Positions 1 through 64,000 of a DNA stretch of 64,000 nt are shown piece by piece. How positions within the stretch are numbered: position 1 is the stretch's first letter; each line of letters starts with the position of its first letter. The notes under the pieces were generated by a model that was given only the letters and a program-made list of their open reading frames with translations, did no database searches and was not told the origin of the DNA. The translations under genes and the position numbers were made by a program. The stretch lies in NCBI GenBank assembly GCA_034679465.1, contig JAXDAV010000074.1, positions 19,949-83,948 of the forward strand, in the 5' to 3' direction. This stretch comes from Candidatus Aminicenantes bacterium. GTDB taxonomy: Bacteria > Acidobacteriota > Aminicenantia > Aminicenantales > Saccharicenantaceae.

Positions 1-839
1 GCCCGGATCTTGGGCCCCATCGAGCCCGGCGGGAACTGGCCGTCCGCCAGGTGCCGGCGGGCCTCGGCCACGGTCAGGACGGGGGCCTCGGCCTGGCCGG
101 GCCTGCCGAAATCGAGGTAGACGCGTTCGATGGCGGTCAGGATGATGAACAGGTCGACCTTGACCTCGCGGGCCAGCAGGCTCGCGGCGTAGTCCTTGTC
201 GATGACGGCCTCGACCCCTTCGAAGAGGCCGTTGCCGTTGATGATGACCGGGATGCCCCCGCCGCCGGCGGCGATGACGATGCGGCCGGCCTCGACGAGC
301 TCGCGGATGATCCCCTTGGGGACGACGTCGATGGGCCTGGGCGAGGCGACGACCTTGCGGTAGCCCCGGCCGGCGTCCTCGACCAGCGTCCAGCCCTTCT
401 CGCGGGCCAGCTGCTCGCCCCGGAACTTCGAATAGAACGGGCCGACGGGCTTGGTCGGCTCGGCGAAGGCCGGGTCGTCCTTGTCGACGACGACCTGGGT
501 GACGAGGGAGGCGACCTCCTTGTCGATGGAGCGTCGCCGCAGCTCGTTGACCAGCGCCCGCTCGAGCATGAAGCCCATGCTGCCCTCGGTCATGGCGTCG
601 CAGACGTCGAGCGTGTAGGGCGGGACCTTGTCGGCCGCCTCCTCCATCTGCAGGAGGAGGTTCCCGACCTGGGGCCCGTTGCCGTGGACGATGATGAGCT
701 CGTAGCCCTTGCGGACGATGTGGACCATGAGCTCGGCCGCCCGGGCGGCGTTGCGCATCTGCTCGCTCTGCAGGCCTTTCCGGCCCTCGGGGAGCATGGC
801 GTTGCCGCCGAAGGCGACGAGGGCGATCTTCGGTCTCAT
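1..839 (-). CDS. arcC: carbamate kinase; C-terminal ~25 aa lie beyond the left window edge
   Basis: Manual minus-strand translation from the ATG (complement of 837-839) gives MRPKIALVAFGGNAML. Internal LVEAGRIVIAAGGGGIPVI and GSMGPKI at the window edge are amino-acid-kinase/carbamate kinase hallmarks. It is absent from the ORF track because the frame is open at position 1. Confidence 0.8.
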   Translation of the reverse strand, partial: MRPKIALVAFGGNAMLPEGRKGLQSEQMRNAARAAELMVHIVRKGYELIIVHGNGPQVGNLLLQMEEAADKVPPYTLDVCDAMTEGSMGFMLERALVNELRRRSIDKEVASLVTQVVVDKDDPAFAEPTKPVGPFYSKFRGEQLAREKGWTLVEDAGRGYRKVVASPRPIDVVPKGIIRELVEAGRIVIAAGGGGIPVIINGNGLFEGVEAVIDKDYAASLLAREVKVDLFIILTAIERVYLDFGRPGQAEAPVLTVAEARRHLADGQFPPGSMGPKIR

Positions 840-846
840 CGGGCGC

Positions 847-2151
847 CTAGAACCCCTTGAGGACGTCCTTCAACGCGGGCCTGCCGATCTCCTCGAGCTC
901 GTAGCCGACGCGGAGGATGGGCTTCCCGACCTTGATGACGCGGGTGATGTCGATGGGCGTGGCGCTGACGACCAGGTCGCAGTCGACGGCCTCGATCGTC
1001 TTGGCCAGCTCGCGGGTCTGCTTGTCGCCGTAGCCCATGGCCGGCAGGACGTCGGCGAGGTGGCCGTACTTCTCGAAGGTCTTCCGGATCGAGCCGACGG
1101 CGAAGGGCCGGGGGTCGATGATCTCGGCCGCGCCGTACTTCCTGGCCGCGACGATGCCGGCGCCGTAGGTCATGCCGCCGTGGGTCAGGGTCGGGCCGTC
1201 CTCGATGACCAGGACGCGCTTGCCGGTGATCCGGCCGCCGTCCCGGACGATGGTCGGGGAGTTGGCCCGGATGATCTTGGCCTTGGGGTTGACCGCCTTG
1301 GCGCTGGCCAGGACGGTCTCGATGCCGGCCGGAGGGGCCGTGTCCATCTTGTTGATGACGATGACGTCGGCCCGGCGGAAGTTGGTTTCCCCGGGGTAAT
1401 AGCTGAGCTCGTGGCCGGCCCGGTGGGGGTCGGCCACGACGATCTCGAGGTCCGACTTGTAGAAGGGGAAGTCGTTGTTGCCGCCGTCCCAGAGGATGAC
1501 GTCGGCCTCTTTCTCGGCCCGGCGGAGGATGGCCCCGTAATCGACGCCGGCGTAGACGACGACGCCCCGGTCGATGTGGGGCTCGTACTCCTCGCGCTCT
1601 TCGATGGTGCAGTCGTGCCTGTCGAGGTCGGCGTAGGTGGCGAACCTCTGGACCTTCTGCCTGACTAGGTCGCCGTAGGGCATGGGGTGGCGAACGGCGG
1701 CGACCCGCCGGCCCTTTTTCCGGAGGATCTCGGCGACCCGCCGGCTGGTCTGGCTCTTGCCCGAGCCGGTCCGGACCGCGCAGACGGAGACGACGGGCTT
1801 GCGGCTCTTGATCATCGTGTCGCACGGCCCGAGGAGGACGAAGCTGGCCCCGGCGGCCTGGGCCCGGGAGGCCATGTGCATGACGTATTCGTGGGGCAGG
1901 TCGCTGTAGGCCAGGTGGACGTCGTCCACCTTGTGGGCGGCGATGAGGCCCTCCATCTCGGACTCGGCCTCGATGGGGATGCCTTTGGGATAGAGCTTGC
2001 CGGCCAGGGCCGCGGGGTATCGGCGGCCCTCGATGTCCGGGATCTGCGTGGCCGTGAAGGCGACCACCCGGTAGCCCGGATTGTCGCGGAAATAGGTGTT
2101 GAAATTGTGGAAGTCGCGCCCCGCGGCGCCGAGGATGAGGACCTTCTTCAT
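847..2151 (-). CDS. predicted P-loop GTPase, COG2403-type (cyclic 2,3-diphosphoglycerate synthetase-like), 434 aa
   Basis: The track ORF 847..2232 was trimmed to the internal ATG at 2151 (MKKVLILGAAGRDFHNF), which has GGAGGA 9 nt upstream. A Walker A-like motif RTGSGKSQT is present. The stop lies 7 nt upstream of the arcC start. Confidence 0.55.
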   Translation of the reverse strand: MKKVLILGAAGRDFHNFNTYFRDNPGYRVVAFTATQIPDIEGRRYPAALAGKLYPKGIPIEAESEMEGLIAAHKVDDVHLAYSDLPHEYVMHMASRAQAAGASFVLLGPCDTMIKSRKPVVSVCAVRTGSGKSQTSRRVAEILRKKGRRVAAVRHPMPYGDLVRQKVQRFATYADLDRHDCTIEEREEYEPHIDRGVVVYAGVDYGAILRRAEKEADVILWDGGNNDFPFYKSDLEIVVADPHRAGHELSYYPGETNFRRADVIVINKMDTAPPAGIETVLASAKAVNPKAKIIRANSPTIVRDGGRITGKRVLVIEDGPTLTHGGMTYGAGIVAARKYGAAEIIDPRPFAVGSIRKTFEKYGHLADVLPAMGYGDKQTRELAKTIEAVDCDLVVSATPIDITRVIKVGKPILRVGYELEEIGRPALKDVLKGF

Positions 2152-2265
2152 GCCGCTTTCTCCTCCGCAAAGTATAAAAACTTCACCGTCCAAAAAAGCC
2201 CGACTCTTCAATTGTCCGAAAAAGAACGTCAAGTATAGCCCAATGGGGCCTTGAAATCAATTATA

Positions 2266-2294
2266 TTGACACTTCGGGCCGATTTGCTTAATAT
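2266..2294 (+). promoter_or_regulatory. sigma70-type promoter for tRNA-Val (and probably thrS)
   Basis: TTGACA (2266-2271), a 17 nt spacer, then TAATAT (2289-2294). The tRNA 5' end is at 2320. Confidence 0.55.
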
Positions 2295-2319
2295 AGAACG
2301 GCTTTTGAGAGTGAAAGAT

Positions 2320-2394
2320 AGGCGCGTAGCTCAGTGGGAGAGCGCTTCCCTGACACGGAAGAGGCCGTGGGTTCAATCCCCTCCGCGCCTACCA
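2320..2394 (+). tRNA. tRNA-Val (anticodon GAC), 75 nt with encoded CCA
   Basis: Hand-folded cloverleaf. Acceptor stem AGGCGCG/CGCGCCT; D arm GCTC-AGTGGGA-GAGC; anticodon arm CTTCC-CTGACAC-GGAAG; T arm GTGGG-TTCAATC-CCCTC (one T:T mismatch); discriminator A plus CCA. Confidence 0.85.
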
Positions 2395-2453
2395 CGAATG
2401 TTCCCCGAGTGGCCGGATCTGAATCGCCCGCCTTTTTGGGAATGCAGAGGGAT

Positions 2454-4214
2454 ATGAGCGAGAAGCCTGATATTTCGATCGAGGTCCTGCGCCACAGCGC
2501 CGCCCATCTGCTGGCGCACGCAGTCCTCGATCTCTATCCGGGGACCCAGACCGGCGTCGGGCCGGCCGTCGAGACCGGGTTCTACTACGACTTCCTCCGG
2601 GACGAGCCCTTCACCCCCGGGGACCTCGAGAGAATCGAGGCCCGGATGAAGGAGATCGCCCGGGCCGACGTCCCCGTCGAGCGGCTCGTCCTGGACAAGG
2701 ACGAGGCCGTCCGGATGTTCGAGGAGACGGGCCAGCCGCTCAAGGCCGAGCTCGTCCGCGAGAAGGGCGGCGCGACCGTGACCGTCTACCGCCAGGGGCC
2801 GTTCGCCGACTTCTGCCTCGGCCCCCACGTCGCTTCGACCGGCCTTCTCCGGAACGTCAAGCTGCTCTCCGTCTCCGGCGCCTACTGGAAGGGCGACGAG
2901 CGCGGCGCCCAGATGCAGCGCATCTACGGGGCCGTCTTCGCCACCGGGCAGGAGCTCGAGGACCACCTGCGGATGCTCGAGGAGGCCAAGAAGCGCGACC
3001 ACCGCCGCCTCGGGGCCGAGCTCGACCTCTTCAGCGCCAACGACGTCCTCGGGGGCGGGCTCATCCTCTGGCACCCCAAGGGCGCCCGCGTCCGGGCCGT
3101 CATCGAGCAGCACTGGCGCGAGCGCCACTGGGCCGGGGGCTACGACATCCTCTTCACCCCGCACATCGGGCGGGCGGCCCTCTGGGAGACCTCGGGCCAC
3201 CTCGGCTTCTACAAGGACAGCATGTACTCGCCGATGGACATCGACGACGAGGCCTACTATCTCAAGCCGATGAACTGCCCCTTCCACATCCAGATCTACA
3301 AGTCCCGGATGCGCTCGTACCGGGACCTGCCCCTGCGCTGGGCCGAGCTCGGCACCGTCTACCGCTACGAGCGCAGCGGCGCCCTGCACGGCCTCCTGCG
3401 CGTCCGCGGCTTCACCCAGGACGACGCCCACATCATCTGCACGCCCGATCAGATCGAGGACGAGATCCTGCGGGTCCTCGATTTCTCGGTCTCCATCCTG
3501 GCCGACTTCGGCTTCACCGACAACACCATCGAGCTGTCGGTCCGCGACCCGAAGGACCTCGGCAAGTACGCCGGCGACGACGCCCTCTGGCGCCGGGCCG
3601 AGGCCTCGCTCGTCAAGGCCCTGGAGACCCGCGGCTACCCGTACGCGCGGATGGAGGGCGAGGCCGTCTTCTACGGGCCCAAGATCGACATCAAGATCAA
3701 GGACGCCATCGGCCGGCTGTGGCAGTGCACGACCATCCAGTTCGACTTCAACATGTCCGAGCGCTTCGACATGACCTACGTCGGCGAGGACGGCCGTGAG
3801 CACCGACCCTACATGGTCCACCGGGCCCTGCTCGGCTCCCTCGAGCGCTTCTTCGGCGTCCTCGTCGAGCACTACAACGGGAGCTTCCCGCTCTGGCTGG
3901 CGCCCGTCCAGGCCGTCATCCTGCCGATCGCCGAGCGCCACGAGGCCTACGCCCGGGCCCTCGACGAGCGGCTCCGCGCGGCCGGCCTGCGCTCGTCCGT
4001 CGATCTCAGCCGGGAGAAGGTCGGCAAGAAGGTCCGCCAGGCCGAGGTCGAAAAGGTCCCGCTCATCCTCGTCGTCGGCGACAAGGAGGTCGAGAGCGGC
4101 TCGGCCTCCCTGCGCGTCCACGGCCAGGGGGACAAGGGCGGGATCGAGACGGCCCGCTTTCTCGAGAGGGCCCTCGAGCTCAATCGCCAAAAAAGCCTTG
4201 TCGTGAATTTCTAG
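2454..4214 (+). CDS. thrS: threonine--tRNA ligase, 586 aa, lacking the N-terminal TGS domain
   Basis: The track ORF 2334..4214 reads through the tRNA gene, so the start was moved to ATG 2454 (MSEKPDISIEVLRHSAAHLLAHA). It has the editing-domain HxxxH motif, class II motif 2 YRYERSGALHGLLRVRGFTQDDAH, and the anticodon-binding C-terminus. Confidence 0.92.
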   Translation: MSEKPDISIEVLRHSAAHLLAHAVLDLYPGTQTGVGPAVETGFYYDFLRDEPFTPGDLERIEARMKEIARADVPVERLVLDKDEAVRMFEETGQPLKAELVREKGGATVTVYRQGPFADFCLGPHVASTGLLRNVKLLSVSGAYWKGDERGAQMQRIYGAVFATGQELEDHLRMLEEAKKRDHRRLGAELDLFSANDVLGGGLILWHPKGARVRAVIEQHWRERHWAGGYDILFTPHIGRAALWETSGHLGFYKDSMYSPMDIDDEAYYLKPMNCPFHIQIYKSRMRSYRDLPLRWAELGTVYRYERSGALHGLLRVRGFTQDDAHIICTPDQIEDEILRVLDFSVSILADFGFTDNTIELSVRDPKDLGKYAGDDALWRRAEASLVKALETRGYPYARMEGEAVFYGPKIDIKIKDAIGRLWQCTTIQFDFNMSERFDMTYVGEDGREHRPYMVHRALLGSLERFFGVLVEHYNGSFPLWLAPVQAVILPIAERHEAYARALDERLRAAGLRSSVDLSREKVGKKVRQAEVEKVPLILVVGDKEVESGSASLRVHGQGDKGGIETARFLERALELNRQKSLVVNF

Positions 4215-4227
4215 AGGAGGACCCGCC

Positions 4228-4869
4228 ATTTTCAAGAGACACGGTTTCTACCCTGCGGTCGCCAAAGCCAAGCCGCACCGGATCAACGAGCTGATCCAGG
4301 CGCGCGAGGTCCGGGTCATCGACGAGGAGCGTCAGGCCCTCGGCGTCATGCCCACGAGCCAGGCTATCCAGCTGGCCCGGGACCGCGGCCTCGACCTCGT
4401 CGAGATCGCGCCCCACGCCGATCCGCCCGTCTGCAAGATCACGGACTACGGCAAGTTCCTGTACGAACAGCACAAGAAGGACCACGAGGCCAAGAAGCAC
4501 CAGAAGCAGATCCAGATCAAGGAGATCAAGTTCCGGCCGAAGATCAGCGTCCACGACTACGACTTCAAGATGAAGCACGTCAAGCGCTTCCTCGGCGAAG
4601 GCAACAAGGTCAAGATCACCGTCATGCTGCGCGGCCGCGAGAAGCAGAAGCCCGAGCTCGGACAGCAGGTCCTGGACCGCGTCCTGGGCGACGTCAAGGA
4701 CCTGGCGACGCAGGACGGCTCGGCGCGCCGGCTGGATTGGGCCGTGTCCGCCCTGTTGGTCCCCACCAAAGTAGGAGGAAAAGATGCCAAAGCTAAAAAC
4801 CCACAAGGGAGCCCAAAAGAGGTTCAAGGTCACGGCCAAGAAAAAGCTCCTGCACGCCCGGGCGAATAA
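4228..4869 (+). CDS. infC: translation initiation factor IF-3, with an ATT start codon
   Basis: The track ORF starts at internal M 4348. The frame is open upstream and encodes the conserved N-terminus (..[24 protein letters not shown]). An in-frame ATT at 4228 lies 7 nt after GGAGGA (4215-4220). A non-AUG (AUU) start is the classical infC autoregulatory feature. Confidence 0.85.
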
Positions 4870-4984
4870 GAGCCACATCCTGACCAAGAAATCGTCCAAG
4901 CGCAAGCGCCATCTGGCCAAGTCGGGCGAGGCCAGCCCGGCCGACCGCAAGGTCCTCAAGACGATGCTCCCGTACGACCTGTGA
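4784..4984 (+). CDS. rpmI: 50S ribosomal protein L35
   Basis: [21 protein letters not shown], 66 aa, with a GGAGGA RBS, in the conserved infC-rpmI-rplT order. Confidence 0.95.
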
Positions 4985-5015
4985 GCGCCAGCGCGCGCAT
5001 CCCAAGGAGATCCCC

Positions 5016-5372
5016 ATGCCACGCGTCAAACGCAGCACCAAGCGGCACGACCGCCGCGCCAAAGTCCTCGGCCGGGCCAAGGGCTATTTCGGCGCCAAGA
5101 GCCGCAACTACCGCACCGCCAAAGAGGCGGTGGAGAAATCCCTGCTCTACGCCTACCGGGACCGGCGGGCCAAGAAGCGCGATTTCCGCAGTCTCTGGAT
5201 CGTCCGCATCAAGGCCGGGGCCGTCGCCAACGGCACGTCCTACAGCCGCTTCATCAGCGGCCTCAAGGCCCTCGGCGTCGTCCTCGACCGCAAGATCCTG
5301 GCCGACCTGGCCGCCAACGCCCCCGAGACGTTTGCCCACCTGGTCCGGATGACGAGATCGACCGCGGCCTAG
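5016..5372 (+). CDS. rplT: 50S ribosomal protein L20
   Basis: MPRVKRSTKRHDRRAKVLGRAKGYFG, 118 aa, with an AAGGAG RBS. Confidence 0.95.
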   Translation: MPRVKRSTKRHDRRAKVLGRAKGYFGAKSRNYRTAKEAVEKSLLYAYRDRRAKKRDFRSLWIVRIKAGAVANGTSYSRFISGLKALGVVLDRKILADLAANAPETFAHLVRMTRSTAA

Positions 5373-5381
5373 CCTCCGCCG

Positions 5382-6428
5382 ATGGCCACCCTGAAGGACC
5401 GGATCGACGGCCTCCGGAAGACGTTCGAGGAATCCCTCGAGAGCGCCGACGCCAAGGGTCTCGAGGAGCTCCGGACGGCCTTCCTCGGCCGCAAGCGGGG
5501 CCACGTCACCCTGCTGTTCGAGGACCTGAGGACCGTCCCCCCCGAGGAGCGCCGCGAGGCCGGACGCTTGGTCAACGAGCTCAAGGACCACGTCCAGGCC
5601 CGGCTCGCCGCCGCCGAGGCCCGGGTCCGGACGAGCGCCGGCGCCTCCGCCGCGGCGGCCGCCGGCCGCCCGGACCTGACCCTGCCCGGCCGCAGGCGCT
5701 ACGTCGGGGCGCGTCATCCGCTGACCCTGTTCGAGGAGGAGATCGAGCGGATCTTCCTCGGCCTGGGCTTCGCCGTCGAGGAGGGGCCCGAGATCGAGAC
5801 GGACTACTACAACTTCGAGGCCCTCAACTTCCCGCCGCACCATCCGGCCCGGGACCAGTGGGACACCCTGTTCATCAAGGACGACCTGCTCCTGCGGACC
5901 CACACCTCGCCCGTCCAGGTCCGGGTCATGGAGCGGTCGAAGCCGCCCATCCGCATCATCTGCCCGGGCCGCGTCTTCCGCCGGGAGACGCCGGACCCGA
6001 CCCACCTGCCCATGTTCATGCAGGTCGAGGGCCTGGTCATCGACCGGGGCGTCACCTTCGCCCACCTCAAGGGCACGCTGGAGTACTTCATCAAGGCCCT
6101 CTTCGGCGAGAAGATCAGGGTCCGCTTCCGGCCGAGCTTCTTCCCCTTCACCGAGCCCTCGGCCGAGGTCGACATCGAGTGCCTCGTCTGCTCGGGCAAG
6201 GACCCGTCCTGCCGCGTCTGCGCCGGGACGGGCTGGAAGGAGATCCTGGGCTCCGGCATGGTCGACCCGCAGGTCCTCAAGAACGTCAACATCGACCCCG
6301 AGAAGCACTCCGGCTGGGCCTTCGGGCTCGGCATCGACCGCACGGCCATGTTCGCCTTCGGCATCCCGGAGATGCGCTATTTCTACGAGAACGACCTGAG
6401 GTTCCTCAGGCAATTCGGGACCAAATGA
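5382..6428 (+). CDS. pheS: phenylalanine--tRNA ligase alpha subunit
   Basis: 348 aa, with FPPHHPARDQWDTLF and class II core motifs, and the pheS-pheT order. Confidence 0.95.
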   Translation: MATLKDRIDGLRKTFEESLESADAKGLEELRTAFLGRKRGHVTLLFEDLRTVPPEERREAGRLVNELKDHVQARLAAAEARVRTSAGASAAAAAGRPDLTLPGRRRYVGARHPLTLFEEEIERIFLGLGFAVEEGPEIETDYYNFEALNFPPHHPARDQWDTLFIKDDLLLRTHTSPVQVRVMERSKPPIRIICPGRVFRRETPDPTHLPMFMQVEGLVIDRGVTFAHLKGTLEYFIKALFGEKIRVRFRPSFFPFTEPSAEVDIECLVCSGKDPSCRVCAGTGWKEILGSGMVDPQVLKNVNIDPEKHSGWAFGLGIDRTAMFAFGIPEMRYFYENDLRFLRQFGTK

Positions 6429-8491
6429 AGATCAGCCTGGACTGGATCCGAGAGCACGTCGCCGTCGACATCCCCCGGCCGGAGCTGGTCGACCGGCTGA
6501 CGATGATCGGCCTTGTCGCCGACACGGCCGTGGAGAGGGAGGGCGACCTCATCCTCGACCTCGAGACCTACGCCAACCGGCCGGACACGCTCGGCCACCT
6601 CGGCGTCGCCCGCGAGATCGGGGCCCTGCTCGGCCTGCCGCTCCTCGAGAAGGACTGGCCCGTCGCGGAGCTGGCCGAAGCCACGGCCGACGTCGCCGAC
6701 GTCCAGATCACGGCCGAGGCCCTCTGCCCGCGCTACTGCGGCCTCGTCGTCCGCGGCGTCCCGGTCGGGCCGTCGCCCGAGTGGCTGAGGCGCCGCCTCG
6801 AGGCCATGGACCTGCGCCCGGTCAACAACGTCGTCGACGTCTCGAACTACGTCCTCTTCGCCACGGCCCAGCCCATCCACACCTTCGACTTCGGCCGGAT
6901 CGCCGGCGGCCGCATCGTCGTCCGCAAGGCCAAGCGGGGCGAGACGCTCGTCGACCTCGACGGCCGGACGCTGGCGCTGGCCCCGGACATGCTCGTCATC
7001 GCCGACGAATCCCGGCCGGTGGCCCTGGCCGGCGTCATCGGCGGCCGGGCCTCGGGCATCGGCGATTCGACCCGCGACGTCTTCATCGAAAGCGCCTGCT
7101 TCGACCCGGTCTCGATCCGCAAGACGGCCAAGGCCCTGGGGCTCGCGACCGACGCCTCCTACCGCTTCGAGCGGGGGGCCGACATCGCCTTCGCGCCGCG
7201 GGCCGCTCTCATGGCCGCGTCCCTGCTGACGCAGATGGGCGGCCGGGCCACCCGCGGGCTCATCGACCGCTACCCCCGGCCGCCGAAGACGCGGACGGTC
7301 CGGCTCCGCCTGCGCCGGATCGCCGAACTCCTCGGCGTCGACGTGCCGGAGGACTTCGTCGTCGACGTCCTGAGCCGCCTGGGCTTCCGCGTCGAGGGGT
7401 CGCACAAGGGCGCCTGGCGCGTGGACGTCCCGACCTTCCGCGTGGACGTCTCGCGCGAAGCGGACCTGATCGAGGAGGTGGCCCGCTTCTACGGCTACGA
7501 CCGGATCCCCGCGGCGGCCGCGCCGGCCGGCGCGCCCCCGTCGGCCGCCAACCGGAAACGGGAGCGCCTGGCCCGCATCCGCGAAACGCTGGCCGGCCAG
7601 GGCCTTGACGAGGTCATCAACTGGAGCTTCGCCGACCCGGAGAAGGAGGCCGCGGCCGCCGGCGGGCGGGCGCCGGTGCCCATCCGGAACCCCATCTCCA
7701 ACCGGGCCTCCGTCCTGCGGACGACCCTGCTTCCGGGCCTCGTCGAGAACGCCGCCCGGAACCTCAACCGGGGGCTCGACGGCGTCCACGTCTTCGAGAC
7801 GGGGAACGTCTTCTCCTGGGACCAGGACGAGAAGCACCGGGAGGACCTCCACCTCGGCCTGCTCTCGGCCGGGCTGAGGCCCGGGGAGAGCTTCATGGCG
7901 GCCGCCGCGGAGACGGACCTCTTCGTCGTCAAGGGCGCCGTCGAGGCGGTCTTCGAGGCCCTGCGCTTCGACCCGGCCGGCTTCGCGGAGAGGGACCATC
8001 CCTCGTTCGCGCCCGGCCGCGCCCTGGCCGTTCTCTGCAAGGGCCAGGAGGTCGGCCGGCTCGGCCTCCTGAGCCGGCCCCTGACCGCGGCCTTCGAGGT
8101 CGACCGCCCCGTCTATGCCGCCGAGATCGACCTCACGGCGCTCTTCGGGAAGACGCCCCGGCCGTTCGAGTACGTCAACGTGCCCAAGCTGCCCGGGGTC
8201 GTCCGCGACCTGTCCTTCCTCATGGACCGGTCCGTCGCCTACGGCGAGGTCGCCCGGGTCCTCGGCCGGCTCGACCAGCCCCTGCTCGAGGGCTTCGAGC
8301 TCGTCGACCGGTTCGCGGACCCGCCCGTGCCGGCCGACAAGGTCAGCCTGACCGTCCGGCTCCGCTTCCGGCATCCCCAGAGGACGCTCGTGGCCGGGGA
8401 AGTGGACCGCGCCGAGCAGGAGATCGTCGGCCACCTCAGATCCGCGCTCGATATCCAACTCAGGGAGGGGAAAATTGACATCCGAACTTGA
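6425..8491 (+). CDS. pheT: phenylalanine--tRNA ligase beta subunit, short form (688 aa) lacking the B2 OB-fold tRNA-binding domain
   Basis: The track ORF 5858..8491 was trimmed to ATG 6425 (MKISLDWIREHV), an ATGA overlap with the pheS stop. The B3/4, B5 and ferredoxin-fold anticodon-binding regions are recognisable. Confidence 0.9.
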   Translation: MKISLDWIREHVAVDIPRPELVDRLTMIGLVADTAVEREGDLILDLETYANRPDTLGHLGVAREIGALLGLPLLEKDWPVAELAEATADVADVQITAEALCPRYCGLVVRGVPVGPSPEWLRRRLEAMDLRPVNNVVDVSNYVLFATAQPIHTFDFGRIAGGRIVVRKAKRGETLVDLDGRTLALAPDMLVIADESRPVALAGVIGGRASGIGDSTRDVFIESACFDPVSIRKTAKALGLATDASYRFERGADIAFAPRAALMAASLLTQMGGRATRGLIDRYPRPPKTRTVRLRLRRIAELLGVDVPEDFVVDVLSRLGFRVEGSHKGAWRVDVPTFRVDVSREADLIEEVARFYGYDRIPAAAAPAGAPPSAANRKRERLARIRETLAGQGLDEVINWSFADPEKEAAAAGGRAPVPIRNPISNRASVLRTTLLPGLVENAARNLNRGLDGVHVFETGNVFSWDQDEKHREDLHLGLLSAGLRPGESFMAAAAETDLFVVKGAVEAVFEALRFDPAGFAERDHPSFAPGRALAVLCKGQEVGRLGLLSRPLTAAFEVDRPVYAAEIDLTALFGKTPRPFEYVNVPKLPGVVRDLSFLMDRSVAYGEVARVLGRLDQPLLEGFELVDRFADPPVPADKVSLTVRLRFRHPQRTLVAGEVDRAEQEIVGHLRSALDIQLREGKIDIRT

Positions 8492-8735
8492 GCGAATTAA
8501 AATACTCGAAGGCAAGATCGGACAGGTCGTCGATCACATCCACAAGCTGACGGCCGAGAATGACAAGCTGAGGCAGCAGCTCAAAGAATCTCGCGCGGAC
8601 AAGAAAGAGTCCGAGGAGAACGCCCGCAAGGCGGCCCGCCTGGACGAGGAGATGAAGAAGCACGAGGGCGAGCGGGAGCTCCTGAAGGGAAAGATCGAAG
8701 CCATCATCGGCGAGATCGACAAGCTCGGCCTATGA
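8475..8735 (+). CDS. small coiled-coil protein, ZapB-like cell-division factor
   Basis: 86 aa, heptad-rich and K/E-rich (LTAENDKLRQQLKESRADKKESEENARK). TTG start with a GGGAGGGG RBS. Its end overlaps the zapA start by 4 nt. Confidence 0.5.
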   Translation: MTSELERIKILEGKIGQVVDHIHKLTAENDKLRQQLKESRADKKESEENARKAARLDEEMKKHEGERELLKGKIEAIIGEIDKLGL

Positions 8736-9061
8736 CCGAACGTATCCTCGAGATCGAGATCTTCGGACAGCGGTACAAGATCCGCGTCAAAGGAGAGGAG
8801 GATGAGAAATATATCGGCCACTTGACCTCGCTCGTTGACCAGAAGATGCACGAAGTGGCTGTGAAATCGAAGTCCGCGGACTCGACCAAGATCGCCGTTC
8901 TGGCGGCCTTGAACATCGCGGACGAGCTGTTTCTGAGCCAGAAGAAGCTGGATCAGCTGAACGAGGCCTTGGGCCATATGGAGACGGAGATCGAAAGTTT
9001 GGAGGTTCATCTCTTCGCAGATGAGAATACATACACGGACGCCGATAAATCCCCGCTGTGA
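8732..9061 (+). CDS. zapA: cell division protein ZapA
   Basis: 109 aa. IEIFGQRYKIRVKGEEDEKYIGHL...IAVLAALNIADELF matches the ZapA family pattern. Position downstream of pheST as in Bacillus. Confidence 0.8.
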   Translation: MTERILEIEIFGQRYKIRVKGEEDEKYIGHLTSLVDQKMHEVAVKSKSADSTKIAVLAALNIADELFLSQKKLDQLNEALGHMETEIESLEVHLFADENTYTDADKSPL

Positions 9062-9140
9062 CGGGCCCGCCCCCCGGGGCCGGCTCGCCGGCCGGGCCGC
9101 TCCCGGCGCGGGCATCTGACGCCTCCGCGCTTTCCTTCAC

Positions 9141-9168
9141 GTCTCCTCATTTGAATAGATGAGGAGGT
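9141..9168 (+). promoter_or_regulatory. hairpin sequestering the rny Shine-Dalgarno sequence
   Basis: CTCCTCAT (9143-9150) pairs perfectly with ATGAGGAG (9159-9166), plus two flanking G:U pairs, with an 8 nt loop. The 3' arm is the GAGGAGG SD, 8 nt before ATG 9176. Confidence 0.5.
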
Positions 9169-9175
9169 CATCCCA

Positions 9176-10738
9176 ATGAACGCGTTGACGTACGCCGGCA
9201 TCGCCGTGATCGTCATCCTGGCCGCGGCGGTCGCGGTCCTCCTGCTCAAGAGGCAGGCCGGATCCCGGAAGGCCGCCGAGGCCGAAGAGCAGGCCCGGGC
9301 GATCCTCGACCGGGCCCGGGAAGAAGGGGATAAGATCAAGCGGGAGGCGGCCATCGAGGCCCGCGAGAAGGACCTGGCCCGCCTGAACGAGTTCGAAGCC
9401 ATCAACCGGGAGAAACAGCGCAAGATCAACGAGACCGAGCGCCGGCTCCTCAGCAAGGAGGAGAACCTGGAGCGGCGGTTCCAGTCGATCGAGCGCAAGG
9501 AGCGCGACTTCGGTCAGAAGGAGCGCAAGCTGACCCAGAAGGAGAAGGACCTCGAGGTCGAGGAGACCCAGATCGCCGAGGCCGTCCGGAAGGGCCTCCA
9601 GGAGCTCGAGAAGATCTCCGGCCTGACCCAGGAAGAGGCCAAGGCCATGCTGATCAAGAAGATCGAGGACGAGGCCCGCCTCGAGGCCATCGCCACCGTC
9701 CGGCGCATCGAGGAGGAGGCCCGCGAGAAGGCCGCCCAGTCGGCCCGCGAGATCATGTCCAACGCCATCCAGCGCTCGGCCGCCGAGCACGTCGTCGAGA
9801 CCACGGTGTCCGTGGTCGACCTGCCGTCGGACGACATGAAGGGGCGCATCATCGGCCGCGAGGGCCGCAATATCCGGGCCCTGGAGATGGCCACGGGCGT
9901 CGACATCATCGTCGACGACACGCCCGAGGCCGTCATCCTGTCGAGCTTCGACCCCATCCGCCGCGAGCTGGCCCGCCTGTCCATCCAGAAGCTGGTCACC
10001 GACGGGCGCATCCACCCGGCCCGCATCGAGGACATCGTCGAGTCGGTCAAGAACGACCTCGAGCAGAAGATCAAGCAGGAAGGCGAGTCGGCCGTCCTGG
10101 AGCTCAAGGTCCGCGACATCCACCCCGAGCTGATCAAGCTCCTGGGCAAGCTCAAGTACCGGACGAGCTACGGGCAGAACGTCCTCCAGCACACCAAGGA
10201 GGTGGCCATGCTCGCGGCCATGATGGCCCGCGAGATCGGCCTCGACACCAACGTGGCCCTGCGGGCCGGCCTGCTCCACGACATCGGCAAGGCCGTCGAC
10301 CGCGACGTCGAGGGCACGCACACCGAGCTCGGCGTCGAGCTGGCCAAAAAGTACGGCGAGTCCGAGAAGGTCGTCCAGGCCATCGCCTCGCATCACCGCG
10401 ACGTCGACTTCCCCTCGATCGAGGCCGTCCTCGTCCAGGCCGCCGACACGCTCTCGGCCGCCCGGCCCGGGGCCCGGCGCGAGCTGCTCGAGACCTACAT
10501 CCAGCGGCTGGAGAAGCTCGAGGAGATCGCCTGCTCGTTCGAGGGCGTGTCCAAGGCCTTCGCCCTGCAGGCCGGCCGCGAGATCCGCATCATCGTCGAG
10601 GCCCTCAAGGTCTCCGACGACAAGGCCTCCCTCCTGGCCAAGGACACCGCGGCCAAGATCAAGGCCGAGCTCGATTACCCCGGCCAGATCAAGGTCACGG
10701 TCATCCGGGAGATGAGGGCGGTCGAATATGCCCGCTGA
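9176..10738 (+). CDS. rny: ribonuclease Y
   Basis: 520 aa with an N-terminal TM helix, a coiled coil, a KH motif [15 protein letters not shown] and an HD motif LLHDIGKA. Confidence 0.95.
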
Positions 10739-11531
10739 GCTCGGGGTCCTCTTCCTCGGCGACATCATCGGCCGGCCCGGCCGGCGGGCCCTGGAGAAGT
10801 TCCTGCCGGGGCTCGTCCAGAAGCACCGGCCGTCGCTCATCGTCGCCAACGGCGAGAACGCGGCCGGCGGCAGCGGCATCACCGAGGAGATCGGCAAGGA
10901 CCTGTTCATGCACGTCGACGTCCTGACCTCGGGCAACCACATCTGGGACAAGAAGGACGCCCTGCCCTACCTCGAGCGCGAGCCCCGGCTCCTCCGCCCG
11001 GCCAACTACCCGCCGGTGAACCCCGGCCGCTCGTCGTACGTCTTCCAGGCGGCCGACGGCGCCCGGGCGGCCGTCCTCAGCCTCCAGGGGCGGGTCTTCA
11101 TGGAGCCGATCGACTGCCCGTTCAAGCGGGCCGACGAGGAGGTCGCCGCCCTCCGGGCCGTGACCCCGGTCATCATCGTCGATTTCCACGCCGAGGCGAC
11201 CTCCGAGAAGCAGGCCCTCGGCTGGCACCTCGACGGCCGCGTCTCGGCCGTCATCGGCACGCACACCCACGTCCCGACGTCGGACGAGCGGGTCCTGCCC
11301 CGGGGCACGGCCTACATCACCGACGCCGGCATGGCCGGCGGCCGCAACGCCGTCATCGGCATCGCCCGCGAACAGGCCCTGGCGCGGTTCCTGACCTCGC
11401 GGCCCCAGCGCTTCGAGCCGTCGCGCGACGGCCTGTTCCTGTCCGGCGTCTTCGTCCGGATCGACGCGCAGACGGGGAAGGCCCTGTCGATCACGAGGGA
11501 GGTCTTGGCCGAGGATGGCCGCGAAGATTGA
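10728..11531 (+). CDS. ymdB: YmdB-family metallophosphoesterase (2',3'-cyclic-nucleotide 2'-phosphodiesterase)
   Basis: 267 aa, with [19 protein letters not shown] and GNHIWD motifs, and the conserved rny-ymdB pairing. Confidence 0.85.
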
Positions 11532-12855
11532 CGGTCTCGTCGTCAAAGACCACGTCTACACGGTCTCGCAGGTCACCGAGATCGTCAAGACCGCGCTCGA
11601 GGTGGCCTTTCCCCAGGTCTGGGTCGAGGGCGAGGTCTCGGGACACAAGAAGGCCGCCTCGGGCCACGTCTTCTTCAGCCTCAAGGACGACCGGAGCGTC
11701 ATCAAGGCCGTGATGTGGCAGTCGGCGGCCCGCCGGGTCGCCTTCGATCTCAAGGATGGCCTCAAGGTCGTCTGCCGGGGCAAGGTCAGCGTCTATGAGC
11801 CCCGGGGCGACTATCAGCTCTACGTCGATCTCGTCGAGCCCAAGGGCAAGGGCGCCCTCCAGCTCGCCTTCGAGCAGCTCAAAGAGAAGCTCCGGGCCGA
11901 GGGCCTGTTCGACGACGCGCGCAAGCGCCGGCTGCCGCTCCGCCCGCGCACGATCGGCGTCGTCACCTCGCCGACCGGGGCGGCCATCCGCGACATCCTG
12001 CGCGTCCTCGAGCGCCGCTACGCCCGGCTCCGCGTGGTCATCTATCCCGCCCGGGTCCAGGGCGAGGGCGCCGCGGCCGAGATCGTCGAGGGCCTCGACG
12101 CGCTCGGCGCCTGGCCCGGGATCGAGGTCCTCATCGTCGGCCGCGGCGGAGGCTCGATCGAGGACCTCTGGGCCTTCAACGAGGAGAAGGTGGCCCGGGC
12201 CATCGCCCGATCGCCCGTCCCGGTCATCTCCGCCGTCGGCCACGAGGTCGATTACACCATCGCCGACTTCGTCGCCGACGCCCGGGCCTCGACGCCCTCG
12301 GCGGCCGCGGAGATGGTCATCCAGACGGAGGAGGCCTTCGCCGAGAGGATCGACGCGCTGACGCGCCGGCTCGGCGAGACCTTCCGCTTCCGGGTTCAGC
12401 ATCTGCGGAGCGACGTCGACGAGCTCGCCCGCCGCCGCATCTTCCAGAACTTCGAGGTCCGGCTGGCCAACCTCGGGCGGCGCGTCGACGACCTCGAGAC
12501 GCGGGGCCGGAACGTCCTGCGGGCCGAGCGCCAGGCGCTGGCCGAGCGCAAGGGCGCCGCCGTCCTCGCGGCCGAGCGGCTGGCCCACATCCTGCGCCGG
12601 ACGGTCGGCGAGCACAAGGCGGCCTGGGAACGGCTGTCGGCCGGCCTCAACGCCTTGAGCCCCCTGGCCGTCCTCAAGAAGGGCTACACCATCGTCTGGA
12701 AGGACGGAGGCCTGCGGCCGGCCCGCCGGATCGAGGACGTCGTCCCGGGCGAGACGGTCGAGGTTTCCTTCTACAAGGGCGAGTTCAGCGCCCGGGTGGA
12801 GTCCGTCGACCGCCGCAAGCTCCTGGAATCCCGGTTCCTCAAGGAGGGAACATGA
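11515..12855 (+). CDS. xseA: exodeoxyribonuclease VII large subunit
   Basis: 446 aa with an N-terminal OB fold (VWVEGEVSGHKKAASGHVFFSLKD), followed by xseB with a 4 nt overlap. Confidence 0.9.
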   Translation: MAAKIDGLVVKDHVYTVSQVTEIVKTALEVAFPQVWVEGEVSGHKKAASGHVFFSLKDDRSVIKAVMWQSAARRVAFDLKDGLKVVCRGKVSVYEPRGDYQLYVDLVEPKGKGALQLAFEQLKEKLRAEGLFDDARKRRLPLRPRTIGVVTSPTGAAIRDILRVLERRYARLRVVIYPARVQGEGAAAEIVEGLDALGAWPGIEVLIVGRGGGSIEDLWAFNEEKVARAIARSPVPVISAVGHEVDYTIADFVADARASTPSAAAEMVIQTEEAFAERIDALTRRLGETFRFRVQHLRSDVDELARRRIFQNFEVRLANLGRRVDDLETRGRNVLRAERQALAERKGAAVLAAERLAHILRRTVGEHKAAWERLSAGLNALSPLAVLKKGYTIVWKDGGLRPARRIEDVVPGETVEVSFYKGEFSARVESVDRRKLLESRFLKEGT

Positions 12856-13121
12856 GCACGACCCTGACGTTCGAAAAGGCCCTGGCCGAGCTCGAGCAGA
12901 TCGTGGCCAAGCTCGAGAAGGGCGGCATCTCCCTCAACGAATCGCTGGCGCTGTTCGAGAAGGGGGTCAAGATGTCCCGGTTCCTCCGCGGCGAGCTCGA
13001 CAAGGCCGAGCGCAAGGTCGAGATCCTGCTCAAGGACGAGAAGGGGAGCCTCAGGCCGGAGGATTTCGAGGCCGGGACCTGCGACGAAGACGAGGCGGGG
13101 GACGAGGGCGGGGACGCCTGA
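12852..13121 (+). CDS. xseB: exodeoxyribonuclease VII small subunit
   Basis: 89 aa. FEKALAELEQIVAKLEKGGISLNESLALFEKG is typical of XseB. Confidence 0.9.
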   Translation: MSTTLTFEKALAELEQIVAKLEKGGISLNESLALFEKGVKMSRFLRGELDKAERKVEILLKDEKGSLRPEDFEAGTCDEDEAGDEGGDA

Positions 13122-13137
13122 CCCGGACCGGGACGCC

Positions 13138-15018
13138 ATGGCCAAGCTCCTCGACGCCATCCGCGAGCCGGCGGACATCCGGACGCTCACGCCGGACGAG
13201 CTCTCGACCCTGGCCCTGGAGATCCGCGCCCTCATCCTGGAGACCGTCGCCCGGAACGGCGGCCACCTGGCCTCGAACCTCGGCGTCGTCGAGCTGACGC
13301 TGGCTCTGCACCTGGCCTTCGATTCGCCCCGGGACAAGATCGTCTGGGACGTCGGGCACCAGTGCTACACCCACAAGATCCTGACCGGCCGGAAGGACGG
13401 CTTCAGCGGCCTGCGCCGCTGCGGCGGCATCCTGGGCTTTCCCTGCCGCGACGAGAGCGAGCACGATATCTTCAACACCGGACACGCCTCGACGGCCCTC
13501 TCCGCCGCGCTCGGAATGGCCGTGGCCCGGGACCGGGCGGGCGGGTCCCATCACGTCATCGCGGTCGTCGGCGACGGCAGCCTGACCGGGGGCGTCGCCC
13601 TCGAGGCCCTCAACCAGATCGGCCACCTCCGCGAGCGGCTGATCATCGTCCTTAACTTCAACGAGATGTCCATCTCGATCAACGTCGGGGCCTGGTCGAA
13701 ATATTTCTCTTATCTCGTTTCGGGTCAACGCTATATCCGCATGAAGGACCAGGCCAAGTCGCTCCTCAAGAGGGTCCCCCAGCTCGGCCGGCCGGTGATC
13801 AAGGCCGGTCGCGCCCTCGAGGAGCTGGCCAAGAAGATCCTCTTCCCGGGGCTCGTCTTCAAGGAGCTCGGGATCCGCTACATCGGCCCGGTCCACGGCC
13901 ACAACATCGAGTCGCTGGTCGAGGCGTTCGAGACGGCCAAGACCTTCGACGGCCCGGTCCTCATCCAGTGCGTGACCCAGAAGGGCAAGGGCTACCAGCC
14001 CGCGCGGGCCCACCCGGAGAAGTTCCACGGGCTCGGGCCCTTCCAGGTCGCGACGGGCGAGCCGCTGCAGCGCGAGTGGGGCCCCTCGTTCTCGGCCGCC
14101 TTCGGCGAAGCGATGATCAAGGTCGCGAAGAAGGACGAGAAGGTCCTGGCCATCACGGCGGCCATGGGCGAGGGCACCGGGCTCAGGGAGTTCTCCGAGA
14201 GGCTCCCCGACCGCTTCTTCGACGTCGGCATCGCCGAACAGCACGCGGTGACCTTCGCGTCGGGGCTGGCCATCTCGGGCCTCAGGCCCGTCGTGGCCAT
14301 CTACTCGACGTTCCTCCAGCGGGCCTACGACCAGGTCTACCACGACGTCTGCCTGATGGACATCCCCGTCGTCTTCGTCCTCGACCGGGCCGGCATCGTC
14401 CCCGACGACGGGCCGACCCACCAGGGCGTCAACGACATCGCCTTCATGCGGCACATGCCCCACATGATCGTCATGGCCCCCCGGGACGAGAACGAGCTCC
14501 AGCACATGCTCTGGTCGGCCCTCGCCTACGGCCATCCGGCTTCGGTGCGCTTCCCCAAGGCCAAGGGCCTGGGCGTCGCCATGGACGACGAGCTCGAGGT
14601 CCTGCCGCTGGGGCGGAGCGAGCTCGTCAAGGACGGCCGCGACCTCCTCTTCGCCGTCGGCCCCATGGTCGCCCCGGCGCTCGAAGCGGCCCGCGAGCTC
14701 GAGACCGCGGGGAAGTCGTTCGCGGTCGTCAACGCCCGCTTCATCAAGCCGCTCGACCGGGACATGATCCTGCGCTTCGCCGGGCCGGGGCGGACGGTCG
14801 TCACGGTCGAGGAGGGCATCGTCGAGGGCGGCGCCGGGAGCGCCGTGCGCGAGCTCCTGGACCGGGAAGGCCGGTTCGACATCCGCTTCCTGGCCCTGGG
14901 CGTGCCCATCGGGGCCCATCCCGTGGGCAAGTCCGACGAGATCCGGGCCAAGATCGGCCTCGACGTCCCCAGCATCGTCCGGAGGATCCGGGAGCTCGAT
15001 GAAAGAACGCGCGGATAA
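13138..15018 (+). CDS. dxs: 1-deoxy-D-xylulose-5-phosphate synthase
   Basis: 626 aa, with GGHLASNLGVVELTLALH and the TPP motif VVGDGSLTGGVALEALN. Confidence 0.95.
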   Translation: MAKLLDAIREPADIRTLTPDELSTLALEIRALILETVARNGGHLASNLGVVELTLALHLAFDSPRDKIVWDVGHQCYTHKILTGRKDGFSGLRRCGGILGFPCRDESEHDIFNTGHASTALSAALGMAVARDRAGGSHHVIAVVGDGSLTGGVALEALNQIGHLRERLIIVLNFNEMSISINVGAWSKYFSYLVSGQRYIRMKDQAKSLLKRVPQLGRPVIKAGRALEELAKKILFPGLVFKELGIRYIGPVHGHNIESLVEAFETAKTFDGPVLIQCVTQKGKGYQPARAHPEKFHGLGPFQVATGEPLQREWGPSFSAAFGEAMIKVAKKDEKVLAITAAMGEGTGLREFSERLPDRFFDVGIAEQHAVTFASGLAISGLRPVVAIYSTFLQRAYDQVYHDVCLMDIPVVFVLDRAGIVPDDGPTHQGVNDIAFMRHMPHMIVMAPRDENELQHMLWSALAYGHPASVRFPKAKGLGVAMDDELEVLPLGRSELVKDGRDLLFAVGPMVAPALEAARELETAGKSFAVVNARFIKPLDRDMILRFAGPGRTVVTVEEGIVEGGAGSAVRELLDREGRFDIRFLALGVPIGAHPVGKSDEIRAKIGLDVPSIVRRIRELDERTRG

Positions 15019-15781
15019 GCTCCTCGCGGGCCGGGGCCTCGCGCCGAGCCGCGAGAAGGCCCAGGCCCTGATCATGGCCGGCCTGGTCACGAGCGGAGGC
15101 CGGCGGATCGGCAAGGCCGGCGAGCTCGTGGACGCCGAAGCGCCGCTCGAGGTGGCGCGTCCTCTTCCCTTCGTCGGACGCGGCGGGCTCAAGCTCGAGG
15201 AGGCCCTCGAGCGCTTCGGCATCGACGTCCGCGGCCTCGTCGGGCTCGACATCGGCGCGTCGACGGGGGGCTTCGTCGATTGCCTGCTCAAGCGAGGCGC
15301 CGCCCGGGTTTACGCCGTCGACGTGGACACGAAACAGCTCGATTGGGGGCTCGTCCGGGACCCCCGGGTCGGGGCCATCGAGAAGAACGCCCGGGCGCTT
15401 TCCGCCGCCGACGTCCCGGAGCCGCCCGGCCTCGTCACCATGGACGTTTCGTTCATCTCGGTCCTCAAGATCCTGCCGGCCCTCCGCGCCGTCCCCGGCG
15501 ACTGGACTCTCGTGTCGCTCATCAAGCCCCAGTTCGAGGCCGGCCCCGGGGACGTCGGCAAGAAGGGCGTCGTCAGGGACCCGGCGGTCCACGCCGAAGT
15601 CCTGGCCCGCGTCGTCGCTGGGGCCCGGGAGGCCGGCTTCGGCCCCAAGGGGATCATCCGTTGCTCGACGCACGGCCAGAAAGGCAACGTCGAATTCTTC
15701 GTCTGGTGGGACAAGAAGGCCGCGGACCTCAACGCGGACCTCGTCCCGGCCTGGATCAAGGAGGCGGTCAGCCATGATTAA
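14999..15781 (+). CDS. tlyA: TlyA-family rRNA 2'-O-methyltransferase (hemolysin A-like)
   Basis: 260 aa with an N-terminal S4 domain and the FtsJ-like SAM motif LDIGASTGGFVDCLL. Confidence 0.85.
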   Translation: MKERADKLLAGRGLAPSREKAQALIMAGLVTSGGRRIGKAGELVDAEAPLEVARPLPFVGRGGLKLEEALERFGIDVRGLVGLDIGASTGGFVDCLLKRGAARVYAVDVDTKQLDWGLVRDPRVGAIEKNARALSAADVPEPPGLVTMDVSFISVLKILPALRAVPGDWTLVSLIKPQFEAGPGDVGKKGVVRDPAVHAEVLARVVAGAREAGFGPKGIIRCSTHGQKGNVEFFVWWDKKAADLNADLVPAWIKEAVSHD

Positions 15782-16622
15782 CGTGAAGAGAGCTGGCCTC
15801 GTCATCAAGCCCCACGCGCCCTCGGTCGAGGGCATCCTGAAGACGCTGGTCGACCATCTCGAGGGCCGCGGCATCGCCTGCGTCCTCGAGGACGTCGCCG
15901 CCCGGAAGCTCGGCCGGCCGGACGGCCTGGAGCGCGCGGCGATCGCCGAGGCCTCGGACCTCGTCGTCGTCCTCGGCGGCGACGGCACTCTCCTCAGCAT
16001 CGCCCATCACGCGGCCCAGGCGGGCGTGCCGGTCATGGGCGTCAACCTGGGCCGGCTGGGCTTCCTGACCGAGATCCCCGTCAGCGAGGCCGTCCAGACC
16101 CTCGACAGGTTCCTGGCGGGGGACACGACCCTCGTCAGCCCGCGCTGGCTTCTCGAAGCCCGGACGGCGAACGCCGCGTCCTATTGCCTGAATGACGCCG
16201 TCATCACCAAGGGGGCCGTGGCCCGGATGATCGAACTGGCCATCTCGGTCGACGGCAGGGACGTGGCCACCCTCAAGGCCGACGGCCTCATCGTTTCGAC
16301 GCCGACCGGCTCGACCGCCTATTCGCTCTCGGCCGGCGGGCCCATTCTCCATCCGCGGGTCCCGGCCATCGTCCTGACCCCGATCTGTCCCCACACGCTG
16401 TCCTTCCGGCCCATGGCCGTTCCGGCCACGTCGACGATCGGCGTCCGGTTGCTGACGGGGGAGGAGGAGGTCTACGTGACCTTCGACGGCCAGCGCGGCG
16501 GCGTCATGGTCCGCAACGACGTCGTCGAGATCCGCAAGGCCCCCTTCGAGCTCCAGCTCGTCACCTCGCCGAAGCGGTCCTACTACGACCTGGTCAAGGA
16601 AAAGCTCGGCTGGGCGGAGTAG
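15774..16622 (+). CDS. nadK: NAD(+) kinase
   Basis: 282 aa, with the VVLGGDGTLLS motif and STPTGSTAYSLSAGGP. Confidence 0.9.
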   Translation: MINVKRAGLVIKPHAPSVEGILKTLVDHLEGRGIACVLEDVAARKLGRPDGLERAAIAEASDLVVVLGGDGTLLSIAHHAAQAGVPVMGVNLGRLGFLTEIPVSEAVQTLDRFLAGDTTLVSPRWLLEARTANAASYCLNDAVITKGAVARMIELAISVDGRDVATLKADGLIVSTPTGSTAYSLSAGGPILHPRVPAIVLTPICPHTLSFRPMAVPATSTIGVRLLTGEEEVYVTFDGQRGGVMVRNDVVEIRKAPFELQLVTSPKRSYYDLVKEKLGWAE

Positions 16623-16624
16623 GT

Positions 16625-16653
16625 TTGACAACGCCGCGGCCGGCCGCTATCAT
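16625..16653 (+). promoter_or_regulatory. sigma70-type promoter of trxA
   Basis: TTGACA (16625-16630), a 17 nt spacer, then TATCAT (16648-16653). Confidence 0.5.
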
Positions 16654-16698
16654 GGCAGGGCCGATTCACTACAAAAACACTCAGAATTGGAGATCCCG

Positions 16699-17025
16699 AT
16701 GTCCGATGCCATTGTCACCGGGGCCGACGCCACGTTCGAGGCCGAAGTCCTCAAGTCCGATATCCCCGTCCTCGTGGATTTCTGGGCCTCCTGGTGCGGC
16801 CCCTGCCTGATGATCGCGCCCGTCATCGACGAGATCGCCGAAGCCAACAAGGGCAAGCTCAAGGTGGTCAAGATGAACGTCGACGAGAACGGCCGGACGC
16901 CCCAGACCTACGGGATCACGGCCATACCGACCCTGATCCTGTTCAAGGGCGGCCAGCCCCAGGAGAAGGTCGTGGGCGTCGAATCGAAGGCCAAGCTCCT
17001 CGAGCGCATCGCCAAGCACGTCTGA
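16699..17025 (+). CDS. trxA: thioredoxin
   Basis: WCGPC active site. I prefer ATG 16699 (MSDAIVTG, 108 aa) over the track TTG 16687, because TTGGAGA then serves as the RBS. Confidence 0.92.
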   Translation: MSDAIVTGADATFEAEVLKSDIPVLVDFWASWCGPCLMIAPVIDEIAEANKGKLKVVKMNVDENGRTPQTYGITAIPTLILFKGGQPQEKVVGVESKAKLLERIAKHV

Positions 17026-17046
17026 ACGAATCGGGGACACGTACCC

Positions 17047-17115
17047 AAAAGAAGGGACCGGGTCTTCGCAAGGCTGAACAGGCTCACTCCTTGCGAAGAC
17101 CCGGTCCCTTCTTTT
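17047..17115. terminator. bidirectional rho-independent terminator with a 27 bp perfect stem
   Basis: Positions 17047-17073 are the exact reverse complement of 17089-17115, with a 15 nt loop, an A-run on the 5' side and a T-run on the 3' side. It lies between convergent trxA and the YihY-like gene. Confidence 0.8.
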
Positions 17116-17138
17116 TCTGCGCCCCTTTTCTGGGCCCG

Positions 17139-18041
17139 CTATGGAGAGGCCTTCGGCGTCCTCGCCGCCTGCGCCGCCGTCCGCGCGTCGTAACGCTCGT
17201 TGAGCAGAGACGCCAGCTCCGCCCCCCAGAGCAGGATGACCATCGACGAGGAGATCCAGAGCAGGAAGAAGAGGACCGAGGTCAGCGTCCCCTGCAGGAT
17301 CTTGCTCAGGACGATGCCCACCGCCGAGAGATGGACGACGTAGAAGGCGAAGGCCCGCTTGAACACCTCGAAGAGCAAAGCGGCGACGGCCGCCGGGACG
17401 AGCGCCGCCCGGGTGTGGACCTTGACCTCCGGGATGAACTTGTACAGGATGAAGAACATCAGGAAGGTCAGGCCATAGGGGATGACGTATTTCAGCAGGA
17501 CGCTGTTGACGGCCGCCACCACCTCGGGGTTGAGGGTGGACCGGACCAGCTCGCTCTCCTGGACCGTCCGGCCGAACGCGGTCCAGACCGCCGTCATGGC
17601 CAGCGAGAAGAACATGAAGATGCCGACGACGGCCATCGTCAGGAACTCGATCAGCCGGTTGTAGAAGAACGACCGGTGGTATCTCGTCCGGAAGATCAGG
17701 TTGAGCGTCGAGATGAGGGACGAGAAGAGGAAGCTGGCCGAAATGAGCGAGCCGATGACGCCGAAGAGGCCGAGCTGGCCGACGGTGCCCGAGAGCTCCC
17801 CGAGGCTCTTGAAGAAGCCGGGGTCGAGACGGGCGAAGAACTCATCGGTGAAGATGTTGAGGCTCCGCAGGGCCAGCTCCGTGTCGCCCATGAAGCGCGC
17901 CGCCGCCGCGAAGAAGAGGGCGATGAGCGGCACGGAGCAGAGCAGGGCGAAGTAGGAGATGACGATGGCCGAGGTCCAACACTTGTCCCCGTTGAACCGC
18001 TTGAAGGACGCGGCGATGAGCGAAAGCGTCGAGCGCGTCAT
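17139..18041 (-). CDS. YihY/BrkB-family integral membrane protein
   Basis: 300 aa, polytopic. The N-terminus FKRFNGDKCWTSAIVISYFALLCSVPL is typical of the YihY family. Confidence 0.7.
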   Translation of the reverse strand: MTRSTLSLIAASFKRFNGDKCWTSAIVISYFALLCSVPLIALFFAAAARFMGDTELALRSLNIFTDEFFARLDPGFFKSLGELSGTVGQLGLFGVIGSLISASFLFSSLISTLNLIFRTRYHRSFFYNRLIEFLTMAVVGIFMFFSLAMTAVWTAFGRTVQESELVRSTLNPEVVAAVNSVLLKYVIPYGLTFLMFFILYKFIPEVKVHTRAALVPAAVAALLFEVFKRAFAFYVVHLSAVGIVLSKILQGTLTSVLFFLLWISSSMVILLWGAELASLLNERYDARTAAQAARTPKASP

Positions 18042-18077
18042 CCGTTCCGGGTCCCGGCCGGGCTTCGGCCCGGAGGC

Positions 18078-18431
18078 CTAGACGTACTTCCCCCACTGGA
18101 CCATCAGGATGATGATGGTGATGAGCAGGGCGTAGATGACCAGCGTCTCGATGAGGACGAGCCCCAGGATGAGCAGGCCGCGGATGGCCGGCGCGCCGGA
18201 CGGGTTGCGGGAGATCCCCTCGCAGGCCGAGCAGATGGCCCGCGACTGGCAGATGGCGCCGGCGATGACCGCCAGGCTGATCACGGCGCCGCCGACGATG
18301 AGCGACAGCTTGAACAGGTCGGCCCGGGGCTTGGCCAGCTCGGCCGGGGACGCGTCCTGGGCCAGCGCGGGCAGGGCCATCAGGGCGATCCCGAAGGCCA
18401 TCAGGCACAGGGCTTTGAGTCTCTTGGACAT
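18078..18431 (-). CDS. atpE: ATP synthase Fo subunit c with an N-terminal signal-peptide-like extension
   Basis: C-terminal hairpin ..ACEGISRNPSGAPAIRGLLILGLVLIETLVIYALL, with the loop RNP and the carboxylate E in helix 2. Start set at ATG 18431 (MSKRLKAL), with AAGGAG 7 nt upstream, rather than the track GTG 18449. Confidence 0.85.
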   Translation of the reverse strand: MSKRLKALCLMAFGIALMALPALAQDASPAELAKPRADLFKLSLIVGGAVISLAVIAGAICQSRAICSACEGISRNPSGAPAIRGLLILGLVLIETLVIYALLITIIILMVQWGKYV

Positions 18432-18445
18432 GGGGGAGCTCCTTT

Positions 18446-19192
18446 TCACGTTGAGTGCTCTTCTTCATGGGCGACGGCGCCCGCGATATAGATGCAGGAC
18501 AGGAGGACGAAGACGTAGGCCTGGATGAGCGAGGTGAAGATCGACAGGGCCATGAAGGGGAGCGGCAGCAGCAGCGGGAAGATCGAGGCCATGATCACGA
18601 TCAGCAGCTCCTCGGCGAAGATGTTGCAGAAGAGCCGCATCGACAGGGAGACCGGCCGGGAGAAGTGGCTGATGATCTCGATCGGCAGCATCAGCGGGGC
18701 CATGGCCGGGATCTCGCCCACGAAATGCTTGAAATACCTGAGGCCCTGCGTCTTGACGCCCTGGGCGTGATAGTAGAAGAACACGGCCAGGGCGCAGCCG
18801 ACGGTGACGTTGAGCTTGCTCGTCGGCGACATGAGGCCGGGGACGAGGCCGAGCATGTTGCAGAAAAAGATGAAGATGCCGACCGTGCCGATGACCGGGA
18901 CGTAGCGGCGGCCCTCCGGGCCGACGGCCTCGACGATGAGGCCCTCGAACATCCGGACGATCGTTTCGGCCACGGTCTGCCGGGGGGTCGGCACCAGGGC
19001 CGGCCTGCGGGCCAGGAGCCGGAGGAGGATCGGGACGAAGGCGGCCACGATGAGGACCATGACCAGGAAATCGGGGACGGCGTGGGCGGGGTCGACCTCG
19101 AGGCCGAACAGGCCGAGCAGAGCGGCGATGGGAGGGCCGAAGACGCGGTTGAAGGCGTCAACGATCCAGAGGCTGTGCTCTAGTCCTTCCAT
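18446..19192 (-). CDS. atpB: ATP synthase Fo subunit a
   Basis: Track ORF trimmed to ATG 19192 (MEGLEHSLWIV), 248 aa. Conserved RPVSLSMRLFCNIFAEE (essential Arg) and LIQAYVFVLL. Confidence 0.88.
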   Translation of the reverse strand: MEGLEHSLWIVDAFNRVFGPPIAALLGLFGLEVDPAHAVPDFLVMVLIVAAFVPILLRLLARRPALVPTPRQTVAETIVRMFEGLIVEAVGPEGRRYVPVIGTVGIFIFFCNMLGLVPGLMSPTSKLNVTVGCALAVFFYYHAQGVKTQGLRYFKHFVGEIPAMAPLMLPIEIISHFSRPVSLSMRLFCNIFAEELLIVIMASIFPLLLPLPFMALSIFTSLIQAYVFVLLSCIYIAGAVAHEEEHST

Positions 19193-19554
19193 GTCTTCAC
19201 GCCGCGAAGACCCCGGACGGCCTCGGCCAGCGATACCGGCACGATCGCGGAAACGCCCGCGACGAAGGCGAGGATCTTCTTCGGATAGAGGAGGATTATA
19301 AGGAAAAAGACGGCGCAAATCAACACGAGCCGGAGGGCGTAAAGGAAGATGCCGGAGCGCAACGCCCCCCGCGGCCCCTTCGAGAGGATGCGGGTCAGGG
19401 ACTGCTTCAGCCAGACGAAGCCCAGGGCCGAAAAGAGCCCCCCGGCGAAGAGGGCCAGCCCGGTCAGGGGATCGAAGACAAGGGCCGCGGCGATCGCCAG
19501 GGCGGCCGCCAGGCCGGCGATCTCGAAGGGAAGGCGCCGCAGGAGGAGGTCCAT
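19180..19554 (-). CDS. atpI: ATP synthase protein I (AtpI-like small membrane protein)
   Basis: 124 aa hydrophobic protein immediately upstream of atpB and overlapping it by 13 nt. Confidence 0.6.
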   Translation of the reverse strand: MDLLLRRLPFEIAGLAAALAIAAALVFDPLTGLALFAGGLFSALGFVWLKQSLTRILSKGPRGALRSGIFLYALRLVLICAVFFLIILLYPKKILAFVAGVSAIVPVSLAEAVRGLRGVKTWKD

Positions 19555-19563
19555 GGCCCCCGG

Positions 19564-19594
19564 ATTATAGCACGTCCCGACGATCGCCGGTCAA
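19564..19594 (-). promoter_or_regulatory. candidate promoter of atpI-atpB-atpE; the geometry implies a leaderless or near-leaderless mRNA
   Basis: On the minus strand, TTGACC (19589-19594), a 19 nt spacer, then a perfect TATAAT (19564-19569). Only 9 nt separate the -10 from the atpI ATG, with no SD. Confidence 0.4.
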
Positions 19595-19623
19595 TTGCGT
19601 ATGAGGAAGTGAGGGGCGCGTCC

Positions 19624-19652
19624 TTGACATCCTCCGGGCCCTCTCCGAGAAT
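19624..19652 (+). promoter_or_regulatory. candidate promoter of the divergent membrane-protein/AtpZ-like/lptD unit
   Basis: TTGACA (19624-19629), a 17 nt spacer, then GAGAAT (19647-19652). Confidence 0.35.
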
Positions 19653-19694
19653 AGGTCCGGGGAGCCTGGGCGCGTCCGGGGAGGGACACACGCC

Positions 19695-20048
19695 ATGTCG
19701 ACGGAATTCCTGGTCAAGTTCGCGGGACTCCTGGCCGGCATCCTGGCCCGGACGCTCCTGCCCTGGCTGCGCAAGGTGAGGGACGGGAAGGTCCGCGGCT
19801 TCAGCCGCCGCTATCTCTATTCCGCCCTGGCCTCCCTGGCCATCGGCCTCATCTTCGCCTTGGCCATCTTTCCCGAGCTCGAGGCCGGCGCCGGCGGCCG
19901 GACGTTCGAGGCTCTCTTCAAGCTCTTCTCGCTGGCCTTCGCCTTCGGCTTCGGCTGGAACGCGCTGGTCAACGAGGGTGGGGCCTGGGTCTCGACCCCC
20001 GCCGACCCGGAGGCCCGCCCGGCGGGCCGGAAGACGGAGGCCGCTTGA
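19695..20048 (+). CDS. hypothetical small membrane protein (117 aa)
   Basis: Three predicted hydrophobic helices. Its stop overlaps the TTG start of the next gene (TTGA). I recognise no family. Confidence 0.5.
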   Translation: MSTEFLVKFAGLLAGILARTLLPWLRKVRDGKVRGFSRRYLYSALASLAIGLIFALAIFPELEAGAGGRTFEALFKLFSLAFAFGFGWNALVNEGGAWVSTPADPEARPAGRKTEAA

Positions 20049-20284
20049 CGGACGAGACCCCCCGGGGCCCGGGCCTTCGGCGGCTGGTCGAGCTGACCTC
20101 GATCGGCCTCACCCTGCCGTCCTCGATCGCCGTGGGCCTCTTCATGGGCTACTTCCTCGACCGCTGGCTCGGCACCGGGCCCTGGCTCCTGCTCATCTTC
20201 ACCGTGCTCGGGATCGCCTCGGGGCTCCTGAGCCTGTTCCGGGCGCTCCGGAAAGAGATGAAGGACGACCCGCCCCGGGATTGA
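20045..20284 (+). CDS. AtpZ/ATPase_gene1-family small membrane protein (putative F0F1-ATPase accessory subunit)
   Basis: 79 aa. SIGLTLPSSIAVGLFMGYFLDRWLGTGPWLLLIFTVLGIASGLLSLFR matches the AtpZ pattern (G-Y-x-L-D-R/K-x-L-G-T-x-P-W). Confidence 0.65.
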   Translation: MTDETPRGPGLRRLVELTSIGLTLPSSIAVGLFMGYFLDRWLGTGPWLLLIFTVLGIASGLLSLFRALRKEMKDDPPRD

Positions 20285-20329
20285 CCGGCTCGTTTGCTTC
20301 TCCCTGACCGCTGTGCTACAAATCAGGCG

Positions 20330-22522
20330 ATGGAGCTTCGTCCTTTCCGGCCGGATCTCGCTCGCCTGGCCGCCGGAATATGCCTGGCGCTGACGCTCGC
20401 TTCCGCTCGGGCCCTGCCCGCGCCGCAAACGGTCCCCGAGGCCGCCCCCCCGGCCGAGGTCCGGATCCTGGCCCGGACCCAGGAGCGCGCCGGGGAGCGC
20501 GTCTTCGCCTCGGGCGACGTCGAGATCCGATACGGGGACTTCCTCCTCCTCGCCGACCGGGTCGAGTACGACCTCGAGACGAAGGACGTGCTGGCCGAGG
20601 GCAACGTCGTCGCCCAGTCGGACGGCCAGGTCATCCGCGGCGAGCGCATCCGCTACAACCTCGATTCCGGCCGCGGCACGATCGAGCAGGCCTCCGGCCT
20701 CGTGGCGCCCTCGGTCCTGTTCGAGGCCCGGACGCTCGAGCGCCGGCAGGCCGACCTCTACGGCTTGAAAGGGGCCCGGCTCACGGCCTGCGCCCAGCCG
20801 AACCCCCGCTGGAGCTTCAGTCTCTCGAAGGCCAACCTCAGGACGGGCGATTCCATCGAGATGTGGGACGCCGTCCTCCGGATCAAGAGCGTTCCCGTCT
20901 TCTACCTGCCCTACCTGCGCTATCCCCTGAAGGAGCGGGCCACCGGCTTCCTGATGCCGCAGATCGGCCTCGCAGGCGAGAAGGGCCTCTCCCTCTCCCA
21001 GGGCTTCTACTGGGCCCTGGCCCCGAACATGGACGCGACGCTCGGCCTCGATCTGTACGCCAAGCGCGGCCTCGGGGCCGGCCTGGAGTACCGCTACATG
21101 TTCCCCGGCGGGACCAAGGGCGACTTCAAGGCCTACTATTTCCTGTTCAAGAGGGAGCCCGGCGGGGCGCGGCCCGGCAGCTCCTCCATCATCCGGCTCA
21201 ACCACAACCAGGCCCTGCCCTTCGGCTTCAGCCTCGTCGCCGGCGTCGACTATCAGACCTCGTTCAGCTTCCTCCGGGAATTCGACAACAATTTCCAGCG
21301 GGCCGTGTCCTTCACCCGGACGACGCAGGCCTTCCTGTCCCGGTCATGGCGGAAGTTCAACCTGAGCGCCCGGGCCTCGCGCTTCGAGACCTACTTCTCC
21401 CAGATCGACGATTCGAACGTCTCGACGTCGCTGCCCCAGATCAACTTCAACGTCTTCAAGACCAGGCTGTTCAAGCCGCTCTATTTCTCCCTGGCCGCGA
21501 ACCTGACCCGCTGGCAGTACGGCTGGAAGTCCGACTACGAGGCCGGGACCGAGCGGCGCTCGACGCGGCTGGGCGTCAGCCCGTCGCTGAGCCTGCCGTT
21601 CACCTCGATCCCCTGGCTCACGGCCACGACGACGGTCACGGCCAACCTCCAGTACCACGGGCAGAGTCTCGATCCCGCGACCGGAGGGACCGTCGACGAG
21701 CCGCTCTTGACCCGGAACTTCGTCGCCGCCGTCGAGATCACCGGCCCCGTCCTCTACCGGCTCTTCTACGGCCGCGACGGCCGGGCCCGGCTCAAGAACA
21801 TCATCGAGCCCTATGTCAGCTACTCGTACGACAGCCCGACCAACGCGTCCGACCGGATCGTGACCAGCTACGGCTTCTTCCGCTATCATCAGATGAGCTA
21901 CGGGGTCGCCAGCCGCTTCCTCTTCCGGGGCGCGGACGACCGGGCGGTCGAGGTCTTCCAGCTGGGCCTCGGGCAGACCACCTACTTCTCACCCGAGGAC
22001 GGCCCGCTGTCGCCCTTCCCGGTCGACGGCGAGCCGCCCCGCTTCTCCGAGGTGACCGGGACGCTCCGCTTCTACCCGCAGGCCAAGCTCAGCCTCGACG
22101 CTTCGGCGGGCTACAACCCCTATTACCGCGACCTGTCGAGCCTGCGCCTCAGCGCCACGGCCGGGTCCAGGGCCGAGGGCGATTTCCTGACCCTGACCTG
22201 GTTCTCGAGCCGCAACCCCTGGATCACGGGGGTCGATCCCGCGCTCGTCTCCCTGTACAGCCGCGACCAGGTCGGCGCCTTCGGCGGTCTGCGGCTGCCC
22301 GGGCTCGACCTCGACCTCCAGCTCGAGGCCGACTACAACATCAAGGACCGCAAGCTCCTCTACACGGGCGCCCAGCTCACCTACCACTACCAGTGCGTCG
22401 ACATCCTCGTCGACGTCCGGGTCTTCCGCTTCCGGGCCCGGCCCGACACCCAGATCCGGGTCTCGCTCGGCCTCGGCTCGATCGGCCGGACGCTCGATTT
22501 CCTCGGGGGGTTTGGATTCTAG
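20330..22522 (+). CDS. lptD: LPS-assembly outer-membrane protein LptD
   Basis: Start moved to ATG 20330 (MELRPFRP; signal peptide ..ALTLASARA). It has an OstA-like N-domain (GDVEIRYGDFLLLADRVEYDLETKDVLAEGNV) and a large beta-barrel (VPVFYLPYLRYPL, GFLMPQIG). Confidence 0.85.
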   Translation: MELRPFRPDLARLAAGICLALTLASARALPAPQTVPEAAPPAEVRILARTQERAGERVFASGDVEIRYGDFLLLADRVEYDLETKDVLAEGNVVAQSDGQVIRGERIRYNLDSGRGTIEQASGLVAPSVLFEARTLERRQADLYGLKGARLTACAQPNPRWSFSLSKANLRTGDSIEMWDAVLRIKSVPVFYLPYLRYPLKERATGFLMPQIGLAGEKGLSLSQGFYWALAPNMDATLGLDLYAKRGLGAGLEYRYMFPGGTKGDFKAYYFLFKREPGGARPGSSSIIRLNHNQALPFGFSLVAGVDYQTSFSFLREFDNNFQRAVSFTRTTQAFLSRSWRKFNLSARASRFETYFSQIDDSNVSTSLPQINFNVFKTRLFKPLYFSLAANLTRWQYGWKSDYEAGTERRSTRLGVSPSLSLPFTSIPWLTATTTVTANLQYHGQSLDPATGGTVDEPLLTRNFVAAVEITGPVLYRLFYGRDGRARLKNIIEPYVSYSYDSPTNASDRIVTSYGFFRYHQMSYGVASRFLFRGADDRAVEVFQLGLGQTTYFSPEDGPLSPFPVDGEPPRFSEVTGTLRFYPQAKLSLDASAGYNPYYRDLSSLRLSATAGSRAEGDFLTLTWFSSRNPWITGVDPALVSLYSRDQVGAFGGLRLPGLDLDLQLEADYNIKDRKLLYTGAQLTYHYQCVDILVDVRVFRFRARPDTQIRVSLGLGSIGRTLDFLGGFGF

Positions 22523-22541
22523 CCCGGTTCCGCGGCCCGGC

Positions 22542-24011
22542 TCAGATGTTGAGCTCGAGCTGGCCGTCCTGGGCGGACCGGCGATCGGCCTCGATGTCCT
22601 CGAGGAGGTCCGGCGTGATGTCGCCCGTCGGGTAGATGCCGTCGAAGCAGGCGGCGCAGAAATTCCTGATTTTGGGGTTCTCCTGCTGGACCGCCTTCTT
22701 CAGGGCCGCGAGCGACTGGTAGATGACCTTGTCCGCGCCGATCTTGCGGGCCACGGCGGCCTCGTCGGCGTCCTGGGCGACGAACTCGGTCTTGGTCTGC
22801 ATGTCGATGCCGTAGACGCAGGGATGGCGCAGGGGCGGCGAGTACGAGGCGAAGTAGACCCTCCGGGCCCCGGCCTCACGGAGCATCTCGACGATGGCCC
22901 GGGAGGTGTTGCCCCGGACGATGCTGTCGTCGACGAGGAGGATCTTCTTGCCCCGGATCTCCGAGGCGATGGGATTGAGCTTCTGGCGCACGGAGCTCTT
23001 GCGCTGACCGTCGGCCGGCATGATGAAGGTCCGGCCGATGTAGCGGTTTTTGACCAGGGCCTCGCTGTACTTCAGGTTGAGCTTGCGGGCGATCTCGATG
23101 GCCGCGTCGCGGGCCGAATCGGGGACGGGCACGACGACGTCGATGGCGATCTTCCGCCGCCGGATCTCCGCGGCCAGGGACCGGCCGAGATTGACCCGGC
23201 ACTTGTAAACGTTGACCTTGTCGATGAACGTGTCCGGCCGGGCGAAGTAGACCCACTCGAACAGGCACGGCGACAGGCAGCCCCGGCGGACGTGCTTGCG
23301 GTGGAGGGTCCGGGACTTGTCGATGAAGACGGCCTCGCCGGCCTCGACGTCTCGGATCTCGCCGAAGTTCATGATGTTCAGGCTGACCGTCTCCGAAGCG
23401 AAGGCGTAGGAGGGGAGGAGGCCGTCCCGCCGGACGCCGTAGACGAGCGGCTTGATGCCGTAGGGGTCGCGGAAGGCGACCAGTCCCTGTCCGGCGATGT
23501 AGGCCACGACGGAAAAGCCGCCCCGGACCTTCCGATAGACCGCCTCGACGGCCTGGAAGATGTGCTCGGGGGACAAGTCCTTGGTCCGCTCGCGGGCCAG
23601 GGACTCGGCGAAGAGGTTGAGGATGATCTCGAGGTCGCAGTCGGAGTTGAGGTAGCGGTGATTGTCCGCGTAGAGCTCGTCGCGAAGCTCCTTGTAATTG
23701 GCGACGTTGCCGTTGTGGGCCATGATGAGGCCGAACGGCGAATTGAGCTGGAAGGGCTGGGCGTCGTCGCTGCCGCCGCCGCCGATCGTCGGGTAGCGGG
23801 TGTGGCCGATGCCGACCGGGCCGCGGAGGCGCTCGATGGCCTCCAGGGTGAAGATGTCGTGGACGAGCCCGTTGCCTTTCTTGGTGTGGAAGCGGCCGTC
23901 GAAGGTGATGATCCCGGCCGAATCCTGGCCGCGGTGCTGGATGGCCAGGAGGCCCTGGTACAGGTCCCGTATCACGGGGCCGTTGCCCCAGATGCCGATG
24001 ACGCCGCACAT
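22542..24011 (-). CDS. purF: amidophosphoribosyltransferase
   Basis: Track ORF trimmed to ATG 24011 (MCGVIGIWG, the Ntn Cys1), 489 aa. It has the PRTase motif ILLVDDSIVRGNT. Confidence 0.93.
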   Translation of the reverse strand: MCGVIGIWGNGPVIRDLYQGLLAIQHRGQDSAGIITFDGRFHTKKGNGLVHDIFTLEAIERLRGPVGIGHTRYPTIGGGGSDDAQPFQLNSPFGLIMAHNGNVANYKELRDELYADNHRYLNSDCDLEIILNLFAESLARERTKDLSPEHIFQAVEAVYRKVRGGFSVVAYIAGQGLVAFRDPYGIKPLVYGVRRDGLLPSYAFASETVSLNIMNFGEIRDVEAGEAVFIDKSRTLHRKHVRRGCLSPCLFEWVYFARPDTFIDKVNVYKCRVNLGRSLAAEIRRRKIAIDVVVPVPDSARDAAIEIARKLNLKYSEALVKNRYIGRTFIMPADGQRKSSVRQKLNPIASEIRGKKILLVDDSIVRGNTSRAIVEMLREAGARRVYFASYSPPLRHPCVYGIDMQTKTEFVAQDADEAAVARKIGADKVIYQSLAALKKAVQQENPKIRNFCAACFDGIYPTGDITPDLLEDIEADRRSAQDGQLELNI

Positions 24012-24013
24012 GG

Positions 24014-24202
24014 TCAGGCCTTGAGGGGGCGGTCGGGCTCGATCACGGCCTCGTCGATGATCATGACCGGGATGTCGTCCCGGATGGGATAGACGCGCCG
24101 GCAGGAGGCGCACTGGAGGCCTCGCTCGTCGGCCGTGAGCTTGACCTCGGTCTTGCACAGGGGGCAGGCCAAGATGGCCAGGAGCCCGGGACTGATGGAC
24201 AT
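24014..24202 (-). CDS. Trm112/YcaR-family small zinc-ribbon protein
   Basis: Start at ATG 24202 (MSISPGLLAILACPLCK...CASCRRVYPIRDDIPVMIIDEA), 62 aa, ending 2 nt upstream of the purF start. Confidence 0.75.
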   Translation of the reverse strand: MSISPGLLAILACPLCKTEVKLTADERGLQCASCRRVYPIRDDIPVMIIDEAVIEPDRPLKA

Positions 24203-24275
24203 GGCTGTCACCCTCTCTAGGATATTCTCTGCCGCCGCGCCCGTCAAGCGTCAAGCGGCCGGGCTGTCCCCAACC

Positions 24276-24305
24276 TTGCTTCGACCGGCGGAAGTCCCTT
24301 ATAAT
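24276..24305 (+). promoter_or_regulatory. candidate promoter of the GGCT-like gene
   Basis: TTGCTT (24276-24281), an 18 nt spacer, then a perfect TATAAT (24300-24305). An SD GGGAGGAGG precedes GTG 24346. Confidence 0.45.
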
Positions 24306-24345
24306 CCCCGGCGAGGGGACGGACCCCCCTGGGAGGAGGCCGGCC

Positions 24346-24783
24346 GTGCTGTACTTCGCCTACGCTTCGAACATGAACCGGGCCCAGATGAAAAGATGGT
24401 GCCCGGCGAGCCGGTTCCTCAAGGCCGCCCGCCTCGAGGGTTATCGGTTCATCTACGACGGCTTTTCTCCGACCTGGGACGGGGCCGTCGGGAACATCGT
24501 CAAGTCCGGGACCGAAGGTGTCTGGGGGGCCCTGTACGAGGTCACCGAGCGGGACCGGCTGACGCTCGACGCCTTCGAGGGATATCCGCGGAGCTACGAC
24601 CGCAAGGACGTCGAGGTCAGGGACCGGGACGGCCGCGTCGACCGGGCCATGACCTATTACCGGACCGGACGGGCCCTGGGGAAGCCCCATCCCGACTACG
24701 AGAGGATCGTCATCGACGGCGCCAAGGAGTGCGGCCTGCCCGACGAGTACATCGATGCGGCCCTGCGCGTGGTCCGGATTTAA
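24346..24783 (+). CDS. gamma-glutamylcyclotransferase (AIG2/GGCT-like) family protein
   Basis: 145 aa with the N-terminal YFAYASNM motif that is diagnostic of the GGCT fold. Confidence 0.7.
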   Translation: MLYFAYASNMNRAQMKRWCPASRFLKAARLEGYRFIYDGFSPTWDGAVGNIVKSGTEGVWGALYEVTERDRLTLDAFEGYPRSYDRKDVEVRDRDGRVDRAMTYYRTGRALGKPHPDYERIVIDGAKECGLPDEYIDAALRVVRI

Positions 24784-25946
24784 AAGCGGTAGCGAACCCC
24801 GGCGCGAACCGCTGCACCGGAGATGTTGATCCGGGCCTCGGCGGCGTCGACGACGCCGCTCTCCGAGGGGATGGCCGGCCGGATGGCGATGAGCGGATAG
24901 GCCGTTTCGCCGCCGGCCGTCTTGTGGAAGAAGTACAGCCTCCCCGCTTCCGTGAAGCCCCCGCCGCCGGAGGCGGTGAACACGCTCCTCCCGGTCAGCC
25001 CGCCGAAGGCGGCCACCCGGAGACCCGCCTCGGCGAAAAGGACGGTCCGCGGTGCGAGGTCCCATTCGCCTCCGACCGCCGCTTCGAGGCCAAGCCCGCT
25101 CGCGGTCGCCGAACCCTTCCGCTGTTCCCAGGCGTCGGCTCCTTCGAGGCGGAACAGGAACCCGGCTTTGACCGAGTAGAGCCCGAGCCCGCCCCGGACG
25201 TAGAGCCCGGCGCCGGGATAATAGCGGGCCAGGAGCTTGACCGGGACGGCCCGGACCGTCGGCTTGGTCGACACGGACTCGGAGAGGAGCCCGTCGCTGA
25301 GCGTGATCGTGTCCCCGTTGCCGCCCCGCAGGAAGTCCGCCCCGAGGCCGAGCGCGAACCGGGGCGAGAACCGGTAGGACAGCTCGAACCCGGCGACCAT
25401 CGCCAGGTGCAGGCGGTCGGCCGCGCCGGAGGCGCTCAGGCCGCCGGAGGCCGCGAGCCACTCGGGATAGCCCCGGGTCCCGTCGTTGAGATCGCGGGGG
25501 GCGAGCGTGGCCGCCCCGACGGAAACGGCGATCTCGAGAGGGATGGCGCCGGTCCGGAACTCCGGCCGCTCGATGGGGCCGATCCCTCCCCGCCGCGGCG
25601 TCCGGACGCGGGGCGGGGCCTGGGCCGGGGTCGACCTCGCCGGCGCGGCGGCCCTCACGCCCGCCTCGACGACCTCGACCAGGCTCTCGTGGATCCAGCC
25701 GCCGATGACGCCGCCGTCCTCGAGGGCGTAGCGGACGAAGTACCACTCCCCCTCCTTCCGGTCCGCTTCGAGGAGCGTGCCTTCCGGGACCTGCTGGACG
25801 ATGGAGCTGCCGATATCGGGCTTCTCCCGGAGGTTGGCCTGTTCGGCCGCGACCTTGATCTTCGCCGGCCGGGCCGGCGCGTCCTGGGCCGCGGCCGCGA
25901 GGGCCAGGGCCAGGAGAGAGAGGACGATGCAGGCGTATTTTCTCAT
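24780..25946 (-). CDS. secreted SH3b-domain protein fused to a C-terminal outer-membrane beta-barrel
   Basis: 388 aa. It has a signal peptide (..ALAAAAQD), an SH3b-like segment (ANLREKPDIGSSIVQQVPEGTLLEADRKEGEWYFVRY..GGWIH), a Pro/Ala/Arg linker, then alternating-hydrophobic strands ending ..AGVRYRF (terminal Phe). Confidence 0.6.
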   Translation of the reverse strand: MRKYACIVLSLLALALAAAAQDAPARPAKIKVAAEQANLREKPDIGSSIVQQVPEGTLLEADRKEGEWYFVRYALEDGGVIGGWIHESLVEVVEAGVRAAAPARSTPAQAPPRVRTPRRGGIGPIERPEFRTGAIPLEIAVSVGAATLAPRDLNDGTRGYPEWLAASGGLSASGAADRLHLAMVAGFELSYRFSPRFALGLGADFLRGGNGDTITLSDGLLSESVSTKPTVRAVPVKLLARYYPGAGLYVRGGLGLYSVKAGFLFRLEGADAWEQRKGSATASGLGLEAAVGGEWDLAPRTVLFAEAGLRVAAFGGLTGRSVFTASGGGGFTEAGRLYFFHKTAGGETAYPLIAIRPAIPSESGVVDAAEARINISGAAVRAGVRYRF

Positions 25947-25999
25947 GGGCTCACCCGGAGGCCATTATAGCCCACCGTCTGAACCCCGACAACTCCGCT

Positions 26000-28900
26000 C
26001 TATTCGTACTCGGCCCAGTGCTTGATCGCCAAGTCGGCCGGCTTTTTGGCGGCCAGGGCCTGGACGAAGAGGTCGGCGGCCTGGAGGTTGGTCAGGATGG
26101 GGATCGAGTAGTCGACGGCCAGGCGGCGGAGCTTGTAGGCCGAGTTGTACTCGACCCGTTTCGCCGGGTTGGGGATGGAGATGACGAGATCGATCCGGCC
26201 GCCCGCGATAAAGTCGCGGATGTTCGGGCCGCGGCGCTCGTGGACCTTGAAGAGGCGCGTGTTGCGGACGCCGTTGTCCTTGAGATAGGCCGAGGTCTTC
26301 TCGGTCGCGAAGATCCGGTAGCCGAGGCCGGCCAGGGTCTGGGCGGCGCCGAGGAAGCGGCCCTTGGACTCCTCGCCGCCGACCGTGAGCAGGATGTTCC
26401 GGCGCGGCAGGCTGAAGCCGGTCGAGAGGATGGCCTTGAGATAGGCCTCGTGGACGTCCTCTCCCAGGCAGGCCACCTCGCCCGTCGAGGCCATCTCGAC
26501 GCCGAGGACGGGGTCGGCGCCCCTGAGCCGGGAGAAGGAGAACTGCGGCGCCTTGACCCCGACGTAGTTGAGGTCGAGCGTCGTCTTGTGGCTGTGGGCG
26601 GGCCGTCCCATCATGGCGGCGACGGCCAGCTCGACGAAGTTCGTCCGGGCCACCTTGCTGACGAAGGGGAACGACCGCGAGGCCCGGAGGTTGCACTCGA
26701 TGACCTTGATGGCGTTGTCCTTGGCGATGAACTGGATGTTGAACGGCCCGGTGATCGCCAGGGCCCGGGCGATCTCGCGGCCGATCTCGCGGATGCGCCG
26801 GATGGTCTCGATGTAGAGCTTCTGCGGCGGCAGGACCATCGTCGCGTCGCCCGAGTGCACGCCGGCGTTCTCGACGTGCTCGATGATGGCCGAGGCCGTG
26901 ACCTCGCCACGGTCGGCCACGGCGTCGAGCTCGATCTCCTTGGCGTTCAGGATGAACTTGGAGATGACGACGGGATACTCGGGCGAGACGCGGGAGGCCT
27001 TCTGGAGGTAGCGGTCGAGGTAATCCTGGTTGAAGACGACGCTCATGGCCGCCCCGCTCAGGACGTAGGACGGGCGGATGAGGACGGGGTAGCCGATCGT
27101 CCGGGCGAAGCGCTTGGCCTCGGCCACGCTGCGCAGCTCGCGCCACTCGGGCTGGTCGACGCCGAGCTCGTCGAGGAGCCGGGAGAACTTGAAGCGGTCC
27201 TCGGCCCGGTCGATGCTGGCCGGCGGCGTCCCCAGGACGCGCACGCCGGCCCGGTGGCAGCGCAGGGCGATGTTGTTGGGGATCTGGCCGCCCATGGAGA
27301 GCAGGACGCCCAGCGGCTTCTCCTTCTCGTAGATGTCGAGGACCCGCTCGAAGCTGAGCTCGTCGAAGTAGAGCCGGTCGCAGATGTCGTAATCGGTCGA
27401 CACCGTCTCCGGGTTGTAGTTGACCATGATGGTCGCGTAGCCGAGCTTCTTGAGGGCCAGCGCGGCGTTGACGCAGCACCAGTCGAACTCGACCGAGGAC
27501 CCGATGCTGTAGGAGCCCGAGCCGAGGACCATGACCTTGCCGGGGCGGCCGCGGCCGTTCCGGAACGGGACGTCGTCCTCGCGGCCGTTGTAGGTCACGT
27601 AGAGGTAGTTCGTCCGGGCCGGGTATTCGGCGGCCAGGGTGTCGATCTGCTTCACGGCCGGGACGAGCCCGAGCGCCTTTCGCCGGGCCCGGACCCGGAG
27701 CTCGGAGGACCCCGTGAGGAGCGAGATCTGCTTGTCCGAGAAACCCTTCCGCTTGGCCTCGAGGAGGAGGTCCGGCCCGACGGCGCCGAGGCGACGGCCC
27801 TTCAGCCGGGCCTCGCAGTCGACGACCGACTTGATCTTGTGCAGGAACCAGCGGTCGATCCGCGTCAGCTCGTGGATGCGGTCGACGGTGAGGCCCTTCT
27901 TGAGCGCCTCGGCGATGCCGAAGAGCCGCTCGTCGGTCGGCTGGCGGAGCTCCTTCTCCAGGCTCCGGAAGGAGTAGTTCTCGTTGGCCACCAGGCCGTA
28001 GACGCCGACCTGGAGCATCCGGGCCGCCTTCTGGATGGCCTCCTCGAAGGACCGGCCCACAGCCATGACCTCGCCGACCGACTTCATCTCCGAGCCGATC
28101 TTCTTCGAGACGCGGCCGAATTTCTTGAGGTCCCAGCGCGGGATCTTGACGACGAGGTAGTCGAGGGCCGGCTCGAAGCAGGCCGCCGTGACCTTGGTGA
28201 TCGAGTTCGGCAGGTCGGGCAGGGTGTGGCCGAGGGCCAGCTTGGCGGCCACGAAGGCCAGGGGGTAGCCGGTGGCCTTGCTGGCCAGGGCGGAGCTGCG
28301 CGACAGCCGCGCGTTGACCTCGATGATGCGGTAATCCCCGTCGCGGGGGTTGAGGGCGTACTGGATGTTGCACTCGCCGACGATGCCGAGACGGCGGACG
28401 GCCTTGAGGGCGATCCCCCGGAGGCGGTGGTACTCGTCGTTGGTCAGCGTCTGCGACGGGGCGATGACGATGCTCTCGCCCGTGTGGATGCCCATGGGGT
28501 CGAAGTTCTCCATGTTGCAGACGGTGACGCAGTTGTCGGCCCGGTCGCGGACGACCTCGTACTCGATCTCCTTCCAGCCGTCGAGGTACTCCTCGATGAG
28601 GACCTGCGGGGCGGCGGTGAAGGCCCGCCGCAGGGCCTCCCGCAGCTCCCGCGGCGAGTAGGCGATGCCGCTGCCCTTGCCGCCGAGGGCGTAGGCGACG
28701 CGGGCCATGACCGGGTAGCCGATCGTCCCGGCCGCGCGCAGCCCGGCTTCGACCGTCCGGACGGCCAGGCCGCGGGGGGTCTTGAGCCCGGCCTGGGCCA
28801 GGGCCCGGTTGAAGAGCTTGCGGTCCTCCGTCTTTTCGATGGCCTCGACCGGCGTCCCGAGGACGGGCAGGCCGGCCTCGGCCAGGGCGCCGCTCTTCCA

Positions 28901-29197
28901 CAGCGCGATGCCGCAGTTGAGGGCCGTCTGGCCGCCGAACGAGAGCAGGAGGCCCTGGGGCCTCTCCCGGGCGATCACCTTCTTGACGAAGGCCGGCGTC
29001 ACGGGCAGGAAGTAGACCCGGTCGGCCATGCCTTCGGAGGTCTGGATCGTGGCGATGTTGGGGTTGATCAGGACGACGTCGAGGCCCTCCTCCTTGAGGG
29101 CCTTGATGGCCTGGCTGCCGGAGTAGTCGAACTCGCCGGCCTCGCCGATCTTGAGGGCGCCGCTCCCGAGCAGGAGGACCTTCTTCGGCTTCTTCAT
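26000..29197 (-). CDS. carB: carbamoyl-phosphate synthase large subunit
   Basis: 1065 aa with duplicated ATP-grasp halves. N-terminus KKVLLLGSGALKIGEAGEFDYSGSQA. Confidence 0.96.
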   Translation of the reverse strand: MKKPKKVLLLGSGALKIGEAGEFDYSGSQAIKALKEEGLDVVLINPNIATIQTSEGMADRVYFLPVTPAFVKKVIARERPQGLLLSFGGQTALNCGIALWKSGALAEAGLPVLGTPVEAIEKTEDRKLFNRALAQAGLKTPRGLAVRTVEAGLRAAGTIGYPVMARVAYALGGKGSGIAYSPRELREALRRAFTAAPQVLIEEYLDGWKEIEYEVVRDRADNCVTVCNMENFDPMGIHTGESIVIAPSQTLTNDEYHRLRGIALKAVRRLGIVGECNIQYALNPRDGDYRIIEVNARLSRSSALASKATGYPLAFVAAKLALGHTLPDLPNSITKVTAACFEPALDYLVVKIPRWDLKKFGRVSKKIGSEMKSVGEVMAVGRSFEEAIQKAARMLQVGVYGLVANENYSFRSLEKELRQPTDERLFGIAEALKKGLTVDRIHELTRIDRWFLHKIKSVVDCEARLKGRRLGAVGPDLLLEAKRKGFSDKQISLLTGSSELRVRARRKALGLVPAVKQIDTLAAEYPARTNYLYVTYNGREDDVPFRNGRGRPGKVMVLGSGSYSIGSSVEFDWCCVNAALALKKLGYATIMVNYNPETVSTDYDICDRLYFDELSFERVLDIYEKEKPLGVLLSMGGQIPNNIALRCHRAGVRVLGTPPASIDRAEDRFKFSRLLDELGVDQPEWRELRSVAEAKRFARTIGYPVLIRPSYVLSGAAMSVVFNQDYLDRYLQKASRVSPEYPVVISKFILNAKEIELDAVADRGEVTASAIIEHVENAGVHSGDATMVLPPQKLYIETIRRIREIGREIARALAITGPFNIQFIAKDNAIKVIECNLRASRSFPFVSKVARTNFVELAVAAMMGRPAHSHKTTLDLNYVGVKAPQFSFSRLRGADPVLGVEMASTGEVACLGEDVHEAYLKAILSTGFSLPRRNILLTVGGEESKGRFLGAAQTLAGLGYRIFATEKTSAYLKDNGVRNTRLFKVHERRGPNIRDFIAGGRIDLVISIPNPAKRVEYNSAYKLRRLAVDYSIPILTNLQAADLFVQALAAKKPADLAIKHWAEYE

Positions 29198-30312
29198 CCG
29201 GCGGCCTCGAGGAACTCGTCGAAGAGGAACTCGGTGTCGGTCGGGCCGGGGCAGGCCTCGGGGTGGAACTGGACGCCGAAGACGGGCTTGCGGACGCGGC
29301 GGACGCCCTCATTCGTGCCGTCGTTGGCGTTGCGGAACCAGGCGGCCCAGCCGCGCGGCAGGCTCCGCGTGTCGACGGCGAAGCCGTGGTTCTGGCTGGT
29401 GATGTAGCAGCGCTTCGTCCCCTCCTCGAGGCAGGGCTGGTTCTGGCTGCGGTGGCCGAACTTGAGCTTGTAGGTCGACGCGCCGGCGGCCAGGGCCAGG
29501 ATCTGACTGCCGAGACAGATGCCGAAGAGCGGCACGCCCGCGCCGAGGAGGCGGCGGACCGCGGCGATCGCGGCGGCGGCCCGCTCGGGGTCGCCCGGGC
29601 CGTTGGAGAGGACGACGCCCTTTGGGGCGAAGGACAGGATGCGCTCGGCGTCGGAATCGGCCGGGACGCGGACGACCGAGACGCCGCGCCGGACGAGCGA
29701 GCGGACGATGTTCATCTTGGCCCCGCAGTCGACGAGGACGATCGCCCGCCGGGCCTGGGGATTGTAGATGCGGATCTCCGGGGTCGTGACCTCGGCGACG
29801 AGGTCGCGGGCGTTGGGGTCGGGGACCTCCCGGGCCTCGCGGCGCAGCCGGGCCGGGCCCGCCGGGTCGTCGCCGGCGTCGAGGAGCCCGGTCATGACGC
29901 CGTGGACGCGCAGCTTCTTGGTCAGGGCCCGGGTGTCGAGGCCCGCGATTCCCGGGACGCCGCTCTCCCGGAGCCAGTCGTCGACGGTCTTCCGCGAGGT
30001 CGCGTGCGAGGGCCGGGCGCAGAGCTCGGAGACGATGTAGCCGGCGATCTGGGGCCGGTCCGATTCGAAGCGGTCCGGGTCGACGCCGTAGTTGCCGATC
30101 AGGGGATAGGTCTGGCAGAGGATCTGGCCCCGGTAGGACGGGTCGGTGATGCTCTCCGGGTAGCCGACGATCCCGGTATTGAAAACGACTTCCCCCCCGA
30201 TTTTGGCGCTCGCGCCGAAGCCTAGGCCTTCGAGGACGGTCCCGTCCGCGAGGGCCAGCGTTGCTCTGCGAATGAGGTCAGCCTCCGTGTCATTTTCGGG
30301 GCAGTATAGCAC
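29194..30312 (-). CDS. carA: carbamoyl-phosphate synthase small (glutaminase) subunit
   Basis: 372 aa with the catalytic GICLGSQILA Cys and HGFAV, overlapping carB by 4 nt. Confidence 0.95.
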   Translation of the reverse strand: MLYCPENDTEADLIRRATLALADGTVLEGLGFGASAKIGGEVVFNTGIVGYPESITDPSYRGQILCQTYPLIGNYGVDPDRFESDRPQIAGYIVSELCARPSHATSRKTVDDWLRESGVPGIAGLDTRALTKKLRVHGVMTGLLDAGDDPAGPARLRREAREVPDPNARDLVAEVTTPEIRIYNPQARRAIVLVDCGAKMNIVRSLVRRGVSVVRVPADSDAERILSFAPKGVVLSNGPGDPERAAAAIAAVRRLLGAGVPLFGICLGSQILALAAGASTYKLKFGHRSQNQPCLEEGTKRCYITSQNHGFAVDTRSLPRGWAAWFRNANDGTNEGVRRVRKPVFGVQFHPEACPGPTDTEFLFDEFLEAAG

Positions 30313-30456
30313 AAGCCCGGCCGGGCCTCAAGGGCCGGTCGGGGCCGCGGGCCGTCGGGAGGAGGCCGTCTCACCCCTTGAACCCCCGCCGGGGGGCATG
30401 GTATTTTCGTCGCGGAAGAGGATAATGGAGCCGGGAATTGCGCGGTGAGGTGAGCC

Positions 30457-32475
30457 ATGCCTTCTGACGACGGTCACGGGACGACCGGCGCTCCCGAGCG
30501 CCGCGGGCCGGCCTCCCCGTCCGTCCCCCTCCCGGCCGAGAAGGACGAGCTCATCCGCTCGATGACCGTGTCCCTGCGCGTCGCCTTCAAGATGGCCTCG
30601 ATGTACAACGCGGACCATCCGGCCTTCAAGAGCAGCGTCAACGAGCTCATGGCCAAGCTCGAGGCCCTCTTCGCCCACATCAATCCCGTCTCCATCGGCT
30701 TCTCGCCCCACGCCCTGCTCATCGACGGGCGCTTCTGGGAGGGCGAGCGGACCTACATGGACCTGGCCCAGCTCTTCCACTTCCGCAAGATCAAGCGCCT
30801 GGAGATCCGCCCGGGCGTCCCCCACGCCGAGTTCATGCGCTTCGCCTCCAAGATCATGCTGCCGGTCAAGCTCTTCATCAAGGAGGGCGGCGCCCAGGCC
30901 ATCATCAAGCGGGAGACCATCACCCACATCTCCGTGGACACGCTCGACTACTCGGTCCTCCTCCAGGGGGAGGGCGAGGAGATCAAGGAGATCTGGCCCT
31001 ACCTCCTCATGGAGGCCGTCGAAGAGGACGACCGGGGCAAGCTCGAGGAGCTGGCCGGCTCGTTCGGCAAGGTCGTCGGCAAGTTCAACACCGAGGACCT
31101 CATCCAGAACGAGGAGCTGCACAAGAACTTCGCCAAGTTCTTCCACTATCTCAAGACGACCTCCGAGGAGAAGCACCGGGTCGCCTCCAAGCAGCTCCTG
31201 AAGACCATCGTCTCCGCCCGCAAGACGCCGACCGAAACGAAGTTCGAGAACCTCAAGCTCCTCATCTCCGACCTCAGCGAGGAGGACCTGGCCTCGACGC
31301 TCTGGGAGGAGATCATCGGCAACGACAAGTTCGACTCCCTGAGCTTCAGCATTTTCTCCCGGATCATCGACAAGGAGCGGCACAAGAAGATCGCGACCTC
31401 TCTGCACGCCCTGTTCCACACCGAGGACCCCCAGAACCGCCGGGCCCAGACCGAGTCGAAGATCCGCATCCTCATGTCGGGCATGTCCTCGTCGCTCCAC
31501 TCCGAGATCTACCGCCAGACGCTCTCGAGCCTCCTCAACGAGATCTCCTTCGACCAGAAGCTGACCCTCGACCATCAGCTCCTCCGGCGCAACTACCGCT
31601 TCCTCCTCCTGGTCCTGCTGTCGCAGGACGGGCCGAAGGAGACGGCCACGGCCGAGCTGGTCCGCCTGGGCGAGGAGTGGGACGCGGTCCTCCAGGAGAG
31701 CGATTTCGAGTTCCTCCTCGCCCTCCACGAGGTCCTCGAGGCCAAGGCCGCGGACCTGGCCGGCGAGCCGGCCTTCGAGGACCGCCGGAAAGCCATCGCC
31801 GAACACGTCGAAGGCTGCCTCCTGCACGGCGATTCGGGCCCCGAGCTCGACGCCTTCATCGACCGGCTGGGCCGGAGCCTCCATGATCGGGAGGCCTACG
31901 CGGGCACGGTGTTCAAGGACCGGATCGTCTCGGCCTCGCTCCTGAGGGCCTATTTCCGGTTCTTCCCCGACGGGACCGAGGACCTCCACGTCCGGATCAG
32001 GAAGAAGTCCTCCGACAGCGAGCTCCTGGGCCGCATCGCCGACGCCCTGATGCTCATCGACACCCCGGCCTCCCTGGAGACCCTGAAGAAGGTCTTCGAG
32101 GCCGGCGACGCGGGGGTCAAGGTCAAGGCCCTCCAGGCCATGCAGAACCTCAAGGAGCACGACGAGGCCTTCCTCTTCCCCATCCTGGAGAAGCGGAACG
32201 AGCTCATCCAGGCCGAGGCCCTCATCCTGCTCATGCGCCACGAGCGGACGAAGCACGTCGCCTTCACCAAGCTGTTCGGGATCGTCTCGCCCTACGGGCT
32301 GAGGAACAAGACCCTGCTGAGGAACCTCGGCATCGTCGAGCGCTACGGCCTGCGCGAGGCCGCCTCCTATGTCGGGGCGTTGTCCGAGCGCAAGGATTTC
32401 TGGAACCGCAGGGTCCGGCAGGCCGCCGAGGCCCTGATGGCCAAATGGGGACTGGAGATCTGGCGTGAGGGATAA
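30457..32475 (+). CDS. hypothetical all-helical protein (672 aa): sensor-like N-domain paralogous to the downstream HD-GYP protein, plus a HEAT/ARM-like C-terminal region
   Basis: The N-terminal ~130 aa (MYNADHPAFKSSVNELMAKLEALF ... RLEIRPGVPHAEFMRFASKI) align by eye with residues ~15-110 of the next protein. The C-terminus has repeats resembling HEAT (LETLKKVFEAGDAGVKVKALQAMQNL..). No HD or GYP motif is present. Confidence 0.6.
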   Translation: MPSDDGHGTTGAPERRGPASPSVPLPAEKDELIRSMTVSLRVAFKMASMYNADHPAFKSSVNELMAKLEALFAHINPVSIGFSPHALLIDGRFWEGERTYMDLAQLFHFRKIKRLEIRPGVPHAEFMRFASKIMLPVKLFIKEGGAQAIIKRETITHISVDTLDYSVLLQGEGEEIKEIWPYLLMEAVEEDDRGKLEELAGSFGKVVGKFNTEDLIQNEELHKNFAKFFHYLKTTSEEKHRVASKQLLKTIVSARKTPTETKFENLKLLISDLSEEDLASTLWEEIIGNDKFDSLSFSIFSRIIDKERHKKIATSLHALFHTEDPQNRRAQTESKIRILMSGMSSSLHSEIYRQTLSSLLNEISFDQKLTLDHQLLRRNYRFLLLVLLSQDGPKETATAELVRLGEEWDAVLQESDFEFLLALHEVLEAKAADLAGEPAFEDRRKAIAEHVEGCLLHGDSGPELDAFIDRLGRSLHDREAYAGTVFKDRIVSASLLRAYFRFFPDGTEDLHVRIRKKSSDSELLGRIADALMLIDTPASLETLKKVFEAGDAGVKVKALQAMQNLKEHDEAFLFPILEKRNELIQAEALILLMRHERTKHVAFTKLFGIVSPYGLRNKTLLRNLGIVERYGLREAASYVGALSERKDFWNRRVRQAAEALMAKWGLEIWREG

Positions 32476-33874
32476 GATCAAGATCTGCTTCATCTACCTG
32501 ATGAACGCCATCCAGGCGGGGAAGATCTACACCGGCGACCACCCCAAGTTCAAGGAATACCTCAACCGCCTTTACGGCGTCGTCCAGGAGATCCTGGAGG
32601 ACCGCAAGGAGCTCGTCCTCGGCATCATCGGCGGCGAGGCCGCCTGGGAGGACGAGATCTTCTTCCATCTCCGCGGCAAGCTCGGCCTGCTCATCGACTT
32701 CCTGGAGAAGAACGGCGTCGAGCGGATCATCTTCCAGCAGGGCCTGCGCTTCGAGGAGCTGCGCGAGTTCATCATCTTCCTGACCCGGGTGAAGCGGCAG
32801 GAGAAGATCAGCGAGCAGGAGTATTTCAATCTCCACGGCATCCAGAACATCCGGGCCGGCAAGCTCCGGACCATGGTCCGCGACGAGGCCATCGCGCCGG
32901 AGGTCGAGGAGACGCGGACCCGCTACGAGAGCTCCGTCCACACCGTCTCGAACGCCCTCAACGTCGTCCTCGAGCGCGAGGAGGTCGACTATCTCGACCT
33001 GCGCTTCAACGTCCTGGGCATCATGGAGGACTTCGTCGGCCGCCACCAGGAGCTCCTCAACCTCGTCTCGGTCAAGAGGCGCGACCTGGTGACGTTCGTC
33101 CACCTCCTCAACGTCACCCTGCTCTCCATGTTCTTCGCCTCCAAGCTCCAGTTCTCCAAGGACGACGTCCTCGACCTGGGCATCGCCGCGCTCTACCACG
33201 ACGTCGGCAAGCTCTACATCTCGCTCAAGGTCATCCAGAAGGAGTCGAAGCTCTCCGAGGGCGAGTTCCTCCAGGTCCGCAACCACCCCCTCCTCGGGGC
33301 CCGCATCCTCGAGGGCTACAAGGACGCCCTGGGCATCCTGCCGATCGTCGTCTGCTACGAGCACCACCTCCGCCACGACCTGACCGGCTATCCCAAGTCG
33401 CCCTACGCCCGGCGGCCCCACCCGGCCTCGATGATGGTCAGCATCTGCGACGTCTACGACGCCCTGGCCCTGAAGCGGTCCTACAAGAAGGATTACCCGC
33501 CCGAGAAGATCCACGAGCTCATGATGCTCGAGCGGGGCAAGATCTTCGATCCCCAGCTCCTGGACAAGTTCTTCCAGTTCATGGGCGTCTGGCCGATCGG
33601 GACGCTCGTGGCCATGAGCGACGGCCGGGTCGGCGTCGTCCGGGCCGTGAACGAGGCCGACATCGACCGGCCGTCCGTCCAGGTCCTGGCCCCGGAGAAC
33701 GCCGGCGAGATCGTCGACCTGGCCTTGCGGCCGGACGTCCGCGTCGTCGGGTCCCTGAACCCGCAGGCCGAGGGGGCGCCTTACCTGCCGCTCCTCGGCC
33801 TCCCGGCGCCGGCGGAGGCCGAGGCCGGCGATGACGGCCGGGGCGGCGAAGACGACGAACCGGATATGGAGTAA
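32465..33874 (+). CDS. HD-GYP domain protein (putative c-di-GMP phosphodiesterase) with an uncharacterised N-terminal domain
   Basis: 469 aa with a GTG start that overlaps the upstream stop by 11 nt. Motifs AALYHDVGK and EHHLRHDLTGYP (HHx3Dx2GYP) and DVYDAL. Confidence 0.85.
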   Translation: MRDKIKICFIYLMNAIQAGKIYTGDHPKFKEYLNRLYGVVQEILEDRKELVLGIIGGEAAWEDEIFFHLRGKLGLLIDFLEKNGVERIIFQQGLRFEELREFIIFLTRVKRQEKISEQEYFNLHGIQNIRAGKLRTMVRDEAIAPEVEETRTRYESSVHTVSNALNVVLEREEVDYLDLRFNVLGIMEDFVGRHQELLNLVSVKRRDLVTFVHLLNVTLLSMFFASKLQFSKDDVLDLGIAALYHDVGKLYISLKVIQKESKLSEGEFLQVRNHPLLGARILEGYKDALGILPIVVCYEHHLRHDLTGYPKSPYARRPHPASMMVSICDVYDALALKRSYKKDYPPEKIHELMMLERGKIFDPQLLDKFFQFMGVWPIGTLVAMSDGRVGVVRAVNEADIDRPSVQVLAPENAGEIVDLALRPDVRVVGSLNPQAEGAPYLPLLGLPAPAEAEAGDDGRGGEDDEPDME

Positions 33875-33885
33875 AGGAGACCGAC

Positions 33886-35715
33886 ATGTGCGGCATCATC
33901 GGCTGTTCCGGCGCCCGGGACACCGTTCCCGATCTCATCGAGGGGCTGCGGCGGCTCGAGTATCGCGGCTACGATTCGGCCGGCATCGCCGTCCTCAACG
34001 GCGGCGGGCTCGAGCGGCGGCGGGTCAAAGGCAAGGTCCGCGACCTGGCCGAAGAGGTCCGCCGGCGCCCGATCTCGGGCGCCTGCGGCATCGGGCACAC
34101 CCGCTGGGCCACCCACGGCCGTCCGAGCGAGGACAACGCCCACCCGCACACCGACTGCAGCGGAACGATCGCCCTCCTCCACAACGGCATCGTCGAGAAC
34201 TACTGGGCCCTCAAGGAGAGGCTGAGGGCCGAGGGCCACGTCTTCAAGACCGAGACGGACACCGAGGTCATCGTCCACCTGGTCGAAAAGCACTTCCGCG
34301 GCTCCCTCGAGGAGGCCCTCCGGGCCGCCGTCCGGGAGCTCGAAGGGGCCTTCGCCGTGGCCTGCATCTCGTCGCGCGATCCGGGCAAGATCGTCGCCGC
34401 CCGCAACGGCCCGCCGGTCGTCGTCGGCTTCGGCGACGGCGAGAGCTTCCTGTCCTCGGACCTCACGCCTCTGCTGGCCCACACCAAGCGCGTGGCCTAT
34501 CTGGGCGACGGCGAGGTCGCCGTCCTGACGGCGGCGGCGGTCCGCTTCGCCAGCTTTGCCGGGGCCCCGGTCGGGAAGACGGTCGAGACCCTCGACTGGG
34601 AGCCGGCCATGATCGAGAAGCGCGGCTTCGCCCACTTCATGTCCAAGGAGATCTTCGAGCAGGCGGACGTCGTCCGCGACACCCTCAAGAGCCGGGTCTC
34701 GCTCGACTCCGGGCGGGTCTTCCTCGACGACACCGGCCTCGACCCGGCGGCCTTCCGCGAGGCCTCGCGGGTCGTCCTCATCGCCTGCGGCACGTCTTAC
34801 CACGCCGGCCTCGTCGGGAAGTACCTCATCGAGACGCTGGCCCGCGTCCCGGTCGACGTCGAGTACGCCTCGGAGCTGCGCTCGCGCGACTTCGTCATGG
34901 ATCGCGGGACGCTCGTCCTCGGCATCTCCCAGTCGGGCGAGACGGCCGACACGCTGGCCGCCCTCCGCCTGGCCCGGGACAAGGCCCGGGCCGTCCTGGC
35001 CGTCACCAACAATCCGAGGTCCTCGATGGCCCGGGACGCGGACGGCCTCCTCGACCTCCACGCCGGGCCGGAAATCGGCGTCGCCGCGACCAAGACGTTC
35101 GTCGGCCAGATGGCCGCCCTGGCCCTCTTCGCCCTGGCCCTGGCCCAGGCCCGCGGCGCCCTCGGCGAGGAGGAGAGCCGGGCCCTCGTCCGGGAGCTCC
35201 AGCGCGTGCCGCTCAAGATGGACCGGGTCCTCGGCGGGGCCGCCGCCGTCGAGCGGGCCGCCCGCCGCTATCTCTCCTGCGAGCACTACCTCTTCCTCGG
35301 CCGCTGGATCAACTTCCCCATCGCCCTCGAAGGGGCCCTGAAGCTCAAGGAGATCTCCTACACCCACGCCGAAGGCTACGCCGGCGGGGAGATGAAGCAC
35401 GGGCCCATCGCCCTCATCGACGAGGGCATGACCACCCTGGCCGTCGTGCCGCGCGACCGCGTCCACGAGAAGATGCTGTCCAACATCGCCGAGGTGAAGG
35501 CGAGGAACGGCCGGATCCTGGCCGTCGCCTTCGAGGGCGACGAGCGGGCCGGGGCCGCGGCCGAGGAGGTCTTCCCCATCCCGGAGACCCACGAGCTGTT
35601 CACGCCGTTCCTGACCGTCCTGCCCCTTCAGCTCTTCGCCTACCATTCCGCCTCGGGCAAGGGCCTCGACGTCGACCAGCCGCGCAACCTGGCCAAAAGC
35701 GTCACCGTCGAATGA
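33886..35715 (+). CDS. glmS: glutamine--fructose-6-phosphate aminotransferase
   Basis: 609 aa with Ntn MCGIIG, two SIS domains and the C-terminal KSVTVE. Confidence 0.96.
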   Translation: MCGIIGCSGARDTVPDLIEGLRRLEYRGYDSAGIAVLNGGGLERRRVKGKVRDLAEEVRRRPISGACGIGHTRWATHGRPSEDNAHPHTDCSGTIALLHNGIVENYWALKERLRAEGHVFKTETDTEVIVHLVEKHFRGSLEEALRAAVRELEGAFAVACISSRDPGKIVAARNGPPVVVGFGDGESFLSSDLTPLLAHTKRVAYLGDGEVAVLTAAAVRFASFAGAPVGKTVETLDWEPAMIEKRGFAHFMSKEIFEQADVVRDTLKSRVSLDSGRVFLDDTGLDPAAFREASRVVLIACGTSYHAGLVGKYLIETLARVPVDVEYASELRSRDFVMDRGTLVLGISQSGETADTLAALRLARDKARAVLAVTNNPRSSMARDADGLLDLHAGPEIGVAATKTFVGQMAALALFALALAQARGALGEEESRALVRELQRVPLKMDRVLGGAAAVERAARRYLSCEHYLFLGRWINFPIALEGALKLKEISYTHAEGYAGGEMKHGPIALIDEGMTTLAVVPRDRVHEKMLSNIAEVKARNGRILAVAFEGDERAGAAAEEVFPIPETHELFTPFLTVLPLQLFAYHSASGKGLDVDQPRNLAKSVTVE

Positions 35716-35846
35716 CCCCTGGACTGTTCATAAGAACGCCGGGTTTCTCCAAGCCCAACAAGGCCAAGGCCGGCGTCTTTATGAATGGTCCGGGGCTTGA
35801 TGGACAGGGGGGCTGGGAGTATTCTTGATGGCGTGAGGAGAATCCG

Positions 35847-36629
35847 ATGAACGCACGCACCCTCCGGCGCTCCGGCACCCTGGCCGCCGCCGCTGTCCTT
35901 CTGGCCTCCGTCGTTCTGGCCCAGGGCCCCAAGCCCCGGGCCGTCTTCAAGGCGACGTCCCACGACTTCGGCAAGGTCAAGCAGGGCGACGTCGTCAGCC
36001 ACGAGTTCGTCTTCCGCAACGAGGGCGGCGCCCCGCTCGTCATCGAGAAGATCGACACGACCTGCGGCTGTGCGGCCGCGCTCGCGTCCGAGAAGACGAT
36101 CGGCCCGGGCAAGGAAGGCCGGATCAAGGCGACCTTCGACACCCGCGGCTATTCGGGGCGCCTCTCCCGCTACCTCTACATCGTCTCCAACGACGGCGAA
36201 GACCCCCGCCGCGAGCTCGCCCTCATCGCCGACATCGAGGTCCCGCCCTCGGCCCGCATCGACGTCGACCGCTACAACGTCGAGATGGGCCTGGTCCTCG
36301 AAGGGGAGGCGCCCTCGGCCAAGATCGTCATCAAGAGCGCCGGCGAGCGCGAGCTCAAAGTCGAGCTGGCCCACGAGAACGTCAAGTTCTTCTCCGGCGG
36401 CAAGCCGCTCGTTTCGCCGTTCTTCCTGCCCCGGGGCGAGTCCCGGGAGGTCGAGGCCCGCTTCCCGGCCCAGTCCAAGCCCGGGGTCAACCGCGACTAT
36501 ATCCTCCTCAAGTCGAACGACCCCGTCCGCTCGACGCTCTCCATCTACGTCAGCCGTTATGTCGTCTCCAAGAAGGAGCTGAAGGAGCTCTTCGAGAAGT
36601 ACCGGTCGGTCCTCAAGGTCCCGGGCTAG
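35847..36629 (+). CDS. DUF1573 domain-containing secreted protein
   Basis: 260 aa with a signal peptide, and HDFGKVKQGDVVSHEFVFRNEGGAPLVIEKIDTTCGC, the typical DUF1573 signature. Confidence 0.75.
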   Translation: MNARTLRRSGTLAAAAVLLASVVLAQGPKPRAVFKATSHDFGKVKQGDVVSHEFVFRNEGGAPLVIEKIDTTCGCAAALASEKTIGPGKEGRIKATFDTRGYSGRLSRYLYIVSNDGEDPRRELALIADIEVPPSARIDVDRYNVEMGLVLEGEAPSAKIVIKSAGERELKVELAHENVKFFSGGKPLVSPFFLPRGESREVEARFPAQSKPGVNRDYILLKSNDPVRSTLSIYVSRYVVSKKELKELFEKYRSVLKVPG

Positions 36630-36637
36630 GGACCGGC

Positions 36638-36865
36638 ATGGCCCGCATCCTCATCGTCAAGGCCCAGCCGCGCTCAAAGGCCCCCGGCGTCGAGGAGCTC
36701 GGGCCGGACCACTTCCGGGTCCGGGTCAGGGCCGCACCCGAAAAGGGCCGGGCCAACGACGAAGTCGCCGGCCGCCTGGCCGCGCACCTGGGCGTCCCGC
36801 CTTCGCGCCTGACGCTCCTCCGGGGGGCCTCCTCGTCCCACAAGCTCTTCCGGCTCGATATCTAG
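36638..36865 (+). CDS. DUF167 (YggU-family) protein
   Basis: 75 aa. VKAQPRSKAPGVEEL...RVRVRAAPEKGRANDEV...LLRGASSSHKLF matches the YggU pattern. Confidence 0.7.
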   Translation: MARILIVKAQPRSKAPGVEELGPDHFRVRVRAAPEKGRANDEVAGRLAAHLGVPPSRLTLLRGASSSHKLFRLDI

Positions 36866-36964
36866 CCGCTCCCGGGTCCGTCCTTTCGCTCCCATTCGTT
36901 CGTTACGGCCGGCGGGTGGGACGATCCGGCCGCGCCGTTCGTCCTTCCGGGATGGAGGCCCTCC

Positions 36965-38068
36965 ATGGACGACCGCCGCCGCTGTTGGCTGGCCCTGCAG
37001 CTCCTTTTCCACGGCCCCGGCGCCGCGGCCCGGCGCGTCCTCAAGCGCTTCCCCGCGGTCACCGACGTCTTCCGGGCCGCGCCGGCCGACTTCGAGGGTC
37101 TCCGCCTGACCGGCGACGCGGTCGAGGCCCTCGTCTCGGGGCGGGCCCTCGACCGGGCCGACCGGGAGCTTGAAAATGCCGGCCGGAAGGCGTATGCTCT
37201 CTTGACCCTTGACGACCCCGGGTATCCGGGCTACTTGAGAGAGATCTTCGATCCTCCGTTCGTCCTCTATTGCGAGGGCGATCCGGAGACGCTTCGAAAT
37301 CCCGCGGTGGCCATCGTCGGCGCCAGGCGACCCACCCCCTACGGGCGGGCCGTGGCCGAAAGGCTTGCCTGCGACCTGGCCGGCCGCGGCTGTGTCGTCG
37401 CCAGCGGCCTGGCCGCGGGCATCGACGCCTGCGCCCATCGGGGGGCTCTCCAAAAGGGAAGGACGGTGGCTGTGCTCGGTTCCGGCTTGGACGTGTGCTA
37501 TCCGTGGGAGAACCGCGGTCTCCAGCGCGAGATCGCCGGCCGCGGCGCGGTGGTGTCGGAGTTCCCCCTGGGGACGCCGCCGCTCGCGGAGCACTTCCCG
37601 GTCCGCAACCGGATCATCAGCGGCCTGTCGCTGGCCCTGGTCGTGGTCGAGGCGGCCTGGAAGAGCGGCTCGCTCATCACGGCCAAGCTGGCCCTGTCCC
37701 AGGACCGCGAGGTCATGGCCGTCCCGGGCAACGTGACCTCCGAGCTGAGCGCTGGCCCGAACGGCCTCATCAAGGACGGGGCCCGGCCCGTCGCGTCGTG
37801 GGAGGACGTGGCCGAGGGACTGCCGTCCCCCTGGCGCGAGGACCTTCTTGCGCGCCGGGACGAGAAGGAGGAGAATAGCGGCGCTTCTCTGAGCCCGGAC
37901 GAGCGCCGGCTCCTGGACGAGCTCGCCGTCGACGCGGCCCGGCCGATCGACGAGCTGGCCGAGAGGACCGGCCTTTCGGTCTCCGTCCTGCTGGCGCTGC
38001 TGCTCGGCCTCGAGCTGAAGGGGGCCGTCGTCCAGCGTCCCGGCAAAGAATTCCAGAGGAGAATGTAA
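36965..38068 (+). CDS. dprA: DNA-processing protein DprA (Smf)
   Basis: 367 aa with a Rossmann-like core (VAIVGARRPTPYG, SGLAAGIDACAHRGAL, FPVRNRIISGL) and a C-terminal winged helix. Conserved dprA-topA adjacency. Confidence 0.9.
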   Translation: MDDRRRCWLALQLLFHGPGAAARRVLKRFPAVTDVFRAAPADFEGLRLTGDAVEALVSGRALDRADRELENAGRKAYALLTLDDPGYPGYLREIFDPPFVLYCEGDPETLRNPAVAIVGARRPTPYGRAVAERLACDLAGRGCVVASGLAAGIDACAHRGALQKGRTVAVLGSGLDVCYPWENRGLQREIAGRGAVVSEFPLGTPPLAEHFPVRNRIISGLSLALVVVEAAWKSGSLITAKLALSQDREVMAVPGNVTSELSAGPNGLIKDGARPVASWEDVAEGLPSPWREDLLARRDEKEENSGASLSPDERRLLDELAVDAARPIDELAERTGLSVSVLLALLLGLELKGAVVQRPGKEFQRRM

Positions 38069-38069
38069 G

Positions 38070-40406
38070 TTGGCGAAATCACTCGTCATCGTCGAATCGC
38101 CGGCCAAGGCGAAGACGGTCAACCACTATCTCGGCAAGGACTACGTCGTCAAGGCCTCGATGGGCCACGTCCGCGACCTGCCCAAGAAGCAGATGGGCGT
38201 CGACATCGCCGCCGACTTCCAGCCGACCTATGAGGTCATCCCCGAGAAGAAGAAGGTCGTCGCCGAGCTGAAGAGAGCGGCCAAGGAGAGCGACCGCGTC
38301 ATCCTGGCCGCCGACCCCGACCGGGAAGGCGAGGCCATCTCCTGGCACCTCAGCCAACTTCTGGCCGATGCCAATCCGAACATCTTCCGGGCGGCCTTCA
38401 ACGAGATCACCGCGGAGGGCGTGCAGGCGGCGTTCCGGAACCCCGGGCAGATCAACCTCGCCCTCTTCAACGCCCAGCAGTCGCGGCGCGTCCTCGACCG
38501 GCTGGCCGGGTATCTCATCAGCCCCCTCCTGTGGAAGAAGATCGCCCGGGGCTTGTCCGCGGGCCGGGTCCAATCCGTGGCCCTGCGGCTCATCGTCGAC
38601 CGGGAAAAGGAGATCAAGGACTTCAAGTCCGAGGAATACTGGGCCGTCGCGGCCAAGCTCGAGGCCCGGAACCCGCCGGCCTTCAAGGCCGCGCTGGCCA
38701 AGATCGAAGGCAAGAAGGCCAAGGTCCGCACCGAGGAAGAGGCCCGGATCATCCGCGAGGAATGCGACCGGGCGCCGTTCGTGCTGGACGAGGTCCGGGT
38801 CAAGCCGAAATACAGGCACCCCGGCCCGCCCTACATCACCAGCACCCTCCAGCAGGACGGTTTCCGGCTCCTGCGCTTCCCGGTGAAGAAGACGATGTTC
38901 GTGGCCCAGAAGCTCTACGAAGGCATGCCCATCGGGGAGCTCGGCCAGACGGGCCTCATCACCTACATGCGCACGGATTCGTTCCGCGTGTCCGAAGCGG
39001 CCCAGGCGGCCGCGCGGGCCTTCATCGAACAGCACTACCAGGCCCTTCCGGCCAAGGGGGACGGCGCGTCCGCCGAGGACGTCCAGGCCCAGGCCGGCCA
39101 TCGCTCGCCCTACGTCCCGGCCAAGCCGAACGAGTACAAGAGCAAGAAGAAGACCCAGGACGCCCACGAGGCCATCCGGCCGGCCCACGTCGAGCTCACG
39201 CCGGAGAAGGTCAAGCCCTACCTCAAGAAGGAGGAATACGACCTCTACAAGCTCATCTGGCGGAGGTTCATGGCCTCGCAGATGGCCCCGGCCAGGATCG
39301 AGGAGACGGTCTTCGACATCACGGTCGGCCGCTTCCTCTTCCAGGCCAAGGGAGAGGTCGTCAAGTTCGACGGCTTCCTGGCCGTCTGGCCGAACGGCGG
39401 CTCCGACAAGGAGGTCCTGCCCAAGGCCGAGGCCGGCGAGACCCTCAAGCTGCTGGAGCTCGAGACCAAGCAGAAGTTCACCGAGCCGCCCCCCCGCTAC
39501 ACGGAAGGGACGCTGGTCAAGGAGCTCGAGGCCCGCGGCATCGGCCGGCCGAGCACCTACGCGCCGACCATCGCCACCATCCAGACCCGGACCTACGTCG
39601 TCAAGGAGGAGGGCAAGTTCCGGCCCACCGAGCTGGGGACCTACGTCACCGAGTATCTCATCAAGCACTTCGCCAAGCTCATGGAGTACAAGTTCACCGC
39701 CCGCATGGAGGAGGAGCTCGACGAGATCTCCGAGGGCGCCCGCAAAGGGTCCGAGAGCCTCCGGGAGTTCCATACCCTGCTCGAGGGCTATCTCAAGACG
39801 GCCGGCGAGTCCGAGGGCGTCAAGCAGACGGGCATTCCCCTCGACGAGAAGTGCCCGAAATGCGGCGCGCCGCTGGTCGTCAAGAGCGGCCGTTTCGGCC
39901 AGTTCAAGGCCTGCTCCGCCTATCCGGCCTGCCGGTTCCGCGACAGCCTGGACAAGCGGGAGTCCAAGCCCCTGGACGAGAAATGCCCCGAGTGCGGCTC
40001 CCAGCTGGCGCAGAAGTTCGGCCGCTTCGGCCCGTTCGTCGCCTGCTCGGATTATCCCAAGTGCAAGTACATCAAGAAGGACAAGCCCGTCGAAACGGGG
40101 ATCGACTGCCCGCTCGACTGCGGCGGCCGGGTCCTCAAGCGCAAGACGCGCCGGGGCAAGTTCTTCTTCGGCTGCAGCCGCTATCCGAAGTGCCGCTTCG
40201 CCTCCTGGGACGATCCCCTCGCCCGGGCCTGCCCCCAGTGCGGGGCGAAGGTCCTCTACAAAAAGAACCCCATCAAGGGCGAGCCGTACATCTTCTGCAA
40301 GACCGAGAAGTGCGCGTTCAAGGAAGCGGCGCCGCGGGAGAAGATCTGGGAGGCGGCGGCCGGAGAGCCGGCGGACGGCGGACCCGATGGACAGGGAAAT
40401 CGCTGA
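38070..40406 (+). CDS. topA: DNA topoisomerase I with four C-terminal C4 zinc ribbons
   Basis: 778 aa with a TTG start 8 nt after GAGGAGAA. Toprim LVIVESPAKAKTV and four CxxC...CxxxxC motifs between roughly 39850 and 40320. Confidence 0.95.
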   Translation: MAKSLVIVESPAKAKTVNHYLGKDYVVKASMGHVRDLPKKQMGVDIAADFQPTYEVIPEKKKVVAELKRAAKESDRVILAADPDREGEAISWHLSQLLADANPNIFRAAFNEITAEGVQAAFRNPGQINLALFNAQQSRRVLDRLAGYLISPLLWKKIARGLSAGRVQSVALRLIVDREKEIKDFKSEEYWAVAAKLEARNPPAFKAALAKIEGKKAKVRTEEEARIIREECDRAPFVLDEVRVKPKYRHPGPPYITSTLQQDGFRLLRFPVKKTMFVAQKLYEGMPIGELGQTGLITYMRTDSFRVSEAAQAAARAFIEQHYQALPAKGDGASAEDVQAQAGHRSPYVPAKPNEYKSKKKTQDAHEAIRPAHVELTPEKVKPYLKKEEYDLYKLIWRRFMASQMAPARIEETVFDITVGRFLFQAKGEVVKFDGFLAVWPNGGSDKEVLPKAEAGETLKLLELETKQKFTEPPPRYTEGTLVKELEARGIGRPSTYAPTIATIQTRTYVVKEEGKFRPTELGTYVTEYLIKHFAKLMEYKFTARMEEELDEISEGARKGSESLREFHTLLEGYLKTAGESEGVKQTGIPLDEKCPKCGAPLVVKSGRFGQFKACSAYPACRFRDSLDKRESKPLDEKCPECGSQLAQKFGRFGPFVACSDYPKCKYIKKDKPVETGIDCPLDCGGRVLKRKTRRGKFFFGCSRYPKCRFASWDDPLARACPQCGAKVLYKKNPIKGEPYIFCKTEKCAFKEAAPREKIWEAAAGEPADGGPDGQGNR

Positions 40407-41271
40407 GTTCCTGGCCTTCCTCCGGCACGAGAAGAACGCTTCCCCGCACACCCTGGCCGCCTATGAGCGCGACCTCCGGCAGGTCGCGGCCTACCTGAAA
40501 GAGCGCGGGACCCGCTGGGACCGGGCCGGCAACGTGATCCTGCGCGGCTTCCTGGCCGAGCTTCACGAGAAGAAGCGCAAGAAGTCGACGATCGGGCGCA
40601 AGCTGGCCGCCCTCCGGTCCTTCTACGATTTCTGCCTGCGGAAGAGGTGGGTCTCCGAGAACCCGGCCAAGGTCCTGGCCCGGCCCCGGCAGGAGAAGCG
40701 CGTCCCCTCCTTCCTTTCGGAGAGCGAGGCGGCGGAGCTCCTCGACCTGCCGCGCCCGGCCGGACCGCTCGATCTCCGCGACCGGGCCGTCCTCGAGCTC
40801 CTCTACGCGACCGGGATCCGCGTCAGCGAGCTCGTCGGCGTCGAGACGCCGGACCTCCACTTCGGCGAGCGCCTGGTCCGTGTCCGGGGCAAGGGCAGGA
40901 AGGAGCGCATCGTCCCGTTCGGGACCAGGGCCCTCGAGGCCCTCGAGGCCTACCGCCGCGCCCGGCCCGGGCTGGCCCGGGGCGGGGACGGCGGCGAGGC
41001 CTTCTTCCTCAATTACCGGGGCGGCCGGCTGACGACGCGGTCCGTGCAGCGGATGGTCCGCACGTGCATCCGCCGCACCGCCGTCGCCCGCAAGATCAGC
41101 CCCCACTCGCTCCGCCACTCTTTCGCCTCCCACCTGCTCGGCCGGGGCGCCGACCTGCGTGTCATCCAGGAGCTTCTCGGGCACAGCAGCCTGGCCACGA
41201 CGCAGAAGTACACCCACGTCGATCTCAAGCAGCTGCTCGCCGTTTACAAGAAGAGCCACCCCCGCTCTTAG
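40387..41271 (+). CDS. xerC: tyrosine recombinase XerC/XerD family
   Basis: 294 aa with the catalytic RHSFASHLL and GHSSLATTQKYTHV motifs, in housekeeping synteny after topA. Confidence 0.85.
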   Translation: MDREIAEFLAFLRHEKNASPHTLAAYERDLRQVAAYLKERGTRWDRAGNVILRGFLAELHEKKRKKSTIGRKLAALRSFYDFCLRKRWVSENPAKVLARPRQEKRVPSFLSESEAAELLDLPRPAGPLDLRDRAVLELLYATGIRVSELVGVETPDLHFGERLVRVRGKGRKERIVPFGTRALEALEAYRRARPGLARGGDGGEAFFLNYRGGRLTTRSVQRMVRTCIRRTAVARKISPHSLRHSFASHLLGRGADLRVIQELLGHSSLATTQKYTHVDLKQLLAVYKKSHPRS

Positions 41272-41281
41272 CCTGATTCAA

Positions 41282-41328
41282 AAAAACGCCCCCTTTCTTC
41301 TCCATCACTCTTATTTCAGGGCGTTTTT
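41282..41328 (+). terminator. candidate terminator after xerC (10 bp stem, unusually large loop)
   Basis: AAAAACGCCC (41282-41291) pairs with GGGCGTTTTT (41319-41328). The 27 nt loop weakens the call. Confidence 0.35.
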
Positions 41329-41509
41329 ACCCTCCGGGCGACCCGAGCGGGCCGGCAATCGGCGTTTCCGGTTTCTCCGCGCTTTGTCCACGGGGCTTGA
41401 CGCGAAGGCCGGGGTGCCTTCCACAATCGACACAAAACAATAGGAATAGTGGGAGACGGCAGAGTGGCACGGAGGACGCATTTAGGACGGACGAAAGGAG
41501 GTCTCACCC

Positions 41510-41821
41510 ATGACCGCTCAAAAACACAAGGGACTGGCGCTCGGGCTGGCCGTCGCGATCATCGCGCTCGCGCTCGCTCCGGCCTTGGCCCAGTCGACGG
41601 CGTCGAAGGCGAAGGTCAACATCAACACCGCCCCGGCCTCGGAGCTCGAAACGCTGCCGCGGATCGGCCCCAAGGTGGCCCAGAGGATCATCGATTTCCG
41701 GACCAAGAACGGCAACTTCAAGCGGGTCGAGGAGATCATGAAGATCCAGGGGATCGGCGAGAAGGTCTATGAGCAGATCAAGGACCTGATCACGGTGGGC
41801 GCCGAAACCGCGCCGAAATGA
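41510..41821 (+). CDS. ComEA-like helix-hairpin-helix DNA-binding protein
   Basis: 103 aa with a signal/anchor peptide, then VNINTAPASELETLPRIGPKVAQRIIDFR...IQGIGEKVYEQIK (tandem HhH). Confidence 0.8.
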   Translation: MTAQKHKGLALGLAVAIIALALAPALAQSTASKAKVNINTAPASELETLPRIGPKVAQRIIDFRTKNGNFKRVEEIMKIQGIGEKVYEQIKDLITVGAETAPK

Positions 41822-41871
41822 CGGCCCGGCCCTGTCCGGCCGGCCTCCCCAGCGGGGCCCCCGGACGGGGC

Positions 41872-42478
41872 CTATCTTTTCGCCTCGAGGAAGCGGCGAA
41901 GCCTGCGGACGGCCCGGCCGCGGTGGCTGACCTCGTTCTTGACCCGGGCCGGGAGCTCGGCGAACGTCCGCCGAAGCGGCGGATAGAAAAAGACCGGATC
42001 GTAGCCGAATCCCGACCGCCCCCGCGGCGCGAGGGCGATGCGGCCCCGGACTTCGCCCCGGAACTCCCCGACGATCGAGCCCCCCTCGGCCAGGACCATG
42101 ACGCAGACGAAGCGGGCCTTCCGGGCCGGCGCGGGAACGCCTTCGAGGAGGCGCAGGAGTCTGTCGATGTTCTTTTCGTCGGAGGGGCGCGGGGCGGAAA
42201 AGCGGGCCGAGCGGACGCCGGGCGCGCCGCCCAGGGCTTCGACCTCGAGCCCCGAGTCCTCGGCCAGGGTCAGCCCGGGCCGGCGACGGCTGTAGAAGAG
42301 GGCCTTGGACCGGGCGTTGGCTTCGAACGTCCGGCCCCGCTCGACGGGCTTCGGGCCGGGCCGGGCGCCGGCGAGGCCGACGACCTCGAGGGGCCGGCCG
42401 CCGCGCGAAAGGCCCTTCAGGGCCCTCCGGAGCTCGCGGACCTTGCCAGGGTTCCCGGTCGCCAGGAGGAGGCGCCCC

Positions 42479-42486
<8 letters not shown>
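41872..42486 (-). CDS. rdgB: dITP/XTP pyrophosphatase (RdgB/HAM1 family)
   Basis: 204 aa, with ATGNPGKVRE, SGLEVEALGGAPGV and GFGYDPVF motifs. Confidence 0.9.
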
Positions 42487-44512
<2,026 letters not shown>

Positions 44513-44564
44513 AACGTCAACCGTCCCGGCCCTGGCCGGGCATTTCCGTGATCCAAAAAAGCGC

Positions 44565-44593
44565 TTGACAGACATCGTCCGCGGTGTTAAATG
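44565..44593 (+). promoter_or_regulatory. candidate promoter of the Rrf2-pstSCAB operon
   Basis: TTGACA (44565-44570), a 17 nt spacer, then TAAATG (44588-44593), in an AT-rich patch within otherwise GC-rich DNA. Confidence 0.5.
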
Positions 44594-44602
44594 ATTAAAT
44601 CT

Positions 44603-44617
44603 ATTGACTTAGTCAAT
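44603..44617. promoter_or_regulatory. perfect 7-1-7 palindrome, candidate operator for the adjacent Rrf2 regulator
   Basis: ATTGACT-T-AGTCAAT lies just downstream of the predicted -10/TSS and 21 nt before the Rrf2 ATG. Confidence 0.5.
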
Positions 44618-44637
44618 TAATAAAGCCGGGAGGGGAG

Positions 44638-45081
44638 ATGAGGCTCTCGACGAAGGGCGAATACGCCAGCCGGGCCATGCTGGAGCTGTCCCGCAGATAT
44701 GGGGACGGCCCGATCCACAGCCGGGAGATCTCCGACGCCCAGGTGATCCCCCAGAACTTCCTCGAGCAGATCCTCCTTCTCCTGAAGCGGGCCGGCTACC
44801 TCAAGAGCCGTAAGGGCCCGAAGGGCGGCTATGTCCTGGCCAAGCCTCCGGGCGAGATCACTGTGGCCGAGGTCATCCGGGTCATGGACGGCCCCCTCGC
44901 CCCCATCGATTGCGTCAGCGTCATGGCCCGCGAGACCTGCCCGATGGAGGGGACCTGCGGCCTGCGCTGGCTGTGGAAGGACGTCCGCGACGCGGTGGCC
45001 GACATCCTCGAAAGGACGACCTTCGCCGATCTCGTCAGCAGGAGCAGTCCCGCCGCGGGCGAAGAGGGGAGACGGCCGTGA
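44638..45081 (+). CDS. Rrf2-family transcriptional regulator with a three-Cys putative Fe-S ligand set
   Basis: 147 aa. N-terminal wHTH MRLSTKGEYASRAMLELS...ISDAQVIPQNFLEQILLLLKRAGYLKSRKGPKGGY, and a Cys cluster CVSVMARETCPMEGTC (C-x8-C-x5-C). Confidence 0.85.
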   Translation: MRLSTKGEYASRAMLELSRRYGDGPIHSREISDAQVIPQNFLEQILLLLKRAGYLKSRKGPKGGYVLAKPPGEITVAEVIRVMDGPLAPIDCVSVMARETCPMEGTCGLRWLWKDVRDAVADILERTTFADLVSRSSPAAGEEGRRP

Positions 45082-46058
45082 CGGCGCGGACCCGCGGTCT
45101 CGTCCTTCTCGGCGTCCTCTGCTCCGTCCTTTCCGGGCCTCCCCCGGCGGCGGCCCAGCCGGCTTCCCCCCAAGCGACGGGCAGGCTCTCGCTCTCCGGG
45201 GCCTGGGCCCTCTATCCGTTGGCCGTCCGCTGGCAGGAAGAGTTCCGGAAGAGCCATCCCGGGGCCGTCATCGACATTCAGGCCGGGGGCGCGGGCAAGG
45301 GCATCGCCGACGCGCTGGCCGGGGTCGTCGATATCGGCATGGTCTCCCGGGAGATCCATCCCGCCGAGATGGAGAAGGGCGCGGTCCCGCTGGCCGTGGC
45401 CAAGGACGCGGTCGTCGCCACGGTCAGCCGGAAGAACCCGTTCCTCCCCGAGCTCCTCCGCCGCGGCCTCACCAAGGACGAGCTGGCCGGGCTCTGGCTG
45501 AGGAAGCCCGCCCCGGCCTGGGAGCGGCTCCTCGGCTTGAGCGGCCGGACGCCCGTCCACGTCTTCACCCGCTCGGACGCCTGCGGCGCGGCCGAGACCT
45601 GGGCCGCCTACCTCGGCGGACACCAGGAGGACCTGAACGGCATCGGCGTCTACGGCGACCCGGGCCTGGCCGAGGCGGTCCGCCGCGATCCGCTGGCCGT
45701 CGGCTTCAACAACGTCAACTTCGCCTACGACGCGAAGACCCTGCGGCCCGTGGCCGGGCTCGAGATCTGCCCGATCGACCTCGACGGGAACGGCCTCGTC
45801 GACCCGGCCGAGAGGATCTACGCCAGCCGCGACGACCTCATCCGGGCCATCGCGGCGAACGTCTATCCCTCCCCGCCGGCGCGCGACCTCTGGTTCGTCG
45901 TCAAGGGCCGGCCCGAGGGCCCGCTCCTCGTCGAATTCCTGGCCTGGGTCCTCACGGAGGGCCAGCGATACGTCGGCGAAATGGGCTACATCGCCGTCGG
46001 CCGGGACCGGATCGCTTCGGGCCTGGCCGTTCTCGGCTCTCCCGAGGCCAAACGGTGA
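45078..46058 (+). CDS. pstS: phosphate ABC transporter substrate-binding protein (PstS/PhoT family)
   Basis: Track ORF trimmed to GTG 45078 (GTGA overlap with the Rrf2 stop). It has a signal peptide, then IQAGGAGKGIADALAGVVDIGMVSREI, typical of the family. Confidence 0.8.
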   Translation: MTARTRGLVLLGVLCSVLSGPPPAAAQPASPQATGRLSLSGAWALYPLAVRWQEEFRKSHPGAVIDIQAGGAGKGIADALAGVVDIGMVSREIHPAEMEKGAVPLAVAKDAVVATVSRKNPFLPELLRRGLTKDELAGLWLRKPAPAWERLLGLSGRTPVHVFTRSDACGAAETWAAYLGGHQEDLNGIGVYGDPGLAEAVRRDPLAVGFNNVNFAYDAKTLRPVAGLEICPIDLDGNGLVDPAERIYASRDDLIRAIAANVYPSPPARDLWFVVKGRPEGPLLVEFLAWVLTEGQRYVGEMGYIAVGRDRIASGLAVLGSPEAKR

Positions 46059-46939
46059 GGCTGTTCAAGGACGCCCTGGCCCGCCGGGCGATGGGCCTGG
46101 TCACCGCCCTTCCGGGCCTGCTCGTCCTGGTCATCGTCATCGGGCTGTTCCTGCGATCGAGGGCCATCCTCGGCGTCGAGCCGCTCGCCCGCCTCCTTTT
46201 CTCTTCGGCCTGGAGCCCGCTCAAGGGCGAATTCGGCCTGATGCCGTTCATCGCCGGCACGGTCTGGGTCACCGTGACCGCCCTCGTCCTGGCCGTGCCC
46301 GTTTCGATCCTCACGGCCGTCTACCTGTCGGAGTACGCCCCGCGCTGGGTCCGCGAGGCCGCCAAGCCGGTCATCGATCTCCTGGCCGGCCTGCCCTCGG
46401 TCGTCTACGGCGTCTGGGGCGTCATCCTGGTCGTGCCCTTCGTCGGCCGGGTCCTGGCCCCGCTGGCCGGCGTCTATTCCTCCGGTTACAGCATCCTCGC
46501 CGGCGGCCTCGTCCTGGCCGTCATGACCTTCCCGACGGTCATCCACGTGACCCTCGAGGTCTTCTCGACGGTGCCCCGCTCGCTCCGCGACGCGTCCCTC
46601 TCTCTCGGGGCGACCAAATGGGAGACCACCCGTCACGTCGTCCTGCGCAAGGGCGCCCAGGGGATCCTGGCCGCCTCCGTCCTCGGCTTCTCCCGGGCCT
46701 TCGGCGAGACCATGGCCGTGCTCATGGTCGTCGGCAACGTGCCGGCCGTGCCGCGCTCGCTCTTCGACCCCGGCTATCCTCTGCCGGCCCTCATCGCCAA
46801 CAACTACGGCGAGATGATGTCGGTGCCGCGCTACGACGCGGCCCTGATGACGGCCGCGCTCGTCCTCATGGTCATGGTCCTGTTCTTCAACGTCCTGGCC
46901 CGCTGGATCCTCATCCGGGTCGAGCGGAGGGTCCGGTGA
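46055..46939 (+). CDS. pstC: phosphate ABC transporter permease PstC
   Basis: GTG 46055 (GTGA overlap with pstS), 294 aa. Motifs LSEYAPRWVREAAKPVIDLLAGLPSVVYG and the EAA-loop SLGATKWETTRHVVL. Confidence 0.88.
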   Translation: MRLFKDALARRAMGLVTALPGLLVLVIVIGLFLRSRAILGVEPLARLLFSSAWSPLKGEFGLMPFIAGTVWVTVTALVLAVPVSILTAVYLSEYAPRWVREAAKPVIDLLAGLPSVVYGVWGVILVVPFVGRVLAPLAGVYSSGYSILAGGLVLAVMTFPTVIHVTLEVFSTVPRSLRDASLSLGATKWETTRHVVLRKGAQGILAASVLGFSRAFGETMAVLMVVGNVPAVPRSLFDPGYPLPALIANNYGEMMSVPRYDAALMTAALVLMVMVLFFNVLARWILIRVERRVR

Positions 46940-47811
46940 GCGGCCCGGCCGCCCGGAGCGTCGGCCGGCGCAAGCGGACCGACGCCCTCTTTCGCCTCCT
47001 GGCCGCGGCCTCGGCCGCCGTCGTCCTCCTCTCGCTCCTCCTCATCCTGGGGACGATCCTCTGGAAATCGGTCCCGGCCCTGAGCCTGTCCATGCTCACC
47101 CGAACGCCGAAGGGGGGGTTCTACCTGGGCCGGGAGGGCGGCATCCTCAACGCCATCGCCGGCTCGCTGGCCCTCGGGCTCGGCGCGACCCTGCTGGCCT
47201 TCCTCCTGAGCCTGCCGCTCGTCCTCTACCTCAACGCCTACAAGGGCCGGGGCTCGCGAACGGCCGTCTGGACGCGCTTCTTCCTCGACGTCCTCTGGGG
47301 CGTGCCGTCGATCGTCATCGGCGCGTTCGGCTTCATCGTCATGCTGGCCCTGGGCCTGCGGGCCTCGCTCCTGGCCGGCATCCTGACGGTCGCCCTGCTC
47401 GAATTCCCGATCATGAGCCGGGCCATCGATGAGGTCATGCGCCTCGTCCCCCGGGAGCTCAAGGACGCCTCGACCTCGCTCGGGGCGACCCGGTTCGAGA
47501 CCGGCCTGAAGGTCATGGTCCGGCAGGCGGCCCCGGGCATCCTGACCGGCATGCTCCTCGCCTTCGGCCGCGGCATCGGCGACGCCGCCTCGGTCCTGTT
47601 CACGGCCGGCTTCACCGACCGCGTCCCCGCCTCCCTGGCCGATCCCGCGGCGACCCTGCCGCTGGCCATCTTCTTCCAGCTGGGGACCCCCTTCCCGGAG
47701 GTCCAGCAGAGGGCCTACGCCTCGGCCGCGGTCCTGACCCTGATCATCCTCCTCATCAGCCTGGCCGGCCGGGCGATGGGCCGAAAGGCGAACCGTCATG
47801 TCGTCAAGTGA
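46936..47811 (+). CDS. pstA: phosphate ABC transporter permease PstA
   Basis: GTG 46936 (GTGA overlap with pstC), 291 aa. Motifs GILNAIAGS and SLGATRFETGLKVMV. Confidence 0.88.
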   Translation: MSGPAARSVGRRKRTDALFRLLAAASAAVVLLSLLLILGTILWKSVPALSLSMLTRTPKGGFYLGREGGILNAIAGSLALGLGATLLAFLLSLPLVLYLNAYKGRGSRTAVWTRFFLDVLWGVPSIVIGAFGFIVMLALGLRASLLAGILTVALLEFPIMSRAIDEVMRLVPRELKDASTSLGATRFETGLKVMVRQAAPGILTGMLLAFGRGIGDAASVLFTAGFTDRVPASLADPAATLPLAIFFQLGTPFPEVQQRAYASAAVLTLIILLISLAGRAMGRKANRHVVK

Positions 47812-48589
47812 AGGGCGGGCGCGCCCCTCGAACGGCGAGGTCCCCATCAGCATCCGGAACCTGAGCGTCTCTTACGGCGACCTCCAGGCCCTCCGGGACG
47901 TCAGCCTGGACATCCCGGCGAACAGGATCACCGTCATCATGGGGCCGTCCGGCTGCGGCAAGTCGACCCTGCTCAAGTCCCTGAACCGCCTCCTCGACAC
48001 GGACGACGGGGCCCGCGTCCGGGGCCAGGTCATCCTCGACGGCGAGGACATCTACGCCCCGCGGACCGAGGTCACCCGGATCCGCAAGAAGATGGGACTC
48101 CTGTCCCAGAAGCCCCAGGTCCTGCCGATGTCGATCTACGAGAACGTCGCCTACGGCCCGCGCATCCACGGCCTCGAGTCGCGCCGGGAGCTCGACCGGC
48201 GGGTCGAGCGCTACCTGCGGGTCGCCGGCCTGTGGGACGAGGTCAAGGACCGTCTGCGCGAGCCGGCCTCGCTCCTCTCGGTCGGGCAGCAGCAGCGCCT
48301 CTGTCTGGCCCGGGGACTGGCCGTCGAGCCCGAGATCATCCTCGGCGACGAGCCGACCTCGGCCCTCGATCCCCAGTCGAGCCAGAACGTCGAGCGGCGC
48401 CTGCTCGATCTCAAGCGCGACTACACGGTCGTCGTCGTCACCCACATCCTCCGCCAGGCCCGCCGGATCGCCGACCACGTCGCCTTCCTGTATCTGGGCG
48501 AGCTGGTCGAGCACGGGCCCGCGGCCGACGTCTTCGCCGCCCCGAAAGACCCGCGGACGCGCGCCTACCTCACCGGCGAGATCAGCTGA
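47798..48589 (+). CDS. pstB: phosphate import ATP-binding protein PstB
   Basis: 263 aa with Walker A GPSGCGKST, the signature LSVGQQQRL, and Walker B IILGDEPTSALD. Confidence 0.95.
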   Translation: MSSSEGRARPSNGEVPISIRNLSVSYGDLQALRDVSLDIPANRITVIMGPSGCGKSTLLKSLNRLLDTDDGARVRGQVILDGEDIYAPRTEVTRIRKKMGLLSQKPQVLPMSIYENVAYGPRIHGLESRRELDRRVERYLRVAGLWDEVKDRLREPASLLSVGQQQRLCLARGLAVEPEIILGDEPTSALDPQSSQNVERRLLDLKRDYTVVVVTHILRQARRIADHVAFLYLGELVEHGPAADVFAAPKDPRTRAYLTGEIS

Positions 48590-48714
48590 CCTGACAGAAT
48601 GATGCCCCGGCGATAGGGGGCCTGGGCCGCATCCGATTTGGCCCGCCCGTTCCTCCGGGGCAGAATGGTTTCCTAATAATATTAAAAATATCAGCCGTGA
48701 TTTTGCTTATTTGC

Positions 48715-48744
48715 TTGACAATCGGGTTTAGACCAGCATAATAT
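48715..48744 (+). promoter_or_regulatory. promoter of the Lrp/AsnC gene; near-leaderless geometry
   Basis: TTGACA (48715-48720) with CATAAT (48737-48742, 16 nt spacer) or TAATAT (48739-48744, 18 nt spacer). The ATG at 48755 is only 10-12 nt after the -10, and there is no SD. Confidence 0.55.
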
Positions 48745-48754
48745 TCCTAACAAC

Positions 48755-49246
48755 ATGAAATATGACGAATATGATAAGGGGATTCTTAAAATTCTGTATG
48801 AAGACGGCAAGATCTCCAACTCCACCCTGGCTCAGAAGATCAAGCTCTCTCCGCCGGCGACCCTCGAACGGGTCCGCAAGCTCCGGACAAACGGCATCAT
48901 CCAGGGACAGAAGGCAATCCTCGACAAGAAGAAGCTCGGCCGGGGCCTGACCTGCTTTCTTGCCCTGCAGATCAAGCACCTCCATTGCCAGGAGGACTAC
49001 CAGCGCATCGAGGAGCACCTCAAGCAGCTCGAGGAGATCGAGGAGATCCATTTCCTCACCGGTCGGATCGACTACCTCATCAAGGTCAACGTCCGGGACA
49101 TCGACGAGTACCGGGAGTTCTTCGTGGCCAGGCTCTCGAAGGTCCCGCTGATCGAGCGGGCCGAGACCTTCGTCGTGGTGTCCTCGGGCGTCAATCCGCG
49201 ATACAACCCGATCAACGTCGACCCGAAGGACCAGGATCCCGAATGA
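48755..49246 (+). CDS. Lrp/AsnC-family transcriptional regulator
   Basis: 163 aa with an N-terminal HTH (ILKILYEDGKISNSTLAQKIKLSPPATLERVRKLRTNGII) and a C-terminal RAM/AsnC effector domain (IHFLTGRIDYLIKVNVRD). Confidence 0.88.
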   Translation: MKYDEYDKGILKILYEDGKISNSTLAQKIKLSPPATLERVRKLRTNGIIQGQKAILDKKKLGRGLTCFLALQIKHLHCQEDYQRIEEHLKQLEEIEEIHFLTGRIDYLIKVNVRDIDEYREFFVARLSKVPLIERAETFVVVSSGVNPRYNPINVDPKDQDPE

Positions 49247-49496
49247 GGGACACGCCCGGGAGGAGCCTTGACAAATCACCTCCGAAGAACATACCCTTGG
49301 GGGCCAGAAAATATGACCCCTTTGTCACCGGTCCGGCGCGGTCCCTGTCCGGGCTCCCCGCTGACCTACCACTTCGCAGAGGAGGACGATGAAGACAGTA
49401 TCCCCACAACAGACCTGCCGGAAGGTGCGGTGAATCCCCGGGGATCCGCCGTGGGCACAGGAACGACAAGAAGATTTCGAGGAGGTTTCAAAGCGA

Positions 49497-52400
49497 ATGA
49501 GTAAAAGGCTGTTCATTCTTCTCATCGGCTGTCTGACGATCGGGGGCCTGGCCTTCGCCCAGCTCACCCCGACCGGGCAGATCAACGGCCGGGTCTCGGA
49601 CCAGCAGGGCAATCCCCTGCCCGGCGTGAGCGTCGAGGCCACGAGCCCCCGGCTCATCGGCCGGTCGGTCGCGGTCACCGACGCCAACGGCGTCTACCGG
49701 CTGATGGCCCTGCCCTCGGGGACCTACGAGATCACCTACACCATCCAGGGCTTCAAGACACTGAGGCGGCAGGGCATCCTGCTCGAGCTGTCCCAGACCC
49801 TGGCCCTCAACGTGACGCTCGAAGAGGCCGCCATCGAGGAGCAGGTCACGGTCATCGGCCAGAGCCCGCTCATCGACGTCAAGAGCACGGTCAAGGGCCA
49901 GGTCATGACCAAGGAGGTCTATCTGGCCCTGCCGCGGGGACGGTCCTTCGATTCGCTCATCAGCACCATCCCCGGCGTCCAGAGCGAATCCGTCACCGGA
50001 GGCATCTCGGTTGACGGCGCCTCCGGCGCCGAGAACATGTTCTACGCCGACGGCGCGGACGTCGGCGACTTCCACTACGGCGACCGCGGCCTGAACGTCG
50101 TCCTCGAGCTCCTCGACGAAGTCAAGGTCACGGCCTCCGGCTACAACGCCGAGTTCGGCGGCTCGATGGGCGGCGTCATCAACATCATCACCCGGTCCGG
50201 CAGCAACGAGTTCCACGGCGACATCATGGGCTTCTACGAGAACAATCGTCCGTACATGCAGGGCCACTCCCGGACCTTCCTGCGGCGCGATCCCTTTGCC
50301 GCGGGCTACGTCTACGAGTACGTCAACTACGACGACGACTATTTCAACGGCGGCGAGGACCGGGACCGCTACAACCGCTATGAGGGCGTCTTCAGCCTCG
50401 GCGGCTACATCATCAAGGACAAGCTGTGGTTCTTCGGCTCCGTCAACCCGACCCTCAGCAAGACGGTGGCCCAGAGGCACTTCGGCATGCCCTCCAACCC
50501 CACGCCCTTCGAGAGCTTCAGGACCAAGAGCACGGGCCTGGGCGGGTCCATCCGTCTCACCGCCGCCCCGACCGCCGGCCTCCGGCTGTCGGCCGGCTTC
50601 ATCAACAACTTCACCAATTATCGGGGCGCCCTGCCGTCCATCATCGGCAACAGCGCCTCGGACTACGAGTGGGACTTGGAAGGGTATGACTACCCGCACA
50701 TGAGCGCGTCGCTGACCGCGGACCTGTCGCTCGGCAACAACGTGCTCCTCAGCTACCGCGGCGGCTGGCACCAGTCGAACCAGACCAACCAGCAGATCGC
50801 CCCGCCCGACTCCTCGACCTACCAGTTCAACACCTCCAATTCCATCTACGCCGGAGATCCCTTCTACGTCTCCAATCCGAGCCTCATCCAGACCCAGGGC
50901 TGGACCAACAGCGCGCTCTACACGGAGACCCTGCGGTACCTGCGCGGCAAGATCGGCAACAACATCGACGGCACGTTCTATTTCAACGCCGGCGGTGAGC
51001 ACGCCATCAAGCTCGGCGTGGGCTACAATTACATCTATGAGGACCGCTACACCGGCGCGCCCCATCCCCGGGTTTACCTGTATTGGGGCCAGACGACCAA
51101 CGATCTCGACTTCAACATCGGCCCCGCGGCCGACCCGGAGACCAATCCCGACGACATCTACGGCCAGTACGGCTACTACATCGTCCGCAGCTCGTTCACC
51201 TCGCCCTACGGCAGCGTCTGGAAGATCAACAGCAACAACCTGTCCGTTTACGCTCAGGATTCCTGGACGATCGGCGGCCGGCTGACGCTGAACTACGGCC
51301 TCCGGGCCGAGAGCCAGTACATGCCGACCTTCACGGACAACCGGGAATACCCGGGCTGGACCGAAAGCCCGGTCAGCTTCGGGCTGGGCGACACGCTGGC
51401 CCCCCGGCTCGGCGCGGTCTACGACGTCTTCGGCGACTCCAGCCTGAAGGTCTTCGGCAGCTTCGGGATCTACTACGACGTCATGAAGCTGTACATGGGT
51501 CAGCTGACCTTCGGCGGCTCCAAGCGGGTCGAGGACTACTACGCCCTGAACAACCCGGATTGGACGGCCATCGCGGCCACCGGCGTCCTCGAGGACGCCA
51601 ACGACCAGGCCGCGGGCGGCTCCAACACCTATGCCGGCTCCATGGACTACCTGCCGCCGTCCCTGAACCGCGTCGATCCCGACATGAAGCCGACCTCCCA
51701 GAGCGAGATCTCCTTCGGCGCCGAGAAGAAGCTCTTCGAAGACCTGTCCCTGTCCGTGCGCCTGGTCAATAAGCACCTCATCCGGACGATCGAGGACGTC
51801 GGCGTCTACGTCCGGGAAGGCGACACCGTCTATCAGGACTTCTGGGTCACCAACCCCGGCTTCGGCGTCTCCCGCTGGACCACCAACGGCGGCCAGTTCG
51901 ATCCCATGTATTGGGAGTGCCCCCGGGCGACCCGCGACTACCTCGGCCTGAACATCTCCTTAGAGAAGAGATTCAGCCACAACTGGCAGGGCGGGTTCAA
52001 TTACACCCTGAGCAAGGCCTACGGCAACTACTCCGGCCTGGCCTCGTCCGACGAGGGCGGCCGCCTCGGCCCCAGCGTCGAGCAGGACTTCGACCGCTGG
52101 TTCATGGGCTATGACGGCCAGGGCAACATGCTCGACGGCGTCCTGCCGCACGACCGCACCCACTACTTCAAGGCCTACGGCTCCTATTCCTTCCCCTTCG
52201 GGCTGACGGTCGGCGCGGTCGCCTACGGCCGCAGCGGCCTGCCCCAGTCCACCAAAGTCCTCTACAACTCCAAGTACTTCTACGTCAACGGACGCGGGGA
52301 CATGGGCCGTTTGCCCTTCACCGTCTGGGCCGACATGTTCATGGAGTACGGCCTCAAGCTCGGCGGACGCGCCCGGGCCGCGATCAACCTCCAGGTCAAC

Positions 52401-52619
52401 AACATCACCAACACCGACACCATCCAAAGCATGATCACGACGCCCAACCGCAGCAGCTTCACCGGCTACCACAACCAGATCCTGGACGGCTCGTTCGCCA
52501 CGAACTACATGTCGATCATCGCCACCCAGAGCGGGGGCATCGCCCACGCCGCCTACGGCGACTGGGAGACCCGCTTCGGCCCCTGGTCGGCCCGCCTCGG
52601 CCTCAAGCTCTCCTTCTAG
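49497..52619 (+). CDS. TonB-dependent outer-membrane receptor with an N-terminal carboxypeptidase-regulatory-like domain
   Basis: 1040 aa with a signal peptide. GRVSDQQGNPLPGVSVEATS...TDANGVYRLMALPSGTYEITYTIQGF (CarboxypepD_reg), a plug-like region, and a long barrel ending RLGLKLSF. Confidence 0.8.
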   Translation: MSKRLFILLIGCLTIGGLAFAQLTPTGQINGRVSDQQGNPLPGVSVEATSPRLIGRSVAVTDANGVYRLMALPSGTYEITYTIQGFKTLRRQGILLELSQTLALNVTLEEAAIEEQVTVIGQSPLIDVKSTVKGQVMTKEVYLALPRGRSFDSLISTIPGVQSESVTGGISVDGASGAENMFYADGADVGDFHYGDRGLNVVLELLDEVKVTASGYNAEFGGSMGGVINIITRSGSNEFHGDIMGFYENNRPYMQGHSRTFLRRDPFAAGYVYEYVNYDDDYFNGGEDRDRYNRYEGVFSLGGYIIKDKLWFFGSVNPTLSKTVAQRHFGMPSNPTPFESFRTKSTGLGGSIRLTAAPTAGLRLSAGFINNFTNYRGALPSIIGNSASDYEWDLEGYDYPHMSASLTADLSLGNNVLLSYRGGWHQSNQTNQQIAPPDSSTYQFNTSNSIYAGDPFYVSNPSLIQTQGWTNSALYTETLRYLRGKIGNNIDGTFYFNAGGEHAIKLGVGYNYIYEDRYTGAPHPRVYLYWGQTTNDLDFNIGPAADPETNPDDIYGQYGYYIVRSSFTSPYGSVWKINSNNLSVYAQDSWTIGGRLTLNYGLRAESQYMPTFTDNREYPGWTESPVSFGLGDTLAPRLGAVYDVFGDSSLKVFGSFGIYYDVMKLYMGQLTFGGSKRVEDYYALNNPDWTAIAATGVLEDANDQAAGGSNTYAGSMDYLPPSLNRVDPDMKPTSQSEISFGAEKKLFEDLSLSVRLVNKHLIRTIEDVGVYVREGDTVYQDFWVTNPGFGVSRWTTNGGQFDPMYWECPRATRDYLGLNISLEKRFSHNWQGGFNYTLSKAYGNYSGLASSDEGGRLGPSVEQDFDRWFMGYDGQGNMLDGVLPHDRTHYFKAYGSYSFPFGLTVGAVAYGRSGLPQSTKVLYNSKYFYVNGRGDMGRLPFTVWADMFMEYGLKLGGRARAAINLQVNNITNTDTIQSMITTPNRSSFTGYHNQILDGSFATNYMSIIATQSGGIAHAAYGDWETRFGPWSARLGLKLSF

Positions 52620-52645
52620 AGACCGGACCGGACATTCGAACGTCA

Positions 52646-52683
52646 GGGCCCGCCCCCCGCGGGGGGCGGGCCCTTCTTATTTC
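52646..52683 (+). terminator. rho-independent terminator after the TonB-dependent receptor
   Basis: GGGCCCGCCCCCC (52646-52658) pairs with GGGGGGCGGGCCC (52661-52673), followed by the T-rich CTTCTTATTT. Confidence 0.75.
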
Positions 52684-52699
52684 TCCCCTTTCCGGGCCC

Positions 52700-52727
52700 T
52701 TGACTATTTCCCGAAATCCCTTAATCT
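52700..52727 (+). promoter_or_regulatory. candidate promoter of the sulfatase-like gene; leaderless geometry
   Basis: TTGACT (52700-52705), a 16 nt spacer, then TAATCT (52722-52727). ATG 52737 lies 9 nt after the -10, with no SD. Confidence 0.45.
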
Positions 52728-52736
52728 GAACTCTCC

Positions 52737-54884
52737 ATGGCCAAGACGAACGAGGCCCGGCATTTCCCTGGGGGAGCGACCCTTGCGCTGGGCCTTTTCG
52801 CCGCGGTCCTGGCCGGCTGTCGGGGCGGCGGGCCGTTCCGGGCCGGGACCGCGTCGGGGCACAGCGTCCTCCTGATCACGCTCGACACGACGCGGGCCGA
52901 CCGTCTCGGCTGTTACGGCTATGGGCCGGCCGCGACCCCCCACCTCGACCGCCTGGCCCGCGAGGGCGTCCGCTTCGAGCGGGTCTATTGCCCGGCCCCG
53001 CTGACCCTGCCTTCGCACAGCTCCATCCTGACGGGCCTTCATCCGGCGACGCACGGCGTCCGCAACAACGGCCACGACCTCTCGCCGAAATGGAGGACGC
53101 TGGCCGAGATCCTGAAGGCCGGGGGATTCGCCACGGCGGCCTTCGTCTCGGCCTTCTCGGTCGATTCCCGGTTCGGCCTCGACCGGGGCTTCGACGTCTA
53201 CGACGACGCGTTCCAGCCCCCGGCGCCCCTGACGGGGGCGCACGCCGAGCGGCGGGCCGAGGAGACGTTCGCCCGATTCGCCCGCTGGCTCGACGGCCAC
53301 GGCGGGAATCGGTTCTTCGCCTGGGTCCATTACTACGACCCCCACCTGCCCTACGACCCGCCTTCGCCGTATCGTGAAGCCGCGCCCGGGCGCCCCTACG
53401 ACGGCGAGATCGCCTATATGGACCATTATGTCGGCCGGATCGTGGACGCGCTCGCGGCCAAGGGCCTCCTCGACCGGACCCTCATCGTCGTCGCCGGCGA
53501 CCACGGCGAGGGGCTGGGGGACAAGGTCGAGACCGGCCACGGCATCTTCCTCTACGAAGAGACGCTCCGCGTGCCTCTCATCATCCGCAGTCCCGGGTCC
53601 TTCCCCCGGCCGCTCGTCGTCGAGGGGCCGGTGCGGCTGGTGGACGTGGCCCCGACCATCCTGGAGACGCTCGGCCTCGCGGCGGAGGCCGGGGGCATGG
53701 AAGGCCGGAGCCTCGTCCCCTGGGTCAGGGACCCGGCCCGGCCCGGGCTCGACAGCCTGGTCGAGACCTTCTATCCCCGTGAGAACTTCGGCTGGTCGGA
53801 GCTCGTCGGGATCGTCTCCGGCCCCTGGAAATACATCCAGGCGCCCAGGCCCGAGCTCTACGACCTCGCGACCGACCCGGGGGAGAGGACGGACCTGGCG
53901 GCCTCGTCGCCGACCCAGGCGGACGAGCTCCGGAAGAGGCTCGAGGCCGAGCTCCTGAGGCTGGCCGCTCCGGCCGGCGCGTCCGGCGGGCAGGCCGTCC
54001 GGGCCGACGACCGGGAAAGACTCCGGTCCCTGGGCTACGTCAGCTTCGCTCCGGCCCGGCCGGGCGCGGCCGCCCCGGACCCGAAGGACCGGATCGGCCT
54101 GCTCAAGCTCGTCCAGCAGGCCCAGGCGTTCGAGCTCGAGGAGAAGTTCGCCGAAGCCGAGCGGGTCTATCTCCAGATCGTGGCGGAGATCCCGGATTCG
54201 CCGGAGAGCTACGTCAATCTGGCCATCGCCCAGGCGAGACAGAACAGGTTCGACCGGGCCGTGGAGACCCTCGGCCGGGGCCTGGCCCGGATGCCGGACT
54301 CCGAGACCCTGCTTGTCCGTCTCGGCCACACCTACCTCGTCAGCGGCAAGCCGGGCGAGGCCTTGGAGACGATGGTGAAGGTCCTCGGCTACAACCCCCG
54401 GAGCGTCGACGCCCTGACGGTCGCCGCGGGCATCCTCGACGCCTCGGGCCGGAAGGCCGAGGCCCGGGCGCTCTTCGAACGGGCCCTCGAGATCGAACCG
54501 GAAGGCCTCCACCTGCGGACGAGCTACGCGGCCAACCTGGCCTCTTCCGGCGCCCTCAAGGAAGCGATCGCCGTCTATCGGACGCTGATCGAAGATTTCC
54601 CCGAGGAACAGGCCTACTATCAATTCGCCGGCATCGCCCACTCGTTCCTCGGCGAATTCGATCAGGCGGTCGAGCTCCTGCGCCAGGCCCTGGCCATCCG
54701 GCCGACGCCGGTCGGCTTCTTCAATCTGGCCGTGGCCTACGAAAAGAGGGGCGACCTCAAGGAAGCGGCCGAGGCCCTGCGGATGTATCTCCGCAACTCT
54801 CGGGGTGAGAGCGAGGACAATATCCGCAAGGCCCGGGCCGAGCTCGAGACCCTGGAAAAGAAGATCGGCCGGGGCCCGTCCTGA
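52737..54884 (+). CDS. sulfatase-like (alkaline-phosphatase superfamily) lipoprotein with C-terminal TPR repeats
   Basis: 715 aa with the lipobox LAGC and an N-terminal metal site LITLDTTRADRLG. The nucleophile region APLTLPSHSSILTG has Thr in place of the Cys/Ser-x-P-x-R formylglycine motif. TPR repeats run from about residue 450 to the end. Confidence 0.75.
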   Translation: MAKTNEARHFPGGATLALGLFAAVLAGCRGGGPFRAGTASGHSVLLITLDTTRADRLGCYGYGPAATPHLDRLAREGVRFERVYCPAPLTLPSHSSILTGLHPATHGVRNNGHDLSPKWRTLAEILKAGGFATAAFVSAFSVDSRFGLDRGFDVYDDAFQPPAPLTGAHAERRAEETFARFARWLDGHGGNRFFAWVHYYDPHLPYDPPSPYREAAPGRPYDGEIAYMDHYVGRIVDALAAKGLLDRTLIVVAGDHGEGLGDKVETGHGIFLYEETLRVPLIIRSPGSFPRPLVVEGPVRLVDVAPTILETLGLAAEAGGMEGRSLVPWVRDPARPGLDSLVETFYPRENFGWSELVGIVSGPWKYIQAPRPELYDLATDPGERTDLAASSPTQADELRKRLEAELLRLAAPAGASGGQAVRADDRERLRSLGYVSFAPARPGAAAPDPKDRIGLLKLVQQAQAFELEEKFAEAERVYLQIVAEIPDSPESYVNLAIAQARQNRFDRAVETLGRGLARMPDSETLLVRLGHTYLVSGKPGEALETMVKVLGYNPRSVDALTVAAGILDASGRKAEARALFERALEIEPEGLHLRTSYAANLASSGALKEAIAVYRTLIEDFPEEQAYYQFAGIAHSFLGEFDQAVELLRQALAIRPTPVGFFNLAVAYEKRGDLKEAAEALRMYLRNSRGESEDNIRKARAELETLEKKIGRGPS

Positions 54885-54890
54885 CGGACG

Positions 54891-55424
54891 TCAGGACGCG
54901 CCGATCCGTTTCAAGCCCGCGCGCAGGGCCTCCCCCAGGGCGATGATGTCGGCGTAGTCCGCCGCTCCGCCGTCGCCGCGCCCGCGACGCAACAGGCTGA
55001 AACGCAAGCGGTTGCGCGTGTGCCGGTAGCCGAACTCGATCCCCGGATGGCCGAAGAAGAGGGTCATCATCGTCTCGGTCATCTTGGTCAGGGGCGGCCG
55101 GTCGACGTGGGAGAGCCCGAACCGGGCCGTGACCCGCGTCCCCGCTCCCGGATCGGAGGAGAGGGTCAGCCGGCCGCCGCAGAGGCCGGCGGTCTGGGCC
55201 AGGAGCGGGAGCCCGAGGCCCGTCCGCTTCCGCCCGGTCGTGTAGAACGGATCGAGGGCCCGCGCCCGCTCCTCCGCGGCCATGCCCCGGCCGTTGTCGG
55301 TCACCCGGATCGTCAGCGCGTCCCGGAGATCGCTCTCGTTGACGGCGATGAGCACGCGGGTCGCGCCGGCGGCCGCGGCGTTCTCGGCGAGATCGAGGAT
55401 GTGGAGCGAGAGGTCCTCGATCAT
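54891..55424 (-). CDS. GHKL/HATPase_c ATP-binding protein without a DHp/phospho-His domain
   Basis: 177 aa with an N box HILDLAENAAAAGA, G1 DNGRGM and G2 GLGLPL, starting directly at the ATPase fold. ATGA overlap with the upstream PHP gene. Confidence 0.75.
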   Translation of the reverse strand: MIEDLSLHILDLAENAAAAGATRVLIAVNESDLRDALTIRVTDNGRGMAAEERARALDPFYTTGRKRTGLGLPLLAQTAGLCGGRLTLSSDPGAGTRVTARFGLSHVDRPPLTKMTETMMTLFFGHPGIEFGYRHTRNRLRFSLLRRGRGDGGAADYADIIALGEALRAGLKRIGAS

Positions 55425-56167
55425 GGCCCGACGATCCTCCGGCCCTCCCGGCCCGCCAGGGCCAGGCGGATCTCCCCGAGGCCCGTTCCTTCGACCAGGA
55501 AGTCTGTCGCGGCCGCGCCGATCTCCTCCGGCGTGTGGGCGTCCGAAAAGCGGACGATCGGCAGGGGGGCCAGCGATCCGAAAGCGGCCCGGGCCTGCTC
55601 CGCCGTCAGCCGGGGGGAGACCTCGATGGCCTCCAGCGCCAGCCCCGGGGGGATGAAACCGAGCTGAGAGACGATGCTGAACGAGTCCCGGTCGACGTGG
55701 CCGGCGATGGCCAGGCCGCCGTGGCCGCGGATGAGATCGACCGCCTCCCGGACCGGGAAGAGGGTCGCCCCGAGGAGACAGCGCGGGCAGAAGCCGGTCA
55801 CGTCATCGGCGGCGTCGACGAGGACCTGGTCGGCGACGAACTTCATCTTCGCGGCGAGGTCGGGGAGGTTCCGATAGACCTCCTCCTGGAACGGGCCGAG
55901 GTCGACCCCGGCGTCGAAGAGGCCGAGGATGTGGACCTCTTCGGCCGTCGTCATCTCGATGCCCGGGAGGACGGCCAGGCCCGTCCCGGCCGCGGCCTCG
56001 ATCACGGCGCCGGCGTTCTCCGTCGTGTTGTGGTCGGTGACGGCGATGAGGTCGAGCCCGGCCGCGCGGGCCCGGTCGACGACCGCGCGGGGCGACATCG
56101 TCAGCTCGCCGCAGGGCGAGAGGCAGGTATGGATGTGGAGGTCGGCCCGGACCCGCCGGAGGGCCAT
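55421..56167 (-). CDS. PHP-domain (polymerase/histidinol-phosphatase type) metal-dependent phosphoesterase
   Basis: 248 aa, with ADLHIHTCLSPCG, IAVTDHNT, the GIEMTT motifs and C-terminal SDAH. Confidence 0.8.
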   Translation of the reverse strand: MALRRVRADLHIHTCLSPCGELTMSPRAVVDRARAAGLDLIAVTDHNTTENAGAVIEAAAGTGLAVLPGIEMTTAEEVHILGLFDAGVDLGPFQEEVYRNLPDLAAKMKFVADQVLVDAADDVTGFCPRCLLGATLFPVREAVDLIRGHGGLAIAGHVDRDSFSIVSQLGFIPPGLALEAIEVSPRLTAEQARAAFGSLAPLPIVRFSDAHTPEEIGAAATDFLVEGTGLGEIRLALAGREGRRIVGP

Positions 56168-56508
56168 CAGCTCCCCTTGACGCCCAGCGCATGGAGACGG
56201 CCGGCCAGCTCGAAGGCGCCCAGGCGGGCCCCCAGCAGCGGGATCTTTTCCCGTTCGGCCTGGGCCAAGGTTTCCGCCGTGGGCGCCCGGCCGCCGACGA
56301 GGACGACGCCGGCCAGCTCCTTGAGGACGGCCACGGCGACGATGTTCGGATGGACCTGCATGGTCACCCAGACGTCGTCCTTGCGGGCGTGCCCGATGAC
56401 GTCGGAGAGGAGGTCGCTCGCGTAGCCGCCTCCGACGGGCCGGTCGAGCTGGACGCCGGGGGTGAAGACCGTGAGATCGAGACGCGTTGCCAGATCGCTG
56501 AGGGTCAT
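56167..56508 (-). CDS. DRTGG-domain protein (113 aa)
   Basis: This is the C-terminal part of track ORF 56167..57759, starting at ATG 56508 (MTLSDLATRLDL...GGGYASDLLSDVIGHARKDDVWVTMQVHPNIVAVAVLKELAGVVLV). It matches the small DRTGG proteins found in hydrogenase-regulatory clusters. ATGA overlap with the upstream gene. Confidence 0.7.
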   Translation of the reverse strand: MTLSDLATRLDLTVFTPGVQLDRPVGGGYASDLLSDVIGHARKDDVWVTMQVHPNIVAVAVLKELAGVVLVGGRAPTAETLAQAEREKIPLLGARLGAFELAGRLHALGVKGS

Positions 56509-57803
56509 CGCTTCTCCTTCCGGCCCTTCTTCGCCCGGCCCTTGGGGACGAACGGGCAGTCCTCGAGCCGGGCGTAGCCGCGGACGATGTCGTCGGCCAG
56601 GGTCCGGCAATCGGGGGCCCCGCAGACGCCGCAGTCCTTGAGCGGCAGGCCGGCGAAGATCCTCTCCCGCCGCTTGGCTTTGCGGATGGCCTTGGCCGGG
56701 TCCCGGTCCAGGGGGCGCGGTTCCGCGGGCGTCACCGGGTGGTCGAACGAGAGGAAATTCTTGTGATAGAGGCGGCTGACGTCCTTCTGGTCGATGACCG
56801 CGTGCTCGCCCGCGGCGGCGACGAGCTCGAGGACGCGGCTCTTGGCCAGGAAGCGGTTCTCGACCCCGAGCGGCCCGCCCACGCACCCGTCGGGACAGAC
56901 CGTGCACTCGAGGAGATCGATGTCCTGGAGCAGTCCGCCCTCGACCTCGTCGAGGACGCGCATGGTGTCCCGGATGCCCGAGACGGCCACGGCCCGATGG
57001 GTCTTGAGGCCGCGCGTCTCCCCGCCGGAGAGGGGCCAGCCCATGCCCAGGCCGCTGAAGAGCGTCTCCGGGAAGAGGTGGCGCATCAGGGCGTCCTCCT
57101 CGCTCTTGCGCAGGGCCTTGAGGATCTGGGGGAAGATGTCCCGGATCGACATGGCCCCGTCGAGGTAGGACCTGGCCAGGGTGGCCGGGCTGTTGATGGA
57201 GACGATCTTGGCCGGGCAGGGCGTGATGTGAATGATGCCGATCCGCTCGGCCGGGATCCCCAGAGCCTTGGGCAGGATGGTCCGGAGGATCTTGGCGGCG
57301 ATCTCCCGCGGCGGCTCGATCGGCATGATCTGGCCGCAGAGGGAGGGGTAGCGCCGCTGGATGATCCGGACGACGACGGGGCAGGTCGAGGTGATGTAGG
57401 GCCGGGGCCCGGGGTGCTCGTCGAGATACTTCTCGGTCGCGGCGCAGTTGAGCTCGCAGATCGAGCTGAGATCGTAGACCTCGTCGAACCCGACCCGGCG
57501 CAGGGCCGACAGGATCTCGGTGGGCAGGACGGTGGGGCCGAACTGGCCGTAGATGACCGTCGAGGGGATGGCGACCTTGTAGTCGAAGGCCTCCAGCGCG
57601 GCGAACGACGTGGTATGGGAGTGGACGGCCTCGTGGGGGCAGACGCGGAGACACTCGGCGCAGTCGATGCAGAGCTGGTCGATGATGCGGGCCTTGCCCC
57701 CCTCGACCCGGATGGCCCGGGTCGGGCAGGCCGACATGCAGCGGACACAGCCGACGCACTTGTCCTCGGTGATGTGGATGGCGTGGAAGTTCCTGTCGCT
57801 CAT
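56505..57803 (-). CDS. [FeFe]-hydrogenase-like Fe-S protein, putative sensory type (2x ferredoxin 4Fe-4S + variant H-domain + C-terminal Cx2Cx4Cx16C)
   Basis: 432 aa. It has C16x2Cx2Cx3CP and C45x2Cx2Cx3CP. The H-cluster motif equivalents are ITSTCP (res 137-142), TPCPAK (194-199) and ECTVCPDGCVGGP (299-311). The C-terminus has C391GVC394GAPDC399...C416. Confidence 0.8.
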   Translation of the reverse strand: MSDRNFHAIHITEDKCVGCVRCMSACPTRAIRVEGGKARIIDQLCIDCAECLRVCPHEAVHSHTTSFAALEAFDYKVAIPSTVIYGQFGPTVLPTEILSALRRVGFDEVYDLSSICELNCAATEKYLDEHPGPRPYITSTCPVVVRIIQRRYPSLCGQIMPIEPPREIAAKILRTILPKALGIPAERIGIIHITPCPAKIVSINSPATLARSYLDGAMSIRDIFPQILKALRKSEEDALMRHLFPETLFSGLGMGWPLSGGETRGLKTHRAVAVSGIRDTMRVLDEVEGGLLQDIDLLECTVCPDGCVGGPLGVENRFLAKSRVLELVAAAGEHAVIDQKDVSRLYHKNFLSFDHPVTPAEPRPLDRDPAKAIRKAKRRERIFAGLPLKDCGVCGAPDCRTLADDIVRGYARLEDCPFVPKGRAKKGRKEKR

Positions 57804-58255
57804 GGCCTCACGTGTCCGTTCTTCCTGATGACGATGTCGAGGCGCGTCCCCCGGCCCACTTCCGAGTCGATGGCGAAGTCGTCGGCGTTCCTGCGGATGT
57901 TCGGCAGTCCCATGCCGGCGCCGAAGCCGAGCTCCCGCATCTCGGCCGTCGCCGTCGAGTACCCCTCGGTCAGGGCCAGCTCGACGTCCGGGATGCCCGG
58001 GCCGCGGTCGTCGATGGTGAGCCGGACCTCGCCGGGGGACACGGTCAGGTCCATCCGGGCGTCCCAGGCGTACATGATGACGTTCATCTCGGCCTCATAG
58101 GCGACGATGGCCGCCCGCCGCACCGTCGCCGTGTCGATCCCCAGGTCCTTCAGCAGCTCCTTGATGTCGCAGGCGGCGGCGCCGGCCCGGGCGAAGTCCC
58201 CGCCCTTGACGGGGTACTCCCGGCGGAAGACGGACTCAGCGGCGGGCATGGCCAC
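57800..58255 (-). CDS. RsbW-like anti-sigma-factor-type Ser/Thr kinase fold ATPase (HATPase_c_2)
   Basis: 151 aa. AIVAYEAEMNVIMY, DDRGPGIPD and GFGAGMGLPNI motifs resemble the N, G1 and G2 boxes. ATGA overlap with the hydrogenase-like gene. Confidence 0.7.
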   Translation of the reverse strand: MAMPAAESVFRREYPVKGGDFARAGAAACDIKELLKDLGIDTATVRRAAIVAYEAEMNVIMYAWDARMDLTVSPGEVRLTIDDRGPGIPDVELALTEGYSTATAEMRELGFGAGMGLPNIRRNADDFAIDSEVGRGTRLDIVIRKNGHVRP

Positions 58256-58592
58256 CGTCCTCGACCCGCCCGGCGATCCGCGAGCAGGCCGTGAACATCG
58301 TCATCCTGGTCGCGATCAGCGGGAGGCCCTTCGCCCGGGCCTCGGCGATGGCCTCCGCGGCCGGGCGCTTGCCCTGGACGAAGACGACCGCGGCGATGTC
58401 GGCGACGGCGCAGGCGCAGACGACGTGGGGATTGGCCAGCCCGGTCAGGAGGAGCGAGCCCGGCTCGGCGGAGGTGAGGACGTCGCTCATGAGATCGGAA
58501 GCGAAGACCTTGTGGAAGGCGGTCTCGGGGGCGGTCGCCGGGGTCAGGAGCTCGGCGTCGAGAAGGGCCAGAACGTCCTTGAGAGCGATCAT
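58236..58592 (-). CDS. DRTGG-domain protein (118 aa), paralogue of 56167..56508
   Basis: This is the C-terminal part of track ORF 58236..60197, starting at ATG 58592 after GGGAGG (MIALKDVLALLDAELL...FASDLMSDVLTSAEPGSLLLTGLANPHVVCACAVADIAAVVFV). Confidence 0.7.
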   Translation of the reverse strand: MIALKDVLALLDAELLTPATAPETAFHKVFASDLMSDVLTSAEPGSLLLTGLANPHVVCACAVADIAAVVFVQGKRPAAEAIAEARAKGLPLIATRMTMFTACSRIAGRVEDGGHARR

Positions 58593-58649
58593 GGGACCTC
58601 CCGCCGCGCCGGAATCCCGCCCGGCTTCATTATAACCCGAAGCCCGGGC

Positions 58650-58680
58650 AAAAAAAAGGGGACGAGCCCGGCCCGTCCCC
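58650..58680 (-). terminator. rho-independent terminator after the GltB-like gene
   Basis: On the minus strand, GGGGACG pairs with CGTCCCC (58658-58664 / 58674-58680 in plus coordinates), with a 9 nt loop, followed by T8 (58650-58657). Confidence 0.75.
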
Positions 58681-58696
58681 TGGATACGGCCCGCGA

Positions 58697-60283
58697 TCAC
58701 TTGGCCTTGAGGATCTCCTGGACCTCGGCCTTGTCGACGTCGGTGATGAACGGGATGGCGCTGATGTCGGCGGCCGGCTTGGTGATGGCCGCGATGTCGT
58801 CCCGGCTGATGTAGCCCAGGTTGAACTTGCGCGCGCCGGCCATCAGCTGCCGCAGGCCCTGGCTCAGCCGCTCGAAGTAGGTGTAGACGCCCATCGCCCC
58901 GGGCGGCAGGTCCTTGAACCGCTCGCCGAAGCGGTGCTTGAGCTCGGGGGCGGTGACGAAGATCTCGTCCTTGGTGCTGCCGAAGCGCTCGACATAGACC
59001 GGGATCTGGCCGTCGGAGATGCGGCCGCCGATGGTCTTCCCGACCATGGCCGCGGCCATGGGCGAGCGGGCCATGCCGACGAGCTTGACGTAGGGCGCGC
59101 CGAGGGCCAGGGCCTTGAAGATCTGGTCCTCGAAGGTGATGCCGCCGGCGAAGGCCAGATCGGGGACGTACTCGCCCTGCTGGGCCAGCTGGTCGGCGTA
59201 CTGATAGGTCAGCGACCAGATCTCGACGGCCGGGACGCCCCACTCGTTCATCATCCGCCAGGGGCTCATGCCCGTGCCGCCGCCGGCGCCGTCGACGGTC
59301 AGCAGGTCGAGCTTGGCCTTGGAGGCGAACTTGACCGCCCGGGCCAGGTCGGCCGGCCGATAGGCGCCGGTCTTGAGGAAGACGCGCTTGGCCCCGGCCT
59401 GGCGCAGCTCCTCGACCCTCTGCATGAACTCGCCCTCGTCGACCATGCCCATGCGGGAGTGGCGCTCGAACTCCTTGAAACTGCCCTTCTCGAAGGCCTC
59501 GATGACCTTGGGGTTGTCGGGGTCGGGCAGGACGATGTAGCCCTTCTTCTTCAGGGCCTGGGCCTTCTTGACGGTCTTGAGCTTGACCTCGCCGCCGATG
59601 TCCTTGGCCCCCTGGCCCCATTTGAGCTCGACCGTCTCGACGCCCAGCTTCTGGACGGCGTATTCCTGGACGCCGAGGCGGGTGTCCTCGACGTTGGCCT
59701 GGACGACGACGTCGCCGTAGCCGTCCCCCTGCCAGTCGCGGAACGACCGGACGCGGAACTCCATGTCCGGGGAGCGGACGACCTTGCCGTTCTTGAGCTC
59801 GGTCTCGTCGTCCATGCCGCAGACGTTTTCGCCGATCGTCAGGATGACCCCGGAGACGGCCGCCCCGCCGCCGAGGCCGGCCCAGTTCTGCTTGGCGATG
59901 TTGGTCGAGCCCATGCCCGAGATGACGAAGGGCAGTCTGAGCTTGAGGTCCTTGTCGCGGCCGATCCTGGTCTCGGTCGTGACCTTCTCGAACGTGGCCT
60001 TGTCGCTGTCGGCGGGGACGCCGTAGGCCCCCTTGGCCGTCCCCATGATGCTGAAGTGGGACAGGTCGATGGGGTAGTCCTTCTCGCAGGCCGCCGTGAT
60101 GATGCCGAACGGCTGCGGATAGAGGACCTCGTGGCCGCGGTAGGCGGACTTCCCGATCTCGCACATCCCGACGCAGCCGTCGACGCAGGTCACGCACATC
60201 CCGCTGAAGGGGCTGATCGATCCCTCCGTCCGGTTCTTGGTCAGGGTGGCGGCGCTTCTGTTGAGCTTGGTCATGGTCGGCAT
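58697..60283 (-). CDS. glutamate synthase-related FMN-binding protein (GltB domain-2 type) with an N-terminal Cys cluster
   Basis: 528 aa. N-terminal CVTCVDGCVGMC, a TIM-barrel region with DGAGGGTGMSP (equivalent to the GltS FMN-domain GGTGA motif), and LAFAGGI. No amidotransferase domain. Confidence 0.8.
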   Translation of the reverse strand: MPTMTKLNRSAATLTKNRTEGSISPFSGMCVTCVDGCVGMCEIGKSAYRGHEVLYPQPFGIITAACEKDYPIDLSHFSIMGTAKGAYGVPADSDKATFEKVTTETRIGRDKDLKLRLPFVISGMGSTNIAKQNWAGLGGGAAVSGVILTIGENVCGMDDETELKNGKVVRSPDMEFRVRSFRDWQGDGYGDVVVQANVEDTRLGVQEYAVQKLGVETVELKWGQGAKDIGGEVKLKTVKKAQALKKKGYIVLPDPDNPKVIEAFEKGSFKEFERHSRMGMVDEGEFMQRVEELRQAGAKRVFLKTGAYRPADLARAVKFASKAKLDLLTVDGAGGGTGMSPWRMMNEWGVPAVEIWSLTYQYADQLAQQGEYVPDLAFAGGITFEDQIFKALALGAPYVKLVGMARSPMAAAMVGKTIGGRISDGQIPVYVERFGSTKDEIFVTAPELKHRFGERFKDLPPGAMGVYTYFERLSQGLRQLMAGARKFNLGYISRDDIAAITKPAADISAIPFITDVDKAEVQEILKAK

Positions 60284-60311
60284 GATGTTACCTCCTCGAT
60301 GTCCTTCGTCG

Positions 60312-60995
60312 TTAAGATTTTTTGTCCCGGACGCAGGTGCCGCAGCGGCCCGCGTCGTACATCCAGCACTGGAGGTCGTCGTAGTGCTCCAGGCAGGTCG
60401 GTTCCATGGTCAGGCAGGCGTTGCACAGGGCCGTCTCGGCGTTCGGCCCCTGGCAGCGGAGCTGGCAGGCGGGGCAGATGTACATGCAGGCGCCGCACAG
60501 CCGGCAGACCTCCGAGCGCAGGTCGAACGGCGTCGAGATCGTCCGCTTGTGGCCCCTCTGCTGGAAGCCGATGGCCCGGGCGTCCATCTGCTCGGCGCAG
60601 ATCCGCGTGCACAGGCCGCAAAGGACGCACTCGTCGTTCCGGGGGGCGAACCGGACCTTGGTCACGCCGAAGCGGGAGGCCAGGTCCTGGAGGACCTTGG
60701 AGCCCGGCGCGGTGGAGAGCATGAGCTCGATCATCATCCGCCGCGCCGACCAGACCCGGTCGGAATCGGTCCGGACGACGAGCCCCGCTTCGGCCGGGTA
60801 GGTGCAGGACGTCACCAGCTTCGACCGCGGCCGCTCGCCGATCTCGACGAGACAGAGCCGGCAGCCGCCGAACTCCGTCAGGCCTTCGTGATGACAGAGG
60901 GTCGGGATCTCCAGGCCGTAGAACTTGGCCGTCTCGAGGACGGTCCAGCCCTCCTCGGCCTTGACGCACAAGCCGTTCAGGATGAGTTCGATCAT
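60312..60995 (-). CDS. 2Fe-2S plus 4Fe-4S ferredoxin-type protein resembling the N-terminus of NuoG/HydA/HylA, without a catalytic domain
   Basis: 227 aa. MIELILNG..TVLETA...PTLCHHEGLTEFGGCRLCLVEI (2Fe-2S fold), CVLCGLCTRIC and CRLCGACMYICP (4Fe-4S), plus extra C-terminal cysteines. 4 nt overlap with the upstream gene. Confidence 0.75.
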   Translation of the reverse strand: MIELILNGLCVKAEEGWTVLETAKFYGLEIPTLCHHEGLTEFGGCRLCLVEIGERPRSKLVTSCTYPAEAGLVVRTDSDRVWSARRMMIELMLSTAPGSKVLQDLASRFGVTKVRFAPRNDECVLCGLCTRICAEQMDARAIGFQQRGHKRTISTPFDLRSEVCRLCGACMYICPACQLRCQGPNAETALCNACLTMEPTCLEHYDDLQCWMYDAGRCGTCVRDKKS

Positions 60996-63900
60996 GTTTC
61001 ACGTCCCAGCGCATTCTTGGCGTCCCGGGTCTCGAGCTCACAGCGGAGGCAGCGCCGGGCCTCCTTCAGGGCGAGCTCCCCGGTGAAGCCGAGCTCGATC
61101 TCGTCGTGTCCCGACCGCCTCTTGCCGCGGGGCAGGTGGGGCATCCTGGCCCTCTTCGTGTTTTGGGCCTCCTCCTCGGTCAGCTTGACCGGCTCCACGT
61201 AGCAGGCCGGGCGCGTGACCTCGTTGACCCGGACGAAGGGGCGTCCCTCGAGGTAGGCCTCGATCGACCGGGCCGCGGCCTTGCCCGCGGCCATGGCCTC
61301 GACGACGCTGCTCGGGCCCGAGACGACGTCGCCGCCGGCGAAGACGCCCGGCCGGGTCGTGGCCATGCTGGCCGGGTCGACGATGATCGTGCCCCACTCG
61401 GGCGACAGCGTCAGGCCGTCGCTCTCCCTGAGGTAGGGCGTGTAGGCCCGCTCGCTGATGGCCAGGATGAGGGTATCGGCCGGCACCTGGAACTCCGACC
61501 CCGGGATGGGCACGGGCCGGGCCCGGCCGCTCGAGTCCTTCTCGCCGAGCTTCATGCGGATGCACTCGACGCCGACGACCCGGCCGTCCCGGGTGCGGAT
61601 GCGGACCGGGGCGGTCAGGTATTCGATCCGGATCCCCTCCTCGAGCCCGGCCTCGATCTCTTCGGGGTAGGCCGGCATCTCCCGCCGTGTCCGGCGGTAG
61701 AGGATCGTGGCCTCCTTCACCCGCTTGTCGCGGAAGGCGACGCGGGCGGCGTCGACGGCCGAGTTGCCGCCGCCGATGACCGCGACCCGGGCGCCGAGCG
61801 AGACCGGGATCCCGAGATGATGGTCTTTGAGGTATTCGAGGGCCTGGAGGACGCCTTCGGCCTCTTCGCCGGGGACGCCCATCTCGAGCGGCTTGTGGGC
61901 GCCCGTGGCCAGGTAGACGGCCTTGTAGCCCTGCCGGAAGAGATCGTCCAGGCTGAAGTCCTTGCCGAGCGTCATGTTGGTCTTGATGCTCAGGCCGCAG
62001 CTGACGAGGTAGTCGAGGTCGTCCTGGAGCCTCTCCTTGGGCAGGCGGTGGTCGGGGATGGTCACCCGGAGCATGCCCCCGGCGACCGGCAGGGACTCGA
62101 GGATCCGGACGGCGAAGCCCTTCTTGATGAGCTCGTAGCCCGCCGCCAGGCCGGACGGCCCGGCGCCGACGATGGCCACCTTCTCGGGCCGGGTGACGGG
62201 GAGCCTTTCGGGCGCGTCGAGGCCCTTCTCCCGGGCCCAATCCAGGACATAGCGCTTCAGGGCCCGGATGGCGATGGGCTCGCCGATCTCCCCGGCCCGG
62301 CAGACGGATTCGCAGGGCCGGCTGCAGACCCGGCCGCAGACCGAAGGGAGCGGGTTGTCCTTGCGGATGACCCGGAAGGCCTCCGCGTGCTTCTTCTGGG
62401 CGACGAGGCCGATGTAGCTCGAGGCCTCCTGGTCGATGGGGCAGGCGTACTGACAGGGCGCGGAGACGATCTCCTTGCAGACCATGGCCGGGCACCGTCT
62501 CTCGACGACGTGCTTCTCGTACTCGGGCCGGAAGTAGCGCAGAGTGGACAGGACCGGGTTGGCGGCCGTCTGGCCGAGCCCGCAGAGGGAGGCGTCCTTG
62601 ACCGCCGCCGCCAGCTCTTCGAGCAGGGCGATGTCCTCCAGGGTCCCCTGGCCGTCCGTGATCCTGCTGACGATCTCGTACATGCGCTGGGTGCCCTCGC
62701 GGCAGGAGACGCACTTGCCGCAGGACTCGTCGCGCAGGAAATTCAGGAAGTACTTGGCCAAGTCGACCATGCAGGTCTTGTCGTCCATGACGATCATGCC
62801 GCCGGAGCCCATCATGGCCCCCGCGGCCGTCAGGCTCTCGTAGTCGACCGGCAGGTCGAGGAGCTTGGCCGGGATGCAGCCGCCCGACGGGCCGCCGATC
62901 TGGACGCCCTTGATGGCCCGGCCGCCGGGGACGCCGCCGCCGATGCCGTCGACGATCTCCCGGAGGCTGATGCCCATCGGGACCTCGACCAGGCCGGTGT
63001 TGGCGATCTTGCCGACGAGCGAGAAGATCTTCGTCCCCTTGCTCGTGTCCGTGCCCAGGCCCGCGAACCACTTCGCCCCCCGGCGGATGATGTTGGGAAC
63101 GGTCGCCCAGGTCTCGACGTTGTTGTTGACCGTCGGCGAGCCCCAGAGCCCCTTGCTGGCCGGGAAGGGCGGGCGCTGCCGGGGCATGGCGATCTGGCCC
63201 TCGATCGAGGCGATCAGGGCCGTTTCCTCGCCCGAGACGAACGCGCCGGCCCCCTGGACGATCTCCAGGTCGAAATCGAAGCCCGTGCCCAGGATGTCGG
63301 TCCCGAGCAGTCCGTACTCCCGGGCCTGCCGGATGGCGATGTCGATGCGCTTGATGGCCAGGGGATACTCGTGGCGGATGTAGATGAACCCCTTCGCGGC
63401 GCCGATCGCCTTGGCCCCGATGATCATGCCCTCCAGGACCGCGTGGGGATCGGCCTCGAGGACGGAGCGGTCCATGAACGCGCCGGGGTCGCCCTCGTCG
63501 CCGTTGCAGATGATGTACTTCGGCGAGCGCTTCTGGACGGCGCAGGCGGCCCATTTCTTGCCCGTGGGGAAGCCGGCCCCGCCGCGGCCCCGCAGGCCGG
63601 AGGCGGCGATCTCTTCCAGGATGGCCTCGGGCGTCATCTCGGTCAGGGCCTTGGCCAGGGCCTCGTAGCCGTCGAAGGCGATGTACTCGTCGATCTTCTC
63701 CGGGTCGATCCGGCCGCGGTTGCGCAGGACGATGAGGCGCTGGTGCTTGAAGAACTCGATGTCCTTCATCTTCGGGACCGGCTTGTCCTCGGCCGGGGGG
63801 ACGTACATCAACTTCTTGACCGGCCGGCCCTTGAGGAGATGCTCCTCGACGAGACGGGGGATGTCCTCGGTCTTGAGAAGCTGATAGAAGATCCCGTCCG

Positions 63901-64000
63901 GCTGGACCATGACGATGGGGCCCCGCTCGCAGAACCCGTTACAGCCCGTGGCGATGACCTGGACCTCGTCCTGGAGGCGCCGCCTGGCGATCTCCTGCTC
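60992..64000 (-). CDS. fusion flavoprotein: thioredoxin-like 2Fe-2S + NuoF/HydB-like (FMN, NADH, 4Fe-4S) + GltD/NfnB-like (2x 4Fe-4S, FAD, NAD(P)H); the N-terminus lies beyond the right window edge
   Basis: The frame stays open upstream of the track M at 63910 to position 64000 (..VIATGCNGFCERGPIVMVQPDG, a Trx-like 2Fe-2S motif). NuoF motifs are GRGGAGFPTGKKW and ESCGKCVSCREG..LCGLGQ. GltD motifs are PLPSVCGRVCSRPCESVC, VAIVGAGPSGLAAGYEL and VAVIGGGNSAVDAAR. Confidence 0.85.
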   Translation of the reverse strand, partial: EQEIARRRLQDEVQVIATGCNGFCERGPIVMVQPDGIFYQLLKTEDIPRLVEEHLLKGRPVKKLMYVPPAEDKPVPKMKDIEFFKHQRLIVLRNRGRIDPEKIDEYIAFDGYEALAKALTEMTPEAILEEIAASGLRGRGGAGFPTGKKWAACAVQKRSPKYIICNGDEGDPGAFMDRSVLEADPHAVLEGMIIGAKAIGAAKGFIYIRHEYPLAIKRIDIAIRQAREYGLLGTDILGTGFDFDLEIVQGAGAFVSGEETALIASIEGQIAMPRQRPPFPASKGLWGSPTVNNNVETWATVPNIIRRGAKWFAGLGTDTSKGTKIFSLVGKIANTGLVEVPMGISLREIVDGIGGGVPGGRAIKGVQIGGPSGGCIPAKLLDLPVDYESLTAAGAMMGSGGMIVMDDKTCMVDLAKYFLNFLRDESCGKCVSCREGTQRMYEIVSRITDGQGTLEDIALLEELAAAVKDASLCGLGQTAANPVLSTLRYFRPEYEKHVVERRCPAMVCKEIVSAPCQYACPIDQEASSYIGLVAQKKHAEAFRVIRKDNPLPSVCGRVCSRPCESVCRAGEIGEPIAIRALKRYVLDWAREKGLDAPERLPVTRPEKVAIVGAGPSGLAAGYELIKKGFAVRILESLPVAGGMLRVTIPDHRLPKERLQDDLDYLVSCGLSIKTNMTLGKDFSLDDLFRQGYKAVYLATGAHKPLEMGVPGEEAEGVLQALEYLKDHHLGIPVSLGARVAVIGGGNSAVDAARVAFRDKRVKEATILYRRTRREMPAYPEEIEAGLEEGIRIEYLTAPVRIRTRDGRVVGVECIRMKLGEKDSSGRARPVPIPGSEFQVPADTLILAISERAYTPYLRESDGLTLSPEWGTIIVDPASMATTRPGVFAGGDVVSGPSSVVEAMAAGKAAARSIEAYLEGRPFVRVNEVTRPACYVEPVKLTEEEAQNTKRARMPHLPRGKRRSGHDEIELGFTGELALKEARRCLRCELETRDAKNALGRET

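Follow-up and report, generated by a model that had tools for sequence, protein, structure and literature searches.

A putative Bfu-type flavoenzyme with a GltB-family FMN subunit and an optional GltD module in Candidatus Aminicenantes

The window, a 64,000-nucleotide stretch of contig JAXDAV010000074.1 from a Candidatus Aminicenantes bacterium, carries three genes on its minus strand (58697-64000), encoding a fusion protein, a 227-aa short BfuA and a 528-aa FMN/Fe-S protein. ORFs, translations and Pfam matches recovered every sequence feature that an earlier note on this region had listed, where it had placed them. The features are as follows.

60992..64000, minus strand: bfuB::nfnL(gltD) fusion gene (ORF, translation, P0001, Pfam/NCBIfam/PDB matches)
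63806..64000, minus strand: thioredoxin-like [2Fe-2S] domain, C-terminal part, cluster B5 (GCNGFC at 63929-63943; NF041612)
62507..63706, minus strand: NuoF/HydB core of BfuB (TIGR01959, PF01512, PF10589, PDB BfuB chains)
62477..62512, minus strand: B2/Zn-site motif H-x5-C-x4-C (EKHVVERRCPAMVC; structure-chain alignments)
61031..62488, minus strand: NfnL/GltD-type module (PF14691, PF07992, PRK12771, PRK12814, 9bov_A, 9n5u_A, 4ylf_B)
61028..61156, minus strand: C-terminal tail of the fusion protein, ...HDEIELGFTGELALKEARRCLRC (alignments to NfnB, NfnI-L, NfnA/StnC)
60312..60995, minus strand: short BfuA, 227 aa (PF13510 Fer2_4, PF12838 Fer4_7, 9mqx_A)
60161..60196, minus strand: N-terminal C30-x2-C33-x3-C37-x3-C41 of the GltB-like subunit (SGMCxTCxDGCxGMC, invariant in 70 sequences)
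58697..60283, minus strand: GltB-family FMN/Fe-S subunit, 528 aa (PF01645, conservation, motifs, AF2 model)
58649..58681, minus strand: intrinsic terminator at the operon end (11-bp stem with 8 G-C pairs, 3-nt loop, T8)
54891..58592, minus strand: adjacent sensory cassette (Pfam), comprising the next six entries
58236-58592, minus strand: DRTGG gene (Pfam)
57800-58255, minus strand: HATPase anti-sigma-kinase-like gene (Pfam)
56505-57803, minus strand: [FeFe]-hydrogenase-like sensor (H-cluster motifs TSTCP, TPCPAK, ECTVCPDGCVGG)
within 54891..58592, minus strand: second DRTGG-like gene (Pfam)
55421-56167, minus strand: PHP gene (Pfam)
54891-55424, minus strand: HATPase gene (Pfam)

The fusion ORF is open at the window edge; translated from 64000 downward it begins EQEIARRRLQDEVQVIATGCNGFCERGP... 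and covers 1002 codons, with 28 N-terminal codons lying beyond 64000. A full-length protein, P0001 (1030 aa), is 100% identical to the window fusion protein and supplies the N terminus that the earlier note had wished to recover. Of the four cysteines of the thioredoxin-like 2Fe-2S site (C11, C16, C48 and C52 in P0001), the first pair (CAGTGC) falls within the 28 residues outside the window. Domain matches bear out the proposed triple fusion of thioredoxin-like 2Fe-2S, NuoF and GltD modules: NCBIfam assigns NF041612 (2Fe-2S ferredoxin) to residues 2-65 and TIGR01959 to residues 99-498 (1.5e-146), and Pfam assigns Complex1_51K (PF01512, 131-302, 4.9e-46), NADH_4Fe-4S (PF10589, 413-497, 4.8e-34), Fer4_20 (PF14691, 505-593, 1.8e-24) and Pyr_redox_2 (PF07992, 607-906, 9.6e-29). 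The NuoF/HydB core holds the FMN and NADH site motifs (GRGGAGFP, CNGDEGDPGAF) and [4Fe-4S] cluster B1 (ESCGKCVSC...LCGLG), and this N-terminal half is closest, among solved structures, to BfuB/HydB subunits from bifurcating enzymes (7t2r_B, 7.5e-222; also 7q4v_B and 9n5u_B). Against 7t2r_B, 7q4v_B and 8oh5_B, the alignment holds confidently as far as the B2/Zn motif and degenerates beyond it; with B2 ligands defined as in PMC9304861, the BfuB alignment places further ligands upstream at C (TCMVD) and T (RITDG). The H-x5-C-x4-C motif, a signature of bifurcating-type BfuB, is also the fusion junction, with the NfnL/GltD Fe-S domain beginning seven residues on.

The NfnL/GltD module contains two [4Fe-4S] sites (CQYACP; CGRVCSRPCESVC), an FAD site (VAIVGAGPSGLAAG) and an NAD(P)H site (VAVIGGGNSAVD, then YRRTRREMPA). 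Its closest solved relatives are the GltD-like modules of NfnA/StnC (9bov_A, 8.7e-110); NfnB also matches (4ylf_B, 1.6e-91), and identity to E. coli GltD is 34%. The earlier note had regarded the C-terminal tail, roughly 100 aa with CLRC at its end, as an extra segment, but it belongs to the module. Its counterparts are residues 5-43 in T. maritima NfnB (4ylf_B) and 10-49 in P. furiosus NfnI-L (5jca_L); it also aligns in place to NfnA/StnC of Nfn-Bfu enzymes (9bov_A 466-567, 8oh5_C 466-566), and the Fer4_20 match begins only at profile position 21. These alignments identify the tail as a circularly permuted NfnL/GltD N terminus, the source of the first Cys pair in the dicluster domain.

The short BfuA gene overlaps the fusion gene by 4 nt (ATGA), as previously described (ORFs 60992..63910 and 60312..60995). 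Its product proved to be of the NuoG/HydA N-terminal type, with Fer2_4 and Fer4_7 domains, a [2Fe-2S] A1 site (C34, C45, C48, C64), two [4Fe-4S] sites (C123/126/129/133 and C164/167/170/174) and a Cys-rich C-terminal tail with seven conserved cysteines; no His-ligated A3 motif was found in the 227 aa. Nineteen cysteines are conserved across 78 BfuA orthologues. The best PDB match is WorA (9mqx_A, 4.3e-37), a 247-aa short BfuA whose anatomy is described in PMC12318220.

The 528-aa protein, which lies 28 nt from the BfuA gene, has a single Pfam match, to PF01645 (Glu_synthase, 6.8e-19, 68.7 bits, residues 279-401), with no NCBIfam match and no PDB match by sequence or profile. Conservation is extreme: the lowest pairwise identity among 70 orthologues is 59%, and 191 of the 528 positions reach 97% or more. 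Five GltB synthase-site motifs are kept in register, with RLGV, KWGQGAKDIGGE, RHSR and GGGTGMSP aligning with RFGV, QGAKPGEGG, HHD and GGTGASP of E. coli GltB. No cysteines occur at positions aligned with C1102-x5-C-x4-C of the E. coli protein, and the N-terminal Cys motif presumably forms an Fe-S entry cluster in place of the canonical GltB 3Fe-4S site. The AF2 model folds as an FMN TIM barrel (pLDDT 77.8); the top 50 Foldseek matches of the better model are alpha-hydroxy-acid FMN oxidases, IMPDH and IDI-2, and GltB is not among them. An hhalign comparison with E. coli GltB gave 34% probability over 151 columns. The earlier assignment to GltB holds for the PF01645 barrel and the N-terminal Cx2Cx3Cx3C motif, but the protein represents a remote subfamily lacking the canonical 3Fe-4S site, and its domain is not a complete one of GltB type. 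Amidotransferase, central and GXGXG domains are absent from the protein and from within ±10 kb of 80 loci.

Relatives of the FMN protein are widespread: species genomes from many phyla of Bacteria and Archaea yield at least 571 matches, and we surveyed synteny at the best 80 of these loci. The order BfuC-BfuB-BfuA-GltB-like occurs in essentially all of them, the exceptions being contig-truncated loci and two (L036 and L074) in which the GltB-like gene was the sole module gene detected. The homologues all come from metagenome-assembled genomes, their hosts being hundreds of uncultured bacteria and archaea. In syntenic relatives at 90-95% identity, the fusion gene is directly preceded by a NuoE-like BfuC, the gene sought beyond position 64000, and a small HndB-like 2Fe-2S protein. 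The three genes are best explained as the last of a five-gene operon (bfuC, hndB-like, bfuB::nfnL/gltD, short bfuA, gltB-family), ending in a terminator hairpin (58681-58657) with T8 past the GltB-like stop.

Among 70 informative loci, BfuB is fused to the GltD module in 44 and unfused in 26. Cx2Cx2Cx3C motifs number two in each of the 26 unfused proteins and zero in the 44 fused ones, and the junction is always immediately past the CPxxxC motif. The NfnL/GltD module is a C-terminal option: where present, it stands in for the ferredoxin-like B3/B4 domain of BfuB. Fused and unfused forms interleave on a tree of the BfuB core, with at least eight switches, and at one locus (L037) both stand in tandem ahead of a single GltB-like gene. 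More than 100 near-full-length fusion homologues (1014-1056 aa) come from independent assemblies, and about ten clusters at 50% identity match the fusion protein over almost its whole length. The conserved unit is BfuC-BfuB-short BfuA-GltB-like, with the GltB-like gene as invariant partner. This reverses the assembly logic of the earlier note, in which a GltB-type domain had been appended to a fused core; it is the GltD module that is optional.

Nitrogen genes recur beside the unit. Glutamate dehydrogenase (GDH) is adjacent at 14 of the 80 loci and glutamine synthetase (GS) at 10, so that one or the other adjoins 22, compared with a chance expectation of about 1% by our own estimate from gene counts. 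Sigma-54 NtrC-type regulators are present at 24 of 80 loci, and in several phyla a sigma-54 promoter consensus lies 350-500 bp ahead of bfuC; at one locus (L072) an identical sigma-54 16-mer also precedes the GDH gene. The window locus itself has no GDH, GS or NtrC nearby.

On balance, we think it probable that the operon encodes a new Bfu-type enzyme acting on 2-oxoglutarate/glutamate, coupled in this form to NADH and NADPH rather than ferredoxin. The product would be a soluble, HydABC-derived complex without hydrogenase, in which NADH docks at the BfuB FMN and the WorA-like short BfuA, through its 2Fe-2S and 4Fe-4S clusters and Cys-rich tail, links the BfuB flavin to the Fe-S cluster and FMN of the GltB-like subunit. 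That subunit is presumably the catalytic one for the third substrate, since the 26 unfused loci hold no other catalytic module, and the substrate would be reduced or oxidised at its FMN. Because no glutaminase domain is present, the most probable couple is 2-oxoglutarate plus ammonia/glutamate. The second flavin branch, via BfuC, would end in unfused orthologues at the ferredoxin-like B3/B4 domain, and hence ferredoxin; in the window form, where an NfnL/GltD module with two 4Fe-4S clusters, FAD and an NADPH-type site takes its place, it would end at NADP(H). Most likely, exergonic NADH reduction of 2-iminoglutarate would drive endergonic reduction of the lower-potential partner, giving for the fused form 2 NADH + 2-oxoglutarate + NH4+ + NADP+ <-> 2 NAD+ + glutamate + NADPH, with oxidised and reduced ferredoxin replacing NADP+ and NADPH in the unfused form. 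Alternatively, both nicotinamides may act as electron donors.

Lactate dehydrogenase-EtfAB and butyryl-CoA dehydrogenase-EtfAB join NADH at mid potential, a high-potential organic couple and a low-potential partner at one flavin site; the logic proposed here is the same but the protein families are unrelated, making this an analogy and not a homology. The 2-oxoglutarate plus NH4+/glutamate couple lies at about -0.13 V, so that together with a lower-potential acceptor the average of both acceptors would match NADH. Physiological potentials are -280 mV for NADH, -380 mV for NADPH and -500 mV for ferredoxin (PMC9304861, Table 1). Bfu anatomy supports the proposal, with B1, B2/Zn (C, T, H-x5-C-x4-C) and B5 motifs all present, and the link to glutamate draws on PF01645 membership, the five GltB motifs, the GDH/GS/NtrC neighbours and the sigma-54 promoters. 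Against it, the canonical B3/B4 domain, a defining part of the Bfu core, is absent from the window fusion, the Bfu literature assigns mid-potential electrons to the BfuA branch and the role of high-potential acceptor to NAD, and bifurcation is not required for a third substrate of high potential. The remote kinship to GltB, the Foldseek result, the missing 3Fe-4S site and GltB domains, and the hydrogenase-related neighbours of this locus also count against it.

No characterised enzyme with this architecture was found in the PDB or the searchable literature, which agrees with the novelty suggested by the earlier note. The tungsten aldehyde oxidoreductase WorABCSL of Acetomicrobium mobile (PDB 9MQX; PMC12318220), a 'Type 2' Bfu complex according to Schut et al. 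2022, shares the BfuBC core and a short BfuA (~230-250 aa) with A1, A2 and A4, without A3 or an H-cluster/FDH-like domain, and with a Cys-containing adaptor at the C terminus to which separate catalytic subunits dock. There, however, the partner is the tungstopterin WorSL nanowire rather than an FMN/Fe-S GltB-family protein, the BfuA tail is a 4-Cys zinc finger rather than a segment with seven conserved cysteines, and BfuB has not lost its ferredoxin-like domain. Archaeal group F hybrid [FeFe]/[NiFe] hydrogenases provide a published case of a HydB-GltA(GltD) fusion, in which the GltA domain was proposed as a low-potential acceptor site (Greening et al. 2024, PMC11216029). The likeness is one of domain content, a NuoF-like HydB joined to a GltA/GltD-type domain; the partners there are hydrogenases, and no GltB-family FMN subunit is involved. 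Glutamate synthases (bacterial NADPH-GltBD, archaeal split forms and the F420-dependent FGltS) share the PF01645 FMN barrel, the motifs RFGV, QGAK..GG, HH and GGTGxSP, and electron delivery via Fe-S clusters from a separate flavin module, and FGltS is a precedent for alternative electron-input modules. In contrast to these, the 528-aa protein has no amidotransferase, central or GXGXG domain in itself or within 10 kb, carries an N-terminal Cx2Cx3Cx3C instead of the Cx5Cx4C 3Fe-4S site, and has no significant sequence match to any solved GltB.

A possible, though rather unlikely, alternative is that the same Bfu-type complex forms but its FMN subunit has another substrate, whose redox couple would be tied to NADH and NADPH/ferredoxin as lactate is in Ldh-EtfAB; candidates are a 2-oxo/2-hydroxy acid (lactate, 2-hydroxyglutarate type), an N-methylglutamate-type imine or an unknown acceptor. 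The leading Foldseek matches point this way, being lactate monooxygenase/oxidase, flavocytochrome b2, and glycolate and mandelate oxidases (6.5e-11 and weaker, TM 0.55-0.68 normalised to target length), as do the weak sequence likeness to E. coli GltB, its absence from the Foldseek top 50, the lack of nitrogen genes at the window locus and the inclusion of N-methylglutamate synthase subunits in PF01645 (PMC6237917). Yet Pfam gives PF01645 alone (68.7 bits) without assigning FMN_dh, the five synthase-site motifs are in register, and GDH or GS at 22/80 loci (chance ~1%), together with NtrC-type regulators, favours glutamate.

Improbable, in our estimate, is a non-bifurcating glutamate synthase in which NfnL/GltD and the GltB-like protein make up a minimal, NADPH-fed alpha-beta pair resembling GOGAT, with BfuBC as a second, independent and energetically uncoupled NADH entry. 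The pairing mirrors GltBD, and either nicotinamide could reduce a third substrate at about -0.13 V with no coupling; the Bfu enzymes listed by Schut et al. also include some whose third substrate is of high potential. However, 26 of 70 orthologous loci have no GltD module and keep BfuCBA with the GltB-like protein, so a GltD-GltB pair is not the conserved unit. Moreover, the module is inserted exactly at the B3/B4 place on the low-potential branch, away from BfuA, and the bifurcation-type B2/Zn site, B5 and BfuC are retained.

The earlier note had likened the system to the Sporomusa-type Nfn transhydrogenase (StnABC/NfnABC; 8OH5, 9N5U, 9BOV), and a variant of that enzyme working on NADH, NADPH and ferredoxin, with the GltB-like gene an unrelated neighbour, seems very unlikely. 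The NuoE-, NuoF-, GltD- and NuoG-N-terminal-like parts match the Nfn-Bfu parts list: the BfuB core and BfuC are shared, as is an NfnL/GltD-type FAD/NADPH module with two 4Fe-4S clusters, closest to NfnA/StnC and with the same permuted 'RCLxC' tail. In those enzymes, though, a long BfuA houses the module, on the mid-potential input branch, and BfuB retains B3/B4 for ferredoxin, whereas here the module replaces B3/B4 at the BfuB C terminus, BfuA is the short adaptor type used with extra catalytic subunits, and an FMN subunit is added. Synteny of the GltB-like gene holds across essentially all 80 loci, and unfused forms would be left without any third substrate. The Bfu-type character suggested earlier, that of a multi-flavin Fe-S, HydABC-derived enzyme without hydrogenase, thus stands without the StnABC/NfnABC identity, and of the two functions offered, a glutamate-synthase-like reductase is the better option than a transhydrogenase. 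That the fusion is an assembly or frameshift artefact joining nuoF-like and gltD-like genes can be dismissed: nothing was found in its favour, the frame is continuous, near-full-length homologues recur in independent assemblies, the same junction appears in 44 loci from many phyla, and a comparable HydB-GltA fusion has been published (PMC11216029).

The 2-oxoglutarate/glutamate-linked Bfu enzyme proposed here neighbours a hydrogenase-like sensor cassette in the window, and relatives of the locus also occur with a Hox-type NiFe hydrogenase. The integrated system suggested by the earlier note is weak at this locus: the operon ends in a strong terminator, and the cassette starts from its own ATG at 58592, preceded by the RBS GGGAGG, and is a separate transcription unit. 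Among the 80 loci, the cassette adjoins the module in only a few lineages (L001-L003, L016, L023 and L028), and in the last of these it is embedded within the operon.

The operon at the window edge encodes relatives of the HydABC-type Bfu subunits (BfuA, with clusters A1-A4; BfuB, with B1-B5; and BfuC, with C1), and its genes within the window are:
60992-64000, minus strand: fusion of BfuB with an NfnL/GltD module, open at the window edge
60312-60995, minus strand: short BfuA, 227 aa
58697-60283, minus strand: GltB-like protein, 528 aa

The sequence elements listed in the earlier note were all found again in the ORFs, their translations and Pfam matches. The fusion reads EQEIARRRLQDEVQVIATGCNGFCERGP... 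from base 64000 to a stop at 60992, and P0001, a full-length protein of 1030 aa from a 121-kb NCBI contig, is 100% identical to it and extends 28 residues beyond the window. In the thioredoxin-like 2Fe-2S site, the first pair of Cys falls within these residues (MKQYRAHLLVCAGTGC); of the N-terminal [2Fe-2S] site B5 of BfuB, GCNGFC is in the window and CAGTGC in P0001. A frameshift or assembly artefact, which the earlier note had asked to be checked, is rejected by more than 100 homologues of similar size (1014-1056 aa) from independent assemblies; these are 67-95% identical, share an identical Pfam string and are in many cases labelled Aminicenantes. The fusion is therefore genuine, and about ten more clusters at 50% identity that match it over nearly its full length emerged when 1.84 billion cluster representatives were searched exhaustively.

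Pfam domains follow the order Complex1_51K, NADH_4Fe-4S, Fer4_20 and Pyr_redox_2, and NCBIfam returned NuoF-family models together with 'putative NADPH-dependent glutamate synthase small subunit' models. The N-terminal half carries the FMN/NADH site and [4Fe-4S] cluster B1 of BfuB (PF01512, PF10589). Its TIGR01959 score of 488 bits stays below the NuoF equivalog cut-off (558), which is the expected outcome for a relative outside NuoF, and its top PDB matches are B subunits of bifurcating enzymes (7t2r_B best, at 7.5e-222, followed in order by 7q4v_B, 9n5u_B, 9bov_B, 9mqx_B, 8a6t_B, 8oh5_B and 7p5h_B). Ligands of the B2/Zn site are provided by the Cys of TCMVD, the Thr of RITDG and the H-x5-C-x4-C of EKHVVERRCPAMVC, and align in register with C438, C476, H525, C531 and C536 of Acetomicrobium mobile. 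This site is defined by C, C/T, H, C and C ligands, with the His missing in non-bifurcating homologues (PMC9304861), and binds Zn in most solved Bfu members (PMC12318220). On these comparisons, the N-terminal half is a BfuB and not a plain NuoF.

Confident alignment to all BfuB structures ends at the B2 motif, and the Fer4_20 dicluster domain of the NfnL/GltD module begins only 7 residues further on. The fusion has no ferredoxin-like B3/B4 domain, with neither a Cx2Cx2Cx3C motif nor the space to accommodate one. Its C-terminal half is nearest to the GltD-like modules of NfnA/StnC (9bov_A, 8.7e-110; 9n5u_A), also matches NfnB/NfnL (4ylf_B, 1.6e-91) and shares 34% identity with the more remote E. 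coli GltD. Both the FAD motif (GAGPSGLAAG) and the NAD(P)H motif (GGGNSAVD ... YRRTRREMPA) are intact, and the RR motif in the latter is one that we take to be of the NADPH type, by analogy with NfnB/GltD. The tail (...HDEIELGFTGELALKEARRCLRC), which had been regarded as an extra segment, can be aligned to T. maritima NfnB at residues 5-43 and to P. furiosus NfnI-L at residues 10-49, and is in place relative to 9bov_A and 8oh5_C. These alignments identify it as a circularly permuted N-terminal element of the NfnL/GltD module, which gives the dicluster domain its first Cys pair and accounts for the late start of the Fer4_20 match, at profile position 21.

The BfuA gene overlaps the stop of the fusion by ATGA and encodes Fer2_4 (PF13510) and Fer4_7 (PF12838) domains, with the N-terminal 2Fe-2S and 4Fe-4S sites present (A1, at C34, C45, C48 and C64, plus two 4Fe-4S) and without the His-ligated A3 motif or a catalytic C-terminal domain. 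Its nearest solved match is WorA (9mqx_A, 247 aa, 4.3e-37), the corresponding short subunit of the Bfu complex with tungsten aldehyde oxidoreductase, in which the C-terminus forms a zinc finger and an adaptor helix that docks extra catalytic subunits (PMC12318220). Across 78 orthologues, 19 Cys are conserved, including seven in the tail that may bind one more cluster. In one close relative (L023:7371-9944), an unfused-type BfuB and BfuA read as a single 857-aa ORF, and this may reflect a genuine joining of the two genes or else an effect of sequencing or ORF calling.

In two syntenic loci of relatives, L001 (90% identity) and L002 (95%), the fusion is directly adjoined upstream by a NuoE-like and an HndB-like gene. 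In these loci and in the related L003, the former encodes a BfuC of 183-200 aa (PF01257, CLVCLGTAC...CLGCC) and the latter a 130-aa thioredoxin-type 2Fe-2S protein. Further upstream, L001 and L002 contain a HoxFUYH-type NiFe hydrogenase with hypA/hypB, and the contig of the window probably continues likewise past 64000. This hydrogenase, which has an E-fused HoxF, and its accompanying cobW/hypB-like and hypA genes immediately precede the Bfu operon (L002:1189-7291, L001:2781-8772). In the window's own operon, bfuC would be located past 64000. BfuC is short in the lineage of the window and reaches ~282 aa in many phyla (for example, L072:5203-6054 and L049:5241-6089), where a C-terminal extension of ~120 aa with CxxC pairs (CARCNH...CPHCH...CGECG...CSRRGC) resembles a zinc ribbon.

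The third gene starts 28 nt past BfuA, and its product has a single Pfam match, to PF01645 (Glu_synthase; 6.8e-19, 68.7 bits versus a cut-off of 20.4), which is partial and covers profile positions 184-303. No NCBIfam model covers the protein. A phmmer search of the PDB returned no match and a profile search nothing but uninformative de novo TIM barrels, so that GltB was not recovered by either, and hhalign against E. coli GltB gave a probability of 34% over residues 322-497. In pairwise alignment, five hallmark GltB motifs are nevertheless in register (GltB-like protein, then E. coli GltB):
motif 1: RLGV, RFGV
motif 2: KWGQGAKDIGGE, KVAQGAKPGEGG
motif 3: RHSR, PHHD
motif 4: GGGTGMSP, DGGTGASP
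motif 5: AGGI..ED..KA..LGAP, DGGL..D..KA..LGAE

The protein is a remote member of PF01645. Of the GltB-type FMN barrel proposed in the earlier note, the PF01645 relationship, the N-terminal four-Cys motif (SGMCxTCxDGCxGMC, which is invariant) and the missing glutaminase domain all hold, but the relationship is remote and the Cx5Cx4C(P) ligands of the canonical GltB [3Fe-4S] cluster have no Cys at the aligned positions. The class II amidotransferase, central and GXGXG domains of E. coli GltB were found neither in the window nor in any ORF of the 80 loci of relatives described below. A first AlphaFold model, from a shallow alignment, had a pLDDT of 54 and only generic Foldseek matches; a second, with more diverse homologues, is an FMN-type TIM barrel (pLDDT 77.8, pTM 0.82) nearest to alpha-hydroxy-acid oxidases, IMPDH and IDI-2, with no GltB among the Foldseek top 50. 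The fold comparison therefore backs the superfamily only and leaves the substrate unsettled. With 191 of 528 positions at least 97% conserved and a minimum pairwise identity of 59% across both domains of life, the subunit is among the most conserved proteins findable between its phyla.

To survey its distribution, we scanned the GltB-like alignment against one genome per GTDB species, yielding at least 571 matching stretches, of which the best 80 (each at least 67% identical) were analyzed as loci. Among the matches listed, bacterial carriers include Aminicenantes, Zixibacteria, Planctomycetota, Latescibacteria, Acetothermia, Bacteroidota/Ignavibacteria, Eisenbacteria, Actinomycetota, Bacillota and others, and archaeal carriers include Thermoplasmata, Methanophagales and Altiarchaeales. 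Only MAGs, and no cultured carrier, occurred among these matches or in a second search with a Bacillota (Dethiobacter-type) homologue. The gene order BfuC - BfuB - short BfuA - GltB-like is kept in essentially all of the best 80 loci from at least 571 matches, the exceptions being contig-truncated loci and two in which only the GltB-like gene was detected (L036, L074).

Across the 70 of these best 80 loci with an informative BfuB, 44 are fused to NfnL without the Cx2Cx2Cx3C motif and 26 are unfused; in the latter, BfuB measures ~616 aa and has a canonical 2x[4Fe-4S] ferredoxin-like domain at its C-terminus. Fused and unfused states interleave on a neighbor-joining tree of the BfuB core (without support values), with at least eight switches between close relatives; for example, unfused L023/L024 are sister to the fused clade L001-L003 of the window on this tree. 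One Aminicenantes locus (L037:2435-11572) combines both states: a fused BfuC-BfuB pair, an unfused one and two short BfuA genes stand in tandem ahead of a single GltB-like gene. Together, the shared gene order and the interleaved states indicate that the conserved enzyme is BfuCBA plus the GltB-like subunit, as judged from gene content, and that the NfnL/GltD module is an interchangeable cassette for the ferredoxin-like domain.

Two GltB-like paralogues lie close together in L027 (4126-5709 and 9998-11581) and L046 (8266-9846 and 10270-11859), which are of Dethiobacter-type and Altiarchaeales origin. Stand-alone GltD/NfnL-like genes of 454-474 aa also adjoin the module in L025 (4163-5587; Aerophobetes), where the gene is additional to the fusion, and in the archaeal L036 (1943-3307, minus strand).

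The earlier note likened the components to those of the Sporomusa-type Nfn (StnABC). In NfnABC/StnABC (Nfn-Bfu), the NfnL/GltD module resides in a long BfuA and BfuB retains B3/B4, whereas in the enzyme of the window the module is on BfuB, BfuA is only 227 aa and B3/B4 is absent. With NfnL on BfuB, the enzyme lacks the B3/B4 domain by which the canonical Bfu core is defined, and membership in StnABC/NfnABC is rejected. WorABCSL is nearest in its Type 2 Bfu logic, having a short BfuA and a separate catalytic subunit like the enzyme of the window. A HydB-GltA fusion is known from archaeal hybrid hydrogenases (PMC11216029), so the fusion by itself is not new. We found no description of such a gene cluster, and no characterized enzyme with this exact architecture, in the searchable literature. 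The 2022 Bfu catalogue lists H2, formate, NADPH, F420, aldehydes, CO, pyruvate, quinone and H2O2 as third substrates; neither it nor its supplement contains an amino-acid or nitrogen-linked third substrate, glutamate, GltB or a cluster of this kind. The enzyme is widespread, highly conserved and uncharacterized, in a family of which less is understood at present than of any other class of flavin-based bifurcating enzymes, and would fill a gap in the catalogue by adding an amino-acid or nitrogen-linked reaction.

Flanking ORFs of the 80 loci were clustered, and representatives were scanned against Pfam. Neighbors included glutamate dehydrogenase (GDH; 14 of 80 loci), glutamine synthetase (GS; 10 of 80), sigma-54 NtrC-type response regulators (24 of 80) and GAF-HisKA kinases (19 of 80). 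In 22 of 80 loci, at least one of GDH and GS is encoded within 10 kb (chance ~1% by our own estimate). In loci of several phyla, a strict sigma-54 consensus (TGGCA[CT]-N5-TTGC[AT]) precedes bfuC by 350-500 bp on the strand of the operon, and in L072 an identical 16-mer also precedes the GDH gene. The window itself contains no GDH, GS, NtrC or canonical gltB. A gene for a small protein (95-120 aa) without a Pfam match and with two GLCxTC...C...P(V/I)..CEE(Y/F) repeats sits between the sigma-54 promoter and bfuC at L072:4845-5180, L049:4832-5185, L065:4694-5056 and in 13 further loci, from Zixibacteria, Planctomycetota, Bacteroidota and additional lineages. The lineage of the window lacks this protein, which may be a metal-binding accessory subunit.

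Starting from the cofactor motifs, subunit set and domain swap observed in the data, a path for electrons can be proposed. NADH would dock at the FMN of BfuB, from which one branch would run through B1 and the BfuA clusters to the N-terminal cluster and FMN of the GltB-like subunit, and a second through C1 of BfuC to the B3/B4 position. In unfused enzymes the second branch would end at ferredoxin, and in Tsi NfnABC a ferredoxin site was seen between the BfuC C-terminal domain and B3/B4 (PMC12018979). In the window it would end at the dicluster-FAD-NADP(H) site of NfnL. Reductive amination of 2-oxoglutarate by the GltB-like subunit is suggested by context, through the GDH, GS and NtrC-type neighbors, and the net reaction might then be:
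2 NADH + 2-OG + NH4+ + NADP+ (or oxidised ferredoxin) <-> 2 NAD+ + Glu + NADPH (or reduced ferredoxin)

The 2-oxoglutarate + NH4+/glutamate couple lies at about -0.13 V. Physiological potentials are -280 mV for NADH, -380 mV for NADPH and -500 mV for ferredoxin (PMC9304861). Because of these potentials taken together, the proposed reaction would be balanced.

We tentatively put forward, as a possibility still open to considerable doubt, that these loci encode an unrecognized pan-phylum class of electron-bifurcating enzymes ('Glt-Bfu') in which NADH-dependent amination of 2-oxoglutarate is coupled to uphill reduction of ferredoxin (unfused) or NADP+ (fused, as in the window), the low-potential acceptor module, ferredoxin-like or NfnL/GltD with NADPH, having been swapped repeatedly at one fixed BfuB junction. 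Alternatively, in a view in the style of Schut et al., NADH and NADPH or ferredoxin would both be donors to a high-potential substrate. If the bifurcating Glt-Bfu reading is correct, nitrogen assimilation would itself be a source of low-potential reductant. More broadly, a glutamate link would tie nitrogen assimilation or amino-acid fermentation to the ferredoxin and NADPH pools of anaerobes, and the exchanges between B3/B4 and an NADPH/FAD module are a natural experiment on where and how the low-potential branch leaves the flavin/cluster site.

Finally, beyond the GltB-like stop the window contains a sensory cassette, which the earlier note had joined with the Bfu genes into one candidate integrated system:
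58649-58681, minus strand: strong intrinsic terminator directly past the GltB-like stop (11-bp stem, 8 G-C pairs, T8)
58592, minus strand: start of the DRTGG gene, with a GGGAGG RBS ahead and a TATAAT-like box (ggttataatg) at ~58630
54891-58592, minus strand: cassette of DRTGG, HATPase, [FeFe]-hydrogenase-like, DRTGG-like, PHP and HATPase genes
56505-57803, minus strand: [FeFe]-hydrogenase-like protein, 432 aa, with H-cluster Cys motifs kept

The hydrogenase-like protein carries a pair of 4Fe-4S motifs at the N-terminus, a PF04060 'FeS' domain at the C-terminus and H-cluster motifs in which L1 is TSTCP instead of TSCCP (the others being TPCPAK and ECTVCPDGCVGG), and looks like the sensory, non-catalytic type. 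A companion cassette of this kind is present in many HydABC operons. It adjoins the module in few lineages only, those that also have an HndB-like gene, and its position varies (upstream in L016, embedded between bfuC and the hndB-like gene in L028). Given the terminator and this patchy co-occurrence, the cassette is rejected as an obligatory part of the Bfu system; it is a lineage-specific companion and, at the locus of the window, a separate transcription unit. Downstream of it, 49497-54884 encodes an ordinary-looking pair, a 1040-aa CarboxypepD_reg/TonB-dependent-like outer-membrane protein and a 715-aa sulfatase-TPR protein, both of which recur in L001 and L002.
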